64,000 bases of DNA, taken from Promethearchaeota archaeon (lineage in GTDB: Archaea; Asgardarchaeota; Hermodarchaeia; Hermodarchaeales; Hermodarchaeaceae). Position numbers and translations under genes: made by a program. The notes under the pieces were generated by a model. It searched no databases. It saw nothing but the letters and a program-made list of their open reading frames with translations, and had not been told where the DNA came from. The DNA lies in contig JBHLMG010000001.1 of NCBI GenBank assembly GCA_048938385.1, positions 224,001 to 288,000 on the forward strand, written 5' to 3'. Below are positions 1 to 64,000 of this stretch, piece by piece; within the stretch, counting starts at the first letter, position 1, and each line of letters starts with the position of its first letter.

Positions 1-646
1 GACTAGCAGATTGGGCATTTGGACGAATATCCGTCCAATTCAATGGATTATAGGTGATTTGGTATTGGAGCGTTGTAGTTCCTGTCTCACTAAACCGTCC
101 ATTCAGTATCGCTGTGCCATATTGATCAGTTAGCAAATCGTATGAATCTGAATAGGGGAGTTGGGGGCATTGGACTGATCCAGCAATAACCATTGGATCG
201 GGCCATAAGGATAGTAAGGCAAAGGCTCCAGTGACAGTTGGATGTGTGATGTTTTGGGAAATTGTGTAAACTATTTCACTTCCTGGGGGCACCGGGTCGA
301 GAATGTGAGTTGTGTCGTTGCTTTTCTCCCAATCAGTCCCTAGGTATCGATCATAGGCAGTGTTGCGCCAGTACCGGGGTGGATCTGCAGGGGATACAAT
401 CGCAACCGTGAAGGTGGGATCAATCGACCAGTTGAGATCTAATGAGAAATCGTCGTAGGTGATGTTGTCCATGAAGGTGCCCTCATCGCCTTCAACGGTG
501 ACACCGGATCCCCAGTCTGGAATGTTATCAAACGGTCGCTGTCGGGGGATCGGGGGTAAAAAGAGTAGTGGCCAAAGAAAGCTTAGAATTAGGAATAGAA
601 TTACAATTAGAGAAATAGCCGCTAGAATTGACCGCTTGGAAACCAA
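1..646 (-). CDS. Membrane-anchored TgpA/DUF3488-like (transglutaminase-associated) protein, 5' part only (runs off window)
   Basis: Not in ORF track. Hand translation from TTG 646: MVSKRSILAAISLIVILFLILSFLWPLL (TM/signal) ... PPRYWRNTAYDRYLGTDW, the YWRxxxYDxYxGxxW motif of TgpA N-terminal regions; open to position 1. Confidence 0.7.
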   Translation of the reverse strand, partial: MVSKRSILAAISLIVILFLILSFLWPLLFLPPIPRQRPFDNIPDWGSGVTVEGDEGTFMDNITYDDFSLDLNWSIDPTFTVAIVSPADPPRYWRNTAYDRYLGTDWEKSNDTTHILDPVPPGSEIVYTISQNITHPTVTGAFALLSLWPDPMVIAGSVQCPQLPYSDSYDLLTDQYGTAILNGRFSETGTTTLQYQITYNPLNWTDIRPNAQSAS

Positions 647-887
647 GAAACGCCACCAACTCTTACAAACATAATACTAACAAAAACTTTGCTAGTTTTT
701 TTATAAACCTGGAAAATTTTGCAGTTTTTTGACAATCACCTAATGTTTTTCTACCAATGAAAAGATAGCTTGTTGTCACACATCCACACCTTATCCTAGA
801 GGTGTTTGTCTGCAAAATCTATGGCGAGACCTATACCAGCGTGCTGATGCTCAGCACCCAGCAGCAACGACTGATGCTGAACTCCGC

Positions 888-1523
888 TTGACAGGTTTAA
901 TGACCTCACCTGACCCAGAGATTGCGAAGGCAAAACTAGGTCAATATCTACAGGAAGCTGAACGGCTTCGCCAAAAAAACAAATTTACAGCAGCTCTAGT
1001 CGTCATTCTTGTTAGCAGTGAATACTATTGGCGAAAGCATCAACCAACCCGCGCCGCTGGTTTATTATTAGAAGCTTGCGATCTTTTCTTCTTGAAGTGT
1101 GATCTTGAGGCAAGTCAACAGTGCCTGAGTGCTGCTTTGGAATTGTTACGCATGAAACCAAACCTAACCTGGTGGGAAAGTGAACTGCTAGGCGACCTTT
1201 TTATTTTCATTGCCTGTGCAGCACTGTTGGATGATCCTTCTACTATTAGTCAGCGTTTAACTGCCTCACGAAATAAACTCTCTGCGAAGTTTCAGTCTCA
1301 AATCAGTCGCGAGGATGGATATCGTGTTGCTATCGCCCTACGACGGTCAGCTCAACGCAAGTCTTTGGCACCCTTAGAGGAGCTAGATTCGAAGGTTGCT
1401 TTACGAAGTCGGTCGAAGCACGCAACCTTAGATGAACATCTTTTTGGCTTGGCGGACCGGTATTCTCTCATTCAAGAGAGTCTAACGGCACTCCAAAACA
1501 GAATCGGACAGGAGACTCCCTAG
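888..1523 (+). CDS. Hypothetical all-helical (TPR/SNAP-like) protein
   Basis: 211-aa ORF with Ala/Leu-rich helical repeats; stop abuts thrC start. Confidence 0.6.
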   Translation: MTGLMTSPDPEIAKAKLGQYLQEAERLRQKNKFTAALVVILVSSEYYWRKHQPTRAAGLLLEACDLFFLKCDLEASQQCLSAALELLRMKPNLTWWESELLGDLFIFIACAALLDDPSTISQRLTASRNKLSAKFQSQISREDGYRVAIALRRSAQRKSLAPLEELDSKVALRSRSKHATLDEHLFGLADRYSLIQESLTALQNRIGQETP

Positions 1524-2795
1524 ATGTCTTATGTCAGCCATCTTCATTGCCCTAAGTGCGATACCCGCTATGACCTCGATGACAATCCCTTCACTTGCCA
1601 AACTCGTGATTGCAATGCACGGATTGATGTCCATTACGATTACACGCGTCTGAAAGAAGTTCTCTCAAAGAAAATTCTAGCCTCCCGTCCCTTGAGTGTT
1701 TGGAGTTATTTTGAACTACTTCCACTGATCAATCGGGATAAAATAATAAGCCTGGGGGAAGGAGGCACCCCTCTGCTCCAGAGTAAGCGCCTTGCTAAAG
1801 TTTTAGGCATCCGTGATTTGTATATTAAGGACGAAACACGAAATCCCACTTGGTCATTTAAAGATCGACCAATGACGGTGGGCGTTTCTAAGGCGAACGA
1901 ACAAGGTGCAAATACTCTAGCCTCAGCTAGTAGTGGTAACGCCGCTGCAGCCTTAGCTGCTTATTGCGCCAAAGCAGGGTTTGCCTGTTTCTGTTTTGTT
2001 CCGGACATCGCGCCCATGGGAAAAATCGCGCAGCTAATCCTATACGGGGCAACAGTCGTTCGCTTACGAGGATTGCACAAGGGGGACGATCCGACGGTCC
2101 AGTTGCTTCGTGAGGCTTGTTCTAGCTATGGATGGACACCTTGTCCCAGTTTTGGCCCCTTCAATCCCTATCAAGCTGAAGGCCCTAAAACCCTTGCTTA
2201 TGAAATCATTGAGCAATTTGACTGGAAATCTCCTGATGTTGCGTATGTGCAGGTCGGTGCAGGTGGACTCCTCGGAGGTCAATGGCGAGGGTTTACTGAT
2301 TTTTGGACCCTCGGACTAGTGAAGACACGACCACGAATGGTTGCAGTTCAGGCCACAGGATGTGCCCCTCTGGTTCAAGCCTTTCACACCAATCAAGACA
2401 TCTTCAACATCTTACCGTGTGCTTCTCCTCAAAGTGTTGCTGAAGGACTTTGTGATCCATTTCCTTGGGATGGTGATCTTGCTCTCACCGCAGTTCGAGA
2501 ATCTAAGGGAGTGGCCCTGGCAGTAAATGATGATGCTATATTGCATGCTCAGCAATTACTTGCTAAATATGAAGGAGTTTTTGCTGAACCTACGGGTGTA
2601 ACTGGTTTAGCAGGGCTAATTGATGCCCTTGAATCTGGCGAACAAGATCCTTCTGAAACTATCCTCGTCGAAGCAACGGGGGGTGGCTTGAAGGATCAAG
2701 ATGTCGTCATCGAACGCGTCGAAGCTCCCCCGGTCATCGACCCAGATTTATCCCAGCTCAAAGCTGTTATTCAAAGGCAAAAACACTCCAAGTGA
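1524..2795 (+). CDS. thrC: Threonine synthase family PLP enzyme
   Basis: N-terminal Cys zinc ribbon, LGEGGTPL, NPTWSFKDR (PLP Lys), ASSGNA, EG.KT, AEP. Confidence 0.85.
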   Translation: MSYVSHLHCPKCDTRYDLDDNPFTCQTRDCNARIDVHYDYTRLKEVLSKKILASRPLSVWSYFELLPLINRDKIISLGEGGTPLLQSKRLAKVLGIRDLYIKDETRNPTWSFKDRPMTVGVSKANEQGANTLASASSGNAAAALAAYCAKAGFACFCFVPDIAPMGKIAQLILYGATVVRLRGLHKGDDPTVQLLREACSSYGWTPCPSFGPFNPYQAEGPKTLAYEIIEQFDWKSPDVAYVQVGAGGLLGGQWRGFTDFWTLGLVKTRPRMVAVQATGCAPLVQAFHTNQDIFNILPCASPQSVAEGLCDPFPWDGDLALTAVRESKGVALAVNDDAILHAQQLLAKYEGVFAEPTGVTGLAGLIDALESGEQDPSETILVEATGGGLKDQDVVIERVEAPPVIDPDLSQLKAVIQRQKHSK

Positions 2796-2859
2796 TGCGA
2801 TATAGAAACACAGTTAAACGACTCTGTCCCTGAAGCCTCCCAAAAAGGAGCGACTCTCT

Positions 2860-4686
2860 GTGTGTGGGATATTCGCAATTACGAGTAACCGGCGTAACGA
2901 CATCGGCGAAATCCTAGTAGAATGTGCTGAAAAACTCACATACCGTGGATATGACACCGTAGGTGTAGCAACCGTATATAACCACCAGATTCATCTCCGA
3001 AAGGACAAAGGGAAATTCAATGAAGTTGCCGCGAAGCTCCGACTACATGAGATGCGTGGTTCAAAAGGCATCGCGCAACTCCGTTGGGCTACTTTTGGCG
3101 CACCAAGTAAACTCAATGCTCAACCGCATTTAGACTGTGATGAAGATCTCTGTGCAGCTCACAATGGAAACATCTTAAATTTTCTCCCACTCAGAGAGCA
3201 GTATACGCGCGAGGGACACACCGTTCGTAGTATGAACGACGGGGAAATATGTGTTCACGCAGTAGAACAATACTACGACCAAACTGGGGATATGATAGAC
3301 GCTATCCAGAAGGGATGTAGCGACCTGAAAGGGGATTACGCGTTTGCCGTTATGCACCGTGATGACGAGAAAGTCTATGCTGTGAAAATGGGATCGAGTC
3401 TCTTCGCAGGAATTGGCGAAGGAGAAACTTGTGTTAGCAGCGATTTACCCAGCATATTACCTGTGACTCGAAAAATCATTAATGTCCATGATGGTGAAAT
3501 GGTCATCTTAACACCGGAGTCGATACAACTTCGTCGGATAAGTGATGGCGTTATCATTGAAAGAGATCCCTATATCTCCGATGCGGATATTCGTGTTGCT
3601 CAAAAGGGCGGTTATCCCCACTTCATGTTAAAGGAAATCCATGAGCAAATCAGTACTACACGAACATTGTTCAGCGCTATCCGAGAGCCATACATTACCC
3701 AGTTTGTAGACGCCCTTATTGACGCTAGGCGCCTCTTTTTTGTTGCCTGCGGATCCAGCTATCATGCCACCATTGTTGGAAGCTATTATCTTGACGACTT
3801 GGCTAACATTGCGGCAATCCCTGTCATAGGGGGGCAATTCAACGCGATCTATGGTAACTCTATTGGAGAAGGGGACCTCGTTGTTTGTGTTAGTCAAAGT
3901 GGCGAGACTAAAGATGTCATCGATGTAGTCCATCATTGTCGGAAACACGGAGCAAAAATTCTAAGCGTTGTAAATGTCCTTGGCTCGACTCTCACACACC
4001 TAAGCGATCTTTATCTCCCTATGGGATCGGGGTTTGAAATTAGCGTTCCAGCAACTAAAACTTACACCAGTCAGGTAACTCTCTTTTGTTATCTCGCGGC
4101 ACTGGCGGGACAGAAACGAGGAACATTGTCAGGGGACAACGCGAACACCATCATCTCTGATTTAAAAACTCGCTTACCTGCACTCATTGAAGAAACGATT
4201 TCTACAACAACCCTTAAGGCACGCGCCTTGGCTCCCTACCTTTCACGATACCCCCACTTCTATGTTCTTGGTTATGGTGTCACTCATGGTGTAGCGTTAG
4301 AAGGCGCACTCAAAATTAAAGAGGTCTGTTATATTGTTGCTGATGGAATGTACTCAAGTGAATTCAAACATGGTCCGCTCAGCATTGTCGAAGAAGGGTA
4401 CCCGATCGTATTCACCATTGCACCCGATGACGCAGAACATTTGGTGAACCATCTAGCGGAAGTTGAATGTCGCGGGGCACGAGTCATTATCACAGCTGAA
4501 AAAAATTCGCTCCTCAGCCGCTATGCGAAAGACGAAGACTTACTCCTAGTCCCCCAGTCAAGCCAGTATCTAAGCCCAATTCTCCAAGCTATACCGCTAC
4601 AGCTCATGGCTTATCATCTTGCCACATACAAGAATATCGATCCAGATTACCCTCGGAATATTAGTAAGACCTTGACCGTGCGATAG
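2860..4686 (+). CDS. glmS: Glutamine-fructose-6-phosphate transaminase
   Basis: MCGI N-terminal nucleophile, RWAT, HNG, SQSGET, EFKHGP, PRNISKTLTV. Confidence 0.95.
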   Translation: MCGIFAITSNRRNDIGEILVECAEKLTYRGYDTVGVATVYNHQIHLRKDKGKFNEVAAKLRLHEMRGSKGIAQLRWATFGAPSKLNAQPHLDCDEDLCAAHNGNILNFLPLREQYTREGHTVRSMNDGEICVHAVEQYYDQTGDMIDAIQKGCSDLKGDYAFAVMHRDDEKVYAVKMGSSLFAGIGEGETCVSSDLPSILPVTRKIINVHDGEMVILTPESIQLRRISDGVIIERDPYISDADIRVAQKGGYPHFMLKEIHEQISTTRTLFSAIREPYITQFVDALIDARRLFFVACGSSYHATIVGSYYLDDLANIAAIPVIGGQFNAIYGNSIGEGDLVVCVSQSGETKDVIDVVHHCRKHGAKILSVVNVLGSTLTHLSDLYLPMGSGFEISVPATKTYTSQVTLFCYLAALAGQKRGTLSGDNANTIISDLKTRLPALIEETISTTTLKARALAPYLSRYPHFYVLGYGVTHGVALEGALKIKEVCYIVADGMYSSEFKHGPLSIVEEGYPIVFTIAPDDAEHLVNHLAEVECRGARVIITAEKNSLLSRYAKDEDLLLVPQSSQYLSPILQAIPLQLMAYHLATYKNIDPDYPRNISKTLTVR

Positions 4687-4714
4687 CTTGGAACCCTTTC
4701 TTTGCATTTACGAT

Positions 4715-5485
4715 TTACACTTGATAGGCCTGTTCTAAATGCAAAAATTTCAGTGCATTGTTAGTTGTTGTAGTAGCAACTACCTCGGTCGTTGTTCCTT
4801 TGAGTTCTGCAATTTTTGTAGCAGCGTGTGGAAGGTTGGATGGCTCATTTGTTTGCCCAGGGACAGGCGATAAATAGGGCGCGTCAGTTTCTAAGAGCAT
4901 ATTCGCTAAAGGCATTGCAGTTGCAATATTCTGCATTCGTTTCCGCGTAACTACGCTTGTGGGAACACTCATGAAGAACCTTTCATCTGCTGCTTGTTGT
5001 ACAAATTCAGGCGCATTAAAACAATGTAACTGGACATCATACATTTTTTCATCCTGTAATACTTGCATTGCATCTGCTTCTGCTTCACGAGAGTGTACAA
5101 CAAGCGGTAGATTCAATTCATCAGCGAGATGAATGAATTCAATAAACGCGGTTTTCTGGTATTCTCGTTCTTTTGAATCCTTAACCCAGTAATAATCTAA
5201 CCCCACTTCCCCAATTGCTACAATTTCTTCTGAATGGTCATAGATGGCCTGAACAGTAAGCTTCACCATCCGGGGTGTTGCTCTGGGAGGGTGAAGCCCA
5301 AAGGTGGGCCAGATGAACCCAGGAAATCGTTTTTGCAAAGCCAACGCTTTTGGAAAGAACTTAGGCTCGATGGCACTTATAACGACTCCAATAACACCTG
5401 CCTGTTTCGCCCGACGAATGACAGCTTCGGCTTTGGGATAAAGTCGAGGCATCTCTAAATGTGAGTGGGTATCAAAAAACTCCAA
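4715..5485 (-). CDS. tatD: TatD family hydrolase
   Basis: DTHSHL, GLHP, IGEVGLDY, HSRE, HCF, ETDAPY; start trimmed to the TTG just before FFDTHSH. Confidence 0.9.
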   Translation of the reverse strand: MEFFDTHSHLEMPRLYPKAEAVIRRAKQAGVIGVVISAIEPKFFPKALALQKRFPGFIWPTFGLHPPRATPRMVKLTVQAIYDHSEEIVAIGEVGLDYYWVKDSKEREYQKTAFIEFIHLADELNLPLVVHSREAEADAMQVLQDEKMYDVQLHCFNAPEFVQQAADERFFMSVPTSVVTRKRMQNIATAMPLANMLLETDAPYLSPVPGQTNEPSNLPHAATKIAELKGTTTEVVATTTTNNALKFLHLEQAYQV

Positions 5486-5577
5486 GATGTCATCCCTTCT
5501 TGATAGCGTCTCCTCGAAAGCTTCAAAAGGTTTTACCTCTACCGCTTCCACATAATTAGGAATTCAGGCTGATCAAA

Positions 5578-6597
5578 ATGGATCTCCGTGGCAAAGACAT
5601 GATAACCACTCAAGAATGGACTCGTGAAGAACTGGACGCGGTCTTAGACTTTTCCAAAGAACTGAAGCGGAAAACCAAGGCAGGAAAATCTCCACACCTG
5701 CTTTCTGACAAGACCTTCTTCATGTTGTTTTACAACACGAGTACACGGACGCGAGCTAGTTTTGAAGCCGCATTAACTGAACTGGGAGGACATGCTCAAT
5801 TTCTAGAACCTGGTGCAATGCGGCTAGGTGAAGGTGAAAGTGTTAAAGATACAGCCTGCACTCTTGCCAGGTATGGGCATGGCATAGGGATACGAATACT
5901 GGAAAAGGCAGTAGGTTATGTCTACGGTCGGGGAAACCAGGTTCTGAGGGACTATGCCAAATGGTCTGATATTCCCATTATCAACATGGCTGATGATAAG
6001 TTCCATCCTTGTCAATCTCTCACGGATCTCATGACTGTGCAAGAGAAGTTCCCAAAAATACAAGGAAAGAAATTCCTTTTTTCTTGGGCCTATAGCCGCC
6101 ATTCCCGTTCTTGGTGTAGCGTTCAGAGCGCTGTGCTCATCGCAGCCCGATTTGGGATGGATGTTACCCTTGCAAACCCCCCTGGTTTTGAACTGGACTC
6201 TGAGATCATGAATTGGTGCCGTCAAAACGCAAACGAATCTGGGGGTTCCTTTAATATCACCCACGATCTCAAGGAAGCCTATTCTGGCGCTCATGTAGTA
6301 TATCCCCGTTCATGGATGAGCTCAGAGTGTGCAGCTATGGGCATCGACAAATGGGGTGAAGACAGAGAAGCCCAGCTTCATGAACAGTACAGGGACTGGG
6401 TTTGCACATCGGAGCTAATGGATCTCGCTAACAAAGACGCAATCTTCATGCACTGTTTACCAGTCTTTCGTGGTGAAGAAGCTACAGATGAAGTTGTAGA
6501 CGGTTCCCAGAGCGTCATCTTCGACCAAGCCGAAAACCGTCTACATTTACAAAAAGGCTTACTGTCCCTGGTTATGGGTGATAAGAATCTCCTCTAA
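5578..6597 (+). CDS. Carbamoyltransferase, knotted YgeW-like (paralog 1)
   Basis: STRT, HPCQ, HCLP; SWAYS loop and YPRSW instead of the OTCase GDG.N/DxxxSMG motifs. Confidence 0.85.
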   Translation: MDLRGKDMITTQEWTREELDAVLDFSKELKRKTKAGKSPHLLSDKTFFMLFYNTSTRTRASFEAALTELGGHAQFLEPGAMRLGEGESVKDTACTLARYGHGIGIRILEKAVGYVYGRGNQVLRDYAKWSDIPIINMADDKFHPCQSLTDLMTVQEKFPKIQGKKFLFSWAYSRHSRSWCSVQSAVLIAARFGMDVTLANPPGFELDSEIMNWCRQNANESGGSFNITHDLKEAYSGAHVVYPRSWMSSECAAMGIDKWGEDREAQLHEQYRDWVCTSELMDLANKDAIFMHCLPVFRGEEATDEVVDGSQSVIFDQAENRLHLQKGLLSLVMGDKNLL

Positions 6598-6640
6598 ACC
6601 TCGGAATGCCACAGATAATGATGTCTTGATTAGTTAGAGG

Positions 6641-7714
6641 CTAGCGAGGCACTCCCATAATGGCGGCCATTATAGCTTTCTGAGCGTGTAGCCGATTCTC
6701 TGCCTCATCAAAGGCGATGCTCCATTTACCATCTAGCACTTCATCAGTGACTTCAAAGCCCCGATCTGCAGGTAAGCAATGCATATACTTGACTCCCTTT
6801 GAGCCCAATTCCATTTTCGCTGCGTCAGTTATCCAGTGCTTATTGGCATCAAAGAGCTTTTGACAGCCTTCCCAATCCTCTGCAGGCGCGATGGGTGGAA
6901 TGTGGTGTTTACTGGTCCAGCATTTAGGATATACGAAATGAGCACCTGTAAAGGCTTCTTCCATGTCATTCGTTATCTCAAAGGACCCCCCATACTCGGC
7001 GACATTTTTCTCGCACATCTCTAGGATTTTGGGGTCCAGTTCAAATCCTTTTGGATGGGCAAGAATGGTGTCCATCCCCCATTTAGTTCCCATCAACACG
7101 CCACTTTGGGGGACAGCTAGGGGTTTCTGCGTGCTTGGGCTATATGCCCAACTCATCACGAATTTCTTCCCCGTTACCTTTGGGGTGTGTTCTTGTATGG
7201 CCTGCATGTCGGCCATAGCTTGACAGGGATGGTAGACATCGTCTTCCATATTGATAATGGGAATATCAGACCATTTGGCAAATTCACGAAGTATCCGGTG
7301 GCCTCGTCCGTATATCCATTTGGCGTGGGATCCGTAGATGCGGATGGCAATGGCATCACCCATTCTAGCAAGGACTCGAGCCACATCTGAGATGCGTTCG
7401 CTCGAATAAGCTTCTTCGTCATCAGGTAAGGCTGGACGGTAGACATCTTGAGGCGAAAGGAAGTGTGCATGTCCGCCCATTTGGGTCATGCCCGCTTCAA
7501 AGGAGTTCCGTGTGCGTAGGGACCGATTGAAGAAGATCATAAACAGTGTTTGTCGATGTAAGTAATCGTGAGGTTTTCGCGCTTTTTGCAGCCTCTTTAA
7601 CTCGATAGCGGCATCGATGAGGGTTTGCAGCTCCTCCTGTGACCATTCTTGGATAGTCAACCAGTCACGACCATGGAATTTACCAACAATTTCAGTACCC
7701 ATACTTGGAGTCAC
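6641..7714 (-). CDS. Carbamoyltransferase, knotted YgeW-like (paralog 2)
   Basis: SLRT, HPCQ, HCLPAD; SWAYSPSTQKPLAVPQ closely resembles the YgeW loop WAYSPSYGKPLSVPQ; YPKCW. Confidence 0.88.
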   Translation of the reverse strand: MTPSMGTEIVGKFHGRDWLTIQEWSQEELQTLIDAAIELKRLQKARKPHDYLHRQTLFMIFFNRSLRTRNSFEAGMTQMGGHAHFLSPQDVYRPALPDDEEAYSSERISDVARVLARMGDAIAIRIYGSHAKWIYGRGHRILREFAKWSDIPIINMEDDVYHPCQAMADMQAIQEHTPKVTGKKFVMSWAYSPSTQKPLAVPQSGVLMGTKWGMDTILAHPKGFELDPKILEMCEKNVAEYGGSFEITNDMEEAFTGAHFVYPKCWTSKHHIPPIAPAEDWEGCQKLFDANKHWITDAAKMELGSKGVKYMHCLPADRGFEVTDEVLDGKWSIAFDEAENRLHAQKAIMAAIMGVPR

Positions 7715-7747
7715 CTCAATTCTTTGCGAAAAGAATAGGCAGCGGTA

Positions 7748-9139
7748 TTAATCTTTTTGCCATCGGCTTTGAATGTTGACTTGAGCTCGTTCGACTAATT
7801 TTTGTCCCCGTTCTTGTGCGGTCTCGATGATCTTTGCTTCATCCATAGTTAGTAATTTTCCCTCGTGAACCAGGATTTGTCCGTTAACAATAGTAGTATA
7901 GACGTTGGAACCATTTGCCGCATAGATTATGTTGCTGACAGGATTGTAGGTTGGTGCAAGATTCAACTGTTTTGGATCTACGAGGACAAGATCCGCTTTC
8001 TTTCCCTCTTCGATACTCCCTATGGCACGGTCAAGTCCCAAGGCCTTCGCGCCGTTGATAGTTGCCATTTCTAATACGGTTTCTGCAGGCATTGTCAACG
8101 GATTAAGGGTGCGAGCCTTATGAATGATGGCTGCTAGAAACATTTCACGAAACATATCATAGGCATTATTACTTGGTCCTCCATCACAACCTAAGCACAC
8201 ATTGATTCCTGCTTGCAGCATTTCTGGAATTGGTGCAATTCCCGAAGCTAGTTTTGAATTACTGGCGGGGCAATGGCACATGTGAGTTCCTGTGTTGACA
8301 TAAATCGGAAATTCCTGTGGACTGATCCAGACGCCATGTACTAAAACAACATTTTGACCCATCATTCCGACATCTAGGGCAAATTCTGCTGGAAGCTGAT
8401 TAAATTTGGATTTGGTATATTCCACATCCTCTTGCACTTCCCCCAGGTGCATAGTAATCCGCATGTGCCGGCTCCTCGCGAGGTCTGCCACACGCCGGTA
8501 CAGCTCGGGGCTTACTGCACCGGGTGTCCGTGCACCCCACCATATAAACACTCGTCCGTCTCCCGCGCCTTGCCACTTCTGATGCATTTCAAGTGTTTCT
8601 GAAATACACTCCTCTGGGTTTTCAATCATGCCTTCATACATAATAGACTCTTCATCAGCATAACCTGTCCAGTCCATGAAGAGTTTCGAAAGACATCCAC
8701 GAATTCCACTATTTTCGACCACCTGGGCGATGCCATCAAGACCATAACGTTTGTGGATCATGCTTTCAAGGAAGCTAGTAGTGCCTGATTTCAGCATTTC
8801 AGCGATGCAGAGTTGCGCACTAACCCGCCCATCTTCGGGTGTAAAGTTGCCTTGAAGCACCCAGACATAGTCACGAAGCCAAGGGATGAGATCAACATCA
8901 TCCGCAGTACCTCGAATGAGAGCTTGAGCTAGATGCACATGACAATCAATTAAGCCCGGAATGAGGATTTTTCCCTCTGCATGGATGCGTGTGTCGCCAG
9001 TGAATTTTTGCTTAATTTCTGCGGTTTTCCCAATGGCAATAATTCGTTGATCTTCTACAACAACAGCGCCATTTGAGATGATTCGGCGTTTGGGATCAAC
9101 CGTAATAATAGTAGCCCCGTCAATAATTAAATCGGCCAT
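7748..9139 (-). CDS. Amidohydrolase, MTA/SAH-deaminase / TRZ-ATZ family
   Basis: PGLIDCHVH, HLGE, HGV, HCPASNSKLASG, LGCDG, GSIEEGKKAD. Confidence 0.88.
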   Translation of the reverse strand: MADLIIDGATIITVDPKRRIISNGAVVVEDQRIIAIGKTAEIKQKFTGDTRIHAEGKILIPGLIDCHVHLAQALIRGTADDVDLIPWLRDYVWVLQGNFTPEDGRVSAQLCIAEMLKSGTTSFLESMIHKRYGLDGIAQVVENSGIRGCLSKLFMDWTGYADEESIMYEGMIENPEECISETLEMHQKWQGAGDGRVFIWWGARTPGAVSPELYRRVADLARSRHMRITMHLGEVQEDVEYTKSKFNQLPAEFALDVGMMGQNVVLVHGVWISPQEFPIYVNTGTHMCHCPASNSKLASGIAPIPEMLQAGINVCLGCDGGPSNNAYDMFREMFLAAIIHKARTLNPLTMPAETVLEMATINGAKALGLDRAIGSIEEGKKADLVLVDPKQLNLAPTYNPVSNIIYAANGSNVYTTIVNGQILVHEGKLLTMDEAKIIETAQERGQKLVERAQVNIQSRWQKD

Positions 9140-9261
9140 GGGTATCAACCTAGGGGCTAACTCTACTTTTTCCTATTAAGGGTTAGGTAGCCTTGAGGTT
9201 TTGTTAAACCAGCAATTTTTTTGAGTAGTTGAGCAATCCACCTAAGTGGAGTACATTGCTA

Positions 9262-9543
9262 ATGCAGGTTGTTGTTCGAACAATCGGACCATTTACTGAA
9301 ACTTTAGGCTTTCACCAGATTACTCTAGCCCTGAAAGGACATACTGTACAAGACCTCCTACAACAACTCTGTACAGAACGCGGAAAGGGATTCTGTAATG
9401 CAGTTTTTGATGAAAAGGGAAAACTCCGTCGTTATATCAAACTCCTTGTGAATGGGCGCGGGTTGCATGTGTTACAGGGATTGGATACACCATTATCCGA
9501 TGGGGATGTCATCGCAATATTTCCACCCGTCGCCGGAGGCTAA
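9262..9543 (+). CDS. MoaD/ThiS/SAMP ubiquitin-like sulfur carrier
   Basis: C-terminal IFPPVAGG; VNGR motif. Confidence 0.9.
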   Translation: MQVVVRTIGPFTETLGFHQITLALKGHTVQDLLQQLCTERGKGFCNAVFDEKGKLRRYIKLLVNGRGLHVLQGLDTPLSDGDVIAIFPPVAGG

Positions 9544-10871
9544 AGGGTGATTCCTAATTTCTCCCAGAGGACTGGAACAACACGATTCAAGGCTTTTTCA
9601 ACCATTTCTGGCTTAATTGTCACTACTTGATGATTATTCACAATATGTTTGCCATTTACAAAGACATGCTCAACATCATGAGCGGTGCATCCATAGACGA
9701 TGTATCCATAGACTCCGGCGGGTAATATTGGGGTGACTCGTGGCTTGGGGTGAAGGATGACGATATCGGCGCGCTTCCCTGGTTCGATGGATCCGAGTTG
9801 GTCGCTTAATCCATAAATCTGTGCACCGTTTATTGTTGCCATTTCAATGACTTGTTGTGGTGTTGTCACTCGAGGATCGAGGTGGTGGACTTTGTGAATG
9901 AGGTACGCCGTACGAATGTTTTCGATCGCGTCGAAGATAAACCCGTCATTGCCTAAACAGACCGGAATCCCAAGCTCGTACATCTCTCGGACTGGGGCGA
10001 CACCGACAGCATTGTTCATGTTGCTCATTGGATTATGCGCCACTGTGGCCCCACTACCCCGAATTAATTCGAGTTCATCGCGGTTGATGTGAACACAGTG
10101 GGCTAGCACTACATCAGAACCGAGTACTCCGAGGTCAAACAGGCGTTCAATAGTGCGTTTATCGTATCGTTCGATGTTATGATAGACATCGATAAGCCCT
10201 TCACTAGTATGGATAGTAATCGGTGCGTGCAGTTCATCTGCTTGGGTACGAGTTTTTTGAATTAATTCATCACTGAGCGTAAAGGAGGCATGCAGACTAT
10301 ACATGCCATTTAGCAGCTCATCTGGGTTTTGCTCCAGTTTCTTTAGGAACCTAATGTTCTCTTTTAGTCCCCGTTCGCCTTCCTCCTTGGAGTTGCGTTC
10401 TGTCGCTTCAAAACCAAGGATGCCACGAATACCGACCTCCCTTACTCCCTTTGCTATTGCGTCTAATACCCCTTCTATTGAGTTAGGTCCTGAATATGTA
10501 TCGGCAAAACATGTTGTGCCACTTTTAACAAACTCGTAACATGAAGCTAAGGCGCTAGCATTAGCATCTTCATTTACGAAAGCGGTATCAACTTTCCACC
10601 AAATCCGGTCTAATATTTGTAAAAAATCCGTAGTGGGTTTAATATCGAGGGGTGCCCCTCGGAGCATTATTCCATAGAGATGCGTGTGCCCACAAATGAA
10701 CCCTGGCAAAACTATGCGGCCACGGCCATCAATTTCGTGATCGGCTCTATCCTTGATGTTTTTCCCGATTTTAGCGATCATCGAATCTTCAACAAGAACA
10801 TCGGTATTTTCTAGCACTTGCCGGTGTGCATTCATCGTTACGACGAGTGCGTTTCGAATCAGAATTTTCAT
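9540..10871 (-). CDS. ssnA: SsnA-like amidohydrolase
   Basis: PGFICGHTHLY, DFLQILDRIWWKVD, FEATERN..GLKENIRF, HASFT, HNPMSNMNNAVG all match SsnA-specific segments as I recall them. Confidence 0.8.
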   Translation of the reverse strand: MKILIRNALVVTMNAHRQVLENTDVLVEDSMIAKIGKNIKDRADHEIDGRGRIVLPGFICGHTHLYGIMLRGAPLDIKPTTDFLQILDRIWWKVDTAFVNEDANASALASCYEFVKSGTTCFADTYSGPNSIEGVLDAIAKGVREVGIRGILGFEATERNSKEEGERGLKENIRFLKKLEQNPDELLNGMYSLHASFTLSDELIQKTRTQADELHAPITIHTSEGLIDVYHNIERYDKRTIERLFDLGVLGSDVVLAHCVHINRDELELIRGSGATVAHNPMSNMNNAVGVAPVREMYELGIPVCLGNDGFIFDAIENIRTAYLIHKVHHLDPRVTTPQQVIEMATINGAQIYGLSDQLGSIEPGKRADIVILHPKPRVTPILPAGVYGYIVYGCTAHDVEHVFVNGKHIVNNHQVVTIKPEMVEKALNRVVPVLWEKLGITL

Positions 10872-10977
10872 GATAGCCCAACTCAAAGGATTAGAAAGAG
10901 GCTGAATTTCAGAAACTCTAGATAGTTGAGCAAGCCTTTAAGCCTTCCAATCCTCTTTTTTCTGGGCGTGTGTTTTC

Positions 10978-11475
10978 ATGAACAAATCACCCAACAAAGT
11001 TCTGGTCGTTGATCCAGAGAAATGCACAGGTTGTGGCATCTGTTCTCTCGTGTGTTCCTTTCGGCATACTCAAGAATACAATCCCGCACGAGCGCTACTT
11101 ACGATTATTCGAGATGAAAAGCACGGAATCAACATACCTGTCATTTGTCAGCATTGCGATGTACCGCTGTGTATGGAAAGCTGCCCGGCAGATGCAATAT
11201 TTCGTGATACCGAAACTAATGCTGTCTGTATCAACCAAACAAATTGTATTGGTTGCCATCAATGTCTAGTTGCCTGTCCATTTGGAGGAATCCATATCGA
11301 TCCTGCAGATGGACGCACAGTGAAATGCGACCTTTGTGAAGGTTATGCTATGTGCGCCCAATTTTGTCCCAGAGGAGCGTTGCTATATTTAAAGCCGGAC
11401 GAATTGACCGCTCGGCTTCGAGAGAAGGGGATTAAACGCGCTGCGGAATATCTTCATGTAATTACGAGGAAGTGA
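10978..11475 (+). CDS. 4x[4Fe-4S] electron-transfer subunit (DmsB/HycB-like) for AOR
   Basis: CTGCGICSLVC, CQHC..CMESCP, CIGCHQCLVACP, KCDLC. Confidence 0.9.
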   Translation: MNKSPNKVLVVDPEKCTGCGICSLVCSFRHTQEYNPARALLTIIRDEKHGINIPVICQHCDVPLCMESCPADAIFRDTETNAVCINQTNCIGCHQCLVACPFGGIHIDPADGRTVKCDLCEGYAMCAQFCPRGALLYLKPDELTARLREKGIKRAAEYLHVITRK

Positions 11476-11479
11476 AAAA

Positions 11480-13417
11480 ATGAGTGAAAATCACCCATAT
11501 TATGGTTATGCCGGTCGTATTGCGGAAGTCGATTTAACGAAATCCGAGGTGAAAATCACGCCCTTAGACCGAGATTTTGCCCGAAAATATCTCGGCGGAA
11601 CTGGGTTTGCGGCTCGGATCTTGTGGGATCGAGTGAAACCATCGACTGAGCCCCTCGATCCTGATAATCCCTTATTTTTCGGCATCGGACCAGTTACAGG
11701 CGCTTTCTTTTCACCCTCTGGGCGTTTTATGGTTGCCTATAAATCTCCTCTCACAGGGTTTTGGGGTGAAGCCCACTGTGGAGGCCATTGGGGACCCCAA
11801 CTCAAGTATGCTGGCTTTGATGCACTAGTTATTCAAGGAAAGGCATCATCACCAGTCTATCTCATGGTCCAGGACAAAGCTGTTTACATTCGTGATGCCG
11901 ACCACTTGTGGGGGCGTGACACCATGGAAACCACCGATACGATACGCGAGCTACACGGAGATAATGACATTGAGGTTGCAGCTATCGGAATAGGCGGAGA
12001 GAACCTCGTTCGGTATGCAGCCATAATCGGCTCTTATTATCGAGCTGCAGGTCGGGGAGGTGCGGGCGCGGTCATGGGCAGCAAGAATCTGAAAGCCGTG
12101 GCTGTCCGTGGGCTGGGAGGAGTCAAGGTGGCAAATCCCGGGAAGTTCATGGCTGCGGCTCGGAAAGCTTACAACCAGATGACCACTGGAAAATGGGGCG
12201 AGATGAATGAGGAATCTCTGGGAAAATATGGGACTACAAACCTCGTGACAGCAATTGGTGAAATCGGACGGCTTCCAACAAAGAATCACACGACAGGTGT
12301 GTTCGAAGATGCTGATGCTATTGGACCTGAAACAATTCGCCAAAAATACCGGACAAGCCGCGAATCGTGTTTTGGTTGTGCGTTACAATGCAAATTCACA
12401 TCTGAGGTTAAATCAGGTCCTTATCAAGTAATTACAGGAGGTCCTGAGTATGAAACACTCATGGCCTTCGGTAGTAATTGCCTGAATAGCAACATTGAAT
12501 CAATTCTGTACGCAAACCAGTTATGCAATAGGTATGGTCTAGACACAATCAGCACTGGCTGTACTATCGCCTTTCTTTTTGAAGCAGCCGAAAACGGCAT
12601 CATTACGCCAAATGAAGTAGGTGGACTTGACCTCTCTTGGGGTAATGATAAAACCATTATTGCTCTCGTCGAAAAAATTGCACACCGAAAAGGGATTGGA
12701 GACCTACTCGCTGAGGGATCATTACGCGTGGCACAAAAAATAGGTAAGGGTGCCGAACGGTTTGCTATCCATGTAAAAGGTATGGAGGCTTCTGGGCAGG
12801 ATCCACGGCCACAACAAAGCGTTGGCCTTACATACGCGACCAATGTACGCGGTGCCGATCATTTAAGGAGCCTCAGCTGCTATGAGGAGTTGGGTTTTCC
12901 GGATGTCGCAATAGAACGATTCGGAGAGGACCATGCTACTGAAGTCATGGATTTGCATACTACTAGCTTCAAAGGACATCTCATCAAGGATCAAGAGGAC
13001 CTGTACGTACTCGTTGATAGCATCATTCTTTGCAAGTACGGGACAATGTGGCCTCCTGTCTATTACTTTGATATCATGGCAGAAATGCTCAAACCCCTAA
13101 CTGGTTTTGACGAATTCAGTGAGGTACAACGACTTCGACTGGTTGCGGAGCGCATTAGTAATCTTAGGCGTTGTTTTAATGTCCGCGAAGGGGCAACACG
13201 CAAGAACGAACAGCTCCATCCCCGGTTTACCGAGGAGCCAATGCCTGAAGGGCCTGGCAAAGGGCGTGTCTGTAATCTAGATCCCATGCTTGACGAATAC
13301 TATGAAGTGAGAAACTGGACAAAAGAAGGACTCCCAAGGCGTTCCGAATTAAAACGGCTTGGTTTAGAAGATGTTGCTGATGAATTGGCAAAAACAGGAA
13401 AGGTGGTAGACGAATAA
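11480..13417 (+). CDS. Aldehyde:ferredoxin oxidoreductase (AOR/WOR) family tungstoenzyme 1
   Basis: GYAG, KSPLTG, GAVMGSKNLKA, CFGCALQC, GPEYET, GLDTIS, RGADH. Confidence 0.92.
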   Translation: MSENHPYYGYAGRIAEVDLTKSEVKITPLDRDFARKYLGGTGFAARILWDRVKPSTEPLDPDNPLFFGIGPVTGAFFSPSGRFMVAYKSPLTGFWGEAHCGGHWGPQLKYAGFDALVIQGKASSPVYLMVQDKAVYIRDADHLWGRDTMETTDTIRELHGDNDIEVAAIGIGGENLVRYAAIIGSYYRAAGRGGAGAVMGSKNLKAVAVRGLGGVKVANPGKFMAAARKAYNQMTTGKWGEMNEESLGKYGTTNLVTAIGEIGRLPTKNHTTGVFEDADAIGPETIRQKYRTSRESCFGCALQCKFTSEVKSGPYQVITGGPEYETLMAFGSNCLNSNIESILYANQLCNRYGLDTISTGCTIAFLFEAAENGIITPNEVGGLDLSWGNDKTIIALVEKIAHRKGIGDLLAEGSLRVAQKIGKGAERFAIHVKGMEASGQDPRPQQSVGLTYATNVRGADHLRSLSCYEELGFPDVAIERFGEDHATEVMDLHTTSFKGHLIKDQEDLYVLVDSIILCKYGTMWPPVYYFDIMAEMLKPLTGFDEFSEVQRLRLVAERISNLRRCFNVREGATRKNEQLHPRFTEEPMPEGPGKGRVCNLDPMLDEYYEVRNWTKEGLPRRSELKRLGLEDVADELAKTGKVVDE

Positions 13418-14604
13418 TGGCAGTGGATTTAAGCGTAAATATTGCGGGGATTCCTCTTCGTAATCCCGTTCTTACGGCTGCTGGACCCACAAGTCGTGAT
13501 GGTGAAACACTCGTCAAAGCCGCTAGAGGTGGGGTAGGCGGTTTAGTGGCGAAAACCATTAGCGTGAAACCTGCCGCAGTTCCCCGACCTAACATGCAGA
13601 CACTCGACAGAGGACAAAGCCAATGGTTGCTTGCGACAGCAATGCAACATCAAGTAGTACACCTTGAACGTATCAAGGTTCGTGGTGCTTACGGGTTACT
13701 AAATCATGAATTATGGAGCGATAAGCATTATCAAAAATGGCTCGATCACGAATATCCTCGTGCAAAGGAAACCGGCCTATCGCTCATCGCCTCGGTCGGA
13801 TATACACCCGAAGAACTAGCAAAGCTTGCCCCCCTCGTTCAAAAGGCTGGTGTCGATGGAATTGAGTTCAGCACCCATTATCTCGAAACGGACCCCAAAG
13901 TCTTTAATGAAGTAGCGAAAACGCTGCAAGAGGCGGTAGATATTCCGATTTTTGCTAAGATGAGTCCCCATGTGAAGGATTTAACCATCTTCACAAAAGC
14001 GGTGGATCGGTATGTGGATGGTTTTGTCGCCATCAATACACTTGGACCGTGTCTTCACATTGACATAGAAACAGGTCGTCCTTTACTTGGTGGACCGGGT
14101 GGGGTTGGATGGCTTTCAGGACCGGCTATAAAACCACTTGCAGTTCGGTGCGTTGCTGACATCGCTCAGGGCACATCCAAACCAGTTGTCGCTGTAGGTG
14201 GTGTTAGCACTGGAGCTGATGCCATTGAGTTCTTTATGGTTGGAGCTTCAGCAGTTCAAGTTTGTACTGCTGCCATCCTCGAAGGGCATTCAGTTTACGG
14301 GCGTATTGCTAGAGAGATCGCAGCATTCCTTGAGTTGCATGATAAAGCATCGCCTGAAGATATTCGAGGACAAGCGTTGAAGCATTTACCAAGAGACACA
14401 CTGCGTGTTGAAAGCCTTCCCCCAACAGTGAATGAAGAATCCTGCTCTGGCTGTGGGTTATGCACTACATCCTGCACATATTCAGCAATTTCTGTCAATC
14501 CAGAAACGACAAAGGCTCAAGTAGACTCTAACCTGTGTTATGGGTGTGGTGTGTGTGTAAGTATCTGTCCTCACAGAGCCCTTTCTTTTAACCCATCAAA
14601 ATAA
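13417..14604 (+). CDS. DHODH/PreA-fold FMN oxidoreductase with C-terminal 2x[4Fe-4S]
   Basis: NPVLTAAGP, KT, AKMSP, AINT, GWLSGPAIKP, GGV, VQVCT, two CxxCxxCxxxC; active-site loop EFSTHY rather than NxSCP. Confidence 0.85.
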   Translation: MAVDLSVNIAGIPLRNPVLTAAGPTSRDGETLVKAARGGVGGLVAKTISVKPAAVPRPNMQTLDRGQSQWLLATAMQHQVVHLERIKVRGAYGLLNHELWSDKHYQKWLDHEYPRAKETGLSLIASVGYTPEELAKLAPLVQKAGVDGIEFSTHYLETDPKVFNEVAKTLQEAVDIPIFAKMSPHVKDLTIFTKAVDRYVDGFVAINTLGPCLHIDIETGRPLLGGPGGVGWLSGPAIKPLAVRCVADIAQGTSKPVVAVGGVSTGADAIEFFMVGASAVQVCTAAILEGHSVYGRIAREIAAFLELHDKASPEDIRGQALKHLPRDTLRVESLPPTVNEESCSGCGLCTTSCTYSAISVNPETTKAQVDSNLCYGCGVCVSICPHRALSFNPSK

Positions 14605-14619
14605 GGTGAACTTGACGCG

Positions 14620-14907
14620 ATGTTAAAAAAACCAAAAGTTACCGTTCGTATGTTCACGAGCCTCCGAGCCTTAACAGGAACCAGAGAAACGGAATTGGAA
14701 GCATCTGATGTGCAAGAGGTCATTGATATTCTAGGTAACCGTTTTGGAGAGAAGTTTAACCAAATGCTACTTGAACCCGATGGGTCGTTAAAAAGATACT
14801 TCCATGTTCTCGTTAACGGACGGCACATTCGGCTTCAACAAGGGCTACAAACATGCCTCTCTGATGGTGATGTTGTAGCGATTTTTCCTCCGATTGGAGG
14901 AGGTTAG
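14620..14907 (+). CDS. MoaD/ThiS/SAMP ubiquitin-like sulfur carrier
   Basis: C-terminal IFPPIGGG; VNGR; last gene of the AOR1 operon. Confidence 0.9.
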   Translation: MLKKPKVTVRMFTSLRALTGTRETELEASDVQEVIDILGNRFGEKFNQMLLEPDGSLKRYFHVLVNGRHIRLQQGLQTCLSDGDVVAIFPPIGGG

Positions 14908-14920
14908 CTAAACAGCTTGC

Positions 14921-15691
14921 TTACACTTTCTTTGCTTTGCGTATTGCTGTAATTGTTTCTCTTAGGGCTTTACCTTTGTCCCGTAAGATATTTCGTTCAA
15001 TGACTGTTCCCTGAACGATAATATTCGCTCCTGCTTTAGATACAGCTGCAGCTTGTGAAGGCGTGTTGATTCCTCCCCCCACAGCGAGAGGGGTGTCTAA
15101 TTTACTAGCTACCGCTTTTACCATTGGCAGGGGGACTGCGTTTTCAACACCTGATCCTGCTTCGAGGTAAATTAATTGAAATCCCATGTATTGGGCTGCG
15201 AGTGCGTATCCAAGGGCGATTTCGGGCTTGTCTCTAGGAATCAGACGTGCATCACCGACATATCCTGCAGTACCTCCTGGCTGAACAATAAGGTAAGCCA
15301 TTGATATCGGTTCTAAGTTAAACCCCTTGATGTACCGAGCTGCCAAGGTTTGAGCATCAATCATCCAATAGGTTGTTCGTGAGTTCAACAAACTCATGAA
15401 AAAAACAGCGTCTGCATTTCGAGACAGACCTGATACATTTCCTGGAAAGAGAATAACGGGGATATCTACTTGTTCTTTGATTCTTGTGAGAGTTTCATCA
15501 ACAATCCCTAAAGCTGTAGACCCTCCAACCATTATACCATTTGTACCAGCGGCTTCAGCAAAATGAGCGATTTGAGCCGCTTCTGTGGAGGATTGTTTTG
15601 CAGAGTCAGGATCAATAAGGGTGAGATGAACCACTCTCTCTTTTTGAAGAGTATTAAGAATCGTTTTCCAGGTAGGACCCATAGCAGTCAT
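14921..15691 (-). CDS. Geranylgeranylglyceryl phosphate synthase (group II)
   Basis: HLTLIDPD, MVGGS, LFPG, SLLNS, YLEAGSG, VGGGI. Confidence 0.93.
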   Translation of the reverse strand: MTAMGPTWKTILNTLQKERVVHLTLIDPDSAKQSSTEAAQIAHFAEAAGTNGIMVGGSTALGIVDETLTRIKEQVDIPVILFPGNVSGLSRNADAVFFMSLLNSRTTYWMIDAQTLAARYIKGFNLEPISMAYLIVQPGGTAGYVGDARLIPRDKPEIALGYALAAQYMGFQLIYLEAGSGVENAVPLPMVKAVASKLDTPLAVGGGINTPSQAAAVSKAGANIIVQGTVIERNILRDKGKALRETITAIRKAKKV

Positions 15692-15737
15692 TTTTCCACC
15701 CTAATTTGATGCATGAGGTCTTGGACTTTTAAGTATG

Positions 15738-16415
15738 CTACCGTTGAGCCAAGATTTTAGCAATTCCTGGGAAAACCTGTGCAGTTCGCTTATCCCAGTC
15801 CACAGTGACCATTTTGCGCAATTCGAACCAGCGAAGGTAGCTTTGTACTTTCATTTCTGTTGTTCTGAGATTTTTCGCCAAATCAATAAAGGATATTTTT
15901 CCACTCGTCCCGAAGGCTCGTAATATGGGACTCCATTCATAGGTGATGAGCATCACCATGGCTGGAAGTAACTTCTCCAGGTTATACTTGGATTTACAGC
16001 TAATTGGAATGATTGGAACTCCGACCATGAAACTCAAATCATGGCGAATCCGTTCAGGACTTCGAGCCGCACTCAAATCTTGCTTGTTAGCTACTACGAT
16101 ACAGGGAACATTCGGAAGTAAGTCGCTGATTTCAGTCCAAATGTATCGAGCTTCCCCGTCTCCCTCCGGATTACTTGCATCAACCACAAATAGAATTCCA
16201 TCTGCCCCCTCCGAAATAATACGGCGTAAGACTTTGAACCTTACTAGCCCGGGCGTTCCGAATAGTCGAATAGGAACCTGGTGAACCTCTGCCACACCGT
16301 GATCAAGACCAACAGTTGTGCCATTTGCTTGAATATTAATGACCTTACCCTTAGCTAGGCGTTCGATTAATGTGCTTTTTCCAGAAACATGAGGCCCTGT
16401 CACCAGCACTTTCAC
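15738..16415 (-). CDS. Small GTPase (MglA/ATP_bind_1-like) with C-terminal winged helix
   Basis: GPHVSGKST, TTVGLDHG, FGTPG, NKQD; HTH-like tail. Confidence 0.8.
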   Translation of the reverse strand: MKVLVTGPHVSGKSTLIERLAKGKVINIQANGTTVGLDHGVAEVHQVPIRLFGTPGLVRFKVLRRIISEGADGILFVVDASNPEGDGEARYIWTEISDLLPNVPCIVVANKQDLSAARSPERIRHDLSFMVGVPIIPISCKSKYNLEKLLPAMVMLITYEWSPILRAFGTSGKISFIDLAKNLRTTEMKVQSYLRWFELRKMVTVDWDKRTAQVFPGIAKILAQR

Positions 16416-16526
16416 AGTAATTCAGCTCCGTAAGTAGGGCAGGTGCTTGCTCCTAATTATCCCCGGATAAGACTCATTCTTGTAAGACTTCATTTAAACC
16501 TTGCTTATCAAGAGTTGTCACAATTT

Positions 16527-18452
16527 TCATTCCGGCAGTTCGATCCCCTGAGTAGTAAGATCGCGCACTACATCCTTAAGTCCCACACGCTCAAGGGTTT
16601 GCTTAGTTGGCAGCCCATCTCTTAACCGCCAACCTCGCTGTTCATAGTATTCATCCAGCATTTGGTCAAGTTCAACTACTTGGCCCTTTGACGGTCCCTC
16701 TGGGGCGGGTGTGTGGGTTAGTCGTCGTGGAAGCGCATCATCTTTTCGGCGAATCCCTTCTCGAACATTGAATCCGCGATTTAAGTTAACGATTCGCTCG
16801 CCAATTAATCGAAACTTGGCTTCTGTAAATTTTATTCCGACAGTCACATCAAAGGTCGCTACTACATCCTCGTAAAAGAGGACTGGGGGGATTAATGTTC
16901 CATACTTGCACACACCTAAAGATTCGACGACTGCACAAAAATCCTCGTTCTCCTTTACCATGACACCTTTATACTTCGGATTCAATCGGTCACCGATTTC
17001 AGGTAAATACGCTCTCCCATAACGAATACCTATCTCCTCATCAAACCCAACTTCATCCAGGACCGGGAAGGCATACAGATGGTCTGCACCCCGCGCTGCC
17101 GTCGCCGACGCTAAACCCATCGACTTTTGTGCACGAGGTTCTTGCCCTGCAATTTCTTGTTTCTTGCAGTGCATCACGAATTTCTCAGTTCCTCGACCAA
17201 TTTTTTGCGCGGCACGATAACTTCCTTCAGCCAGGATATCGCCGAACCCTTCACGCTTGGCAATCATGTGAATTAGTTTGATTATGGTTTTGTGGTTTCC
17301 CCAGCTCAAATCAATCCCACCAGTATCTTCAGCAGTAATTAATCCTTCATCCCAGGCTTCCATCGCCCAACTTATCGTAGCACCAGTTGAAATTGTGTCG
17401 AGTCCGTATAGATTCGAGATGTGATGTCCATACAATATTGATTCTAGGTTATCATTACCACAACGACTCCCTAGAGCTGCTTGGGATTCATATTCAGGGC
17501 TTCCACCACAATAGGCGTATGGACCAGTTTTGACGAGGGTGTATCTTCCACAGCGTTGTAAACAAGCGTAATCTGCCCTAGGCTTCACAAGGTACTGGTT
17601 CTTAATAGCTTCACCACTAATCTTTTGGTATTGAGCAAAAACTCCTGATCGCATGTTGTAACTAGGAAGTCGACCAATTTCTTGCATCAGTTCAACAAGA
17701 TTCGTCGTTCCGTACTTAGCCCGGCTCGCTGTAAAAGGACTATCCAACATTTTTTGGTGTAATTTTTCTATTACCTCAAGGTATCTGTCAGGTTTGGCTA
17801 TTGAAATATCTTGACTCCCACGGACAGCTACGGCTTTCAGATTCTTGCTCCCCATGACCGCCCCCAAGCCCGTTCTTGCTGCGGCACGATCATAATCGTT
17901 AATTATGGCTGCATAGCGAACGAGGTTCTCCCCAGCTTGACCAATGCATGAGACTCGAAGACCCGGATCACCTTGGTTTTCCTTAATTATCTCCTCTGTT
18001 TCGTTTGTATCTCGACCCCACAACTCCGTGGCATCTAACAGACGGGCAACACCGTTGTCAATGAATAAATACACAGGACTCCTTGCACGCCCTGTAACGA
18101 CGATAGCATCAAATCCAGCGAATTTTAATTCAGGTCCCCAATGCCCTGCTGAATGGGCTTCTCCAAAGATGCCTGTTAACGGGGATTTTGCGGCTACCAC
18201 ATAACGTGAAGCTTGGGGCCAAAGGGTTCCAGTAAAAGGTCCTGTTGCCCAAATCAGGACATTTTCGGGAGTGAGGGGATCTATTGAGGGTCCTACCTTG
18301 TCGTATAAAATTCTAGAAGCGAATCCTTGACCACCCAAGTAGGTAAGGGCGAACTCTCGGTCCAGTGGAATGGGCTTACAATGACCCTTTGTCATATCAA
18401 CATGTAATAGTTGTCCAGCATATCCACCAAGTTTTGTTTTCGACTTCGTCAT
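16527..18452 (-). CDS. AOR/WOR family tungstoenzyme 2
   Basis: GYAG, KSPLTG, GAVMGSKNLKA, PEYES, GLDTIS, RGADH; cluster motif DYACLQRC. Confidence 0.92.
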   Translation of the reverse strand: MTKSKTKLGGYAGQLLHVDMTKGHCKPIPLDREFALTYLGGQGFASRILYDKVGPSIDPLTPENVLIWATGPFTGTLWPQASRYVVAAKSPLTGIFGEAHSAGHWGPELKFAGFDAIVVTGRARSPVYLFIDNGVARLLDATELWGRDTNETEEIIKENQGDPGLRVSCIGQAGENLVRYAAIINDYDRAAARTGLGAVMGSKNLKAVAVRGSQDISIAKPDRYLEVIEKLHQKMLDSPFTASRAKYGTTNLVELMQEIGRLPSYNMRSGVFAQYQKISGEAIKNQYLVKPRADYACLQRCGRYTLVKTGPYAYCGGSPEYESQAALGSRCGNDNLESILYGHHISNLYGLDTISTGATISWAMEAWDEGLITAEDTGGIDLSWGNHKTIIKLIHMIAKREGFGDILAEGSYRAAQKIGRGTEKFVMHCKKQEIAGQEPRAQKSMGLASATAARGADHLYAFPVLDEVGFDEEIGIRYGRAYLPEIGDRLNPKYKGVMVKENEDFCAVVESLGVCKYGTLIPPVLFYEDVVATFDVTVGIKFTEAKFRLIGERIVNLNRGFNVREGIRRKDDALPRRLTHTPAPEGPSKGQVVELDQMLDEYYEQRGWRLRDGLPTKQTLERVGLKDVVRDLTTQGIELPE

Positions 18453-18946
18453 TGTTCGCCCTCCAGAGTTTTTTCTTCAACTCGTAACTCATCTAGTGTA
18501 TCTTTACACTCAGCTCGAATTACATTTTGTTGCTTGAGGGCTGCTAACTCTTCCTCGGTAAGGATTCGAAGCGTATTCACAGGGCAATACTTTGTACAAA
18601 AACCACAGGTCACACATTTGATGGCTTTTTGACTATCAGGATGAAGGAAAATAGCCCCAAATGGGCATGCTTCAACACAACTGCCGCAACCTCGACACTT
18701 TTTCGAATTAACCATGACAATTCCTTGGCGATTACGGTAAAGCGCCTCCTCAGGGCAGGCTTCAATACACCATGCCTGGTCACAGTTACGACAAGCTACT
18801 ACAACATCTAACCCCGGATTAACGCGACGAACACGGTTCCGTGCTTTTTTAGGGTTGAGTGTTTTTTCCCAATGAAAACTGCAAATCGCTTCACATACGC
18901 GGCAGCCCACGCATACCAATGGATCTGCGTATAAGAACTTCCTCAA
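18449..18946 (-). CDS. 4x[4Fe-4S] subunit for AOR2
   Basis: CVGCRVCEAIC, CRNC..CIEACP, CRGCGSCVEACP; ATGA overlap with AOR2. Confidence 0.9.
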   Translation of the reverse strand: MRKFLYADPLVCVGCRVCEAICSFHWEKTLNPKKARNRVRRVNPGLDVVVACRNCDQAWCIEACPEEALYRNRQGIVMVNSKKCRGCGSCVEACPFGAIFLHPDSQKAIKCVTCGFCTKYCPVNTLRILTEEELAALKQQNVIRAECKDTLDELRVEEKTLEGEQ

Positions 18947-19071
18947 GGGAACGCACCTTCAGAGTGATTCACTATCCTTGTGACAGAAAGAGGTATAATT
19001 GTGTTGAAACTCCTATGGCTGCAGCACTTCAGAGCTATTGATAAAAGGAATAACCAAGAGTAGGGGGTAAC

Positions 19072-20352
19072 ATGGTGCAACCCCAACAAGTTCGGATCAT
19101 CGCTTTTGATGTAGATGGGGTCATCATTCAAGGGTTTTGGCTATCTCGAATTATCGCACGATTGGGGCCGTTAAAGGCGTTTGTTTTTGGAGTGCTCGGT
19201 ATCCTTTATGAGGCTCGATTAATGGGGATCGCATCTTTCATGCGGTTCGCATATCGCTTACTCAAGGGTGCTCCAAAAGATTGGCTCATACGCATGACAG
19301 ATCAAGTCTATTTCTTTCGTGGGGTCAAAAGCGCCTTGAAAATTCTAAAAAATCAAGGTCACATTATTGTCCTTCTCAGTTCAGGCATCCCTGATTTTGT
19401 CGTGGCTCAACTCGCAATAACTCTGGGGGCACATTACGCCGCTGGAATTCGCGTAGAAGTGAGGAAGGGGTTTCTTACGGGTCATATTGCTGCCTTAGAT
19501 TGCCGGGGACAAAGCAAAGTTGAAGCCTTGAAAGATATTATTGAAGCTCACAAACTCTATCACCACGAAATAGTTGCTATCGCCAATGATCGAAACAACA
19601 TTCCTCTATTCCAATTTGCCCATCTCGCCGTAGGATTTCGTCCTGATCAAGTCGTTCGCCGCCATGTACGCAGGGTAATCACCACACCAGATCTTCGGGC
19701 TCTCTTACCAGTCGTCGCCTTGCCACCGGTTCGTCTTCATGTTCCCCGACGATTAAGCCAAGAAATCATTCGCCAATTACTTCACGCAAGTGCCGTGATA
19801 ATACCTATTCTCTGGTTGTGGGATTCCTCCTGGCATGTCCCTATCTATTTCCTCATTGGAAGCTTAACACTTCTGTTCGCATTTTCTGAAATACTCAGAC
19901 GATATGGTATTCAAATTCCCGTGATCTCAAAAATGGTGTTAGCTGCAGGGCGTGAAGATGAAATTGATCGGTTTGTACTTTCTCCGCTTTATTTTGCTGC
20001 AGGCGTTATTTTTCCCTTCCTTATTTTTGGAACCCTTCTGAACCTCCCCCACATTGCCGCAGCAAGTGTCACGGCTTTCCTAATTGGCGACGCGTTTTCT
20101 ACTATTGGCGGAATTTTTTTCGGGCGTCACTACTACCCATTCAATCCCCGTAAAACTCTTGAAGGCACTCTCATCGGGTTCTCCGTTGCTTTTATTGTAC
20201 TTCTCTTTATCATATCACCAACCTTTGCGTTGCTCAGTGCAATAATCGCTGCAATAATCGAGCTTCTCCCACTTCCCATAGACGACAATCTTGCCGTTCC
20301 AATTCTCACTGCGTTGCTCTTGTTACTCTTCTCTTTCATCGGGTTTCGTTGA
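19072..20352 (+). CDS. HAD (SerB-like) domain fused to CTP-dependent polyprenol/phytol/DAG kinase-type membrane domain
   Basis: FDVDGV, SSG; then RQLLH, GDAFSTIGG..FG, KTLEG, DDNL. Confidence 0.8.
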   Translation: MVQPQQVRIIAFDVDGVIIQGFWLSRIIARLGPLKAFVFGVLGILYEARLMGIASFMRFAYRLLKGAPKDWLIRMTDQVYFFRGVKSALKILKNQGHIIVLLSSGIPDFVVAQLAITLGAHYAAGIRVEVRKGFLTGHIAALDCRGQSKVEALKDIIEAHKLYHHEIVAIANDRNNIPLFQFAHLAVGFRPDQVVRRHVRRVITTPDLRALLPVVALPPVRLHVPRRLSQEIIRQLLHASAVIIPILWLWDSSWHVPIYFLIGSLTLLFAFSEILRRYGIQIPVISKMVLAAGREDEIDRFVLSPLYFAAGVIFPFLIFGTLLNLPHIAAASVTAFLIGDAFSTIGGIFFGRHYYPFNPRKTLEGTLIGFSVAFIVLLFIISPTFALLSAIIAAIIELLPLPIDDNLAVPILTALLLLLFSFIGFR

Positions 20353-20436
20353 ATTCTTATTGAAGCCTGAAGCCGCATCACTTGAGTTTATAAGTACGCT
20401 CTCGCTCTTTCAAAGCAACAGATAGGATTGAGGACA

Positions 20437-21336
20437 ATGTCAAGCCAACAATGTCCAGCTTGCGGTCGCCAACTCAAACCCAATGCAAGGTTCTGCTCAT
20501 ATTGCGGTGTTCCTTTAACTCAGAAGCCTGAGCGTCAAGCAGAGGTTCAGCCTGATGCTACCTCCGTACCAGCAAAACCAACAGAGGAACCAGTGAAAGC
20601 AGTGGAAGCTATTTCACCTTCTGTGGAAGCGGCTTTTATAATGCGGGGTAAACTTGGATCCCTACGGTCACAAAAAGTGGCAATTGAAGAGGAAGAGGAA
20701 ACAATCAAGGTTAAGCACTTGGTCGGTGAATTAACGGAAAAGGATGCAGAAAAGGAAACAGCTTCACTCCTTGCACGTTTGGAGCCAATTAATAGAGAAA
20801 TAGGGGATTTAGAGAACAAAGCAATTACACCCTTGGAACAATTACAACAGGAAAAGGCAATACAAGAAGGGCGGCTTCAAAGATTGGAAGAACTTCGCAG
20901 CTCAGGAGAAGTGGATGATGCTATTTACCAGCGATTGGGTCGTGAATATAGTGATAAATTGAACGAAACTATCCAAAATCTTAATGCTGAAATGACGAAG
21001 GCGAATCACTGGTTGGTTCAAATGGAAGAGCGTAAGCAAAAATTAGAATTTGATCGAGAAACCCTCCAAGTCCGAGCTCGAATCGATGAGGTCTCGAAAC
21101 GGAATGTTAAAAACGAACTCAAGACGATTGATGATGAAATTAATAAGATAACCAGCGTCCTGGCTGGATTAAGGTCTCTCTTGGGCACAGCCGCTCCGGC
21201 TCCTAAAACACCGTCGCTAATAAAACAGGTCCCCCAAAAATCAGATCAAAAGGAAAATTCCAGGAAATGTCCACACTGTCAAGCAAAAATCTCTCTTGGT
21301 TCTAAGTATTGCTATACTTGTGGAAATCTACTCTGA
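20437..21336 (+). CDS. Zinc ribbon - CdvA-like coiled coil - zinc ribbon protein
   Basis: CPAC..CSYC and CPHC..CYTC termini; coiled coil with repeated L..GE(L/V)....Y type motifs. Confidence 0.7.
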   Translation: MSSQQCPACGRQLKPNARFCSYCGVPLTQKPERQAEVQPDATSVPAKPTEEPVKAVEAISPSVEAAFIMRGKLGSLRSQKVAIEEEEETIKVKHLVGELTEKDAEKETASLLARLEPINREIGDLENKAITPLEQLQQEKAIQEGRLQRLEELRSSGEVDDAIYQRLGREYSDKLNETIQNLNAEMTKANHWLVQMEERKQKLEFDRETLQVRARIDEVSKRNVKNELKTIDDEINKITSVLAGLRSLLGTAAPAPKTPSLIKQVPQKSDQKENSRKCPHCQAKISLGSKYCYTCGNLL

Positions 21337-21870
21337 TGGGGGAAGGCGAAAACATACTTCTTCATAACCACCAACTTTGTCTCCTTCTCTAGCCCAAACA
21401 AGAAGGAGTGACCTCTGGATATCATACTCCATGGGGGTCTTCACTTCAATGATGTCTGTTCCAACAGGGAAGAGGTAGAGCACCTCTAGGTCATATTCGG
21501 CGCGTTCTTCTTCAACGACGCTCTTCAAGGAATTAATCCCTGTGCGTGAAAATCCCTGAAAATGAATTACCCACTGAAAATAGGGAATATCCGCGCTCCC
21601 ACGAAAACCGATGTCAACATGGAGGATTTCTTGAGTTACCCTCTGATCATTGATGTACACTTTTTCTGCAGCTAAAAACGCGTTCATATTCTGACGAAGT
21701 CTCTTTATTTCCTTTCGAAATTCTGTTTCATCTTCTACAAGGGCCTTATAGACTCCTTCAGGGTCTGCATAATCGTAGATAAGCACCTGATGAATTTCAC
21801 ATTCCCGTGACACCGTGAACACCGCAGAACCAAACAACGGTTGCACATTCGATTGCAATAGCCTCACCAT
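21328..21870 (-). CDS. Hypothetical protein
   Basis: Long ORF with protein-like composition, divergent from tmk; start uncertain (21870-21903). Confidence 0.6.
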   Translation of the reverse strand: MVRLLQSNVQPLFGSAVFTVSRECEIHQVLIYDYADPEGVYKALVEDETEFRKEIKRLRQNMNAFLAAEKVYINDQRVTQEILHVDIGFRGSADIPYFQWVIHFQGFSRTGINSLKSVVEEERAEYDLEVLYLFPVGTDIIEVKTPMEYDIQRSLLLVWAREGDKVGGYEEVCFRLPPSE

Positions 21871-21919
21871 CACTCTTTTTTTATCTGATAACCGCATCCT
21901 CATTCAAGAAGTTATCACT

Positions 21920-22534
21920 ATGGATGCGAATTCGATGACTGATGGAATATTCATTGCCCTTGAAGGGATTGATGGGAGCGGTACGACAACTCACACAAAA
22001 TTGCTAAGTCAATGGCTAGCGAAAAAAGGGTTGGAGGTTGTACAAACACATGAGCCAACTAATTATCGAATTGGCCGATTACTACGCGAGATTTTACGAG
22101 ACACCTCGGTTCCCCCTGCGGTTGATGCTTTACTCTTTGCAGCCGATCGTGTAGATCATACCATTCATCGAATTCAACCTGCGCTCGATCAGGGAAAGAT
22201 CGTCATCACTGATCGTTATATCGAATCATCAATAGCATACCAATCGTCCTCTGGCCTTGAAAGAGAATGGGTACAAAGACTAAATCAGTATGCGTTAAAA
22301 CCCAACCTCACAATTCTCCTAGATGTTCCCCCGGAAGTAGCACTGCGACGAAAAAGAAAACCCAGATTGAAAGAAAAATTCGAGCAAACTGTGTTTCTAA
22401 AAAAAGTCCGTCAAATTTTTTTAGATCGCGCAAAAGAGGAAGGCTTCACAGTACTAAACGCCGAGCTTTCCATTAAAGAAGTACAAAACCAAATCCAAAA
22501 ACAGGTAGAACCCCTACTCAGAAGCTTTAAGTAA
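21920..22534 (+). CDS. tmk: Thymidylate kinase
   Basis: FIALEGIDGSGTTT, HEP, LLFAADR, DRYIESSIAYQ. Confidence 0.93.
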   Translation: MDANSMTDGIFIALEGIDGSGTTTHTKLLSQWLAKKGLEVVQTHEPTNYRIGRLLREILRDTSVPPAVDALLFAADRVDHTIHRIQPALDQGKIVITDRYIESSIAYQSSSGLEREWVQRLNQYALKPNLTILLDVPPEVALRRKRKPRLKEKFEQTVFLKKVRQIFLDRAKEEGFTVLNAELSIKEVQNQIQKQVEPLLRSFK

Positions 22535-22556
22535 CTCCCTCTACAATCTCTGTTTT

Positions 22557-22627
22557 GGCGGCAATGAGGAAAACCAAAGGGACCTGATTCACAGATGATG
22601 GACCCGACGGGCGAAACCAGAGCCGCC
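22557..22627 (+). ncRNA. Box C/D guide sRNA
   Basis: Terminal stem GGCGGC/GCCGCC; C ATGAGGA (22564), D' CTGA (22584), C' ATGATGG (22595), D CAGA (22618); intergenic. Confidence 0.7.
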
Positions 22628-22672
22628 CCTCTTCTTAAAATTCATGATCAAGAATTATGTTTTGGATACGCC

Positions 22673-23065
22673 CTAAACTTGAAGCAAGGCTTCAATTTGA
22701 CTGCTATACCGTTTCATTACAAGAAAGATCATTCCCAAGTTTGCACTCTTCTTTACTAGCGATGTGAGAATCGCATTAGGGCCTGCACCCCTGAGAATAA
22801 TATACCCGTTTTCTGCCTCCACTGTAATCTGCTGTAATCTTCCTCGAGGAATCTCAGTTAAGGCACGTTCTGCGACGCCAAGAAGTGCAGCTGTCATAGC
22901 AGCAACAATGGCCTCATTTACGGTCTGGGGCATAGCGGCCACAATGGGTAAGCCTTGGGCAGTTACAATGGCGCTCGCCTCAATACCAGGTGTCGTGCTC
23001 TCCATTTGACGGAGGAGTTCCTGTAAGTTCTTTGCAGTAGAAGACACGCTTTGATACCCAGTCAC
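22673..23065 (-). CDS. Roadblock/LC7 domain protein
   Basis: GIEASAIVTAQGLPI, AAMTAALLGVAERA, NLGMIF. Confidence 0.92.
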   Translation of the reverse strand: MTGYQSVSSTAKNLQELLRQMESTTPGIEASAIVTAQGLPIVAAMPQTVNEAIVAAMTAALLGVAERALTEIPRGRLQQITVEAENGYIILRGAGPNAILTSLVKKSANLGMIFLVMKRYSSQIEALLQV

Positions 23066-23208
23066 GTATTTTGCTGCAAAGCAGCTAAAATTCTTCTGGT
23101 CAACTAGAAAAACCTTCGGAACGCCTCGCTTTCCACAAATAAGTTAAGGTAAAGCTTAAAGAAGCCCGCTTTCAACTGGCAAACCTGTACAAAAATTCGG
23201 TGAAATCC

Positions 23209-24201
23209 ATGGCAAAGCGTAGCAAACTCAAAGAGAAAACATCTGACGCCTCTAAAGAAGAAACTCAAGAAGATGCAGCTACGAGCAAAGAGCAGGAAGA
23301 AGAAACAGAAGAACCTATTGAAGAAAAATATCGTCGGGCTGGAAAAATCGCATCTCAAGTCCGAGAAGAAATATTTCCCCAAATCAAAGTAGGTGCACGC
23401 GCGCTTGATTTATGCGAAGCTGCAGAAACACGAATTATGGAGCTAGGCGGGGGTATCGCCTTTCCAACAAATGTTTCAATCAACGAAGTTGCCGCACACT
23501 ATACTAGCCCTGAAGATGACACAACCACTATCCAGGATGGAGATGTGGTCAAACTAGATCTGGGTGTTCACATTGATGGCTATATTGCTGATACAGCAAT
23601 CACAATAAGTTTTGACCCAGAATTAGAAAACCTAGTCACAGCAAGCCAAGAAGCTCTCGAGAAAGCTCTCCTCCTTATCCGACCCAAAACCGACAGCAAA
23701 GATTTAGGCAAAATTATTGAGACCACCATCAAAAGCCACGGTTATCGACCGATACGAGACCTAAGTGGTCACCAATTAGATGAATACAAACTTCATGGAT
23801 CCAAAAGTCTTCCCAATATAGCGGTACCTCACGGCTCGATCCTCGAAGAAGGCGAAGCTTATGCCTTAGAAACTTTCGCCACAACAGGAACTGGAAGCGT
23901 TCACGAAACCGGTCAACATTACATCTTTAGTCTAAATCCTACCCGCATCCCATTACGCAATCGTGGTGCTCGGGACATTGTCCGGTTAGCTAGTCGAGAA
24001 TTCAAAACCCTGCCTTTTAGCCGACGCTACATCGCCAAACACATCCCCAAACTCAGCTTCGCCTTGGGGCTTCGGGAATTGACGACAAAAAATGTAGTCC
24101 GCCAATACAGCGTTCTCGCAGATTCCAAAGGCAGTCGAGTTGCTCAAACTGAACACACTTTTTTAGTTACAAGCGATGGAATAGAAATTACCACCGAGTA
24201 A
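23209..24201 (+). CDS. map: Type II methionine aminopeptidase
   Basis: AFP.N.SINEVAAHYT, DLGVHIDGYIADTA, GHQL, ETFAT, QTEHT. Confidence 0.95.
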   Translation: MAKRSKLKEKTSDASKEETQEDAATSKEQEEETEEPIEEKYRRAGKIASQVREEIFPQIKVGARALDLCEAAETRIMELGGGIAFPTNVSINEVAAHYTSPEDDTTTIQDGDVVKLDLGVHIDGYIADTAITISFDPELENLVTASQEALEKALLLIRPKTDSKDLGKIIETTIKSHGYRPIRDLSGHQLDEYKLHGSKSLPNIAVPHGSILEEGEAYALETFATTGTGSVHETGQHYIFSLNPTRIPLRNRGARDIVRLASREFKTLPFSRRYIAKHIPKLSFALGLRELTTKNVVRQYSVLADSKGSRVAQTEHTFLVTSDGIEITTE

Positions 24202-24371
24202 TTTCACAAGTTGCGTTTTTTTATCTGTTTAATTGGATATTCCTGAAAATAATATTAAAAATAAGATTTTAGTCGGGTAATACTCGGATGTGTGTAAAGC
24301 TATTATTAACGCTTGTATAGTTGCATAGGTGTTTGAAGAAAGGTTTAAAAGGAACGAGAGCGTTTTCCTAC

Positions 24372-24397
24372 TGGCGAACCTTATAAAGGTTTCGCCA
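24372..24397. promoter_or_regulatory. Palindromic BRE/TATA-like element upstream of tfb
   Basis: TGGCGAACCTT-ATA-AAGGTTTCGCCA reads as BRE+TATA on both strands. Confidence 0.45.
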
Positions 24398-24577
24398 TTC
24401 CAAGCGGGGAAAAATACCAGAAACGCCAACTTTGATAACACATTTTTCTATCGCAACCAGTGAGCGATGGAAAAAGGCTTGCACCATACATCATTGGCTA
24501 GAATGACGCTCTGACAGAGAGCAGACTCGCTCAACATCCATCCCCCTCTTCATCGGAGAAAGAAGGTCGAAAGAGTA

Positions 24578-25546
24578 ATGGTTGAAGAAGCTCCTTTTGT
24601 GGAAGACAAACTTCGCGTCACTCCTCATGAGGCTCCTCATCAAGTAACTCGTTGCCCTGACTGCAGTGGTCAAGAAGTAATTCGCGATGCTACGCGTGGT
24701 GAAATTATCTGTCGAAATTGCGGACTAGTGATTGACGCACATATAGTTGATCAAGGACCTGAATGGCGGGCTTTTACCTCGGAAGAGCGTGATAAACGCA
24801 GCCGCGTGGGCAGCCCAATGACATATACCGTTCACGACAAAGGCCTCAGTACTATGATTGACTGGCGAAATCGTGACGCCTATGGAAAGAAACTCGCTCC
24901 AAACCGGCGCGCACAGATTTATCGGCTTCGGAAATGGCAGATCCGAACCCGTGTTCATTCGAGCATTGATCGAAATCTAGCATATGCCATGAGCGAGTTA
25001 GATAGGTTAACCAGTCAACTTGGTGTACCGCGCCCAGTGAAGGAAGCAGCTGCAATCTTGTACCGACGGGCTATCGAACATCATCTTATACGAGGTCGAA
25101 GCATAGAGGCCATGATTGCCTCCTGTGTTTACGCTGCTTGTCGTCTTCGCCAGGTCCCACGAACTCTCGACGAAATCGCTCACCATAGCCGTATCAACCG
25201 CAAGGAGCTAGGTCGATGTTATCGTCTTCTCCTTCGCGAGCTTGAAGTACGCATTCCTATTGCTTCACCAACTGACTTCATCCCGCGCTTTGCCCAAGCC
25301 CTTGAACTTAGTGGCGATGTCCAACACACAGCGGCTGAAATTGTTGATTCAGCGCGTTCAAAAGGCATCACGGCAGGAAAAGATCCGACGGGATTAGCAG
25401 CTGCTAGTCTTTACATCGCTTCTATTCAAGAAGGTGAGCGTCGTACTCAGCGCGAAATTGCTGAGATTAGCCGAGTCACTGAAGTTACCGTGCGTAACCG
25501 CTATAAGGAACTCGTCCGTGAACTCGGTCTGAAAGTTGAGGTCTGA
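24578..25546 (+). CDS. tfb: Transcription initiation factor TFB
   Basis: CPDC..CRNC zinc ribbon, GPEWRAF, RLRKWQ, two cyclin repeats, VTEVTVRNRYKEL. Confidence 0.97.
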   Translation: MVEEAPFVEDKLRVTPHEAPHQVTRCPDCSGQEVIRDATRGEIICRNCGLVIDAHIVDQGPEWRAFTSEERDKRSRVGSPMTYTVHDKGLSTMIDWRNRDAYGKKLAPNRRAQIYRLRKWQIRTRVHSSIDRNLAYAMSELDRLTSQLGVPRPVKEAAAILYRRAIEHHLIRGRSIEAMIASCVYAACRLRQVPRTLDEIAHHSRINRKELGRCYRLLLRELEVRIPIASPTDFIPRFAQALELSGDVQHTAAEIVDSARSKGITAGKDPTGLAAASLYIASIQEGERRTQREIAEISRVTEVTVRNRYKELVRELGLKVEV

Positions 25547-25578
25547 GCATTACGCTCAGATCCGGCTTTTCTCTTTTT
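25542..25578 (+). terminator. Hairpin plus U-rich tract between convergent tfb and flavodoxin genes
   Basis: TCTGAGC-attac-GCTCAGA followed by TTTTCTCTTTTT. Confidence 0.5.
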
Positions 25579-25582
25579 ACAC

Positions 25583-26074
25583 TCAGAGTTTTGACCCAAT
25601 CGTTTTACCAAATTCTCTGCATTTAGAAATCTCCACATCAAGGATGGGGCCTTCCATTCCAATAACAGCGATTGATAAACCTGGTGTCAGCAACTTGAGG
25701 TGAGGTAATTTATCGTTTATGTGGGATTCCATTTTTAATAACGCTACTTGATACTGACTACCGCCAGGTTGTAACACACCGACGTCTTCTTCTTTACCGA
25801 TAGAATAGGTATCGAATGCAACCAGAGTTTTTTCTTTCAAGCCAAGTTTTTGGAGTTTCTTAACAAATTTTTTGAAAGTACGGGTTGGACGGCGGATGTG
25901 ATTAGGCGACCCCATTAAAATGGCGTTGTAACCTGCCACCGTATCGAAATTGACATTCTTCATGTTCTCAACAGAAACCTCAACACCTGTTTCTTTCATT
26001 CCTTCTGCAATTAATTCAGCAACACGCTGGGTATTTCCATACTTCGTATCATACGCAACCAGAGCTTTTGTCAT
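25583..26074 (-). CDS. Flavodoxin-like protein
   Basis: YDTKYGNT FMN loop, MGSP, AFDT. Confidence 0.88.
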   Translation of the reverse strand: MTKALVAYDTKYGNTQRVAELIAEGMKETGVEVSVENMKNVNFDTVAGYNAILMGSPNHIRRPTRTFKKFVKKLQKLGLKEKTLVAFDTYSIGKEEDVGVLQPGGSQYQVALLKMESHINDKLPHLKLLTPGLSIAVIGMEGPILDVEISKCREFGKTIGSKL

Positions 26075-26344
26075 CGAAAAACACCCTATGTTGGGGTCGG
26101 TATTTCAACGCGTTTTTTAATTTTCCCCAATAATTATATCAGTTTAGGCCTTCATAGTGGTTTCAGTTTCCTGCTATCCCTCAAGACATCTGGGAATGTG
26201 CAAATTCGCTTCTGAAATCGTATTTTTACTCTTCAGTACCCATTTTGTCTAATTGCCAAAAGGTAAATCAATCAGAACCGCGCCAATAACCGGTACTACG
26301 GAGTTTTCTCATAAACTCGACTCTAACGGAGTGTAGGACGACAT

Positions 26345-28084
26345 ATGAAAGAAATGCTCTGGCATAAACACAAATGGCCTAAAGAAGTCAAGAAATCCCT
26401 CAAATACCATGAAGAACCTCTCTACGCAATCCTTGACAAAGCAGCGAAAGAAAGCGGTGACCGACCATACACAGCCTATTCAGGAATCTCCCAAACCTTC
26501 TCTGAAGTTCTCGAAAGCACTCACCGTATCGCGAATTTCCTCCACAGCAAAGGCATCAAGAAAGGAGACCGCGTCGCCATCTTCTTACCCAATTTCCCAC
26601 AATATCCACCAGTATTCTTCGGCATCCTCAAAGCAGGAGCAACGGCTGTAACCTGTAATCCTCAATACAAGGCCCCCGAACTTCATCACCAACTCAAAGA
26701 CTCCGGCGCTAAAGTGGTGTTCGTCGCTGACCACCCCCACCATGTTCCAATTACCTATGATGCAATAACAGACACCGATTGTAAACATGTAATCGTCTGC
26801 AGCATCAAGCCCTTCCTCCCCAAAGCTAAAGCTGCACTTGGAAGCCTTTTCGGAAAAATTCCCAAGAGCAAATTCTACAAAGACGAGATTACCACCTTCT
26901 ACCAAGACATCATGGACAACTACGAACCCAAACCTCCCAAAGTTACAATTAACCCCAAAGACGACCTCGCCCTCATCCTCTACACTGGGGGAACCACAGG
27001 TGTTCCTAAAGGTGCCATGCTCACCCACTACAATCTCTACGCCAATGTGATGCAATACGACGAATGGGTCAAACTCGAACCCAAGGGGGGAGGCGAAGCT
27101 AAACCCCTTGATTGTGGTAAAGAAGTCTACATCGGTGCCCTCCCCTGGTACCACAGCTACGGTCTCACCCTCACCATGATTGCCGCGGTACTTCACCAAA
27201 GCATGTGCGTCTGTGTCCCAGATCCTCGTGCTGGTAAACCTCCGCTTTCCGATCTCCTGAAAGATGTCCAAAATTACAAAGGCACGCTCCTCCATGCAGT
27301 TCCCACCCTCTACGCCGGTATGGCTTACCATCCTAACATTAGTAAATACGACCTCAGCAGCCTCAAAGCTTGTGGTTCAGGTGCTGCCCCTCTCCCCCCT
27401 GCAACCGCAAAAGCGTTCGAAGCCGCATCCGGTGCCATACTCTTCGAAGGCTACGGGCTCACTGAAACATCCCCCCTCGCTAGCGCTGACCCGTCACGAC
27501 TCAGCACGCGTAAATTCGGGTCCGTTGGTTTCCCCATGCCTGACACCAACATCAAAATCCTTGACCTTGAAACTGGCACCAAGGAAAAGAAAACCGGAGA
27601 AGACGGCGAAGTCGCCATTTCCGGACCTCAAGTCATGAAAGGCTACTGGGAAAAACCCGAAGCTACCAAAGAAGTCATACGAACCGTTGGTGGAGAACGC
27701 TTCTTCCTCACTGGTGATATCGGACACTTTGATGAGGAAGGCTACCTCCACATCACCGACCGCAAGAAAGACATGATCAATGTCTCAGGATTCAAAGCCT
27801 ATCCAGCTGAAATCGAAGAGGTTTTGACCGAACATCCGGCAATTCAGATGGCAGCAGTTATTGGCATTCCGCGCAAGGATGATCCCGCGAACGAGACAGT
27901 AAAGGCTTACATCGTTCTTGCCCCAGATGCGTCTGTAACTGAAGATGAACTAAAGGCGTGGGCGAAGGAACGAATGGCTGGTTACAAACGTCCCAAGATT
28001 ATCGAGTTTCGGGATTCGTTACCGACTTCTGCCGTTGGCAAAGTTCTTCGTCGTGTGTTACGAGATGAAGAAATGGCTAAATAA
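26345..28084 (+). CDS. Long-chain fatty acid-CoA ligase
   Basis: YTGGTTGVPKG, EGYGLTE, TGDIG, DRKKDMI, GKVLRR. Confidence 0.93.
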   Translation: MKEMLWHKHKWPKEVKKSLKYHEEPLYAILDKAAKESGDRPYTAYSGISQTFSEVLESTHRIANFLHSKGIKKGDRVAIFLPNFPQYPPVFFGILKAGATAVTCNPQYKAPELHHQLKDSGAKVVFVADHPHHVPITYDAITDTDCKHVIVCSIKPFLPKAKAALGSLFGKIPKSKFYKDEITTFYQDIMDNYEPKPPKVTINPKDDLALILYTGGTTGVPKGAMLTHYNLYANVMQYDEWVKLEPKGGGEAKPLDCGKEVYIGALPWYHSYGLTLTMIAAVLHQSMCVCVPDPRAGKPPLSDLLKDVQNYKGTLLHAVPTLYAGMAYHPNISKYDLSSLKACGSGAAPLPPATAKAFEAASGAILFEGYGLTETSPLASADPSRLSTRKFGSVGFPMPDTNIKILDLETGTKEKKTGEDGEVAISGPQVMKGYWEKPEATKEVIRTVGGERFFLTGDIGHFDEEGYLHITDRKKDMINVSGFKAYPAEIEEVLTEHPAIQMAAVIGIPRKDDPANETVKAYIVLAPDASVTEDELKAWAKERMAGYKRPKIIEFRDSLPTSAVGKVLRRVLRDEEMAK

Positions 28085-28093
28085 AACCTATGA

Positions 28094-28138
28094 GAAACTC
28101 TCCCGCCACTGGGAGGGTTTCCTTTCCTCTTTTTTTTC
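28094..28138 (+). terminator. Intrinsic-type terminator
   Basis: AAACTCTCCC-gccact-GGGAGGGTTT hairpin followed by a long pyrimidine/T tract. Confidence 0.7.
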
Positions 28139-28175
28139 AATGTGATTTTTCTTATAGAGTAGAAGAAAATACTAG

Positions 28176-28982
28176 ATGGTGATGGTTGTGAATCACTTGG
28201 GTTCCTATTCGACGCTAACATCAGAAGAGATGTCACTGTTAGCGGAGCTGCTTGGTGATTCTCCTGAAACGATTCTGGCAGTGCATGCCCTTCGCCGGCA
28301 CGATTGTCAGGCCTTGGTTATCGGTGAGTTTTCTGCGATACAGGCCGCGGTAATCCAACGAACAGAGTTTCCGAGCGAGCCACAAGCCTTTGGTACTGAT
28401 GTCCGTGCAATATGGAAGTTACTACAAGCGATTCAGGGTTGGGATTGTGTGAATGTCGCTTGGGATGTTGCAGAATCGCTTGGAGTGCTTATCCATGAAA
28501 AACTGCGAATACCTGTCAGGTATTACGGGGATTTTTACTATACGCTGCCAAAACCTGTGGCTCAGTTTCGCCATGAACATGTTCGGCGTTTAGGGCTTGA
28601 GGATCTTGATTTGTTGGAGTCTGCGCCGAAAGAGTTTCGGGGGCACGGATATGGGTCTCCTCGTGGATTGTTAGAAGCAGGGCTGGTTGCGTGTGGCATT
28701 GTGTCAGGTAGGGTTGTTTCGATTGCACATACGGCTGGGCAGACAAAGAAATTTGCAGATATTGGGGTTATTACTCACAAAGATTGGCAGAATAAGGGCT
28801 TGGCAACCGCCGCAGCATCGATTGTTGCAAAGGTTCTACAAGAAAAAGGAATTATACCCGTATGGAGTGCAGGTGATGACAACCCGCCTTCTGTTCGTAT
28901 TGCCCAAAAGCTTGGATTTTCAAAGGTGTCTCAGCGGCAATATGTAATCTTAGAAAAGAAGGAAGGATACACTTCAGGGTAA
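28176..28982 (+). CDS. GNAT family acetyltransferase
   Basis: DIGVITHKDWQNKGLA, W....N..S..IAQKLGF. Confidence 0.85.
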   Translation: MVMVVNHLGSYSTLTSEEMSLLAELLGDSPETILAVHALRRHDCQALVIGEFSAIQAAVIQRTEFPSEPQAFGTDVRAIWKLLQAIQGWDCVNVAWDVAESLGVLIHEKLRIPVRYYGDFYYTLPKPVAQFRHEHVRRLGLEDLDLLESAPKEFRGHGYGSPRGLLEAGLVACGIVSGRVVSIAHTAGQTKKFADIGVITHKDWQNKGLATAAASIVAKVLQEKGIIPVWSAGDDNPPSVRIAQKLGFSKVSQRQYVILEKKEGYTSG

Positions 28983-29147
28983 TATTTTGAATTTAGGGTT
29001 CTGTTTTAGGCTACAGGTTTCGTTTTGAACGATAGCAGTAATAGTAACTTGAAAGGGTGTACTCAGCTCCTGTGACCTTCACTATCAGATTGAAATAAAG
29101 GTCTTTGTTTCGAACATCAAGATCGAGCTTCTCGATAGCAGGTGCGT

Positions 29148-30227
29148 TTAGAAAGGTTTCTTTGCGCGCTGTTGTTGGCGTTCTTCACCAATCTTTTGAT
29201 AAAGTTCTAACGCGTTCTTAGGTGGAATGTGTTTTTCTTCTTTTTCTTGCAACGAAAGTGCGTCTGATGGACAAGTGGTCACGCATAAGCCACAACCAAT
29301 ACAGTAATCGAGATCAATGCTAGCAACATCCCTGTCTATTGTAATGGCATTCATTTGACATCGTTCAATACAGGTTTCACATCCAGTACACAACTCAGGA
29401 TCTACTTGCGCATAATAGTTACTAGCTACCAAGGTACTAGGTTTCGGGAGTTTTTTCAGGTTCGTTAAGATAGCACAACAACAACCGCAACAAAGGCATA
29501 TCACGAAGCTCTTTTGATCGTTGCTCGGACTGCAAACAAGACCTGCTTTCTCTGCTTCGTCAAGGATTTTCAGTGCTTCTTCTTGTGAAATCTCTCGACC
29601 TATTCCATTTTCGATGTATGCATAAGCGCCTGTCGAAAAAATAAGGCAGACCTCCCGAGGATTATCACAGCCCTCCCCGAGGAGTTCCTTTTCCTTCTTG
29701 CAAATGCATTCTGCCACAGCAATTTTACTCTGGCGCTTAACGATATCTCTAACATCATCATATGCAGCAACATCAATCGAATGATCGACACTTTCTGCCA
29801 CTGGTACTACGCGAAGTTGGGGAGTACGCATGGAAATGAGTTCGTCTCGAAGAGCTTCATCGATGTATTGTTCGAAATCCTCAGCAAACTCCTTTGTGAG
29901 AGTTCCCACTTGTCGTTCGTAGATGCCTACCACAAACCATTCGGCTCGGTATTGGGTTATACCTCCTTTCCTCGAACGAAAAATCAATCCCTTCTCAGCC
30001 ATGGTCTCAAGTAAGGGCTCGATCTCCTTTGCGGTGCGTTGAGTTTTCTGAGCAATCTGTTCAGCGGTTTCTGGAATGGGTGTTAGGCTAAGAGCCATTT
30101 GCGCTTCTTCCTCAGTGAAAAGATGGCGAAGAATGCGCATTTCTACTCCGGACTTTGTTTTGGGAAACCCGACGGGGAGGTTATCGAGGTGTGTTCGAAG
30201 GCGTTCATATACATCTTCAGTAGTCAT
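29148..30227 (-). CDS. Winged-helix plus 2x[4Fe-4S] ferredoxin-domain protein
   Basis: N-terminal HTH, CICK..C..C, ICLCCGCCC, two CxxCxxCxxxC. Confidence 0.82.
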   Translation of the reverse strand: MTTEDVYERLRTHLDNLPVGFPKTKSGVEMRILRHLFTEEEAQMALSLTPIPETAEQIAQKTQRTAKEIEPLLETMAEKGLIFRSRKGGITQYRAEWFVVGIYERQVGTLTKEFAEDFEQYIDEALRDELISMRTPQLRVVPVAESVDHSIDVAAYDDVRDIVKRQSKIAVAECICKKEKELLGEGCDNPREVCLIFSTGAYAYIENGIGREISQEEALKILDEAEKAGLVCSPSNDQKSFVICLCCGCCCAILTNLKKLPKPSTLVASNYYAQVDPELCTGCETCIERCQMNAITIDRDVASIDLDYCIGCGLCVTTCPSDALSLQEKEEKHIPPKNALELYQKIGEERQQQRAKKPF

Positions 30228-30310
30228 TTAGGTCCACCACAAATGGGGCTCCTATACTTCTGATACCTGAATGTCTTATGTAATAATGATATCTAATGTT
30301 CCTTGCCTAA

Positions 30311-32071
30311 TTAACGAGGAACTGGGATCGTTTCTTTGAAAAAGAAGCTGTTCTTTTTTACATAGCTCAGATATTGCTGGATTTCTTCATGGATTGTACT
30401 TGGGGACCATCCAAGAATTCCGCCCATCCGTTTTGCGACAGTGGCGGCAATTCGTCCTTGGTATTCAGGGCGAACCAGCCAGCAAATTTCCATACGACGA
30501 CAAAGTACATCTTCGAGGTGAAGGGGAGCCTCATGCTCAACGACGTAATCAATTTCAGCAATAATCCATGGAGCCACTTCTACAGGATATGCTGGATCAT
30601 CTAACAATCTAGCAGCCATTTCTGGGTGCTTGTTGGTACCCTGGAGGATTGTAAGGCCGCCACGGCCATATTGTTGATAGAGGTGAAGAAGAATGTGTGG
30701 ATCAAGATCAGAACTAGTCACTTCGGGGTGTTTTTGCCAGTCATCCCAGGTTATTGTGATGGCATAGGTGATCTTTGTGAGGTTTTTTTTACCTGAGAAT
30801 TTTGGTAGATTGAGTTCCTTCTGTGATTTTCGGATGTAGTTAACGAGTAAATCTTCTGCCATTTTTCGGAATATGGTTAACTTCCCTCCTAATAGGCTAA
30901 AGAGGCCATCTTCGCGTTCTAAAATAGTGTGTTTGCGTGAGACTTCACTTTCTGAGATACCCACCTCTGCCACTAAGGGTCGAAGGCCCGCGTATGTGCC
31001 TTGAATGTATTCATCACTGATTCTAGCCTCAGGGAAGAGAACCTGGATAGAGTTACGTAGGTAATCTGCATCCTCACCGGTGCAATAGCATTCAGCAGGG
31101 TTTCCTGAGAAATCCGTATCAGTGGTTCCCACAAGGACCCATTCGTTTCGACGGATTAAAAAGAAAAAGCGTTTATCATCGATTGAGTTCAGGGCAAAGG
31201 TGTCGTTGATAGGAAAATCCTTTCGATGGTATACAAGGTGTACTCCCTTTGTAGGGCGGAGTAATTTTTGGTGGGATTCATCATCTAAGGCAAGGAGTTC
31301 GTCAGCCCATACACCAGTTGTATTTACAATGACTTTTCCTTTGATTGTAATCTCTTCTTGTTGTAGTCTGCTCTGATCGATTGCTTGAACTCCTTCAATT
31401 CTTCCGCTTTCGTCATGGTGTAATCTAATGACACGTAAATAGTTCATTGCAGCAGCGTTCCCTTTCCAGATGGCTTCTTTCAGCGTTTCAATGACGAGTC
31501 GTGCATCATCGATGTTTGAGTCATACCACATTGCCGCACCGGTTAGCCGAGAAGTATCTAGTAACGGTTCAAGCTCATGGATTGCCTGAACATTTTTTGT
31601 AGTCTTTCCTCGCTTATAGCCGCCAAAACCACAGAGCAAATCATACATAAAGAAAGCCAATCGTAGTGTACGACGACTCCAACTCTTTGGTAGTTCTTGG
31701 GTTCCTCGTCTTCCAGCTTCAAGAAAGGGATAAAGGAACCGTGTTGGTCGGGTCATGTGCGACAGTCCATGATCACGTAACCAATTTCGCTCCGTAGCAG
31801 CTTCGCGTACTAAGCCGAACGCTCTTTGAGCTAGATAACGAATTCCTCCATGCGCAAGCTTTGTTGATCGACTGGAAGTACCATAAGCGAAATCGTGTTG
31901 ATCAATGACAGCGACGCTTAATCCCCTGTATGCGGCCTCGAGTGCAACACCTGCGCCATTAATCCCTGCGCCAATCACAACGACATCCCAGAGTCTATCT
32001 TGCAATAGCTGAAGCTGCTGGCTTCGATTTAGTTGGTTGAAAGACAAGGATTGGATTTCCCCTTGAGGCAA
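30311..32071 (-). CDS. glpD: FAD-dependent glycerol-3-phosphate dehydrogenase/oxidase
   Basis: IGAGING, GTSSRSTKLAHGGIRYL, DDARL, KGVHL, GTTD, AGLRPL, GGKLT; start trimmed to TTG after a GGGTG site. Confidence 0.9.
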   Translation of the reverse strand: MPQGEIQSLSFNQLNRSQQLQLLQDRLWDVVVIGAGINGAGVALEAAYRGLSVAVIDQHDFAYGTSSRSTKLAHGGIRYLAQRAFGLVREAATERNWLRDHGLSHMTRPTRFLYPFLEAGRRGTQELPKSWSRRTLRLAFFMYDLLCGFGGYKRGKTTKNVQAIHELEPLLDTSRLTGAAMWYDSNIDDARLVIETLKEAIWKGNAAAMNYLRVIRLHHDESGRIEGVQAIDQSRLQQEEITIKGKVIVNTTGVWADELLALDDESHQKLLRPTKGVHLVYHRKDFPINDTFALNSIDDKRFFFLIRRNEWVLVGTTDTDFSGNPAECYCTGEDADYLRNSIQVLFPEARISDEYIQGTYAGLRPLVAEVGISESEVSRKHTILEREDGLFSLLGGKLTIFRKMAEDLLVNYIRKSQKELNLPKFSGKKNLTKITYAITITWDDWQKHPEVTSSDLDPHILLHLYQQYGRGGLTILQGTNKHPEMAARLLDDPAYPVEVAPWIIAEIDYVVEHEAPLHLEDVLCRRMEICWLVRPEYQGRIAATVAKRMGGILGWSPSTIHEEIQQYLSYVKKNSFFFKETIPVPR

Positions 32072-32245
32072 AGAGTGCACCCTTTCGGAATGAGGTGCTC
32101 TACATTCTTCAGCTTTGCTCTGCAACAAAAAACCCAAAACTTGACTGAGCGCCTATCAGAGAACATAATACTTTAGTAACTCGGTGTTAGGAAAAAACAT
32201 AAACTTGTTAGGATAGGTTGGGCTATGTGAAGGGGTCTTAGGGTA

Positions 32246-33067
32246 ATGACTGTTCATAGTTTCTATGTGATAGGGCTTCGCGAAGGCTTCCCATTATACA
32301 GCCGGAAATGGACCCGCTCTGATGTAGATAGTGCGCTTCTCTCGGGATTTCTGGCTAGTATGGAGCACATGGCCCAACAGGTAGCGGCGGATCATGTCAA
32401 TGTGGTAAACCTCAAAAACCGTCGTTTCTTCTTCCAAATTGACGAACCTAATGGGCTCCTCCTCGTATTTGTCACTGATTTAAGTGAAAGTCTAGCCCGG
32501 TTTCGTAAATATCTCTCTCTCCTCAATAAACAGTTTGTGAAACTGTTTCGTAAGGAAATTGCAGAGCTTCATAAGAAAGGGACCACGGATACAACGCTTT
32601 TTAACAGCTTTGATGAATTCATTGATAACCTCGTCCTCACTTGGTGGATGGGCGAGTTCACTGTTTCTGCTGCAAAAGTTATGGATGTCTTTGAAATTTT
32701 TACGCTTTTTTTCAACACGGTACTCCAGCAATTCCTTACAGATGTTTCCCGTCGTACTTACGAGAGCGAAATTCAATCCATTCTCAAGTCCAATAGTAAA
32801 AAAATTCCTGCACTCAAAGGCTTTCATATGGACCCAACTGGCGTCGTTAACTACGATTCTATTGATCCGCAGCAAATTAAATATTCCCGGCTCCGTCAAG
32901 TATTATTCGACATATTCCATGAGCTCCTTCTCCTTGCCCGGAAGACTATGCCCAAACAAACTTACCAATCCTTAGTCTTTAAACACATAAGCCCTTTAAT
33001 CAGCACAGAACAAGATCGTCTTAAAACCTATGCGCTAACTGAAAAAATAGTGATGGAGATTCTATGA
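32246..33067 (+). CDS. Longin-like domain protein with helical C-terminal domain
   Basis: FYVI...G.PLYSR, D..LLSGFL.S, beta-rich segment then F..FD..I: Asgard longin pattern. Confidence 0.7.
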   Translation: MTVHSFYVIGLREGFPLYSRKWTRSDVDSALLSGFLASMEHMAQQVAADHVNVVNLKNRRFFFQIDEPNGLLLVFVTDLSESLARFRKYLSLLNKQFVKLFRKEIAELHKKGTTDTTLFNSFDEFIDNLVLTWWMGEFTVSAAKVMDVFEIFTLFFNTVLQQFLTDVSRRTYESEIQSILKSNSKKIPALKGFHMDPTGVVNYDSIDPQQIKYSRLRQVLFDIFHELLLLARKTMPKQTYQSLVFKHISPLISTEQDRLKTYALTEKIVMEIL

Positions 33068-33618
33068 GTAATCCTGTTGAAAGCTCAACTCAACCTATCA
33101 CCGCCCATCGCCCTTATACACACATTGCTAAAGCCGTCGTCGTCGGTGATGCAGCCGTTGGGAAAACAAGTCTTCTTGTCCGTTATGTGAAAGGTGTATT
33201 TAATCCAACTTATGTACTCACAATTGGCGTCGCTTTTAATATCAAAGACATCGTCGTTGGTGAAAATGTCTTACGGATGCAGATATGGGACACCGGAGGT
33301 CAGGAACGATTTGGGCCAATTCGTCAACTCTACTATCGAGGAACAAAGGGCGTCCTCATGGTTTACGATCTTTCTAACGCCAGATCCTTTGAGCGTATGG
33401 AATATTGGCTTAAAGAGGTAAAACGGGGATGTGGGAAAGTACCAAAGGTTCTCGTAGGGAATAAAGCAGATCTCCCGGCAAAAGTGCCTGTCAAGGAAGC
33501 CCGGAAATTTGCAGAAGAAAATTCTATGTATTTTGTGGAAACAAGTGCGAAAGAGGATCAGAATGTTGACTTGGCATTCAACGAGCTGGCAAAATCCATC
33601 CTCAATGCAGTTGTGTAA
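33064..33618 (+). CDS. Rab-like small GTPase
   Basis: GDAAVGKTS, TIGVAF, IWDTGGQERF, YYRG, GNKAD, ETSAK; no C-terminal Cys prenylation motif. Confidence 0.93.
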   Translation: MSNPVESSTQPITAHRPYTHIAKAVVVGDAAVGKTSLLVRYVKGVFNPTYVLTIGVAFNIKDIVVGENVLRMQIWDTGGQERFGPIRQLYYRGTKGVLMVYDLSNARSFERMEYWLKEVKRGCGKVPKVLVGNKADLPAKVPVKEARKFAEENSMYFVETSAKEDQNVDLAFNELAKSILNAVV

Positions 33619-33650
33619 TGACACATCAAGAAGCATTAAGGTATCGGCTC

Positions 33651-34280
33651 TCAACCTTTGTCCAAAAGAGTGAGAATTGCAGCAAAAGTACCCAACTTAG
33701 CAGAGATTCGACTTGAACCTGAACCGATGATGAGGACATCTCCGGTTTCAATGTCGAAGGGGTTGAGAATTATTGTGAGATCATCCTTCTGAATCCTGTG
33801 ATCTTTTACCATAAGAACGGTATCTAGATCTTGATCTTGGATGAATGTTGTAGCACCACTTGCTCCTGCTTGCATAGCTGCATCTCGTTGTAAAACGCCA
33901 TCGGTGACTAAGTATGCTAATTGGCGAAGGTGGCAACCGTAATTGTAGATATCAACAGTGTAACTACTCTGGGGGAGTTCTACAAGATTAATCAATGTAT
34001 GGCTCAAAACTTCACAGTGCTGTTTCCCCTCGATGGAGAGTCGGTGACCTTGCCGATTTACTGGCTCTATTAACCCTTGGGCTCGAAGAAAACGGATTAG
34101 TGATCGAATGCTTCCTCCTCCAAGTCCAAGGTCAGAGCCTAGTTGGTACCGACCAAGAGGCGAAGTACTTTGACAAAAAGTGTAGAAGGCTGCAAGAAGG
34201 TGCCAACGGAAAAAGTGGGTAGGAGGTCCCTGTCGGGTATCGGTATTCAAAAGTTTGGTAATCTCCATGAAAATCTTCAA
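33651..34280 (-). CDS. Winged-helix DUF4443-like protein
   Basis: GRYQLGSDLGLGGGSIRS HTH; DGVLQRDAA..AGASGATT. Confidence 0.7.
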   Translation of the reverse strand: MKIFMEITKLLNTDTRQGPPTHFFRWHLLAAFYTFCQSTSPLGRYQLGSDLGLGGGSIRSLIRFLRAQGLIEPVNRQGHRLSIEGKQHCEVLSHTLINLVELPQSSYTVDIYNYGCHLRQLAYLVTDGVLQRDAAMQAGASGATTFIQDQDLDTVLMVKDHRIQKDDLTIILNPFDIETGDVLIIGSGSSRISAKLGTFAAILTLLDKG

Positions 34281-34307
34281 CCTTCCTACAGTGGTATGCG
34301 ATCAAAT

Positions 34308-34919
34308 CTACTTGTTAGTTTCTATTACATCTTCATGAAGCCGAAATTGGCTCTGTTGAAGCTGGTAGGTTGCTCGTGTTATTGGTTGGGTAAGCAAAGC
34401 GAAGAGGACGGCGTTACTGAGAATATGAAGTATCATAAAGGGGAGTCCTGTGAAGAACGCGATCATGAATGGTATGTGAAAACTTAGGCTATATGCAAAA
34501 TTGGTTGCCAGATCATAGAAACTTGTTAGAAGTATACCAAACAGAGCTGGTAATAAAAGCCATCGGCTATCTGCGTAATTGAGCCTTCGCAGGCCTTTTC
34601 CGACGATGCCGCCTACAATTCCTATAAAACTGGTGCATCCAATTACAACCAGTCCGATTGTTGGAATGAAAGCTCCCCAGGGATTCCAAAGCTGATAGAT
34701 TATCATGGCAATACCGCCTGCGAAGGCACCAATCAAAGGTCCAAAGAGGAACCCACTCAGAAATACCATGATTGATGAAAGTTCGACATTCGGAATTCCA
34801 GAAAGAGCGTAATTACCAGCAATCGCCAAAGCCGCAAATACGGCAATTAATGCGACTCTAATAACCACAGAACTTCTAGGAGTAAGCCCTTCTTTATTAC
34901 CACTTTTCAAGGCAATCAA
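34308..34919 (-). CDS. ECF transporter S component (CbrT-like, probably cobalamin)
   Basis: IAVFAAL, IPNVE, GFLFGP, HILSNA; about 6 TM. Confidence 0.8.
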   Translation of the reverse strand: MIALKSGNKEGLTPRSSVVIRVALIAVFAALAIAGNYALSGIPNVELSSIMVFLSGFLFGPLIGAFAGGIAMIIYQLWNPWGAFIPTIGLVVIGCTSFIGIVGGIVGKGLRRLNYADSRWLLLPALFGILLTSFYDLATNFAYSLSFHIPFMIAFFTGLPFMILHILSNAVLFALLTQPITRATYQLQQSQFRLHEDVIETNK

Positions 34920-35650
34920 TCCTTTTTAGCTCGTAGGCGTTTTACTAGGATGTATAAGGCAGTGATAGTGATAATCGTCGTTAGAATTGCCATGAATACC
35001 AAAGTGGTTAGGCTGGTTGGAGTTTGCGTAAAGCTGATGAATTCAATTCCCAAATGGTAATCATTGAGAAAGAAAAATTCTGTGTAACCAGTAAGTAGAA
35101 TTCCTGTGTTCAAATCATAGACCAATGTCGTATTTTGATTACCCCATTGACCTTGATGATAAATGTAAGATTTCGTAGTTGAAGTTGTGCGAATATCTAA
35201 ACTCCCATTCATGTAGAAGCTTGCGGCCGCGTCAGTTGCGGCTTGGTCAACAGAATCCCAAGCAAGATGAGATACCAGTCCAGGGAACCAGGGCCATATG
35301 CTGAAAACAACTTCTGCAGCGATTCGTGAATCATTGGTTGGAAGAGAAAGGTTACCAATAGTGAACAAACCATGTAACTCATCATTTGTGACTTCTTGAA
35401 TTTCAAAGGTGAGTGATTGGCCTGCTTGAGCATGCCATAATGTTCCTGAGCCAAAGCCAAATTCGACGACTTCAGTTGTCACATTGGTTATTCGCCAGTG
35501 AAGTTTCGGCATACTATAGGCATTCGGATAAAGCCCTTGTGCGTGGGAACGGGTTTGCGCGGTGGCTGGTTGGGTCCACAACAGAATGATCGATAGGGCA
35601 AAAATGAATGTAACTGCAAGTGTAGGTTTTGCTTTCATAGACTGGCTCAC
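34916..35650 (-). CDS. Secreted, C-terminally anchored beta-rich surface protein
   Basis: Signal peptide, N-x-T sequons, YDLNTGILL, C-terminal TM plus basic tail. Confidence 0.7.
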   Translation of the reverse strand: MSQSMKAKPTLAVTFIFALSIILLWTQPATAQTRSHAQGLYPNAYSMPKLHWRITNVTTEVVEFGFGSGTLWHAQAGQSLTFEIQEVTNDELHGLFTIGNLSLPTNDSRIAAEVVFSIWPWFPGLVSHLAWDSVDQAATDAAASFYMNGSLDIRTTSTTKSYIYHQGQWGNQNTTLVYDLNTGILLTGYTEFFFLNDYHLGIEFISFTQTPTSLTTLVFMAILTTIITITALYILVKRLRAKKD

Positions 35651-36177
35651 CGCATTTTATAATAGACGATAGAAGCTGTAATGACTACAATTACACCAAC
35701 AACGCCAATTAATCCGAGACCTGCAAATAATTCGAGGTTAAGGGTTGGGGACGTCGGATGGGTGCTCTCAGGAGCGCAATATTTCCATAAAACTCGATCC
35801 CCGTCTGAGAGTACGAAATTATCGGCTGCAACCGGAGCGAGCTCATCATTTACCCAATATTGCCAATAGTATCCATTACCATTAGCGTCGTTTTCAACAT
35901 CATTAATCGCTGTGATGAATTTTCCAAAGGCATACTGGATGAAGGTTACTGTAGTTGTTTGATTGAGGATGTCAAAAACCGTGTCACCAACTAGGCTGGA
36001 AAATGTTTGTTGGGTCGAGTTGCCGTAATCGATGATTTGTTCCAAATTTATGGCAACCTTATCAGTATTCGTTGCGTTCGCAGAAGAAGAAAAGTACATG
36101 CTAATATTGACCACAAAACAGAGCAAGCAAATAACGAGCAACACGCGAAAAATCTGTTTTGTCAAACTCCGCTGCAC
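35647..36177 (-). CDS. DUF4430 (transcobalamin C-terminal-like) membrane-anchored protein
   Basis: TVFDIL, G.FITAIN, YWQYWVND...VAAD...L.DGD.V.W.Y. Confidence 0.85.
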   Translation of the reverse strand: MQRSLTKQIFRVLLVICLLCFVVNISMYFSSSANATNTDKVAINLEQIIDYGNSTQQTFSSLVGDTVFDILNQTTTVTFIQYAFGKFITAINDVENDANGNGYYWQYWVNDELAPVAADNFVLSDGDRVLWKYCAPESTHPTSPTLNLELFAGLGLIGVVGVIVVITASIVYYKMR

Positions 36178-36198
36178 CGTAGGATAAAATATCCTACG
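36178..36198. promoter_or_regulatory. Perfect inverted repeat, putative operator
   Basis: CGTAGGAT-n5-ATCCTACG between a TATA-like element (about 36200-36209, minus strand) and the DUF4430 start. Confidence 0.5.
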
Positions 36199-36269
36199 AT
36201 TATTAAAAAGCTTCCCATCACCAACGATGCCCTCATTTGTAGTTCACAACAACTCCATTTGAGTGAAGC

Positions 36270-37754
36270 CTAATGCTGTAGTGCTGTTGTAAGGAACTCT
36301 ACCAGTTTGCTAATTTTAACAAGCTGTTCGTCACCGCTTTTCATGTCACGGATCTTAACTGCGTTCTCTTCCAATTCTCGGGGTCCAATGATGGCTGCAA
36401 GTGGAATCTGTCGTTTACTTGCATCTTCTAGATGTTTAGTCAGTGACCATGAAAATCCGTTGAAAATCGTCCGGATTTTGGATGTTCGCAGCTGAGTTGC
36501 GATATCTCGACAAGCTGTTAATTGCTTCTTGGACACCGGAGCTAAGTAGACATCAGCTTGTGGAACCGGTGGTGGAAATAACTTTTTTTCCTCTGCAATT
36601 TCTAAAATTACGGTTTCACCAAAACCAAATCCTGTCCCAGGTAGTCGCTGTCCCCCAAATATTCCCACGAGATCATCATAGCGACCACCTCCGGCAATTG
36701 CCCTGGGTATCCCTTTTCCTTGATCCCATGCCTCGAAAACGATGCCTGTGTAGTAATCGAGACCCCGAGCAATTCCTGCATCGAATTCGCAACAATCCTC
36801 AATACCCAATTCTTCTAATTGTTTGGCTAGTTGTTTCAAAGGTACAAGATTTTTCTTAGTAGACTCATCAAGAGCAGGTTTGTTCATGGCTTCAAGGAAC
36901 TCTCTTGGCGTTCCCCGAATGCCTGAGAAATCAACGAGCTGTTCAGCTGCTTGCTTAGGAACCTTCAACTTCTTCAGTCTAGTAATTAGCGCTTCACGCT
37001 GAAGTTCTGGAAGCGAGGTCTTTAACTCTTCGACTTGCCTTGAACGAGGAAGTTTGAGATCTACTTGTTGTTTTCCAGCATAGAAATGCCGAAGTTTCAA
37101 CGCCCTGTCTTCTGCCTTCTTCCGTGGCATACCATCCTTTGTGAGTTTATCGATAATGGCTTCTTGTAAGAGTTTTTCGCGCTGATCCAAGACGCGAATG
37201 ATTTCGATGTAGTTGGTCAGTCCGAGTGATTCGATATAACTTTGGATTAAGCGACGGTCATTAATTCGAATTACAAAGTCTTTCACTGTGAAACCAAGGC
37301 TCAGGATGATAGCAGCTAATACATTAATGACTTCAGCATCTGCGGCAACATCTTCTGTTCCTAAGATATCGACATTCAATTGCCAAAATTCCTTGACGCG
37401 ACCTCGTTGAAGGGTCTCATCCCGGAAAACCCGTGAAATTGAAAACCATCGAATGGGGCGTGGGTAATATTGCTGCTGCGCGGACAGCATACGTGCAAGA
37501 GAGGGTGTTGTTTCAGGACGAAGAACAAGCTGTCGTTTCTTTCGATCAGTCACTTTGAAGGTTTCATCTACTAGCGAAGGTCCTGATTTAAGCTGATACA
37601 GTTCTATTGGCTCGACAATCGGGCACTCGTATTCGATGTAACCAAATAGCTTGGGAATTTCACGAAAGGCTTGAAGTATCCGATCAACCTTTTGATAGAG
37701 TTCTGGATAATAATCTCGGAATCCACCAATCGCCAGTTCTTTCCCGCGTTTCAT
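36270..37754 (-). CDS. hisS: Histidyl-tRNA synthetase
   Basis: GFRDY, LRPETT, motif 2 ..QRGR..EFWQ, ARGLDYYTG, GGGRYD, anticodon domain; true start near MKRGK (track ORF runs into the tRNA). Confidence 0.95.
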   Translation of the reverse strand: MKRGKELAIGGFRDYYPELYQKVDRILQAFREIPKLFGYIEYECPIVEPIELYQLKSGPSLVDETFKVTDRKKRQLVLRPETTPSLARMLSAQQQYYPRPIRWFSISRVFRDETLQRGRVKEFWQLNVDILGTEDVAADAEVINVLAAIILSLGFTVKDFVIRINDRRLIQSYIESLGLTNYIEIIRVLDQREKLLQEAIIDKLTKDGMPRKKAEDRALKLRHFYAGKQQVDLKLPRSRQVEELKTSLPELQREALITRLKKLKVPKQAAEQLVDFSGIRGTPREFLEAMNKPALDESTKKNLVPLKQLAKQLEELGIEDCCEFDAGIARGLDYYTGIVFEAWDQGKGIPRAIAGGGRYDDLVGIFGGQRLPGTGFGFGETVILEIAEEKKLFPPPVPQADVYLAPVSKKQLTACRDIATQLRTSKIRTIFNGFSWSLTKHLEDASKRQIPLAAIIGPRELEENAVKIRDMKSGDEQLVKISKLVEFLTTALQH

Positions 37755-37806
37755 CGTTGTCAACTCGCCAGCCAATCTCGTAAATATCCACATTGACATT
37801 GAAAAA

Positions 37807-37962
37807 TGGTGCCGGGACAGGGATTCGAACCCCGACCTAAAGCTTTCCGTATCCCAATTACAATGGGATTCCACAGGCTTCAATGCTGCCATTGCGCCTG
37901 GGCGTACATTACCAGTTTACACCATCGGGAGCCAATCAATTCTTGATCGGCCTTATCCCGGC
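37807..37962 (-). tRNA. tRNA-His(GUG) with three introns (8/9: 37954-37924; 15/16: 37916-37892; 37/38: 37870-37845), encoded CCA
   Basis: Removing 31+25+26 nt gives a 74-nt cloverleaf GCCGGGA UG GUGU AAUGGCA GCAU U GAAGC CUGUGGA GCUUU AGGU CGGGG UUCGAAU CCCUG UCCCGGC ACCA; each junction forms a BHB-type motif. Confidence 0.9.
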
Positions 37963-38144
37963 ACGGTGACCCGGCACGAGGGATTGTTGAGACGAACTCT
38001 TCCACAAAAACCTTTCCTATCTTTCCCTTCAAGTCAACCGTTGTAGGACTTTCTAGTACGGTGCTTGTTGCTGCTGAGGTGGGTGAAAACAGCGAAGCGG
38101 GTTCTGCTTCATCGATATTGAAACGATGACCCTGTCAGGCAAGG

Positions 38145-38453
38145 CTAAGCGATATCAATATTGTCGGAGGGAAATCCTAAATCACCAAGAATCCCTTTGA
38201 TGTTGTGCCGATGATCGCCCTGAAGGACGATGATTCCTTCTTTAGCGCTACCACCACATGCGCACTTCATTTTGAGCTTCGTGACAAGCTCTGAAAGCGA
38301 GATGTCTCGGCTGTTAATACCTTCAATTAGGGTGACTTCCCGCCCCCATTTCCTCCGCTCGACACTTACTTTAATTCGTTGCTCTGTCTTCGCCAATTCC
38401 TGGCAGCGACAAATATCTTTGGGCAAACTGCAAATAGGGCAAATTTCTGACAT
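38145..38453 (-). CDS. Translation initiation factor aIF1/SUI1
   Basis: CPIC.LP...C.C, RKWGREVT, LK..CACGG, LQGDH. Confidence 0.95.
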   Translation of the reverse strand: MSEICPICSLPKDICRCQELAKTEQRIKVSVERRKWGREVTLIEGINSRDISLSELVTKLKMKCACGGSAKEGIIVLQGDHRHNIKGILGDLGFPSDNIDIA

Positions 38454-38563
38454 TATACGCCTCGTTAAGTTCTATGTTAGGGGTTATCCAATTATAACCT
38501 TATAAAATCTTATGCAAAACCGGTTCTGTACTGTTTAATAGTATTTCTGTGCGAGTAGAATGT

Positions 38564-38770
38564 TTAGCGTGCCGTGAGCTTTTTGATAATTTGAGGGCGT
38601 TCCTTATACATTATTCTGGCGCCACAAAACGGGCATTTACTAGACGGTAAAGTTGTAGCAAAAGGTTTGCCACAATGTGGACAGCGATTGCTAGGGGGCA
38701 TGGAAGGAACAGGAGTTTGGCAATAGGGACATGAAAGTGTTTTTCCGCATTTCGCGCATCGGAATGTCAT
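38564..38770 (-). CDS. rpoP: RNA polymerase subunit Rpo12 (RpoP) with inserted second Zn finger
   Basis: FRCAKCG ... KCPFCGARIMYKERP...KKLTAR is the RpoP pattern; extra CPYC..CPHC inside. Confidence 0.8.
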   Translation of the reverse strand: MTFRCAKCGKTLSCPYCQTPVPSMPPSNRCPHCGKPFATTLPSSKCPFCGARIMYKERPQIIKKLTAR

Positions 38771-38848
38771 TAAGGGCACCTAAAACGTGATTCTGTATGT
38801 AACGGCATCGCGTGTCGGTTAATAAGTGTTGCTCAGTTATAGCACGCC

Positions 38849-38956
38849 TTAAGGGGTTAGAGGAAGGCTCAGGAGGAGAATGCTCACGACAACACTGCCA
38901 ATTATCAGGAATAGGAGAATTATGGCAAACAACATACTTTGACTCTTTTTCTTCAA
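38849..38956 (-). CDS. 35-aa single-TM microprotein MKKKSQSMLFAIILLFLIIGSVVVSILLLSLPLTP
   Basis: Not in track; TTG start 6 nt after GGTGA, right after the Get3 stop; basic N-terminus plus about 22-aa hydrophobic stretch. Confidence 0.65.
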   Translation of the reverse strand: MKKKSQSMLFAIILLFLIIGSVVVSILLLSLPLTP

Positions 38957-38958
38957 TC

Positions 38959-39936
38959 TCAATCACCTTGAGGGAGTGAACCGGTGCCAAGTAATTGGGA
39001 TAGCTGGCTCAGGGAGGAAATACCACGAATTTCGTTAGGAAACAAAGGAACTTCAGTGATGGTGAAATCATCATAGGTATCATGAATTTGGGTAAGGTAT
39101 TGCTGTTGCATGGTTTTTCGGGCTCGACAAAAACTACAATCTGGAATATCTGGAAAAAGCATGTTGACAATGATGTGACTGCTTGGGATTTCAAACTCAT
39201 AAAGAGCTTGTAAAAGTCTTTCAGTTTCAGCTACTGCCATGGCTTCAGGGATCATAACAATGACAAAGCTTGTTCGTGAAGGATTACTTAGTTCCGTTCG
39301 TGACATGGAAATATTCTTTTTGAGTTGTTCAAGCTGTTCAAGCGATTTATCTTCCTCAGAGTCTCCACGACCAAAGACGGATTTCAAGCGTCCGAAGATT
39401 TTACTAAATCTCAATCGGAGTTTGATGATTTTTCCAAAAAAACTATCCAGCATTTCTGGAAGCCCTAGTAACCTAAGTGTATGTCCTGTGGGTGCAGTGT
39501 CGAAGATCACCAAATCATACTCGCATTCCTGAATGAATTCAAGAACTTTAGAGAATGCTAAGGCCTCATCAGCTCCTGGGGCATTCATATCCATAAGATC
39601 GTCAAAGCCCATCATTCCCCCCATTGGACCCAGGTCAACTGGTTCTGATTGCCGTGTTACTTCTTTATACTCTTCAAAGGCTTTCTGTGGATTTATCTCC
39701 ATTCCATAGAGATTCCTTACTCCCTTGATAGGAATTACTTCGCCTCCGCTAAGGTTCTGATCGAAACTGTCACTCAAACTATGCGCTGGATCCGTACTGA
39801 TGACCAGCGTTTCACGTCCATGTTCTGCTGTCCATAATGCTGAGGCAGCAGCACTACTTGTTTTACCTACACCACCTTTCCCGCCAAAAAGAAGGAACCG
39901 TAATGACTCTTTGTCAAGCAATTCACTGAGGGTCAT
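38959..39936 (-). CDS. Get3/TRC40-type ArsA-family ATPase
   Basis: GGKGGVGKT, STDPAHSLSD, DTAPTGH; single domain, Met-rich groove, TRC40-type insert, C-terminal CSFC. Confidence 0.88.
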   Translation of the reverse strand: MTLSELLDKESLRFLLFGGKGGVGKTSSAAASALWTAEHGRETLVISTDPAHSLSDSFDQNLSGGEVIPIKGVRNLYGMEINPQKAFEEYKEVTRQSEPVDLGPMGGMMGFDDLMDMNAPGADEALAFSKVLEFIQECEYDLVIFDTAPTGHTLRLLGLPEMLDSFFGKIIKLRLRFSKIFGRLKSVFGRGDSEEDKSLEQLEQLKKNISMSRTELSNPSRTSFVIVMIPEAMAVAETERLLQALYEFEIPSSHIIVNMLFPDIPDCSFCRARKTMQQQYLTQIHDTYDDFTITEVPLFPNEIRGISSLSQLSQLLGTGSLPQGD

Positions 39937-40001
39937 ACTTTACGAATCTCCATATATTGATTCGATAAGTAAATGATACTTATCTAATTACCTCGTTATT
40001 A

Positions 40002-40364
40002 TCAGGGAATGGAAGGCACTAAAAGTGTGCCCACCATATACATCGTGTAGAAGGTAACCACAAAAACTGCTACAAGCGTCACAACACCGATAACGAGTTT
40101 TGAATATCGCATTCGCATTAATCCACCGATGAGACCAACGAACATGAGAACAAGAATAGCAAGAAATGTGGCGACTGCATCCCATGTTGGTATAAAGATA
40201 ATAACATCAATTAAGATCGTCCAAGGGTAGAATCCATAGCTTCGTCCCAGCAATAAATACCCCAAAGCTCCACCAAAGATGATGAATAAAATCGTAGCTA
40301 GGGGGTCAAGGGGTTCATGCTCTTCGGGTCGGTCATCTAGACTCGCTTCATTTATCATATCCAT
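40002..40364 (-). CDS. Small membrane protein (3-4 TM)
   Basis: Acidic N-terminus then hydrophobic helices; GGAGA before the ATG. Confidence 0.65.
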   Translation of the reverse strand: MDMINEASLDDRPEEHEPLDPLATILFIIFGGALGYLLLGRSYGFYPWTILIDVIIFIPTWDAVATFLAILVLMFVGLIGGLMRMRYSKLVIGVVTLVAVFVVTFYTMYMVGTLLVPSIP

Positions 40365-40371
40365 GATCGGA

Positions 40372-41085
40372 CTATTCTCCAAGGGATTTGTATATTACCA
40401 GGCAGATAGGTACATTTGCAGTTGCCCAGTTTTGATACTTTCCCTCGTACTTCAAACCGTAATCGCGTTGCCCTTGGTTTCCAAGAATAAAGAAGAGCGT
40501 TTGGTGTCGAGCTTGTTTATAAAATCCTAACAACCAGCGATCTGTGCGATGGAGTAGTTTTTGACCTAGTTCTAAAGGAGGACGACTAGTGTGTTCTCGG
40601 TATAAAGTATCAAAATCAAGAAAGTGGATGTTGAGAACATCAGAGCGGTTCAGAAGTTTTGCTGTTTCAATATAAGTGCGCATATCCGTGTCAGCGGCTC
40701 GGAAGGTCGCTGACCCCGCTGTTGTTTGTTGGTCTTCGCGATCGACCACAACGACGGTTTTTCCTTGCTGGACTAAATGGGAGAAAAGATGAAACCCATC
40801 TTGTAAGTTTCCGTGTGTGAGTTCCTTAATGACATTGGCTGTATAACCATTGGGGGTTTCCAGTGTGAGAATCGTCTGTGCTTCTTTGAGAAGAAATTTT
40901 GGTTTATGAAGCACGACCTCTAATAATCCGAAATTATCGAGATTTACTATTACAATTCGTTCAGCTGGGTAGCCTAATGATAGATCGATTTTAGGGCTTA
41001 AATTAGAAGGTGTTCCTACACCTAATTGTGAAAGAATGGTTGCTGGCATTTGCACCAATTTACCTTCTATAGTATCAAATGTCAC
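40372..41085 (-). CDS. Degenerate alkaline-phosphatase-superfamily protein
   Basis: IVIVNLDNFG, HFLDFDTLYREH, FFILGNQG align with LDG / D..GH / DHG motifs. Confidence 0.55.
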   Translation of the reverse strand: MTFDTIEGKLVQMPATILSQLGVGTPSNLSPKIDLSLGYPAERIVIVNLDNFGLLEVVLHKPKFLLKEAQTILTLETPNGYTANVIKELTHGNLQDGFHLFSHLVQQGKTVVVVDREDQQTTAGSATFRAADTDMRTYIETAKLLNRSDVLNIHFLDFDTLYREHTSRPPLELGQKLLHRTDRWLLGFYKQARHQTLFFILGNQGQRDYGLKYEGKYQNWATANVPICLVIYKSLGE

Positions 41086-41175
41086 TCATTTCCCGCCAAA
41101 CGAATAAAACATCTCGAAAATACCTAAAGAAGTTTTTTCGACTAGTTCCATGGACCATTTATTTCTGCGATTCCC

Positions 41176-42363
41176 TCAAACGAAGACCAATACGATATAA
41201 AATACAAAGACTTGCATCAGCAGAATCATTGCACCTTCAAATATATCGACCTTCTTATCATCGGTCATGGCTTGTTTGAGGAACCACAGTGAACCGGCCG
41301 CTGTGGCAAATTGAAGGAGGACAGCAGCATCAAGAGGAAGTGGGAGGAAAATTGAGACACCACCAACTATAAGCAGAAGGACCTGTGTGGTTCCGCCCAA
41401 GGTATTACCAATGGCAATGTTTGCTTTCTTTTTAGTAGCTGCAACGATGGCAATACCATGCTCTGGGAGTGCCCCAGCCGCACCGATAATGAGGGCCATG
41501 ACAACAATACGTTGAACTTCTTGGATTCCAATGCTGGTCCAGGGTATAAATTCAAAGGTTAATTCTACTACATTTGTCAGCAAGTGACCTGCAATGAAGA
41601 TGCCAACAAATCCTAGCGCCGCTAGAATAATAGAGGTGGATTTTCGGTGTTTTGGTTCAGGTCTTATCCGTTTGGTAGTAGGTTTCTTCTTGAGCGCATA
41701 TATTGCATAGAGAGTGTAAGAAGTAACCATTAAGAGGCCTGCAAACCAAGGGAGATAAATGAGAGTGGGGGTCAGGCCATTAATTAGTTGGTGAATGTAG
41801 TGGAGAATTCCAAAAGCGAGAATTAGTGCCATTGCAACGATTGTCCACCGTATCAAATCTGCATCGTCTTCTACAACTTCTCGAGGGACATCGGTGAAAC
41901 CAGTCTTCCGTGCCGAGATTACCACTACACAACCGAGAAGAAGAATGTTGAATCCTGCCGCCATCACCACACTAAGAACTGCGATTTCTACCAGTTCTGG
42001 ATTTGCAAAAACAAGCCCTCTCCATGCCGTGAGAGCACTGACGACTGCTTCGGGAGTATTTGATGCCAGGGAGGAGAGGACACCGATAAAATAGGCGCTG
42101 AGGCCAGCAAAGGCGCCAAGGGATTCGAGTCCATCAATAGCTAAATGAGAGGCCCGAAAGGTTAGCCATAAAGCGAAGGCCATGGTTGCTACAATGACCA
42201 ATAGTGGATTCGGATACAACAACAGCACAAGAATGTAGAAAACAAAGAGAGCAATGGCTAGCGTCTTTTCGAATCGACTAATATGGAAGGCTGTGTGAAC
42301 TTCAACAACACTAGAAAGAAGATGGGGATCTTCCTGTTCTACTGTTTCTGGCATTATGGACAC
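41176..42363 (-). CDS. CaCA family cation (Ca2+) antiporter
   Basis: alpha repeats SNTPE and GALPEH, GNTLGG; about 11 TM. Confidence 0.85.
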   Translation of the reverse strand: MSIMPETVEQEDPHLLSSVVEVHTAFHISRFEKTLAIALFVFYILVLLLYPNPLLVIVATMAFALWLTFRASHLAIDGLESLGAFAGLSAYFIGVLSSLASNTPEAVVSALTAWRGLVFANPELVEIAVLSVVMAAGFNILLLGCVVVISARKTGFTDVPREVVEDDADLIRWTIVAMALILAFGILHYIHQLINGLTPTLIYLPWFAGLLMVTSYTLYAIYALKKKPTTKRIRPEPKHRKSTSIILAALGFVGIFIAGHLLTNVVELTFEFIPWTSIGIQEVQRIVVMALIIGAAGALPEHGIAIVAATKKKANIAIGNTLGGTTQVLLLIVGGVSIFLPLPLDAAVLLQFATAAGSLWFLKQAMTDDKKVDIFEGAMILLMQVFVFYIVLVFV

Positions 42364-42441
42364 TCCATTATTGAAGGTGCAATTTTATCGATTCTAATCA
42401 TTAAGGTTTTGGGCACATCGATTCCTTTCATTTATGTTTGG

Positions 42442-42924
42442 CTACACTTTGATCGCCATCAATTGAGCATTTTCGCCATTGCGGTAATAGGAAGAAAGGG
42501 TTCGAATTCGTTGAAACCCCAGTTTCTCATAAAGTTTAATGGCTGCAAGATTAGTGACGCGGACCTCTAGAATTACTTCTCGGGCTTTGTACTCAGTTGT
42601 CATGGCTCTTATTGATTGTTGAATCAGCTCTGTTGCGAGACCTTGCCGACGAAAATCTGGGAGAACGGCAACGCTGACTATGTGACCCCGCCGAACCCAT
42701 CGTAACCCAAAATTCGATACACCTCCTTCCATTCGGCACATTATATACCCAATCAGTTTACCTTCAGTTTCGACTACAAAAAACGCGTTAGAATATCGCT
42801 CATAAATTTCGAGAAAGAAATGTTCAGGGTAATTCTCTGGAAGGGTATCTAGGTTAATCTGCACAATCTCTGGAATATCATTAGGTTCCGCTCGTCTAAT
42901 AACATAGCCTTGGAGTTCTGTCAA
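42442..42924 (-). CDS. Ard1/Naa10-like N-terminal acetyltransferase
   Basis: LPENY, GYIMCR, GHIVSVAV..RRQGLA, LEVR..N, YYRNGE. Confidence 0.92.
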   Translation of the reverse strand: MTELQGYVIRRAEPNDIPEIVQINLDTLPENYPEHFFLEIYERYSNAFFVVETEGKLIGYIMCRMEGGVSNFGLRWVRRGHIVSVAVLPDFRRQGLATELIQQSIRAMTTEYKAREVILEVRVTNLAAIKLYEKLGFQRIRTLSSYYRNGENAQLMAIKV

Positions 42925-43041
42925 GGAAATCAGCTTCTAGAGTCCTTACTATAGGAGAATTAAAAGTTAACCACATGACTATTTGGAAACCTTTATGTGG
43001 TTAGATTCTCTGGCGTGCATATAAGATGACGGTGAGAATCT

Positions 43042-44235
43042 TTGTCAATTGGAGAAGAACCTAATCCTGAAGAGACAGAAGCGGTGTATGTGCCTGATAC
43101 ATATTTGTTAGAACTTCGGGATATTGTAAAGGAAGAGTTCACAGTCAAGTACGCGTACATCGATGGGCGTGATAACTTTCCGGTTTTTATTATTGAAGAA
43201 GATTCAGCTATTAAGGAACGGTCGACTAAACTCTCTGAACGCTTACGCCCTCATAATCTCCTTGCGGTAATTCGGCAGGTTGAACTGTTTGAAGGAACTG
43301 GAGAAAAAAACACTGTAATTAAGCTAGTCCCCGCTCCTCCTCCTCGGACAGCCAGCAATTATAGGATGAACATCATCTTATTCGCCATCACTGTTGTAAC
43401 GGTGCTGGTTGCAGGTTGGTTCTTCGCTACTAATCCTGCTCTTGATTATATTTACAACAGCATCTTCGGTATTCCTTACAATCCTTACATTGTGATGGTC
43501 CAATATTCTATAGCGATCTTAGCTATCATTGGACTTCATGAATTGGGTCATTATGGCATAAGTCGGTTCCATAGAATCGAAGCTTCCTTGCCTTACTTCA
43601 TTCCAGGAATCTATTATGGCACCTTCGGTGCTCTAATCGTGCAACGGTCTCCACCTCCAAATCGGGATAGTCTTTTTGATATGGGGATTAGTGGACCGTT
43701 AGTTGGCTTTGCAGTTGCAATTGTAGTTGTCATTGTGGGGCTTTGGTTAAGTCCAGTGTTAAGTCCGACTGAATATGCTTCTCTTGTGGCCTACCTTGAA
43801 ACCATACCGGGAATCACGGCTCCATCTTGGCTTCCCACCCCGCTTCTCTTTGATATCATCTGGAGTTTTATGACTGTCGGTATTCCACTCAATTATACCG
43901 CTTATATTCATCCCGTGGCCTTCGCTGGGTGGGTAGGCTTTCTAATTACTGCTATCAACTACTTCCCAATCGGTCAATTAGATGGAGGACATGTCTCTCG
44001 TTCACTTATCGGTGCAAGATACCATCAACTCATCTCATATGCTGCTGTGTTCATTCTCTTCATCTTACAATACTGGTGGATGGCGCTCATTGCCTTTTTC
44101 CTCTTCTCTGGAAGGCATCCTGGTCCTGTTGATGATGTCTCACCTGTAAGCTCTTGGCGAAGAGTTGTTGGCGCGCTCTCATACCTGATGCCAGTATTAC
44201 TGTTACCTCCGCTTGTTGGAGGGTTCTTTTTCTAG
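43042..44235 (+). CDS. Site-2 protease (M50)
   Basis: HELGH, GTFGA, SGP, NYFPIGQLDGG. Confidence 0.93.
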   Translation: MSIGEEPNPEETEAVYVPDTYLLELRDIVKEEFTVKYAYIDGRDNFPVFIIEEDSAIKERSTKLSERLRPHNLLAVIRQVELFEGTGEKNTVIKLVPAPPPRTASNYRMNIILFAITVVTVLVAGWFFATNPALDYIYNSIFGIPYNPYIVMVQYSIAILAIIGLHELGHYGISRFHRIEASLPYFIPGIYYGTFGALIVQRSPPPNRDSLFDMGISGPLVGFAVAIVVVIVGLWLSPVLSPTEYASLVAYLETIPGITAPSWLPTPLLFDIIWSFMTVGIPLNYTAYIHPVAFAGWVGFLITAINYFPIGQLDGGHVSRSLIGARYHQLISYAAVFILFILQYWWMALIAFFLFSGRHPGPVDDVSPVSSWRRVVGALSYLMPVLLLPPLVGGFFF

Positions 44236-44254
44236 CCCTCCGAATTCGAAGAAG

Positions 44255-45523
44255 CTAGGTTGCAGATGGAAGAACATCAGTGCCATGGGGCATAGCCCAC
44301 ACTCTAGCATCATGACCAACTTGTGCAAAGGCGGCTTGCAAAGCTGCATCAACCGATTTGAATGGAGTGACATAGTAGTATTTTTTCAACTCGTCTGCGT
44401 TAAGGCTTGAAACGAGGTATTGGTGCACGCGTTGTGCTCCTTGGGCCATGTAGAAGATTTTGTGACCACCCATGATAAAATTAGTCTGAATTTGGTGCGA
44501 GAGTTCACCGAACGAACGATAGTTGTGTGCCCACTCTTCGAAAACCTTGTGACCAATACCTTCTCGGCATTCGAGAAGGGCAATAACGACTCCACCATCG
44601 CGCACAGCTCCAAGGGCATGGACCATTGCCTTCGTTCCTTGGTACAAATTGATATCCTTCGGGTAACCGCAACTGGTAATAACGATGTCAGCTTTTTCTC
44701 GAATTGGGACACGACCTAATCCATCAGCAAGTTTTACCCCTTCAAGAAATGCCTGTTCAAAATCCCCAGCAAAAGCTGAAACAATTTCTTTTTGTGAATT
44801 TCGTACAAAATTCACGATAAAGTCAACGCCAGAGAGTTTTGCCGCTTCAACCATATCAAGGTGGACGGGGTTGCCATCGAGGTTTCCTGTGGTGGCCTTC
44901 GGATGGGTGAGCATTCCATGATTTGAATTTATTGTTTTTCGTCCACACACAGCAGGTAGAACGCTCTTTCTGCCACCACCAAATCCAGCGTAATAATGGT
45001 AACCGATATCGCCGGTTAGGAGATGGAGATCAGTCTCTTGGAATATACGGTTGATTTCGAGCTCAGTTCCAAAAGATGTGGTTCCTACCCTGACTAAATC
45101 GTTAGCATCACAATTATGAACCTCAATTTGATGACTTTGACAGGCGACATCACAGAGAAGTTGTTGCTGCTCTTCTAGAGTGGTTGCTCGGTGCGTCCCT
45201 GTTCCAAAAATTATGGTAATATCTTTCTCTTTTATCCCAGCCTTACTTAATTGGTCGATGAGTGGATTTAGGAGAATGTGACAAGGCAATCCTCGGGTGT
45301 GGTCATCAACGACAATTGCTGCAGTCTGTCCCGCACTAGCAATGTCTGATAGAGGTGAAGATCCAATGGGATTCAAGATAGCCTCAAGGACAGTCTTATC
45401 CGGGTTGATTGTACCCTTAACAGGCTTAGCATCTAAAATCCCAAGCAAATTTCGATCAGGAATTTCAAGTTTTACATGTTCTGATCCGTATAAGAAATTA
45501 ACATTGGTCACTGGATTCACCAT
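44255..45523 (-). CDS. LarA-family nickel-pincer racemase/epimerase
   Basis: DDHTR, GTGTHR, HYYAGFGGGRKS, NH, GYPKDINLYQ, GGHK. Confidence 0.9.
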   Translation of the reverse strand: MVNPVTNVNFLYGSEHVKLEIPDRNLLGILDAKPVKGTINPDKTVLEAILNPIGSSPLSDIASAGQTAAIVVDDHTRGLPCHILLNPLIDQLSKAGIKEKDITIIFGTGTHRATTLEEQQQLLCDVACQSHQIEVHNCDANDLVRVGTTSFGTELEINRIFQETDLHLLTGDIGYHYYAGFGGGRKSVLPAVCGRKTINSNHGMLTHPKATTGNLDGNPVHLDMVEAAKLSGVDFIVNFVRNSQKEIVSAFAGDFEQAFLEGVKLADGLGRVPIREKADIVITSCGYPKDINLYQGTKAMVHALGAVRDGGVVIALLECREGIGHKVFEEWAHNYRSFGELSHQIQTNFIMGGHKIFYMAQGAQRVHQYLVSSLNADELKKYYYVTPFKSVDAALQAAFAQVGHDARVWAMPHGTDVLPSAT

Positions 45524-45582
45524 AAGATGAATGCTATAGAAATGATTCGTTACGGTACAAAAGAATTCTGTAATTGCAGCAT

Positions 45583-46914
45583 CTATAATATGCCTTGTTG
45601 TTGAAGTTGTGCAATCTCGTCAAACTTCTTCGGAAGGTACTCTTCTGTTACGAAGCTCAATCCATAGCGACTAAACGCCTGCTGTTCGGCTTTCCGACCA
45701 TTTTTCAAGAAGAGGTTTAGTTCCTTTTGCCAAAACTTTGACTGGTATCGCGGGTCCTTAAGGAGGTCTTGAGTACGTTTTTTATCAGTATCAGTGAAGG
45801 GATCGCTAGGAAGTTTGTATTTTAGGATATCTGACGCCCAGACTCCCATCCAGATGGCATCTGGGGTCGCAAGTCCTCGGAGGTGAGCTGCTGAGGCGCT
45901 TCCAGAGATAATCACCATAGCGATGTGTGCTCCCCAGGGATCGGCATCTACAAAAAGATAGGTGGGTAGGTTAAGCTCGTAGCGTAGCCGTCGAATAACT
46001 CGTCGAACGCTTCGAGGGGCTTGCCCCGCAGTATGAATTAAGATGGCGTTCTGGGTCTCATGGACACCATCCTCGACAAACCGTGTGAACATACCTCCGG
46101 ACTCGATAGCAATTACCTTGTCAGCTTTACAATCAATTAACTTTGCTGAAGTCAGGTAGGGTCCAATCATAAGTCCATCGGGGTGGTCAGTAAGGTTGAT
46201 TTGCTTTCCTGCATACTTCTGCGGTGCTGTGTACTCAATTGTCAAATCCCCGTATATTGCTGCGCGCTCCTCTGGAAAAACTCGGAATGATTCACGCGGT
46301 GCCTTGATTTTCGCCTCGACATCAGTAATAATCGTGTCACTTTCACTTTGTTGACCAAATGTTACGCCGTAACCAAATGATTGGTAATAGATATCTCGTA
46401 AAGTACTGGATTTTCTCTCAGCAAGTAGTTGCTTAAGAAATCGCATCACCCATACCATCTGGCTGAAGCTGCGAATTTGCCCCACATTCCGAGTCGATCG
46501 AGTTACAGTCTTGTCTGCAAGCACAAATTGGCCAAGTTCGTCATCAAACTCAATGTTACTAGTACTTCGGCTCGGTAGGACAATTTCAGGAAATTCGCCC
46601 TTAGTAAGGGCTGTATACATCTCTCTACCGACGCCTTGCATCTCGCTGCTTATTTCTTCGCTAGTCTTTTGCTCTTCAATGAAAGTTTTGGGCTCTTTTT
46701 TGATTTGGATTATTCGTTTAGCTTCCGCCTTACCTAAACGCCATTCAAGCTGTCCTCCCCTCTTACGGGTTTCCACTAATCCCTCTTTCTCAAGTTTTTT
46801 GAGATTACGACGAAGAATCGCCGAGTCCATCTTGAGCAGTTGCGTCAGTCGTTTTGTGGTCTTCCACCGGCGAGACAATAAATCCATAATTCGCTCAGGA
46901 GTTATTTCCGACAT
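45583..46914 (-). CDS. top6A: DNA topoisomerase VI subunit A with extra N-terminal winged helix
   Basis: LRDIYY, TOPRIM IESGG and DADPWG, KAEQQA. Confidence 0.95.
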   Translation of the reverse strand: MSEITPERIMDLLSRRWKTTKRLTQLLKMDSAILRRNLKKLEKEGLVETRKRGGQLEWRLGKAEAKRIIQIKKEPKTFIEEQKTSEEISSEMQGVGREMYTALTKGEFPEIVLPSRSTSNIEFDDELGQFVLADKTVTRSTRNVGQIRSFSQMVWVMRFLKQLLAERKSSTLRDIYYQSFGYGVTFGQQSESDTIITDVEAKIKAPRESFRVFPEERAAIYGDLTIEYTAPQKYAGKQINLTDHPDGLMIGPYLTSAKLIDCKADKVIAIESGGMFTRFVEDGVHETQNAILIHTAGQAPRSVRRVIRRLRYELNLPTYLFVDADPWGAHIAMVIISGSASAAHLRGLATPDAIWMGVWASDILKYKLPSDPFTDTDKKRTQDLLKDPRYQSKFWQKELNLFLKNGRKAEQQAFSRYGLSFVTEEYLPKKFDEIAQLQQQGIL

Positions 46915-46917
46915 CGT

Positions 46918-48540
46918 CTAGTCTTCCTCTTCTTCAAATGATTCGTCCGAGTCATCAATTTCAGGTTCATGCTCAGCAAGTATTCCCTCTTCCACTGGAA
47001 GAGGAACTTCCTCTTCCTCAGTTTCTTCTTCTGAAATCTCTATTGTGAGTGCACTTTGGACTAGAGCCTTTATATCAGGAATCTTACGGCGTCCGGCTAA
47101 AGCTGCGACATCTCGGGCTATAATGGGGAGGTACTTCTCATATACGCTGGCTCGTACTCGCTCTCGCTGAACCTTCTCTTTTTGTCGCAAGTGACCTTTC
47201 AAACCGCGAGCGCACTCCATTAACCCCATTCGAATATCATATTCAAGTTCAGCGAGGTCTGCAATGAACTCCTTACCTGCGGTTTTGAAGGGAATTTTTG
47301 TACTTACGACTGCCACAAACGCGGCAATAGGCATGCCAGGACGGATACGGTATCGTGACCAGGGAATGCCCCGAACAATCTTGGCCGATACATCTTTGTA
47401 TTCATCAAAAATTAAGGGAATGCGGTTAGCGAACCGATAGATGATAATTGACTCCTTCATGGGAACGCCTCCGCCATAGGCGAGTCCACATTCGACAATG
47501 AAGGGGTGGCCACCGTAGCTATTAGGTGGACGCTGAGTGACATGGACAAATTCGGGGTTTAAAGTTGTTCGGATACCAAGCTCTAAGAGTTTGGTTCCTA
47601 ATGGAGATAAAACTCGCGCATCGGGCGGGAGCCATTTTTTAAACTCCTGTAGACCTCGGGCGATTTTGACGAGGTCATTAGGTTTCAGGGCACGTGGATC
47701 TTGAGAGTACGGCATATTAATGGATTTCAGGAAAGCTTTACCTGTTTTCGGTCCAACTCGATGAAAATGATTTCGAAGAAAGGTAACCATGTCACGAGTT
47801 TTTGTGTCTTCTACAAGGCGAGAGAGTTGTTCGATATCCATTCCCTTAGGGTGTGGGTTCACCGGAGTAGGTGGTGGCGGAAGGACTTTGACTGATCGTT
47901 TGAACTCGTGGATGGTTCCATCAGGTTCAGTGAACTTAAGGTGGGCATAGGGGGTGATGAGGGCGGTCTGTTCGATATATTCGATGATGTACCGTCGGGC
48001 CAATCGGTAATTTCCTTCGAGAGTAAATTCTAGGGTACACCCATGATTTCCATCACGGTTCTTGCTGCGTTCCCACTTGACAAGTTCAGGCTTGTTTTCT
48101 TCAATATCCTGTCGTAACACGACTTCGAAGATGTGCTCACCATCAATTGGTGCTGAAGTAACATGTAGTGGTTGGCTTGTAGTGATTTGTCCGAAGAGGA
48201 AGGCCATTTTTCCACCCAGCCCGAACCGCCCCCGTGCTTGTTTGTGCTCGTATTTCGATCCGTACAGGATTTGACCGAAGGCTGGCATGATGTGGTCTCG
48301 GGGCACTCCTATTCCGTTATCTTCTACTCGAAGTGTGTACCAGTCATTCGCCACTTCGGTTAGCTTGACATTGATAGTCGGTAGGAATCCCCCATCTTCG
48401 CAGGCATCAAGCGAATTTTCAACGAGTTCACGAACTGCTGTGTAGATCGCGCGCATAGTGTTATCAAAGCCAGCAATGGAACGATTTCGGTAGAAGAAAT
48501 CAGCCGGAGATATTGATTCAAAGCTAACTGCAGTTGTCAT
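46918..48540 (-). CDS. top6B: DNA topoisomerase VI subunit B
   Basis: ELVENSLDA, DNG.G, RGRFGLG, RFANRIPL, acidic tail. Confidence 0.96.
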   Translation of the reverse strand: MTTAVSFESISPADFFYRNRSIAGFDNTMRAIYTAVRELVENSLDACEDGGFLPTINVKLTEVANDWYTLRVEDNGIGVPRDHIMPAFGQILYGSKYEHKQARGRFGLGGKMAFLFGQITTSQPLHVTSAPIDGEHIFEVVLRQDIEENKPELVKWERSKNRDGNHGCTLEFTLEGNYRLARRYIIEYIEQTALITPYAHLKFTEPDGTIHEFKRSVKVLPPPPTPVNPHPKGMDIEQLSRLVEDTKTRDMVTFLRNHFHRVGPKTGKAFLKSINMPYSQDPRALKPNDLVKIARGLQEFKKWLPPDARVLSPLGTKLLELGIRTTLNPEFVHVTQRPPNSYGGHPFIVECGLAYGGGVPMKESIIIYRFANRIPLIFDEYKDVSAKIVRGIPWSRYRIRPGMPIAAFVAVVSTKIPFKTAGKEFIADLAELEYDIRMGLMECARGLKGHLRQKEKVQRERVRASVYEKYLPIIARDVAALAGRRKIPDIKALVQSALTIEISEEETEEEEVPLPVEEGILAEHEPEIDDSDESFEEEED

Positions 48541-48669
48541 ATAAACCGCCTATCTTTCTCGTTCTGTGAAATTCCCCACGCCATCCTTGATGGTGCTGGG
48601 CACATCATAGACATTTAGATGAAGGGTTAAAAAGTATCTGGCTTCCCCCTTCCTCTGGGGTCAAGTTGT

Positions 48670-49206
48670 TCAGGTTTCTTCATCCTCTCTGTGCGGAGCT
48701 AAATAGTCACAAAGCAAGGATGGTACTAAAAATCCGATGATGAGGAGGATGATTGATGTTATTCCAATAGGTGACATGAGGAGTAGAGTAATGAAGCCGA
48801 GGTAGCGAATACTCCCAATGACCTTTGCGCGGATATCTGATTCAGTTCTAAACTCATTATCGTTCACTGGGTTATTATCGCCTTTTGTAAAGAATCGTAG
48901 TTCTCCGGATACATTCTGAATTTCCACGATCCTGTGGACGATTGGTACTTCATTTGGGTCTGATGTTCTATTGTAGATGACGATGTCTCCAACTTGGAGC
49001 GTTGACGGGTCGACGCCTCGTACAACGACGAGATCTCCGCGGTAAAGTACGGGTTCCATAGATCCTGATTCTACTGCCAACATGGGAGTGGGAGTTTGAA
49101 GGTAGACTTGTAGGCCAATTCCTGCACTCCAGACAGCGAATAGCACTACAACGATTACGACGATGTCTTCAACTAGTTCGCGTTGCCAGGATTTGCTGTT
49201 GCTCAA
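48670..49206 (-). CDS. Signal peptidase I (Sec11/SipW type)
   Basis: SGSMEP, GD, IVHR, TKGDNN. Confidence 0.93.
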   Translation of the reverse strand: MSNSKSWQRELVEDIVVIVVVLFAVWSAGIGLQVYLQTPTPMLAVESGSMEPVLYRGDLVVVRGVDPSTLQVGDIVIYNRTSDPNEVPIVHRIVEIQNVSGELRFFTKGDNNPVNDNEFRTESDIRAKVIGSIRYLGFITLLLMSPIGITSIILLIIGFLVPSLLCDYLAPHREDEET

Positions 49207-49336
49207 GTTGGATGCCTCTGCACTTTTCAGGATAGGGGAAAGTATGAGTTCAACTAAAAAAGGGTATGCGTCAGTACATCCTGCAACGCAAGAGATTTAA
49301 TTACGCTCCCAATAACCCTTAGCGTGGTGCTATAAA

Positions 49337-50089
49337 TTGCAGTTTCCAAGCCAAGTGCTTCAAGGGAAGTTAGATGAGGTTGTCCATCAAGCTTTTCTTC
49401 GCTATGGTAAAGGCGAATACAGTGGTCCTGCTGCTGAAATTAGCCTCACAAAGACAGGTAATGTTAAGGTTCGCTCGACTTATCTCTATCAAGAGCTAGT
49501 TGCATCTGTTTTTCTCCAAGAGGTTCCTTTAGAAACCCTAGCTGTCTCAGGTGTTGTACTCGGTAGCGATCAACTCGACGAAGAGCTCAATGCGTTGGAC
49601 ATCGAACCTGGACCGTTGAGAAAGGTTCGCCAGGCGAAGGGCTATACCAGCAAAATCGCTGGGAACTATTCCAAGGATCAATTAATTTCTCTCTACGAGC
49701 AAATTGGATCAACTGGGTATGTTCTCTGCAATTTGACTGCAAGCAAAGATTGGAGTCACAAGGCGAAAACCAAAATTCCTGATCCCCGAAGTACAGCAAC
49801 AATAGATGAACAGATGAAGTTTAGTACAACCCGAGTACCTGCAAAAACGAATTTCACTGAGATCTTATTAGAGGAACTCGTTCCTGATTTTCAATCTGAA
49901 TTTCCTCAGAATTATGCAGTGGTAAAAATACAGAATGTGTTTAACATCAAGGGGTTCATTTTTCCACCTGATAAAGACACTCTTTCTTCAAAGGAACTCC
50001 GATTAAAGACAAAGCGTGAACTAGAAATTCGTCGCTCCCTGTTCGTTGATAACGCTGAGTTTACCCGCGCCCACAATGTGATTGTATAA
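49337..50089 (+). CDS. Conserved archaeal hypothetical protein
   Basis: 250-aa ORF; N-terminal DE.VH..F.RYGKGEY pattern recalled from other uncultured archaea. Confidence 0.65.
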   Translation: MQFPSQVLQGKLDEVVHQAFLRYGKGEYSGPAAEISLTKTGNVKVRSTYLYQELVASVFLQEVPLETLAVSGVVLGSDQLDEELNALDIEPGPLRKVRQAKGYTSKIAGNYSKDQLISLYEQIGSTGYVLCNLTASKDWSHKAKTKIPDPRSTATIDEQMKFSTTRVPAKTNFTEILLEELVPDFQSEFPQNYAVVKIQNVFNIKGFIFPPDKDTLSSKELRLKTKRELEIRRSLFVDNAEFTRAHNVIV

Positions 50090-50178
50090 AATTCCTTCTG
50101 CGATGTAATTTCACTCCAACCAAAAATAATTAAAAAGGTAGAGCTGTTCACTCACCCCACAACTCAATTGGTGTTTGA

Positions 50179-50385
50179 TTGATGCAATTTGCTCCATTCC
50201 TCCCCTGGTATCCCATATTTGGTGGTCTTCTCATCGCTTTAGCCATTCTCCTGGGTTGCTGGCTAGTCTATATCGTTGAAAAGACGCGTCGACTTCCTTG
50301 GATGAAATTAATCCTGCTGATTTTCCTCATTGCCCTCTCAAGTAGCTTTGGCATCCACTTGCTTCTTTACGGATTCGCCTTGTAA
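50179..50385 (+). CDS. Small 2-TM membrane protein
   Basis: Two hydrophobic segments flanking EKTRR. Confidence 0.55.
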   Translation: MMQFAPFLPWYPIFGGLLIALAILLGCWLVYIVEKTRRLPWMKLILLIFLIALSSSFGIHLLLYGFAL

Positions 50386-50425
50386 CTCTCGTTTGAACTA
50401 ACCAGGTGTGAGCTGCCCTTCCATA

Positions 50426-51652
50426 CTAAAAGAGGCGTGCCTTTTTGTCTAGGATCAACTGTTGTATAGAGCATACATCCTCAAGTTCCGCATCTAAGAT
50501 AGAGGTTACATTTGCTTGGACATCGTTCCAGGATGAGTTGGCGTTTGGAATTATTTCAGCAGAGGCAATTAAAGGCTCATCGATTGGATACCCGATGCGA
50601 GTCAGGATTTTAACATAAGCCTCTAACACTCTGGATTCTTCTTTGACAATACGGTCTGCTGCTCGTTGAGCAAGCACATTGTAGATTTTACCCACATGAT
50701 TTTGTGGATTCTTTCCTGCTGCAGCTTCGAGGCTCATTGGGCGACATGGAGTAATGAGGCCATTTACACGATTTCCACGACCTACCCCTGCATCATCGCC
50801 CATTTCAGCTGAGGTGCCCGTTATTGTTAGATAGTAAGATCCTCTCTGTGGATCATCTGCTGAGTTTACGACAACGCTTACTTCGCGTTCAGTTATTTTC
50901 TTGGCTTGATCGAGGACTGCACTAGATACCTCTTTGAGTACTCCGTTATAGTGGTCAGCATCCGGGATATAGGGGGCAATCATGGCTGCCGCTACTGTGA
51001 GTTTAATCTCATTGTCTGTACGCAAACCCATTACCTTAACATCCTCACCGACTTCTGGGTGTTTCCTCTTGAATGCGTCAGAATTCAGAAGCTGTTCAGT
51101 TTGAAAAACAAGTTCCTCAGTTTCAGATAAGGGAGCAAATCCTACACCAAAACTCGTATCGTTTGCTCTCGGAACATCATCAATAACTCGATCAAAAACA
51201 TGGGCTAGATCCGCTGATCCCGGCTTAATCCTATAATCCATCATCATGTGTTCGGTGGGGTCCAAAAATCGAAGCGTCTTTTTAATGGTCTTTTTGATGG
51301 ATTGTAGTGTTAGAGTGCCTATGGGTATGCGAACAAAATCACCGTTCTTAAACACTTCAGTGGTTGCACGCCCCACAACGCAAAGGTAGATTGGTTCTAA
51401 GAGGTCTCCCCCACCAAAATCAACTTGCGCTCTCCCACCTGCAATGGACCCTTTATCGACGTTGTGATGAAGAATTCGTCCAAAATTATCAATATAATAG
51501 TTACAGAGAGTCACCCCGACATCTTCCACAACAGCATCTAAGATAGTATCTGGATGGCCTTTTCCTTTCCGTTCCACTATTTCGAGATGCTGCTGTTCTA
51601 TGGGTAACGCTTGAGTTCTTGCCACGGCAATATTTCGTGTCATTGTAGTCAA
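50426..51652 (-). CDS. mat: Archaeal-type S-adenosylmethionine synthetase
   Basis: [43 protein letters not shown]. Confidence 0.95.
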
Positions 51653-51709
51653 CCCGTTTTGGTCGGCTTGGATACTTTGTTTTTAAAAATTTCCACTGTG
51701 TATCATGAA

Positions 51710-51728
51710 ATATTCGTCAGACGAATAT
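51710..51728. promoter_or_regulatory. Perfect inverted repeat in divergent mat intergenic region
   Basis: ATATTCGTC-A-GACGAATAT. Confidence 0.4.
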
Positions 51729-51841
51729 CCGCTTTGAGCCTAGCGCCATAACACTTAAGCCAGTCTACACCTACTTTGTATCTACCTCGTGGCTACTTTG
51801 CGGTTAGTGACATTTCCATTAGTGGCGAGGAGTGACAGGGT

Positions 51842-53059
51842 ATGAGCCATCTTATTGATGAAGATGAGATAAGACGGTTGAGTCGTCGTATTGCGGAAGA
51901 ATTTGAGTCAACTTATGGCACTCTCGATGAGAAAGTCGCTCGGGTTTCCGATGACGCCGCGGCAGCAATAGCGGATGAATGTAGCGTACATCTAGAAGTT
52001 GCTCGGGTTGCGTATCGAGTCATGCTAGATGGTATTATTCCGGATCCACAGCCTTCTTGTAAAATTTTAATGCGCGAATTTGACCGCCGCACCGATTTTG
52101 GAAGTCCGGTTCCTGAAATTGACACGTATATGCGGGAAGTAGCGATAACTGAAGGAAAATGGATTGAATACCTCTATGGGCAATTAGGGAAGATCCTTCT
52201 GGCTGATCTTCGAGATCTTGTTAATCTGGAACGAACCATCGCAGATGAAATCGAACCTGCAAATGAACAGGTAATCGCAGTCCTTGCTCAACGACGAAAA
52301 ATCGTTGAAGCCTACTTTAATTCACTAATTCAACGTTGGTTAGACGATCATCGCGGGGCTCATATTGGACAGGCGATTCACACTATTACAGGGGGATTAA
52401 TCGGTTCCTTTGAGTCAGACCTCAGCGATGCAGTCAATGGCGCTCGAGCTTCTCTTTTAATTAAACTTCGAAGATATGAAGAATTTCTCAGCCGTGAGGA
52501 TGAAGAAGAGGAGGAATCCCGATTAACCAGCAAAATTCTCAAAGAAATTCGGTTGCTCATTAAAGAAGTACAAGACCCTCTCAATGAAGTGTCTGTGAAA
52601 ACTGCTGGTGAGATTCTAATTGAACTCTCACCACCACCACCCGAATCTATTGATGGGAAACCAAAATTTGGCTTTGTTACCGCACCCTTTCCTGCTAAAC
52701 CACGAATTGGTCCCCCAATGCAAACGCCCCTTGATTATCTTGAGCTTGATGTTAGGTTGGCTTCGATGAAAGCCCCCAATGAAAGAGCACCATTTCTCAG
52801 AGAGAAAATTTCATCAGTAACCAATAATTTAATTGAACAAGGGACCCCCTTGGATAAAATAGGAACAACAATTATCTTTGACTTAGATAGTCGCTTCCCT
52901 TGGACACGATCAAAGAAAACAGAGATCCGTAGAGAACTACGCGAAATCCGGGATTTTGCGGGTGAAGACTATCGTGAGCAAGTTGAAAATTATGTTCTTG
53001 AAAATATATTGTCAAAAATTCCTGAACTTCGTTCAAAACACAATCCCACTGAAAAATAA
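51842..53059 (+). CDS. Hypothetical helical protein
   Basis: 405-aa ORF with GAGGAGTG upstream; no motif recognised. Confidence 0.75.
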   Translation: MSHLIDEDEIRRLSRRIAEEFESTYGTLDEKVARVSDDAAAAIADECSVHLEVARVAYRVMLDGIIPDPQPSCKILMREFDRRTDFGSPVPEIDTYMREVAITEGKWIEYLYGQLGKILLADLRDLVNLERTIADEIEPANEQVIAVLAQRRKIVEAYFNSLIQRWLDDHRGAHIGQAIHTITGGLIGSFESDLSDAVNGARASLLIKLRRYEEFLSREDEEEEESRLTSKILKEIRLLIKEVQDPLNEVSVKTAGEILIELSPPPPESIDGKPKFGFVTAPFPAKPRIGPPMQTPLDYLELDVRLASMKAPNERAPFLREKISSVTNNLIEQGTPLDKIGTTIIFDLDSRFPWTRSKKTEIRRELREIRDFAGEDYREQVENYVLENILSKIPELRSKHNPTEK

Positions 53060-53080
53060 CTAAATTCGCGAGGTATTACG

Positions 53081-53851
53081 ATGATTGAGCAAAACCCACC
53101 CCTGCTTTGGGTTTTAGATTATGTAATTCAAGACTTTCGCATACTCGGTGAAAAAATCACCTTAAGCGGTGAATTACTCATCGCCTCTCGGCAACTGTTT
53201 AGTTTTCTTCGAGAAGAAATCGTCCGCTCTGCACTAATCGGTCCTGGAGTAATCAAAGGGCAAGTTTCGATTAAAGGAAAACCAGTTGATGTGGAATACC
53301 TTGTTGGAGCAGTGATCTTTGATCCCACACAGATGCGCCCTCGTGAGCCGGTCCCAGTGCTGGACATACTTAACCCTGAAATCTTAGATCCCGTGGAGCA
53401 AGCAACAGAGGAGCAAGTTCAAGAAATTGTTCGAACCCTAGTCATAAAGAAGGGTTCTGTAGCCAATTCCGGACAAATTCTTACCGTAGCACCAGAAGGA
53501 GATTTACCCCGAACACTACTCACAGAAGAACACTTGATCGCTAAGAACATCGCGTTCATCTCCGGCTTGAAAAAAGCGCGGTTTCTTCTTGGTGGACAGA
53601 AGAGTCGACTTTATGCTCCCTTTAAAGAGGGATTACAAAGGAATCGGTTCAGCGACCCAAGCAGGATTTGGACATTTCGGATTGATGAGCAGAGGTTTGA
53701 TGCCTTTGATCCTGCAAAGTTCAACGAATGGACTATCATTGAGATGCAAACCGATCCCAGCAAGTCATCTAGCTCCCCTGAGGTGGTGGAATCAGAGTTT
53801 AATTCAATCCTCACCTATTTGCTGGGTAACCTAGAGTATTTTATCTTCTAG
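53081..53851 (+). CDS. Hypothetical protein
   Basis: 256-aa ORF, GAGGT upstream, co-oriented with the previous gene. Confidence 0.75.
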   Translation: MIEQNPPLLWVLDYVIQDFRILGEKITLSGELLIASRQLFSFLREEIVRSALIGPGVIKGQVSIKGKPVDVEYLVGAVIFDPTQMRPREPVPVLDILNPEILDPVEQATEEQVQEIVRTLVIKKGSVANSGQILTVAPEGDLPRTLLTEEHLIAKNIAFISGLKKARFLLGGQKSRLYAPFKEGLQRNRFSDPSRIWTFRIDEQRFDAFDPAKFNEWTIIEMQTDPSKSSSSPEVVESEFNSILTYLLGNLEYFIF

Positions 53852-56427
53852 CTGGATTCTCCCTGATGGGGATTCTCAATACCCTCAATAGCCTTTAGGG
53901 CACTTTCTGCTAGTTCGTACCGACCAATTACTTCAGCGACGCGTTGAATGCCTTGAAGTATATGTACCTGGTTATCGAGAAAACCAAAAATGTCGCCTGG
54001 GTAGATAAACAACTCATATTCTTTGAGAAAAGCAGAGTTTATCTGCGAGGGTACATGACCTCGATACCGCATATTTAAGATTGTTTTTGATACATTCCAA
54101 GTACCACAATCACAAAATGGGTTCTCCTCACATCGACAGTTAAAAAAGTCTACCGTCCACTTGCTGAATATCTTCAGGGCCCATGGCGGTAACCGTTTTA
54201 GTCGTCTACTCCGTTTGGCGCTCATTAAGTCTAAGACGGCTCCTGCGAAGAGTCTTGTGGCAAAGCGGGTTCGTAGAGAGCGTTCAATTTCGCTTTGGAG
54301 TCGAGGTGATAGGTACACATTTTGGATCGGTTCGAGTCGCACCGAAAGATCATCTGCATTTTCGTAGGGATATTCCTGAATAGCTGCAACATTTGATGCC
54401 GAGAAGAATGATAAGGCTGCAGCCCGTCCTAATTCTGTAGCTGTTATGTCTTCTCTACTTTGTGAGGCAAGGTGATGGTGCTTCAAGAAACCAAGCCCTT
54501 CTTTAAAGGTGATTGTTCGGGAAAGCAATTGATTATACGCTTTCTCAAGCTGCCCCCTTGTAATCGTGTCAAAACAGGAAAGGGTTGCTAAAAGTTGATT
54601 TACTGATTGTTCAAAGGTAGCCTCAGGTTGGACGGCTTCGATAGGGTTATTTAACAGATCTAAAGCCACTTCTTCCTCCGTTTTAGGCTCATCACCGAAA
54701 TATCGACGACCAATTTCAGCTAACAACACGGCTTTACCGACATCATGTTTTCCCAATCGTCCCGCTCGACCTAGCATTTGGGTGAATTCGCCAACACTGA
54801 GGGTTTTGGTTCCCATCATTAGTGTCTGAAAAATTACAGTACTCGCTGGAAAATCAACCCCCGCAGCTAATGCAGCAGTTGTAACGACCACAGCGATTTT
54901 TCCTTCTCCAAAAGCTTCCTCAATCTTGTGTCGTTGAGGATATGTCATGCCAGCATGGTATGCACGGGCAGCAATCCCCTGGTTCTCAAGTTCCTTTGCA
55001 ATTGTATGGGTATTCCGTCGTGAATTAGTAAAAACAATAGTTTGACCGCGGAAGCCATAGGAGCTTTTCTGTTGAAATTCTGCCTTACTGATATCTGCGA
55101 TAATACGTAGCTTATCAACTTCGGTAAGTACCATGATTAAATGGCGTTGTAAAGGGACTGGTCTCCCACGGAGTATAACAGGAGTTAACACGAGATCTTG
55201 GGCAAGTTCCTCTGGGTTACCTACCGTGGCTGAAAGGGCAACTAATTGCGCTTTGGGAAAGAGTGTACGAAGGCGAGTGATTAATCCATCTAGCTCAGCT
55301 CCTCGATCCTCATCCGCCACCATCTGTACTTCGTCGATGACGACAACACCTACATCTCCAAACTTCATTGCTTTACCTGAACGGAGGAGGTAATCGAAAC
55401 CCTCGTAACTGGCTACAATGATGTTTGCATCAACTACATCATCATCAACAATAACTAACGCTTCCTCTCCGACATCGATGGAGCTCATTCCAACGCGAAT
55501 GGCAACTCGTAGTCCTAGGGGTTCGAATTTGTCCCGATACTCGTGGTACTTTTGGTTCGCTAAAGCTACAAGTGGTGAGAGGTAGATGTAAGTCTTGCCT
55601 TCCATGGCGGCTCTAAATCCTGTTAGTTCACCGATGAGTGATTTCCCACTGGTCGTATCCGATATAGCTAGGATAGATTCTCCTTCTAATAATCCGGCTT
55701 TCAAAGCCTTTGCCTGAATAGGGAGTAGGAATTCAATTCCGTGGGAATTCAGAACCTGTGTAATTTCTGAAGGAATAGGTAGTGTATTAATTGGTGTTTT
55801 CTCTTCAGGTTCTTTCACGGCATAAACTTGATCGTATAAGGTCATGGCAGGGTTTTGACTAGGACGAAATTGGGAGGAGAGGAATGAAGCCACCTTTTCG
55901 ACAGATCGTAATCGATGTAGCATCGTTTCTAAACTACGGTGAGTAGACTTTGATAGCTCAACATCCATTGACCGTAATCGATGGGTTAGCTCTCGGGATG
56001 CACATTGGTAACAGACGGGTTGTCCCTCTAGTTTGAAGACCTGTTGGCGACGTAACATGGTTAACCTCTCGTCTCCGATACATGAACTGCAAGCCCGAAC
56101 AATAACAGGATCTTTTACACCAAAATCTCGGAGCATCCCCTTTAGGTCCGTAAGGAAAGGAAACCGCGGATTTCGTGGGATTACAATGTTTTCAGCATCT
56201 CGAACCCAATTTATGAATGTTCGTGGATCTATGGGGCGTACTCCTCCCTTTCTTAATAACAATAATTTGGAAGGCCGTAAGCGTCCTTGTTTCATCTGGA
56301 ACTGAACCCGCGCGCGTATTATGGGTATTGTTGGTCGATTAGGACGAAATACAATGCAATGGGCTTCTAACTCTTGCTTCTTTTCCGGAAAGAGTGCTAA
56401 ACCAAATGGGGGTTTTATGGGTCGCAT
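53848..56427 (-). CDS. Archaeal SF2 (Ski2-like) helicase, DUF5814-type
   Basis: LLPIQ, TTSGKS, PLVALANQK, DEVQ, SAT, YHAG, QMLGRAGR, Cys clusters, YPGD. Confidence 0.9.
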   Translation of the reverse strand: MRPIKPPFGLALFPEKKQELEAHCIVFRPNRPTIPIIRARVQFQMKQGRLRPSKLLLLRKGGVRPIDPRTFINWVRDAENIVIPRNPRFPFLTDLKGMLRDFGVKDPVIVRACSSCIGDERLTMLRRQQVFKLEGQPVCYQCASRELTHRLRSMDVELSKSTHRSLETMLHRLRSVEKVASFLSSQFRPSQNPAMTLYDQVYAVKEPEEKTPINTLPIPSEITQVLNSHGIEFLLPIQAKALKAGLLEGESILAISDTTSGKSLIGELTGFRAAMEGKTYIYLSPLVALANQKYHEYRDKFEPLGLRVAIRVGMSSIDVGEEALVIVDDDVVDANIIVASYEGFDYLLRSGKAMKFGDVGVVVIDEVQMVADEDRGAELDGLITRLRTLFPKAQLVALSATVGNPEELAQDLVLTPVILRGRPVPLQRHLIMVLTEVDKLRIIADISKAEFQQKSSYGFRGQTIVFTNSRRNTHTIAKELENQGIAARAYHAGMTYPQRHKIEEAFGEGKIAVVVTTAALAAGVDFPASTVIFQTLMMGTKTLSVGEFTQMLGRAGRLGKHDVGKAVLLAEIGRRYFGDEPKTEEEVALDLLNNPIEAVQPEATFEQSVNQLLATLSCFDTITRGQLEKAYNQLLSRTITFKEGLGFLKHHHLASQSREDITATELGRAAALSFFSASNVAAIQEYPYENADDLSVRLEPIQNVYLSPRLQSEIERSLRTRFATRLFAGAVLDLMSAKRSRRLKRLPPWALKIFSKWTVDFFNCRCEENPFCDCGTWNVSKTILNMRYRGHVPSQINSAFLKEYELFIYPGDIFGFLDNQVHILQGIQRVAEVIGRYELAESALKAIEGIENPHQGESS

Positions 56428-56500
56428 TTCTTTACACTATATGATTCAGCTTTTGCAACGAGCATCTGGCAAGGCTTATTAGTCTTCTCTTATAGTAAGG

Positions 56501-57211
56501 GTGTCAGGGGTTCAGCGAGTGCGCCAAATTGAAATCTTCCCCGGCATATTATCCTTGATTTTAAGTAAGGCCGCTCGAGCAGGGCGGACTGAAATTGGCG
56601 GTTTCCTTATAGGTCGGATAGAACGCAGAAAATTAATTGTAACTAGAGCAACATTTCCTCGGCAAGTTGGGACGCGCACTCATGTCTCCATTAACGATAC
56701 AGATATGGCGATCCTCGCTGAGGAGCTCGCTGAACGAGGGGCAGGCGAAGTCATCATTGGGTGGCATCACACCCATCCAGGTCTTGGCGTGTTTATGTCA
56801 GGAACAGATGTCTCAACACAGCGCCGCTATCAAGCCTTCTTTCCCGAAGCTATTGCCATGGTAATGGACCCAATCAAATTCTCTGAAACCCTTAACCTCC
56901 AAGACCTAGATCTCCGAATTTACCGCGTAACAAATGGAAGCACTGAAGAGCTCGATTATGTCTATGCTCACGATCCCTCTGAAATTATTCCTGATTTATA
57001 CAGCATTATGCTTACTCTCGAAGAGCCAGCACACATGATTTTTGAGGATACTTGGTTTGAGAAGATGTTACGAGAAGTTTTTGGTGAAGAAGTGACCACA
57101 CCCACCTTTACCTACCGGTTAGGTGACTTCTTAGAGGCTGCAGTGGCCTTTGGTACAATACTGTTTCTCGGAATTTTCATCGTTCTCGCTTTACTTGGGC
57201 TTATCGTCTAG
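56501..57211 (+). CDS. JAB/MPN+ (JAMM) metalloprotease with C-terminal TM anchor
   Basis: EIGGFL, GWHHTHPGLGVFMSGTD, DP; hydrophobic last about 25 aa. Confidence 0.88.
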   Translation: MSGVQRVRQIEIFPGILSLILSKAARAGRTEIGGFLIGRIERRKLIVTRATFPRQVGTRTHVSINDTDMAILAEELAERGAGEVIIGWHHTHPGLGVFMSGTDVSTQRRYQAFFPEAIAMVMDPIKFSETLNLQDLDLRIYRVTNGSTEELDYVYAHDPSEIIPDLYSIMLTLEEPAHMIFEDTWFEKMLREVFGEEVTTPTFTYRLGDFLEAAVAFGTILFLGIFIVLALLGLIV

Positions 57212-57303
57212 CTAGAAGCATTGACCACTACTTACAAACAACCTGAACGCCTCACGGATTAGATAGTCGCTAATTTAGAAGAATTAACTAAACCGAATTT
57301 ACA

Positions 57304-58011
57304 CTATTCGGGTTCATCGAATCCTAAGGCCTTTAGAGCTGCGAGGATAGCCTCTTTATCATCCACAGAAACATCATCGTCTACTTCTGAACTTGCCTCA
57401 GAAATACTCACAGTCTCAAGGCCCGGTTCTTCAACGGGCGCGATGGTCGGAGTGGCAACCGTGGGTTCTCCTTCCTCGACGACGGGTGTAATGGTCTCAG
57501 GAACCTCTTCGGGAGCTTCTGAAGCGCTCGAGCTTTCGGTCACATCTACTTCAGAAGTGGCTTCAATAGCAAGTGCCGGCTCTTCATGAACGGCTGGCAT
57601 TTTACGGAAACCAAGCAGTTGTTCGGGTTCGAATGGGTGAGATTCCATTATTTTTGTGACTTTTGTTGCATAAATCTTCATGAGTCCAATATAATATCCG
57701 AGACGAATTTGATCCCGACTAGCTCCGACTAGGAGGGTTTCCGGCGTTCCTCGCATAATAATGGTGAATCCCTTGTTTCCTCGGAGAATCACTTCAGAAA
57801 GGGTTCCTTGGCTCAGTTGCCTAAGGGTTTCCTCACCAACATTGACGAGGGTGGCAGTAGCTGCTGAGAAAATATCAGAATCAACATCGCCACTAACTGC
57901 ACAGGCAAGACGAATCCCTTCTCGGGTCACAACGGCCAGAGCTTCAAGGCCTGTTGATTGTTCGATTCGTCTCATGAGATCTTGTAGTTCTTTAAAAGGA
58001 GTCTCTGCCAT
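57304..58011 (-). CDS. Roadblock/LC7 protein with acidic disordered tail
   Basis: GLEALAVVTREG, SAATATL..VGE, LGYY; E/P/T/S-rich linker and terminal helix. Confidence 0.88.
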   Translation of the reverse strand: MAETPFKELQDLMRRIEQSTGLEALAVVTREGIRLACAVSGDVDSDIFSAATATLVNVGEETLRQLSQGTLSEVILRGNKGFTIIMRGTPETLLVGASRDQIRLGYYIGLMKIYATKVTKIMESHPFEPEQLLGFRKMPAVHEEPALAIEATSEVDVTESSSASEAPEEVPETITPVVEEGEPTVATPTIAPVEEPGLETVSISEASSEVDDDVSVDDKEAILAALKALGFDEPE

Positions 58012-58227
58012 CGTCTGCTACACTCTCTGTATGTGTCTATGTTGTTCTCTATTGTTTCCTATATCAAGGTTGCTGTAATGTCGGTGAGTTTTTTGGTAGT
58101 TTTGCGACCCTCGAAAACTCGTACTTGAAATTAAATACTTTCAGCTACCTCCTCTCGGTTCGCGTTCGCTGAAGCGTATTGGGGTTTTTATATGTTCTGT
58201 GAGAATCGCGAAGTGGGACAAGCTACC

Positions 58228-59325
58228 ATGGCGTCTACTTTTGATGCACTCTTTAACGCAGACTATTTACCAACAAAACTGCTCCATCGAGATTTGGAAC
58301 TTAACCTACTCTCAAAGCATTTTTCACCAGAGGAAAATTCCGATCAGTCAATGAATGTCTTAGTTCATGGAAGTTTTGGTATTGGTCGGACAACGCTCCT
58401 CCGTTTTTTTGGACAACACGAAATGAAGACCTTTCACCAACCACTCATTCGGTTTCAACAGAAACAACACAACGAAATCGTCGCAGATGCTCTTAACGCT
58501 CTAGCTCCAGCGTTACCTCAATCTACATCTCTCCCTGAACAATGGACGCTTGTGAAGCGATTGCTTCGAAAAGCCGAGGTACCCTTACTCCTCACCTTTG
58601 ACGATGTTGATCATCACACCAGCGAACTTTACGGTAAATTCTTACAGATCTGTAAGGAAAATGGAGTCTCATCAATGGCCACGGCTCCCCGTTACTTCCC
58701 CAGACAACTTGAAGCAATCACATCCCAATTTCTTGATTTCTCTCTTGAATTGGCCCCTTTCTCTGATTATCAGTTTCTCGATATTGTTAAGCAACGAGTT
58801 GCTGAAGTTTATTCTAACCCTGTTCCCATACAAATTACTGAGTTTATGTCCGATCTCATTTGTCTTCTTGATTTTCAACGACCGGCTACTGTTGTGGACT
58901 TGCTTCAAAATCTCCACCCCCTACTATGTGGTCCCAACCTTATTACAGCGGACACGATTCGACAAGCTTGCATAAACTCCAGTACGCTCCATTACGACTT
59001 TTGGAGCGAACATCTTTCAGGGCTAATGGAATTAGATGTCACCACCGTTCTCCTCCTCCAAGCAATCGGGCAATACTTCGTGACCAATCCTGGCCAAATC
59101 TATGTCGCGAAATCTGCCTTACATTCCCAATTCCTGCAAGTCTCTGAATGCATTGGCTTAATTCCTTCTAGTTCTCAGTTCTCCCGTGCTCTTAACACCC
59201 TACTCTTTCAGGACTTATTGTTACATTCTCGATACTCATCAGAGAACTACTTCACTCTCCTTCCAGCTACAGGTTACCTAGATCTTGTTGAATTGCTCTT
59301 GGGTGAAAATCAAATCGAACAATAA
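58228..59325 (+). CDS. Divergent Orc1/Cdc6-like AAA+ protein
   Basis: F.ADYLP.KLLHRD.EL, HGSFGIGRT, LTFDDVD, C-terminal wHTH-like region. Confidence 0.75.
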   Translation: MASTFDALFNADYLPTKLLHRDLELNLLSKHFSPEENSDQSMNVLVHGSFGIGRTTLLRFFGQHEMKTFHQPLIRFQQKQHNEIVADALNALAPALPQSTSLPEQWTLVKRLLRKAEVPLLLTFDDVDHHTSELYGKFLQICKENGVSSMATAPRYFPRQLEAITSQFLDFSLELAPFSDYQFLDIVKQRVAEVYSNPVPIQITEFMSDLICLLDFQRPATVVDLLQNLHPLLCGPNLITADTIRQACINSSTLHYDFWSEHLSGLMELDVTTVLLLQAIGQYFVTNPGQIYVAKSALHSQFLQVSECIGLIPSSSQFSRALNTLLFQDLLLHSRYSSENYFTLLPATGYLDLVELLLGENQIEQ

Positions 59326-59334
59326 TATTTCAGG

Positions 59335-59919
59335 TTAGCCTCTGGGTGGATTTTTCGCTAAAGCGCGTGCTAGTAACCGAGCAACACGAAGTGGTTCGGG
59401 GATGCTGCCAAACCTCGTAACTCGTCGTATCAACGCTTGAATCTCGTTCCACTTACAACCTTTAAACTGAACGAATACCGTCGAATGTGTATCTAGCAGT
59501 AGGGGTTGCAATTCCCCATTACGACGCGAAATTTTCCATCGGGCTTTCCAGTTCGATGGAAAAGTGTGAATCAAATGATCACGAAGGTTTTCATGGGGCT
59601 CACTGGTGACACTAATTACAGGAAGGTTAGTTACTTCGTGGATCAAAGATAAATCAACAATATTGTATCCGGCGATCACTGTTCCTCGAATTAGTACACC
59701 GTTAAGATCGGTTCGTGATAAATCATGAACCATCTTGATGATTGTTTCCGATGCGTCTGTGCCTTGAATGGAAGCCTTGCCCCAAACTATTCCATCTATA
59801 ATCAAATCGGCACGCATCACGATGCCACCTAATATCGTATGTGTAGAACCCGTGAGACCACTTTCAGCTATTCCTAACAAGCGGACCGATGGTTTCGAAA
59901 GCGATGATGCAGTCATCAA
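59335..59919 (-). CDS. DUF99 / endonuclease dU-like protein
   Basis: LGIAES, G.VMRAD..IDG, GTDA, IAGYNIVD, PEPLRVA. Confidence 0.88.
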   Translation of the reverse strand: MMTASSLSKPSVRLLGIAESGLTGSTHTILGGIVMRADLIIDGIVWGKASIQGTDASETIIKMVHDLSRTDLNGVLIRGTVIAGYNIVDLSLIHEVTNLPVISVTSEPHENLRDHLIHTFPSNWKARWKISRRNGELQPLLLDTHSTVFVQFKGCKWNEIQALIRRVTRFGSIPEPLRVARLLARALAKNPPRG

Positions 59920-59978
59920 ATGGTTACCCCTTTGTGATAGGGGTTAATCTAGGATAAAAGAAAGGATGAAGTGAACGG

Positions 59979-61496
59979 CTATGCAGGCGCGTTCAACTTC
60001 TTTCCTGGATGTGCGGTCTGCCACTTTTCCACAGGGATGGCAAATTCTTGTTCGATTTTTGATCGATGGAGGCTATTCATTGCACAGAACGGTACGATTC
60101 GTCCATCAGGGATTGCGTAGTGGATGCCACAGCGTTCTAGACGTTCAAGGTCAAAGTTGTAGGGGTCTTGGAAGTGCATAGACCCAATCATGATGATACG
60201 TTCCATGAATTCAGCCAACGAATCGTAGTCCTTCTTTCTCAAGAATTGGTTCGCTAGCTTAAAGAGTAATCCTCGCTTCTTGAAGAAACGCATTGCTCCG
60301 ATGATTCCACGAAGAGTGCCCCGTGTTTTGGCGCCCTTTTCGTAATCAATAGACATCTTTTCCAAGGTTCCCAAGAACGGTTCGACATCTACATACTTGG
60401 TGATAGGTTGGTATGAGCCATCTTCTTCAACGATGATAAAGGTGGCCATTCCACAGGCTGGATGGGTGGAAAATTCAACAGCCGGGGCCCCACCTCGTGC
60501 GCCGAGGGCGCGTGCAAGGGGGACGACGAACGGTACAGGATACCAATCAGAGGTTTTGATAATTCCATCTGTCTGTTCTTCAGCAAGCTTCATCAGATCG
60601 GGGATTGTAATTCGCATTTCTTGCCGCTTCTCATAGTCGATTCGTCCTGTAATGGAGACTGGTTGGAAGTTAATGCACCTGATGATATCATGGTTTTCAA
60701 CACCGAAGCGAATGATGTCGCCCACCTGTTCATGGTTGACTCCTCGAACTAGTGTGGGAACTAACACGATACTTCGAAGTCCTTCACTACGGCAATTCTC
60801 TAAGGCTTTCAGCTTCTGGGATAATAGGTTCACGCCACGAGCTGCAAGGTAGGGTTCTGGAGTTACGCCATCAAACTGCATGTAGACGGTGCTTAATCCT
60901 GCGTCGTAGAGCTTCTTTGGATAACCTTTCTGTGCCAATAATAGTCCATTTGAGGCAATTTCGACATGCGGGAAACCTGCCTCCTTAGCAGCTTTAATAA
61001 TCTCAGGCAAATCTGCCCGCATTGTAGGTTCACCACCTGCAAATTGGACTGCGGGTGCTGGGACAGGGCTGTTTGATCGGAGGTTAGCTAGCATTTCCTT
61101 GATTTCGTCAAGGCTGGGTTCATAGACATAACCTGCTTTGCCTGCATGAGCAAAACAAATGGGGCATTCAAGGTTGCACCGATTAGTAACATCAATTAAG
61201 GCGAGACAGGTGTGTGTTTTATGGTTTGGACAAAGGCCACAATCATTAGGGCACAAGTTAACCGTTTCTGTTCGTGGATTGTCGAGACCGAGCCCTTCAT
61301 AAGCAAAACCGAAGGCTCGGTGGAACTGCTCAGCACTTGACCAATAGACATCTTTGAACTCCCCATGATCTTTACATTCTTTTCGAATCATAACCTTGCC
61401 ATCTTCTTCATAGATTACCGCGTCAATAGTACGGAAACATTCTGGGCAAATTGATCGAGTAGTATACGGGAGCTCCTTGGGTTCCATTTTTTGCAT
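59979..61496 (-). CDS. tes: Radical SAM tetraether lipid synthase (Tes/GDGT-MAS family)
   Basis: SICPEC..C..HG, CPNDCGLCPNH, DVTNRCNLECPICFA, FAGGEPT, FQPVS, HPACG, MHFQD, CGIHY..PFC. Confidence 0.88.
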   Translation of the reverse strand: MQKMEPKELPYTTRSICPECFRTIDAVIYEEDGKVMIRKECKDHGEFKDVYWSSAEQFHRAFGFAYEGLGLDNPRTETVNLCPNDCGLCPNHKTHTCLALIDVTNRCNLECPICFAHAGKAGYVYEPSLDEIKEMLANLRSNSPVPAPAVQFAGGEPTMRADLPEIIKAAKEAGFPHVEIASNGLLLAQKGYPKKLYDAGLSTVYMQFDGVTPEPYLAARGVNLLSQKLKALENCRSEGLRSIVLVPTLVRGVNHEQVGDIIRFGVENHDIIRCINFQPVSITGRIDYEKRQEMRITIPDLMKLAEEQTDGIIKTSDWYPVPFVVPLARALGARGGAPAVEFSTHPACGMATFIIVEEDGSYQPITKYVDVEPFLGTLEKMSIDYEKGAKTRGTLRGIIGAMRFFKKRGLLFKLANQFLRKKDYDSLAEFMERIIMIGSMHFQDPYNFDLERLERCGIHYAIPDGRIVPFCAMNSLHRSKIEQEFAIPVEKWQTAHPGKKLNAPA

Positions 61497-61519
61497 TTTC
61501 TATGAACACTCCGTTATGG

Positions 61520-61539
61520 TTACCACTCTCGAGTGGTAA
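61520..61539. promoter_or_regulatory. Perfect inverted repeat upstream of tes
   Basis: TTACCACTC-TC-GAGTGGTAA. Confidence 0.5.
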
Positions 61540-61657
61540 GTTTGTATTGCTTGAGGACTGTGGTTCTTAAAAGACTTTTCCGAAAACTCCGAGTAGGAAT
61601 CCGTTAGTTACGCGTTCAGAGAAAGCGTTATAATAATACTTGGGTATATATCAGCGT

Positions 61658-61855
61658 ATGTCCCGGGTAATACGCTTGCATTTGGTCTCTGTGAAGCTCC
61701 CTAAAGCCTATGTGAAAGGCTTAGACACACTGGTAGAACGCGGAACATACCCAACGCGAAGCGAGGCAATCCGAGTGGCTATCCGCGACCTCCTCAAACG
61801 CGAGCTATGGATTTCAGGCTCGCCTCTTACCATGCCAAAGACGCCATCGGACTAG
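61658..61855 (+). CDS. CopG/Arc ribbon-helix-helix protein
   Basis: VSVKLP...LD.LV..G.YPTRSEAIR.AIRDLL. Confidence 0.9.
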   Translation: MSRVIRLHLVSVKLPKAYVKGLDTLVERGTYPTRSEAIRVAIRDLLKRELWISGSPLTMPKTPSD

Positions 61856-61866
61856 TTCGTCAAACT

Positions 61867-62958
61867 TCAACGCTCACGAGTTCCCTCAATGAACTCTTCA
61901 ACATACTTTTTTGCTATCGAATCTTCAATCTGTTCTGGAGGGTGTTTAAACGAATAGGCTGAGATGCTCAGAAGAGGCCCACTGACGCCTCGATCTAAGG
62001 CAATTTTCGTCGCCCGAATCACATCAGCCACAACTCCAGCGCTGTTCGGTGAATCCTCGACGGATAGCTTCAGGCTTATCTGTAGTGGCATATTACCCCA
62101 TTTGCGCCCATGGGCGTGAATGTAACAAATCTTTGTGTCATTGAGGAAAGGGACATAATCGCTGGGACCAATTCGGGTAGGAACAGGGTAGTCCAAGATA
62201 CTCGTCACAGCTTCAGTCTTGCTGATGCGCTTACTCTTGAGGCGGTGTTCTGCCAGCATGTTTTCAAAGTCAGTGTTGCCTCCGATATTGAGTTGGTAGG
62301 TTTCGTCGATCTCGATGCCACGGTCGGAGAGTAGTTGAGCGATCACGCGGTGTAGAATCGTTGCACCCACTTGGCTTTTGATGTCGTCACCGGCCATTGG
62401 CAGTCCGGCATCGTGAAATTTGGCTTGCCACTTGGCGTCAGAGACAATGAACTCAGGGATACAATTGATGAAAGCGCAGCCTGCATCGAGCGCGGCTTGA
62501 GCGTAATGGCGCGAAGCTTCGGCACTCCCGACGGGCAGAAAATTGACTAATATTTCGGCACCCGCTTTTCGCAGCTCTTCTGCAACATCCACGGGTTCAA
62601 TTTCCTTCGAATCATATACATCAAAGGAACTCTGCATGTGTTCGGCCACGCCGTCTAATATGGGTCCAGGCAAGACTTTCACATCTAGCTTGGGGGTATC
62701 AGCGAATTTGATGACGCAGTTGGGGCGTACAAAAATGGCTTCACTCACATCTTTTCCAATTTTACCTGCGTTTATCTCGAATACTGCAACAAATTGGATA
62801 TCGCGGGGTAAGTATCCGCCAAAAGAAGGGTGCATAAGTCCTGTAACTCGGTCCTCCTTCCCTGTAACATTCGCGTAATAATGGACGCCTTGAACCAAAC
62901 TTGAAGCGCAATTTCCAAGGCCGGCAATAGCGACTTTGATCGGTCCCATAATCATCAC
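61867..62958 (-). CDS. ino1: myo-Inositol-1-phosphate synthase
   Basis: GLGNCASSLVQG, LPVGS, GDDIKSQVGAT, NIGGNTDF, SKT, EDSPNSAG. Confidence 0.95.
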   Translation of the reverse strand: MMIMGPIKVAIAGLGNCASSLVQGVHYYANVTGKEDRVTGLMHPSFGGYLPRDIQFVAVFEINAGKIGKDVSEAIFVRPNCVIKFADTPKLDVKVLPGPILDGVAEHMQSSFDVYDSKEIEPVDVAEELRKAGAEILVNFLPVGSAEASRHYAQAALDAGCAFINCIPEFIVSDAKWQAKFHDAGLPMAGDDIKSQVGATILHRVIAQLLSDRGIEIDETYQLNIGGNTDFENMLAEHRLKSKRISKTEAVTSILDYPVPTRIGPSDYVPFLNDTKICYIHAHGRKWGNMPLQISLKLSVEDSPNSAGVVADVIRATKIALDRGVSGPLLSISAYSFKHPPEQIEDSIAKKYVEEFIEGTRER

Positions 62959-63103
62959 CTAAATAGGATAGTTTATGATGATAAGGTATTCATGGCGTTT
63001 AAGCCGCAAACACAATTTAAGCATTTCTCCTTTCTTCCCGAAAAACCGATGTCGAGACAGCAAATTAAAATCGGTGTTTTCTCTTTAACACGAACGAGAA
63101 GCC

Positions 63104-64000
63104 ATGTCATCACTTAATGCTCGACTAAAACTCTCCAGTATTCTCCTTCCCGTACTGGTTGCAATCGGTATGATTGCATACTTCGTTGCGTTAAACCTCA
63201 CCCTTACTCTTGTGAGCCTTCCGCTGCCCCAATCTTCAGCGGTTCGCTACTTCATCATACCCGTCGTTTTTGCCTTTCCTTGGATTCTGTTCGTCTATAT
63301 TTTCCGTGAACGAACAATAAATGCTTCAGAGATAATGAACGCAAAGGGAAACCTGATCCCGCTCCGATGGCGCATGCTCTATGGCTTCAACACATTCATT
63401 ATTTTGGGGCTATTCATTTTTCCCTTCATTTCACCGCCAATGGCTATTTTTGCTGCCTTAGTGTTGGCCTATCGTTTGGTTCACCGCTCAGAGGGTATTT
63501 GGAACAAATCTTCCGGTACGCGGACAGGTTATACCCTGATTCTCTTCCTTCTCCTCGCAGCAGTTCCTGTGTACCTGAGTGTAATATGGTTCCAGTATTT
63601 CTTGACCTCGGTAGTTGGAGTGATCTTCACTACATGGATTACCTACTTTGATTTAATGTACTTTACCTCGTTGTGCATCGCTAACGCGCTCTCTGTGGGC
63701 GCTCTCCTTGCCTTATCCTATGGCACCTTGGATGACCGAGGGAAACTTCGCTATGAAGATACTAAGAAAATGTGGATGATCTATTTCGGTCAGTTAGTCC
63801 TTATCGCCCTTCAATGGATCTTACTAAACCCTTGGATTAATTTTGGATTCACCTTTTCCAGCCCAGACCTCTTCGGGTTTGCAGGAACCTTCGGTAATAT
63901 CACCTACATCAACTACATTTGTCTTGGTATCTTCGGAATCGTGTATCTAGTCAAGTTATTTGTCGGTCTTGGTAAAGGCATGAAGCTATCAATAATTGGC
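63104..64000 (+). CDS. Polytopic membrane protein, 5' part (runs off window)
   Basis: Not in track; ATG 63104 MSSLNARLKLSSILLPVLVAIG..., open to the end, multiple TM helices. Confidence 0.75.
   Translation, partial: MSSLNARLKLSSILLPVLVAIGMIAYFVALNLTLTLVSLPLPQSSAVRYFIIPVVFAFPWILFVYIFRERTINASEIMNAKGNLIPLRWRMLYGFNTFIILGLFIFPFISPPMAIFAALVLAYRLVHRSEGIWNKSSGTRTGYTLILFLLLAAVPVYLSVIWFQYFLTSVVGVIFTTWITYFDLMYFTSLCIANALSVGALLALSYGTLDDRGKLRYEDTKKMWMIYFGQLVLIALQWILLNPWINFGFTFSSPDLFGFAGTFGNITYINYICLGIFGIVYLVKLFVGLGKGMKLSIIG

Follow-up and report, generated by a model that had tools for sequence, protein, structure and literature searches.

On balance, we read the gene cluster at positions 5578-18946 of the window (the whole 64,000-nucleotide stretch of DNA analysed here) as the core of an archaeal anaerobic catabolism of purine-type N-heterocycles, which would follow the logic of the bacterial reductive uric acid (2,8-dioxopurine) pathway. 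In this cluster, the available evidence supports tungsten-type AOR-family enzymes having taken the place of the XDH-family enzymes. The source genome is a Hermod/Thor-type Asgard metagenome-assembled genome (MAG) of 2.48 Mb that is 89.8% complete. Domain and model searches found every member of the gene list given by the initial annotation (Table 1).

Table 1. Genes of the cluster and its surroundings, in window coordinates.
Feature	Position	Strand	Details
ThrC-like PLP enzyme	1524..2795	+	PALP domain; 423 aa; N-terminal Zn-ribbon; outside 5578-18946
Carbamoyltransferase CT1	5578..6597	+	OTCace_N and OTCace domains; 339 aa
Carbamoyltransferase CT2	6641..7714	-	OTCace_N and OTCace domains; 357 aa
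TRZ/ATZ-type aminohydrolase (deaminase)	7748..9148	-	Amidohydro_1 domain
MoaD/ThiS-like MoaD1 ("WorX"-type accessory)	9229..9543	+	TIGR01687, 65.5 bits; C-terminal GG
SsnA-like cyclic amidohydrolase	9540..10886	-	448 aa; SsnA models are the top matches
Polyferredoxin pFd1 (WorS type, 4x[4Fe-4S])	10978..11475	+	Four complete Cys motifs, 16 Cys
AOR1, pterin-binding large subunit, AOR/WOR family	11480..13417	+	AFOR_N and AFOR_C
PreA-like FMN protein (PreA/DHODH fold)	13417..14604	+	DHO_dh and Fer4 domains; C-terminal 2x[4Fe-4S]
MoaD/ThiS-like accessory MoaD2	14620..14907	+	TIGR01687, 77.5 bits; C-terminal GG
GGGP synthase	14921-15691		Unrelated gene within 5578-18946
Small GTPase	15738-16415		Unrelated gene within 5578-18946
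AOR2, large subunit of second AOR/WOR enzyme	16527..18452	-	AFOR_N and AFOR_C
Polyferredoxin pFd2 (WorS type, 4x[4Fe-4S])	18449..18946	-	Four complete Cys motifs, 16 Cys; Fer4 families
HAD/CTP-transferase fusion	19072-20352		Directly past 5578-18946

The operon pFd1-AOR1-PreA-like-MoaD2 starts with the polyferredoxin gene, and the ATG of the PreA-like gene overlaps the AOR1 stop codon; the start of AOR2 is overlapped by pFd2, and CT2 likely forms one operon with the upstream TRZ deaminase gene. Two gene pairs are divergent: SsnA-like/pFd1, with 91 bp between the genes, and TRZ/MoaD1, with 80 bp. The true start of MoaD1 probably lies downstream of the TTG at 9229, with family matches beginning at residue 15-20. 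Both MoaD-like genes, previously taken for carriers of the pathway, are instead ordinary AOR-operon accessories, like the ThiS-like "WorX" cofactor accessories adjoining WOR genes (PMC13328260); in Loki/Thor and metagenome loci, a MoaD2-type gene lies ahead of the operon Hyd-like-pFd-AOR2. Hydantoinase and carbamate kinase were correctly reported as missing from the window, and a genome search located both elsewhere, unlinked to the cluster in this genome (contig C12, 12451-13806, and contig C37, 43379-44305, respectively); E. coli HyuA has its best genome match in the former (38%) and YqeA in the latter (47%). No member of the XDH family turned up in the genome, nor did YgeX or YgeY orthologs or CarB.

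A neighbourhood survey seeded with the SsnA-like gene recovered homologs from Baldrarchaeota, Hecatella, Nitrososphaerota-type MAGs, Desulfurococcales, Caldarchaeum, Hadarchaeota and Bathyarchaeia, and Loki and Thor variants of the cluster were likewise found. One set of partners reappears across at least seven archaeal lineages in differing gene orders: a Cys-less PreA-like protein, twin carbamoyltransferases, carbamate kinase, a ThrC-like enzyme, hydantoinase-type amidohydrolases and polyferredoxin-AOR pairs. Hecatella carries genes for ThrC-like, PreT, PreA, ArcC, dihydropyrimidinase, CT1, CT2, SsnA-like, pFd and AOR2-type proteins in a single locus. Among AOR-seeded metagenome loci, pathway partners were present at 9 of 11 AOR2-type loci (counted at a length of at least 8 kb) versus 1 of 36 other AOR loci (Fisher p = 4e-7, the loci being non-independent). 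The linkage of the cluster genes is not due to chance. Many Hadarchaeota and Bathyarchaeia loci combine the SsnA-like gene with a PreA-like or Hyd-like gene and have neither AOR nor XDH within 10 kb, and in one family (f6) the SsnA-like gene and the AOR cluster are on different contigs.

In the phylogenetic tree, AOR1, AOR2 and a third paralog encoded elsewhere in the genome form one clade (support 99/98) with three subclades, each spanning phyla; the AOR1-type subclade is common to Baldrarchaeota and Nitrososphaerota-type MAGs. In Hecatella, Baldrarchaeota, Nitrososphaerota-type, Bathyarchaeia, Loki/Thor and metagenome loci, the AOR2 ortholog (62-66% identity) has an SsnA-like or Hyd-like gene as its immediate neighbour. 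Rather than falling among aldehyde-oxidising AORs unlinked to ssnA or ygeW, a possibility raised by the initial annotation, these enzymes make up a separate clade with altered active-site residues and multi-phylum linkage. AOR1 retains the Fe-S Cys ligands, Thr243, Glu313 and His448, with Tyr427 replaced by Gln and Cys447 by Asp. The resulting signature T-E-Q-D-H is present in 48 of 51 clade members, whereas other AORs have TEYCH or TEH-type signatures; Tyr427 is one of four residues conserved among aldehyde-oxidising members. All 16 Cys of pFd1 are invariant among its orthologs, and the best genome matches of E. coli YgfS are pFd1 and pFd2 (35% identity). Class II (WorL+WorS) and Class III (A. 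aromaticum AorABC) AOR/WOR enzymes (PMC13328260) share with the enzymes described here a pterin subunit that has two domains and a single [4Fe-4S], an adjacent 4x[4Fe-4S] subunit, ThiS/MoaD-like "WorX" accessory genes and, in the case of AOR1, a downstream gene for a third redox subunit. Unlike them, the archaeal enzymes have Gln and Asp at the two substituted positions and reside among cyclic amidohydrolases and carbamoyltransferases, and the third subunit of AOR1 would be an FMN protein of DHODH fold with 2x[4Fe-4S] instead of the FAD/NAD subunit WorN.

The Caldarchaeum cluster (Aigarchaeota; loci L084, L087 and L095) contains adenine deaminase, SsnA-like, XDH FAD, FeS and Mo subunits, CT1, ArcC, ThrC-like, CysK-like and CT2 genes. 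Its SsnA-like, CT1, CT2 and ThrC-like proteins are orthologous to those described here (43-59% identity), but a three-subunit XDH-like molybdoenzyme is found in place of the AORs, and neither an AOR nor a PreA-like gene lies within 10 kb. Of 151 Asgard genomes, 48 are SsnA-like-positive; 39 of these have an AOR2-type enzyme without XDH, seven have XDH without an AOR2-type enzyme, two have neither and none has both, a complementarity that spans a small number of lineages, about four with AOR versus three with XDH. The swap in Caldarchaeum and the complementarity in Asgard genomes both favour the earlier proposal that AORs replace the XDH-family step, while their action on the heterocycle itself is a further, inferred element. 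Adenine deaminase in the Caldarchaeum and Desulfurococcales clusters, together with the XDH-like enzyme in the former, links the system to purines. Conversion of the C6=O of urate to the C6-H of 2,8-dioxopurine takes a carboxyl-level carbon to the aldehyde level, a step whose redox class would match that of the acid/aldehyde couple of AOR enzymes.

It is also conceivable, though rather unlikely, that a purine or ureide is degraded while the AORs are conventional aldehyde:ferredoxin oxidoreductases in a supporting role, either oxidising an aldehyde intermediate (for instance a semialdehyde, or glyoxylate arising in a ureidoglycolate-type branch) or passing low-potential electrons via polyferredoxin to the PreA-like protein. 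The best PDB matches are genuine aldehyde oxidoreductases (AOR1 versus P. furiosus AOR, 1aor: 443 bits, ~40% identity), the catalytic residues and Fe-S ligands noted above are kept, and the operon pFd1-AOR1-PreA-like resembles AorABC, where the third subunit is an electron exit only. Furthermore, the sole characterised non-aldehyde activities in the AOR/WOR family are benzoyl-CoA reduction and sulfonate oxidation (PMC13328260, whose text nowhere mentions purine, amidohydrolase or dihydroorotate). Against this stand the replacement of Tyr427 throughout nearly all of the clade and the lack of a free aldehyde intermediate in the known bacterial pathway. AOR2-type and XDH enzymes also exclude each other in SsnA-like-positive genomes and occupy the same slot beside the SsnA-like gene, as expected for functional replacement and not for an added aldehyde step.

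The PreA-like protein scores 183.9 bits with the PreA model (cut-off 335) and lacks the catalytic Cys loop, having GIEFSTHY in place of SCP(H/Q); 17 orthologs all have E150, S152, H154 and Y155. It is a candidate heterocycle reductase and possibly a third subunit of AOR1, the order pFd-AOR1-PreA-like being kept in Asgard and Nitrososphaerota-type loci. Among Asgard genomes, it is present in the four AOR2-type-bearing lineages and in one XDH-bearing genome (G004). In C. difficile, YgfK is replaced by the FMN-only PydA-like UacX, for which a ferredoxin donor was proposed, and Chloroflexota use yet another reductase (10.1101/2025.05.19.654654); the suggestion that a PreA-fold enzyme stands in for YgfK or UacX agrees with the C. 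difficile variant.

The SsnA-like protein matches SsnA models best among all curated families, although below their cut-offs (NF005540, 381.7 bits versus 444; second model, 355.9 bits). E. coli SsnA finds it as its top match in the genome (E 3e-52), and the two proteins are 28% identical over the full length (E 4e-58). In the tree, its clade is sister to true SsnA (E. coli) and not nested within it. The ring-opening role assigned earlier is kept as a candidate role, but not as that of an SsnA equivalog. Hadarchaeota have both types side by side, and their substrates may therefore differ. The TRZ/ATZ-type aminohydrolase, a probable purine base or nucleoside deaminase, is best matched by the 5'-deoxyadenosine deaminase model (423 bits versus a cut-off of 522) and forms a clade of its own; in Loki/Thor, Desulfurococcales and Nitrososphaeria loci, its orthologs (46-56% identity) have AOR1-type/PreA-like or SsnA-like neighbours. 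The ThrC-like enzyme (PRK08197, 336.8 bits) passes the cut-off of one threonine synthase model. Initially a weak candidate lyase, it proved to be a recurrent cluster member, with orthologs (43-56% identity) within SsnA/CT/ArcC/AOR clusters of Hecatella, Nitrososphaerota-type MAGs, Desulfurococcales and Caldarchaeum, and may serve the pathway as its terminal lyase or as a replacement enzyme.

CT1 and CT2 had been described as YgeW-like. They share YgeW-type motifs, but belong to a sister family, with scores far below the YgeW cut-offs (143-167 versus 453-500 bits); their top matches are AOTCase/OTCase models, and CT2 (NF003384, 292.8 bits) narrowly passes the AOTCase cut-off. The top genome matches of E. 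coli YgeW are CT1 (34% identity) and CT2 (32%), compared with 25% for an argF-like gene. In common with the knotted carbamoyltransferases YgeW (PDB 3q98) and N-acetylornithine carbamoyltransferase (PDB 3kzc), both have the carbamoyl-phosphate motifs STRTR, HPxQ and HCLP, a WAY(S/H)P-type loop and YP(K/R)xW, and lack the DxxxSMG ornithine motif; CT1 has a WAYS... loop and YPRSW, and CT2 has WAYSPS..KPLAVPQS and YPKCW, resembling WAYSPSYGKPLSVPQG and YPKSW of E. coli YgeW. They differ in being shorter than YgeW (396 aa) and in occurring as two conserved types of paralog whose substrate loops differ (CT2 has a conserved loop insertion) outside an arginine-biosynthesis context. CT1-type orthologs were found in clusters of five further lineages. 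Recovery of carbamoyl phosphate for ATP, as first suggested, would run through the carbamate kinase, but CarB is missing, so that the kinase need not serve ATP recovery and may be anabolic.

A non-purine substrate, such as a pyrimidine, hydantoin, or dihydroorotate- or allantoin-like cyclic ureide or amide, appears improbable. The PreA-like protein and amidohydrolases would then run a modified reductive pyrimidine pathway, with carbamoyltransferases phosphorolysing N-carbamoyl products. Consistent with this, the PreT/PreA pair of the Hecatella cluster is genuine (470 bits, exceeding the cut-off), as is its dihydropyrimidinase (476 bits), the Loki/Thor amidohydrolase beside pFd-AOR2 matches allantoinase (348), dihydropyrimidinase (324) and dihydroorotase (321 bits) models almost equally well, and the SsnA-like protein belongs to a sister clade of SsnA. 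However, homologous clusters contain adenine deaminase and XDH-like enzymes, SsnA models outscore all other curated amidohydrolase families, and two distinct carbamoyltransferases would make better sense for a purine, with its two ureido groups, than for a pyrimidine, with only one. Finally, a chance arrangement in one lineage of housekeeping genes (DadD/MtaD-type deaminase, arginine-type carbamoyltransferases, threonine synthase) beside two ordinary AOR operons is very hard to sustain, despite interspersed GGGP synthase, GTPase, GlmS and TatD genes and the cut-offs passed by CT2 and the ThrC-like enzyme, given the linkage counts, the lack of pathway partners around AORs outside the clade, and the additional argF-like, pyrB-like, PyrD and ThrC (contig C29) genes of this genome.

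The bacterial counterpart is organised as ygeW-ygeX-ygeY-hyuA-yqeA...ygfK-ssnA-ygfM-xdhD in E. coli, with a UacX- and UacY-containing variant in C. difficile (10.1101/2025.05.19.654654; 10.1101/2025.04.24.650524). Like the archaeal cluster, it pairs an SsnA-type amidohydrolase with an FMN/Fe-S reductase of DHODH/DPD fold, and has a fold-type II PLP enzyme, a nearby purine deaminase and a pterin-cofactor oxidoreductase adjoining SsnA; hydantoinase, knotted-type carbamoyltransferase(s) and carbamate kinase are common to both systems. In contrast to bacteria, the archaeal cluster has AOR-family enzymes and polyferredoxins in the XDH-family place, a stand-alone Cys-less reductase within the AOR1 operon, two carbamoyltransferases, no YgeY, a ThrC-like (in some lineages CysK-like) enzyme in place of YgeX, and sister families, below equivalog cut-offs, of the bacterial SsnA and carbamoyltransferases.

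For the purine pathway that we favour, we infer the substrate, the order of steps and an action of the AORs on the heterocycle itself. The TRZ-type deaminase would funnel amino-purines into oxo-purines; AOR1, AOR2 and the third clade member, with their polyferredoxins, would add or remove ring oxygen, as XDH-family enzymes do in bacteria and Caldarchaeum; and the PreA-like FMN/Fe-S protein would reduce the ring, comparable to YgfK or UacX. The SsnA-like amidohydrolase and the hydantoinase would open the two rings, and CT1 and CT2 would cleave the two ureido groups by phosphorolysis, releasing carbamoyl phosphate, which may yield ATP via carbamate kinase or directly enter biosynthesis. The leftover C3 amino acid would be disposed of by the ThrC-like enzyme. 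If this reading is true, it predicts a new job for the AOR enzyme family.

The genome of the window (2.48 Mb in 51 contigs, 89.8% complete) carries it on contig C23, at C23:224001-288000, and close homologs of the window proteins, at 79-86% identity, are found in Hermodarchaeota, Thorarchaeota and Promethearchaeota MAGs, which marks the host as an Asgard archaeon. Gene order was derived from the ORF listing and from Pfam and NCBIfam scans, and every gene of the purine-degradation cluster proposed in the initial annotation was recovered at its site (see table). The likely transcription units are TRZ (the TRZ/ATZ-type deaminase) with the carbamoyltransferase CT2; CT1; the SsnA-like gene; the polyferredoxin pFd1 with AOR1, the PreA-like gene and MoaD-like 2; and pFd2 with AOR2. 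Two pairs are divergent, SsnA-like/pFd1 and TRZ/MoaD-like 1. The called start of MoaD-like 1, a TTG, probably lies upstream of the true one, as family matches begin at residue 15-20, and this gene and the SsnA-like gene overlap at their 3' ends on opposite strands. The 11-mer TTGCTCAACTA occurs in both divergent intergenic regions (positions 9226 and 10923) and in 7 copies genome-wide against approximately 1.2 expected; being absent from 12 syntenic relatives, with its remaining copies inside ORFs, it was rejected as a shared regulator motif and attributed to chance. Outside the cluster, a gene 3.4 kb from that of GGGP synthase encodes a fusion of a soluble HAD phosphatase domain with a CTP_transf_1-type membrane domain. 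No RNA data were listed for positions 5578-14907; this sequence was found only in sediment and mangrove DNA runs.

Locations of the cluster genes and of related features in this genome (contigs C) and in surveyed loci (L)
Feature	Location	Strand
ThrC-like PLP enzyme	1524-2795	+
GlmS	2860-4686	+
TatD	4715-5551	-
CT1 carbamoyltransferase	5578-6597	+
CT2 carbamoyltransferase	6641-7714	-
TRZ/ATZ-type deaminase	7748-9148	-
MoaD-like 1	9229-9543	+
SsnA-like amidohydrolase	9540-10886	-
Polyferredoxin pFd1	10978-11475	+
AOR1	11480-13417	+
PreA-like protein	13417-14604	+
MoaD-like 2	14620-14907	+
GGGP synthase	14921-15691	-
Small GTPase	15738-16415	-
AOR2	16527-18452	-
Polyferredoxin pFd2	18449-18946	-
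HAD / CTP-transferase fusion	19072-20352	+
Dihydropyrimidinase/hydantoinase	C12:12451-13806	
Carbamate kinase	C37:43379-44305	
CysK/SbnA-like PLP enzyme, own copy	G000:C22:97398-98441	
AOR paralog followed by GltD/PreT-like flavoprotein	G000:C33:29160-32506	
CysK/SbnA-like, Caldarchaeum	L084:18813-19800	
CysK/SbnA-like, Desulfurococcales	L081:12849-13890	
CysK/SbnA-like, Bathyarchaeota MAG	L052:2808-3875	
M24 peptidase and PfkB-family kinase, Loki/Thor	L197:11108-13235; L198:11088-13236; L124:1776-2690	
Two amidohydrolase + DHODH-fold pairs, Hadarchaeota	L058:9992-15013 (also L057, L072, L075)	

Eight AOR paralogs are encoded in the genome. AOR1 and AOR2 form a single clade (support 99/98) with a paralog on contig C29 that has its own polyferredoxin; the other five lie outside it. 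The clade comprises three subclades, each with Asgard and Nitrososphaerota-type members. AOR1 and AOR2 contain AFOR_N and AFOR_C domains, which places them in the AOR/WOR family, and their nearest PDB matches are the bona fide AORs 1aor and 9mqx (443-473 bits). The [4Fe-4S] ligands Cys288, 291, 295 and 494 (PfAOR numbering) align in AOR1. Members that oxidise aldehydes conserve Thr243, Glu313, Tyr427 and His448 (PMC13328260). Thr243, Glu313 and His448 are kept, in AOR1 by pairwise alignment and in both AOR1 and AOR2 at the signature columns; with the catalytic Glu and His retained in AOR1, the main rival to a role in purine chemistry is ordinary aldehyde oxidation or electron feeding. Tyr427 is replaced by Gln in AOR1, AOR2 and the C29 paralog, leaving the residue set of aldehyde oxidisers incomplete, and Cys447 of PfAOR is Asp in AOR1. 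The resulting signature T-E-Q-D-H is present in 48 of 51 clade members, compared with TEYCH or TEH-type signatures in other AORs of the data set.

AOR homologs of several related Asgard genomes contain a single in-frame stop codon each, TAA in six genomes (G088, G064, G047, G070, G028, G129) and TAG in three (G145, G108, G130), which could reflect recoding, a special residue or assembly error. Another AOR paralog, on contig C33, is followed by a GltD/PreT-like flavoprotein with 34% identity to the middle part of E. coli YgfK and to YgfT, an architecture resembling that of Class III (NAD-linked) WOR. A genome search for tungstate transport, which took in WtpA (TIGR03730) alone, returned no match.

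The neighbourhood survey, which used the window proteins to map 80 loci around SsnA-like homologs, revealed the same partners recurring in independent lineages. About 12 Hermod/Thor-type MAGs, counted here as one lineage, preserve the full arrangement in synteny; elsewhere the partners appear in different gene orders. The Hecatella cluster combines ThrC-like, genuine PreT and PreA, carbamate kinase, dihydropyrimidinase, CT1, CT2, SsnA-like, polyferredoxin and AOR2-type genes. In Baldrarchaeota, SsnA-like, amidohydrolase and PreA-like genes accompany three polyferredoxin-AOR pairs, and two Nitrososphaerota-type MAGs carry AOR2-pFd / SsnA-like / ThrC-like, amidohydrolase, AOR3-pFd (the subclade of the C29 paralog), PreA-like, AOR1-pFd and CT1. 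Desulfurococcales have a hydantoinase-type amidohydrolase (Hyd), adenine deaminase, TRZ, CT1, CT2, carbamate kinase (ArcC), SsnA-like, PreA-like, CysK-like, ThrC-like and M20 genes. Hyd-like / SsnA-like and PreA-like genes occur together in more than 25 loci of Hadarchaeota and Hodarchaeaceae, and Loki and Thor loci show the order TRZ / pFd-AOR1type-PreA-like / M24, PfkB / MoaD-Hyd-like-pFd-AOR2type. The M24 peptidase (creatinase/prolidase family) and PfkB-family kinase of the latter lie between the AOR modules, and an ATC_hydrolase-family gene follows the AOR2-type gene in locus L197. The ThrC-like enzyme, regarded initially as a weak candidate lyase, proved to be a recurrent and highly conserved cluster member in several lineages; the genome has a second ThrC.

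Linkage also holds in the reverse direction. From 80 metagenome loci retrieved with an AOR2-type alignment as seed, we considered those of at least 8 kb, taking at least 55% identity as clade membership and SsnA-like, Hyd-like, PreA-like, ThrC-like or carbamoyltransferase genes as pathway partners. Partners were found in 9 of 11 clade-member loci versus 1 of 36 loci with other AORs (Fisher p = 4e-7, for loci that are non-independent, three of them near-identical).

The orthologous cluster in Caldarchaeum contains adenine deaminase, SsnA-like, XDH-type FAD/2Fe-2S/Mo subunits, CT1, ArcC, ThrC-like, CysK-like and CT2 genes; its XDH subunits were confirmed by Pfam, their best NCBIfam models being xanthine dehydrogenase XdhA. 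In two Bathyarchaeia loci, XDH genes lie approximately 7 kb from Hyd-like/SsnA-like genes. None of the SsnA-seeded loci contains both AOR and XDH genes. We counted phyletic patterns across 151 evenly sampled Asgard species genomes, with minimum identities of 48% for SsnA-like and 61% for AOR2-type; the SsnA-like enzyme is present in 48 of them. AOR2-type without XDH-family genes was found in 39 of these 48 and XDH-family without AOR2-type in 7 (XDH directly adjoining SsnA-like in one), with neither in 2 and both in none; related genomes are non-independent, and the contrast amounts to about four AOR lineages versus three XDH lineages. The PreA-like gene is present in all four AOR2-type lineages and in one XDH-bearing genome (G004). 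SsnA-like, AOR2-type and PreA-like genes are all absent from the sister genus within the window's family, and in another Asgard family (f14) they occur together in just 1 of 4 genomes. The XDH family (PF02738) has no match in the window's genome (89.8% complete) or among 18 genomes of the same family. The complementary distribution and the Caldarchaeum cluster support the initial proposal that AOR-family enzymes stand in place of the XDH-family step, with a predicted purine chemistry.

The SsnA and YgeW labels given initially hold as statements of kinship and shared motifs; at the level of equivalog cut-offs they do not. The two SsnA models are the top-scoring ones for the SsnA-like protein, though both remain under cut-off (NF005540, 381.7 bits versus 444; TIGR03314, 355.9 versus 455.5), and identity to E. 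coli SsnA is 28% over the full length. In a small tree, the window's SsnA-like clade is sister to, not nested within, a group of E. coli SsnA and a second Hadarchaeota paralog (support 0.986). In Hadarchaeota, two convergent amidohydrolase + DHODH-fold pairs stand side by side: one consists of an SsnA-like enzyme and the Cys-less PreA-like protein, and the other combines an amidohydrolase grouping with E. coli SsnA (0.998) with a genuine PreA-type reductase bearing an SCPQ loop. Against the YgeW models TIGR03316 and NF005538 (cut-offs 500 and 453), CT1 scored 154.9 and 167.2 bits and CT2 142.7 and 148.6 bits; both matched the YgeW structure 3q98 at 141-151 bits. Their highest scores were with AOTCase/OTCase models and structures (about 230-290 bits), and for N-acetylornithine carbamoyltransferase (NF003384, cut-off 288) CT2 is above at 292.8 and CT1 below at 282.4. 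The ornithine motif DxxxSMG is missing from both. No arginine genes lie near them; their partners are instead SsnA-like, ArcC and ThrC-like genes. In alignment, two features of E. coli YgeW recur in CT1 and CT2, the WAYS(P)...VPQ loop and YP(K/R)xW, and CT2 is the closer match. An E. coli YgeW query against this genome matched CT1 and CT2 best, not the argF-like gene; separate argF-like and pyrB-like genes are on contigs C5 and C28.

The PreA-like protein consists of a DHODH/DPD FMN barrel (PF01180) and a C-terminal 2x[4Fe-4S] domain, and scores below the dihydropyrimidine dehydrogenase PreA cut-off (NF006183, 183.9 bits versus 335). Its catalytic Cys loop (SCPH/SCPQ) is replaced by a Cys-free GIEFSTHY that is kept across the family, and 17 orthologs all keep Glu150, Ser152, His154 and Tyr155. 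A genuine PyrD is present separately on contig C28. Lying 2.5 kb from the SsnA-like gene in the window, the PreA-like gene directly adjoins it in over 25 loci of Hadarchaeota and others, and every named protein among its best 120 homologs is archaeal. BLAST against the N-terminal part of YgfK gave weak collinear pieces only (best E 0.028); a short "ST" loop common to both in a MAFFT alignment offers a lead to a possible relationship. For E. coli YgfK itself, activity could be detected only through coupling to SsnA. Complex prediction for pFd1 with the PreA-like protein (alignments A3 and A4) scored 0.00 and gave no verdict either way. Each polyferredoxin has four complete Cys motifs, as do small subunits of WOR Class II (WorLS). 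The MoaD-like proteins 1 and 2 exceed the TIGR01687 cut-off of 49.5 (65.5 and 77.5 bits) and end in GG. They match the ThiS-like "WorX" accessories frequent beside AOR/WOR genes (PMC13328260), and no pathway role of their own is required.

Of the remaining genes that the initial annotation had listed for a genome search, hyuA and arcC counterparts are present on other contigs, above cut-offs; ygeX and xdh orthologs were not found. The hydantoinase (TIGR02033, 496.5 bits versus 393; 38% identity to HyuA) lies 2.7 kb from an M20 deacylase, and carbamate kinase (TIGR00746, 377 bits versus 358; 47% identity to YqeA) is divergent from a Ser/Thr-dehydratase-like PLP enzyme. Considered as a YgeX analog, the latter has just 25% identity to YgeX, and it is not an ortholog of the CysK-like enzyme found in clusters. 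An adenine deaminase homolog is on contig C43. The best genome-wide scores for the diaminopropionate ammonia-lyase YgeX (TIGR01747) and the peptidase YgeY (TIGR03526) were 44 bits (cut-off 274) and 113 bits (cut-off 321), respectively. CarB, the large subunit of carbamoyl-phosphate synthetase, was not found in the genome, which does have pyrB-like and argF-like genes. The cell may therefore depend for carbamoyl phosphate on carbamate kinase or the twin carbamoyltransferases alone, and this weakens the earlier idea of ATP recovery in this organism. CysK/SbnA-like PLP enzymes lie inside the clusters of Caldarchaeum, Desulfurococcales and one Bathyarchaeota MAG; the genome's own copy, at 65% identity, adjoins a corrinoid protein.

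In bacteria, urate is reduced by XdhD to 2,8-dioxopurine, whose pyrimidine ring is then reduced and opened by YgfK (or UacX) together with SsnA. Opening of the hydantoin falls to HyuA, both ureido groups are taken off by YgeW/YqeA and YgeY, and YgeX finally turns diaminopropionate into pyruvate (10.1101/2025.05.19.654654; 10.1101/2025.04.24.650524). The reductase is already known to vary: UacX has a proposed ferredoxin donor, and Chloroflexota use an F420 enzyme; the published SsnA survey covers bacteria only (10.1101/2025.05.19.654654). The archaeal clusters conform to this scheme, with additional substitutions: oxygen transfer would fall to AOR-clade enzymes or XDH, ring reduction to PreA-like or PreTA, removal of the ureido groups to two carbamoyltransferases instead of YgeW and YgeY, and the final PLP step to ThrC-like and/or CysK-like enzymes instead of YgeX. 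We infer that between urate and 2,8-dioxopurine the changing carbon would shift between carboxyl and aldehyde levels, the couple of AORs.

A pyrimidine or other ureide is a possible substrate, considering the genuine PreTA and dihydropyrimidinase of the Hecatella cluster and the position of the SsnA-like clade as a mere sister of SsnA. Adenine deaminase and XDH-like genes in sister clusters speak against this alternative and point to purines rather than pyrimidines as the probable substrate class. Within the purine reading, a more specific scheme that we consider rather unlikely takes the AOR1-, AOR2- and AOR3-type enzymes as position-specific purine hydroxylases/dehydroxylases, wired by polyferredoxins to the Cys-less DHODH-fold reductase, which would convert a hypoxanthine-like oxopurine to a ring-reduced dioxopurine in redox balance, without NAD(P)H or the XDH family. 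Electrons from two hydroxylations would then supply one dehydroxylation and one ring reduction. If true, these would be the first AOR-family enzymes acting on N-heterocycles.

New findings are the AOR clade, the change in its active site, the operon it shares with a Cys-less reductase and a distribution complementary to XDH. We found no work that connects AOR/WOR enzymes to SsnA or to purine catabolism, and none combining archaea, purine degradation, tungsten and amidohydrolase. In a 2026 WOR classification, which never mentions purine, amidohydrolase, dihydroorotate, carbamoyl, hydantoin or Asgard, no class includes a DHODH-fold subunit; physiological roles are defined there for only 5 of 92 AOR/WOR clades, and known activities are almost all on aldehydes (PMC13328260). 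The predicted activity would be a novel one within the AOR family, and a widespread archaeal clade gains a testable context, purine/ureide catabolism, together with candidate substrates. The distribution suggests that the molybdenum XDH family was replaced non-orthologously by the AOR family, which typically uses tungsten. The reductive urate pathway, solved recently in bacteria, would extend to archaea (Asgard, Bathyarchaeia, Hadarchaeota and Aigarchaeota), and its archaeal version, with two carbamoyltransferases, could give two carbamoyl phosphates per purine. This suggests nucleobase fermentation as part of the lifestyle of sediment Asgard archaea.

Follow-up and report, generated by a model that had tools for sequence, protein, structure and literature searches.

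A tRNA-His gene with three BHB-type introns and a conserved leader copy of its first exon in an Asgard archaeon

The 64-kb stretch of DNA analysed here (the window), from a Hermodarchaeia-like Asgard archaeon, carries on its minus strand one tRNA-His gene that is divided by three BHB-type introns at positions 8/9, 15/16 and 37/38 (Table 1). This arrangement had been proposed in an earlier note made from the sequence, and in-silico splicing, covariation among relatives and intron-less orthologs all agreed with it. That note overlooked that the leader contains a second, conserved copy of the 5' acceptor strand, followed by a spacer able to pair with G9-U13. Comparison of related sequences established the existence of the gene, its exon junctions and the conserved structures of its introns. 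The gene is very probably functional and apparently the only tRNA-His(GUG) gene, with a precursor that would be spliced by a BHB endonuclease and RtcB.

Structure of the gene, its introns and the splicing machinery

ARAGORN identified the 74-nt product of joining the four exons in silico as tRNA-His(gtg), with pairing in all four stems. The product forms a class I cloverleaf with a GUG anticodon, in which exon 1 pairs with the 3' acceptor strand at 7/7 positions. In unspliced form the gene was missed by standard scanners, as had been expected: ARAGORN reported no tRNA in the whole window, and a search of Rfam returned nothing at gathering thresholds (17.9 bits for the tRNA model, with a cut-off of 29).

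Table 1. Features of the tRNA-His locus, in window coordinates, and of two tRNA-Leu loci, in contig coordinates. Precursor numbering starts at 37962.
Feature	Location	Strand	Evidence or conservation
BRE/TATA promoter-like element GGAAAGGTTTTTGTGG	38002..38017	minus	conserved in 16/16 family orthologs
Spare copy of 5' acceptor strand, GTGCCGGG (tRNA positions -2 to 6)	37970..37977	minus	
Spacer TCACC, complementary to exon 2 (G9-U13)	37965..37969	minus	
tRNA-His(GUG) gene, 156 nt, four exons and three introns	37962..37807	minus	
Exon 1, GCCGGGAT, tRNA positions 1-8, precursor bases 1-8	37955..37962	minus	invariant in 16/16 orthologs
Intron 1 at 8/9, 31 nt, precursor bases 9-39	37924..37954	minus	
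Exon 2, GGTGTAA, 7 nt, positions 9-15, precursor bases 40-46	37917..37923	minus	invariant
Intron 2 at 15/16, 25 nt, precursor bases 47-71	37892..37916	minus	
Exon 3, positions 16-37, precursor bases 72-92	37871..37891	minus	in-silico splicing and ARAGORN; 20/21 columns invariant
Anticodon GTG, in exon 3	37874..37872	minus	
Intron 3 at canonical 37/38, 26 nt, precursor bases 93-118	37845..37870	minus	
Exon 4, positions 38-76, precursor bases 119-156; T arm, 3' acceptor strand, A73 and encoded CCA (37809..37807)	37807..37844	minus	36/37 columns invariant
T5 run directly after CCA, likely terminator	37802..37806	minus	function suggested by sequence; kept in genus
hisS, histidyl-tRNA synthetase	36270..37754	minus	Pfam PF13393 (9e-50) and HGTP anticodon-binding domain
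tRNA-Leu(CAA), 189 nt, several introns including 8/9 (locus L057/L058)	G000 contig C46, about 10185-10420	minus	
tRNA-Leu(UAA), single 8/9 intron, spare GCGGGGG, 34-nt spacer (locus L074)	G000 contig C23, about 187400-187600	minus	

All three introns showed the BHB geometry of 3-nt bulges, a 4-bp helix and a cut after the second bulge base, with the pairings that the earlier note had drawn. In minus-strand bases, the central helix of intron 1 joins C3-G6 with CCCG between bulges A7 U8^A and A U^G. The inner stem has 10 bp with one bulged G, and the outer helix is either weak or supplied by the leader. Intron 2 pairs G10 U11 G12 U13 with GCGC, with bulges AA^A and AA^U and an inner helix of CUGG:CCAG; it is a relaxed motif without an outer helix. 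Intron 3 is canonical, with a central helix of CUGU:ACGG and bulges GG^A and AA^A, and forms a full hBHBh' motif whose outer helix is the anticodon stem. The central helices of introns 2 and 3 were missing from the minimum-energy folds, and the BHB folds sat 13-20 kcal/mol or more above the minimum free energy, a gap that we take, by assumption, to be a property of an energy model that penalises bulges.

A pattern search of species-representative genomes gave 16 loci in Candidatus Hermodarchaeota/Promethearchaeota MAGs, Ca. Hermodarchaeum yapensis among them. By DNA search the locus was present in 13 of the 14 other genomes of the genus (one of these matches is short and covers the 3' end only) and in 4/4 of the sister genus. 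We aligned 12 full-length genes of the genus, the window's own included; another gene was split over two contig ends. All three introns were present in these 12 genomes. The exons were invariant or nearly so (71/73 columns), and the mean pairwise identity was 59% in intron 1, 91% in intron 2 and 69% in intron 3. The three-BHB model paired 97.2% of the cells of the alignment, compared with 37-45% when the partners were slid. Two-sided changes were found at nine pairs, 7/8 in the inner stem of intron 1 and 2/6 in that of intron 3. The central helices remained 96-100% paired across the 12 species, with changes on the intron side only that kept the pairing: the helix of intron 1 was 100% paired, and that of intron 3, which varies on its intron side, was still paired in 95.8% of cells. 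Intron 2 occurred in all 16 family genes with its central and inner helices 100% paired, the single change in them being one-sided, U.G to U-A.

The sister genus supplied orthologs in which introns are missing: intron 2 alone is found in L016 and L017, introns 2 and 3 in L014, and introns 1 and 2 in L015. In the three that lack intron 1, exons 1 and 2 are contiguous, with GCCGGGAT joined to GGTGTAA, and in the three without intron 3 (L015, L016 and L017) CCTGTGG is joined to AGCTTT, both of which are the predicted junctions. The ortholog at L016 scored 46.4 bits on the Rfam tRNA model. In the window, GAT stands at both ends of intron 1, which leaves the junction ambiguous; this was resolved by the relatives, since the 3' bulge of the intron reads AA^G in most genus genes (AT^G in the window) and only a junction at 8/9 then keeps U8. 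At L015, the central helix of intron 1 contains a G.A mismatch. Metatranscriptome contigs of relatives (four runs) cover 37785-37926 unspliced and without joints, and such contigs cannot decide splicing.

The gene lies in an ordinary context, with no mobile-element genes adjoining it. Its upstream neighbours, also on the minus strand, encode a SUI1/eIF1-family translation factor and an ArsA/Get3-type ATPase (38145-38453 and 38959-39936). Judged by the archaeal promoter consensus, the conserved BRE/TATA-like element presumably acts as the promoter.

The genome encodes an EndA alpha-like protein of 186 aa, whose best PDB match is the Aeropyrum pernix alpha subunit (3P1Z_B, 6e-46) and which keeps the Tyr/His/Lys residues. 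It also encodes a beta-like paralog of 204 aa that, like beta subunits, has no catalytic His, and RtcB (3e-174). What we take to be the site of the crenarchaeal-specific loop aligns without gaps in the alpha-like protein. Homology suggests, for both assembly and substrate range, a two-subunit EndA type able to cut relaxed motifs. This type cuts such motifs in characterised archaea (PMC5829648, PMC4033280).

The earlier note had also pointed out that G10-U11 is needed by both the outer helix of intron 1 and the central helix of intron 2, and had concluded that splicing is ordered. The two bases are indeed shared, but an order is not implied, since the competition involves no more than the optional outer helix of intron 1, the central and inner helices that form the core of each motif can exist side by side, and the enzyme type takes relaxed motifs. 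In the outer helix drawn in that note (G-2 U-1 G1 C2 with G10-U13), three of the four pairs are G.U and one is G-C. The spacer helix described below is stronger, and either of them excludes the central helix of intron 2. Ordered splicing is thus possible but not required. Kinetics would favour non-simultaneous removal of the introns, because four cuts at once would leave the 7-nt exon 2 held by 4-5 base pairs. Removal of closely spaced introns in sequence has already been described, and tRNAscan-SE 2.0 removes them iteratively (PMC8450103).

A leader copy of exon 1 accompanies the intron at position 8/9

Ahead of exon 1 the leader consists of GTGCCGGG, the 5-nt spacer and GT; the spacer is GCACC in most relatives. 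Across the 12 species the copy had a mean pairwise identity of 94%, whereas the flanking leader and intron 1 had 59-60%. Every copy could pair in full (100%) with the 3' acceptor strand, the sole substitution, C to U, leaving a wobble pair. The helix between spacer and exon 2 was paired in 98.3% of cells, with changes at three of its five pairs, on the spacer side only, that left them paired. In every leader helix the exon side is invariant and two-sided covariation is absent, and the spacer helix leaves a 4x2 internal loop, not a clean 3-nt bulge. RNAfold predicted the leader helices unaided in 10 of the 12 species, as did RNAalifold on the alignment; the unguided fold joins the copy to the 3' acceptor strand, the spacer to exon 2, and exon 1 to the 3' end of intron 1. 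The copy probably lies within the transcript, if transcription starts where we infer that it does. At L010 (genome G009) both copies are perfect GCCGGGAT, 5 nt apart, and the sequence alone cannot tell which is used.

In the intron 1 motif, acceptor positions 3-6 pair with the 3' CCCG of the intron, and by taking these bases the motif excludes the normal acceptor stem. A central helix of 4 bp is set against an acceptor stem of 7 bp and could not compete with it unless the 3' strand were otherwise occupied. We compared fixed structures in the 12 species by nearest-neighbour energies. With the copy paired, the intron 1 motif fold was 6.5 kcal/mol better than the true acceptor-stem fold (12-species mean); with the 3' strand left free, it was 10.2 kcal/mol worse.

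We incline, with no great assurance, to the view that intron 1 is handled through pairing of the leader copy and the spacer. The locus would be transcribed from the BRE/TATA promoter into a precursor of about 175 nt, in which the copy would pair with the 3' acceptor strand and the spacer with exon 2. Such pairing would free exon 1 for the intron 1 motif, supply an outer helix and tether the 8-nt exon after cutting. The tRNA-splicing endonuclease and RtcB ligase would remove the BHB introns at 8/9, 15/16 and 37/38. Once the exons were ligated, the spare strand would give way to the true acceptor stem, and the leader would be cleaved off by RNase P.

The copy could be read differently, as the real exon 1, with either a longer first intron reaching to G9 or a fourth intron made of the 15 nt between the copies. 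The mature tRNA would then begin at the upstream copy, and splicing between equivalent positions of the repeat would yield the same mature sequence; in the congener L010 both copies do read GCCGGGAT. We consider this very unlikely. Copy position 8 is C in 11/12 genus genes and in L015 (with G, T or A at position 7), and C8 would destroy the near-universal U8, whereas the downstream copy is invariant in 16/16 genes. Moreover, no inner helix lies beside the upstream copy, and the 15-nt segment fits no geometry of 3-nt bulges and a 4-bp helix.

The leader copy is present wherever intron 1 is (the whole genus and L015) and absent from the three genes without it. A conserved promoter element, GGAAAG-N-TTTTT, lies 28 nt upstream of the copy in the intron-1 genes, and in genes without intron 1 it is the true exon 1 itself that lies 28 nt from the element; this equal distance indicates that the copy is the displaced original exon. 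The copy and exon 1 are 5 nt apart in the genus and 10 nt apart in L015 of the sister genus. By this comparison, the series of spacer, new exon 1 and intron 1 apparently behaves as one inserted unit, and a spare copy at the exon-1 site of intron-less orthologs can be taken as the footprint of the origin of the 8/9 cassette. A blastn-short search of the genome, with the leader and each of the three introns as queries, returned no related introns at other sites and thus gave no sign of intron transposition.

It is tentatively suggested, as a possibility that we take seriously, that the leader copy is a dedicated cis-acting splicing helper at 8/9 and that the unit records an insertion which duplicated the 5' exon. 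Co-occurrence of copy and intron is also expected from a common origin alone. The copy might accordingly be a neutral scar of the cassette event (insertion or duplication) without any role in splicing, intron 1 being a relaxed motif that is cut with the 3' acceptor strand unpaired or breathing. We regard this as credible but rather doubtful. A scar accounts for the copy's place at the ancestral exon-1 site 28 nt from the promoter, for its gain and loss together with the intron and for the decay of copy positions 7-8 in most species. It sits poorly with eight leader bases that are 94% identical beside neighbours at about 59%, with a sole substitution that preserves a wobble pair, with calculations that put the splice-competent fold 10 kcal/mol above the acceptor-stem fold when the copy is left out, and with copies that are gene-specific in three genes.

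The other two of these genes encode tRNA-Leu and belong to the same genome (G000). Among the 33 tRNA genes obtained by our scan, an insertion directly after U8 and a leader copy were found in tRNA-His only, and the tRNA-Leu cases came from a separate search for repeated 5' strands. The tRNA-Leu(CAA) gene has a spare GCGGGGG, a spacer of about 33 nt and an exon 1 of GCGGGGGT. The 3' CCCU of its intron pairs with positions 3-6, which places the intron at 8/9 again. Copy and intron were present in 11 of the 12 genus genomes searched, with the copy invariant. In genome G002 (L068) the gene has neither the copy nor the 8/9 intron, and its exon 1 follows the upstream context that precedes the copy in the other genomes. 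The tRNA-Leu(UAA) gene gave an Rfam match below threshold only. The two tRNA-Leu genes are paralogs and so not fully independent cases. What was found has the form of a stand-in strand, namely a gene-specific, conserved copy that occurs only with an intron using the 5' acceptor strand.

Two other candidates were rejected. The leader copy is not a promoter element: a motif shared between promoters is excluded, since the copy always matches the acceptor of its own gene (GCCGGG for tRNA-His, GCGGGGG for tRNA-Leu). The palindrome GTGCCGGGGCAC is absent from four tRNA-His orthologs and from the tRNA-Leu genes, and was dropped as a conserved feature.

An apparently single tRNA-His gene beside hisS and its identity elements

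A second tRNA-His gene, which the earlier note had named, in combination with an unexpressed locus, as a finding that would speak against its reading, was looked for and none was found. ARAGORN with introns allowed reported no tRNA-His in the genome (a 2.48-Mb assembly of 51 contigs, 89.8% complete). A custom scan for any T arm and matching 7-bp acceptor stem up to 330 nt apart showed that only the present gene puts GUG in the anticodon loop. Furthermore, a DNA search gave no second candidate in any of the 16 genomes of the two genera.

The start of hisS lies 52 nt downstream of the tRNA-His gene, both genes being on the minus strand, and this synteny is kept at every family locus (16 genomes, two genera). 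At L005 (genome G007), the hisS match falls into two adjoining pieces in different frames, divided at about residue 161/163, which a small insert or a frameshift error of the MAG could explain.

With one tenth of the genome unassembled, the functional tRNA-His might lie in the missing part, and the gene described here might be a decaying tRNA pseudogene with insertions. The completeness of 89.8% allows for this, the canonical G-1 and C73 are missing, and the three-intron tRNA-His of Atabeyarchaeia-1 was flagged as 'possible pseudo' by its authors. A decaying gene is nevertheless extremely improbable, given exons that are invariant while the introns drift with compensatory changes across 12 species, the same single gene adjoining hisS in 16 genomes of two genera, and the lack of a second candidate in the DNA search of these 16 genomes.

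All 16 family tRNA-His genes have A at position 73 and T at position -1, apart from one species with A at -1, so that the canonical His identity pair of G-1 opposite C73 is absent. The comparison drew on the window (37807-37963, minus strand), on loci L002-L017 and on L047-L050. Thg1 (PF04446) was not found in any of the 19 family genomes searched; elsewhere among Asgard archaea it was found in 5-6 lineages. An encoded G-1 and C73 are present in the tRNA-His of Atabeyarchaeia and of another Asgard family, as seen in a phylum-wide pattern search for tRNA-His 3' halves that yielded 10 matches only. These may be archaeal tRNA-His molecules without G-1, as far as the genes tell, or G-1 might be added after transcription by some other enzyme. 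A retained extra pair U-1:A73 was considered and dropped: T is the commonest base at -1 (roughly 18/31 tRNA genes) and one congener has A-1. As T-1 is common to most tRNA genes in the genome, it probably does not represent a retained base. Some alpha-proteobacteria, Acanthamoeba and Trypanosoma are documented to have lost G-1 (PMC3064791, PMC3561963, PMC4338351), and archaeal tRNA-His typically has C73 according to a review (PMC3245924). In the literature compared, we found no archaeal precedent for A73 combined with the absence of both an encoded G-1 and Thg1. With hisS adjacent, it should be easy to study how this tRNA and its synthetase co-evolve.

Comparison with known systems and the hidden tRNA set

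Triple-intron tRNAs were known to the earlier note from Thermoproteales. The host here is an Asgard archaeon and does not belong to the Thermoproteales, and Asgard genes with 3-5 intervening sequences have already been published. In three complete Asgard genomes, 92-95% of tRNA genes have introns, with up to four per gene, and a three-intron tRNA-His of Atabeyarchaeia-1 is listed (Valentin-Alvarado et al. 2024, PMC11291895). A census of 90 Asgard genomes reported up to five intervening sequences per gene, about 30% of which are missed by tRNAscan-SE in three intron-rich focal families (Goswami et al. 2026, bioRxiv 10.64898/2026.10.13.758758). The present gene shares with these the phylum, several short introns that are mostly non-canonical and often in the D arm, boundaries compatible with BHB motifs, and the failure of standard callers to see it. 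It has an Asgard host and three introns, two of them non-canonical, that are conserved in 12 species, and is itself a new example of the published Asgard multi-intron phenomenon. Unlike our case, the portions of PMC11291895 and bioRxiv 10.64898/2026.10.13.758758 that we compared neither name Hermodarchaeia nor describe a leader copy of the 5' exon.

The introns of Thermoproteales likewise number up to three per gene and include relaxed HBh' motifs that are cut by a heterotetrameric EndA; there too, neighbouring introns may have overlapping motifs, so that one may have to go first. They differ in belonging to another phylum and in that members of intron families have spread from gene to gene, whereas the genome contains no paralog of any of the three introns described here. 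One reported intron lies as close to the 5' end as position 3/4, and 8/9 is not among the Thermoproteales positions in the parts compared of the reviews (PMC4090602, PMC4033280).

Trans-spliced split tRNAs of Nanoarchaeum equitans and Caldivirga maquilingensis resemble the proposed arrangement in that sequence outside the tRNA pairs, holds the pieces together and builds a BHB for EndA. They use complementary leader and trailer extensions. Here, in contrast, everything is in cis on one transcript, and the helper would be a copy of the tRNA's own 5' strand that pairs with the 3' acceptor strand. The nearest precedent for a left-over 5' fragment with a new intron is tRNA-Thr(GGU) of Caldiarchaeum subterraneum (Sugahara et al. 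2012, PMC3293823), in which an intron was gained and an upstream 5' fragment left behind. That fragment lies 1.8 kb upstream across a recombinase-bearing element, whereas the copy described here is 5 nt away, has no such element and is conserved. A full-text literature search found no description of a leader copy, and we could not find described the variant of an 8/9 intron that invades the acceptor stem together with a conserved stand-in strand.

The series of genes with and without each intron, along with three genes sharing the 8/9 design, provides a clean comparison. An intron at the junction of acceptor and D arms would be possible if the leader supplies a substitute acceptor strand, which would be the displaced original exon, and this yields a testable mechanism for both splicing and intron gain. 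[quoted passage not shown] If true, the order of old exon copy, spacer, new exon 1 and intron would address that route.

Neither ARAGORN nor Rfam sees genes of this kind, and as a result the genomes of this clade will seem to lack tRNA-His and several other tRNAs. With standard tools, genome G000 showed no tRNA genes for His, Gln, Lys, Met, Phe or Trp; its tRNA set is largely hidden by introns. Intron-aware methods that include the flanking sequence would remedy this. Genome-wide, the number of tRNA genes called in G000 ranged from 22 (Rfam, above the cut-off) to 32 (ARAGORN, some of them dubious), and many of its tRNA genes encode CCA.
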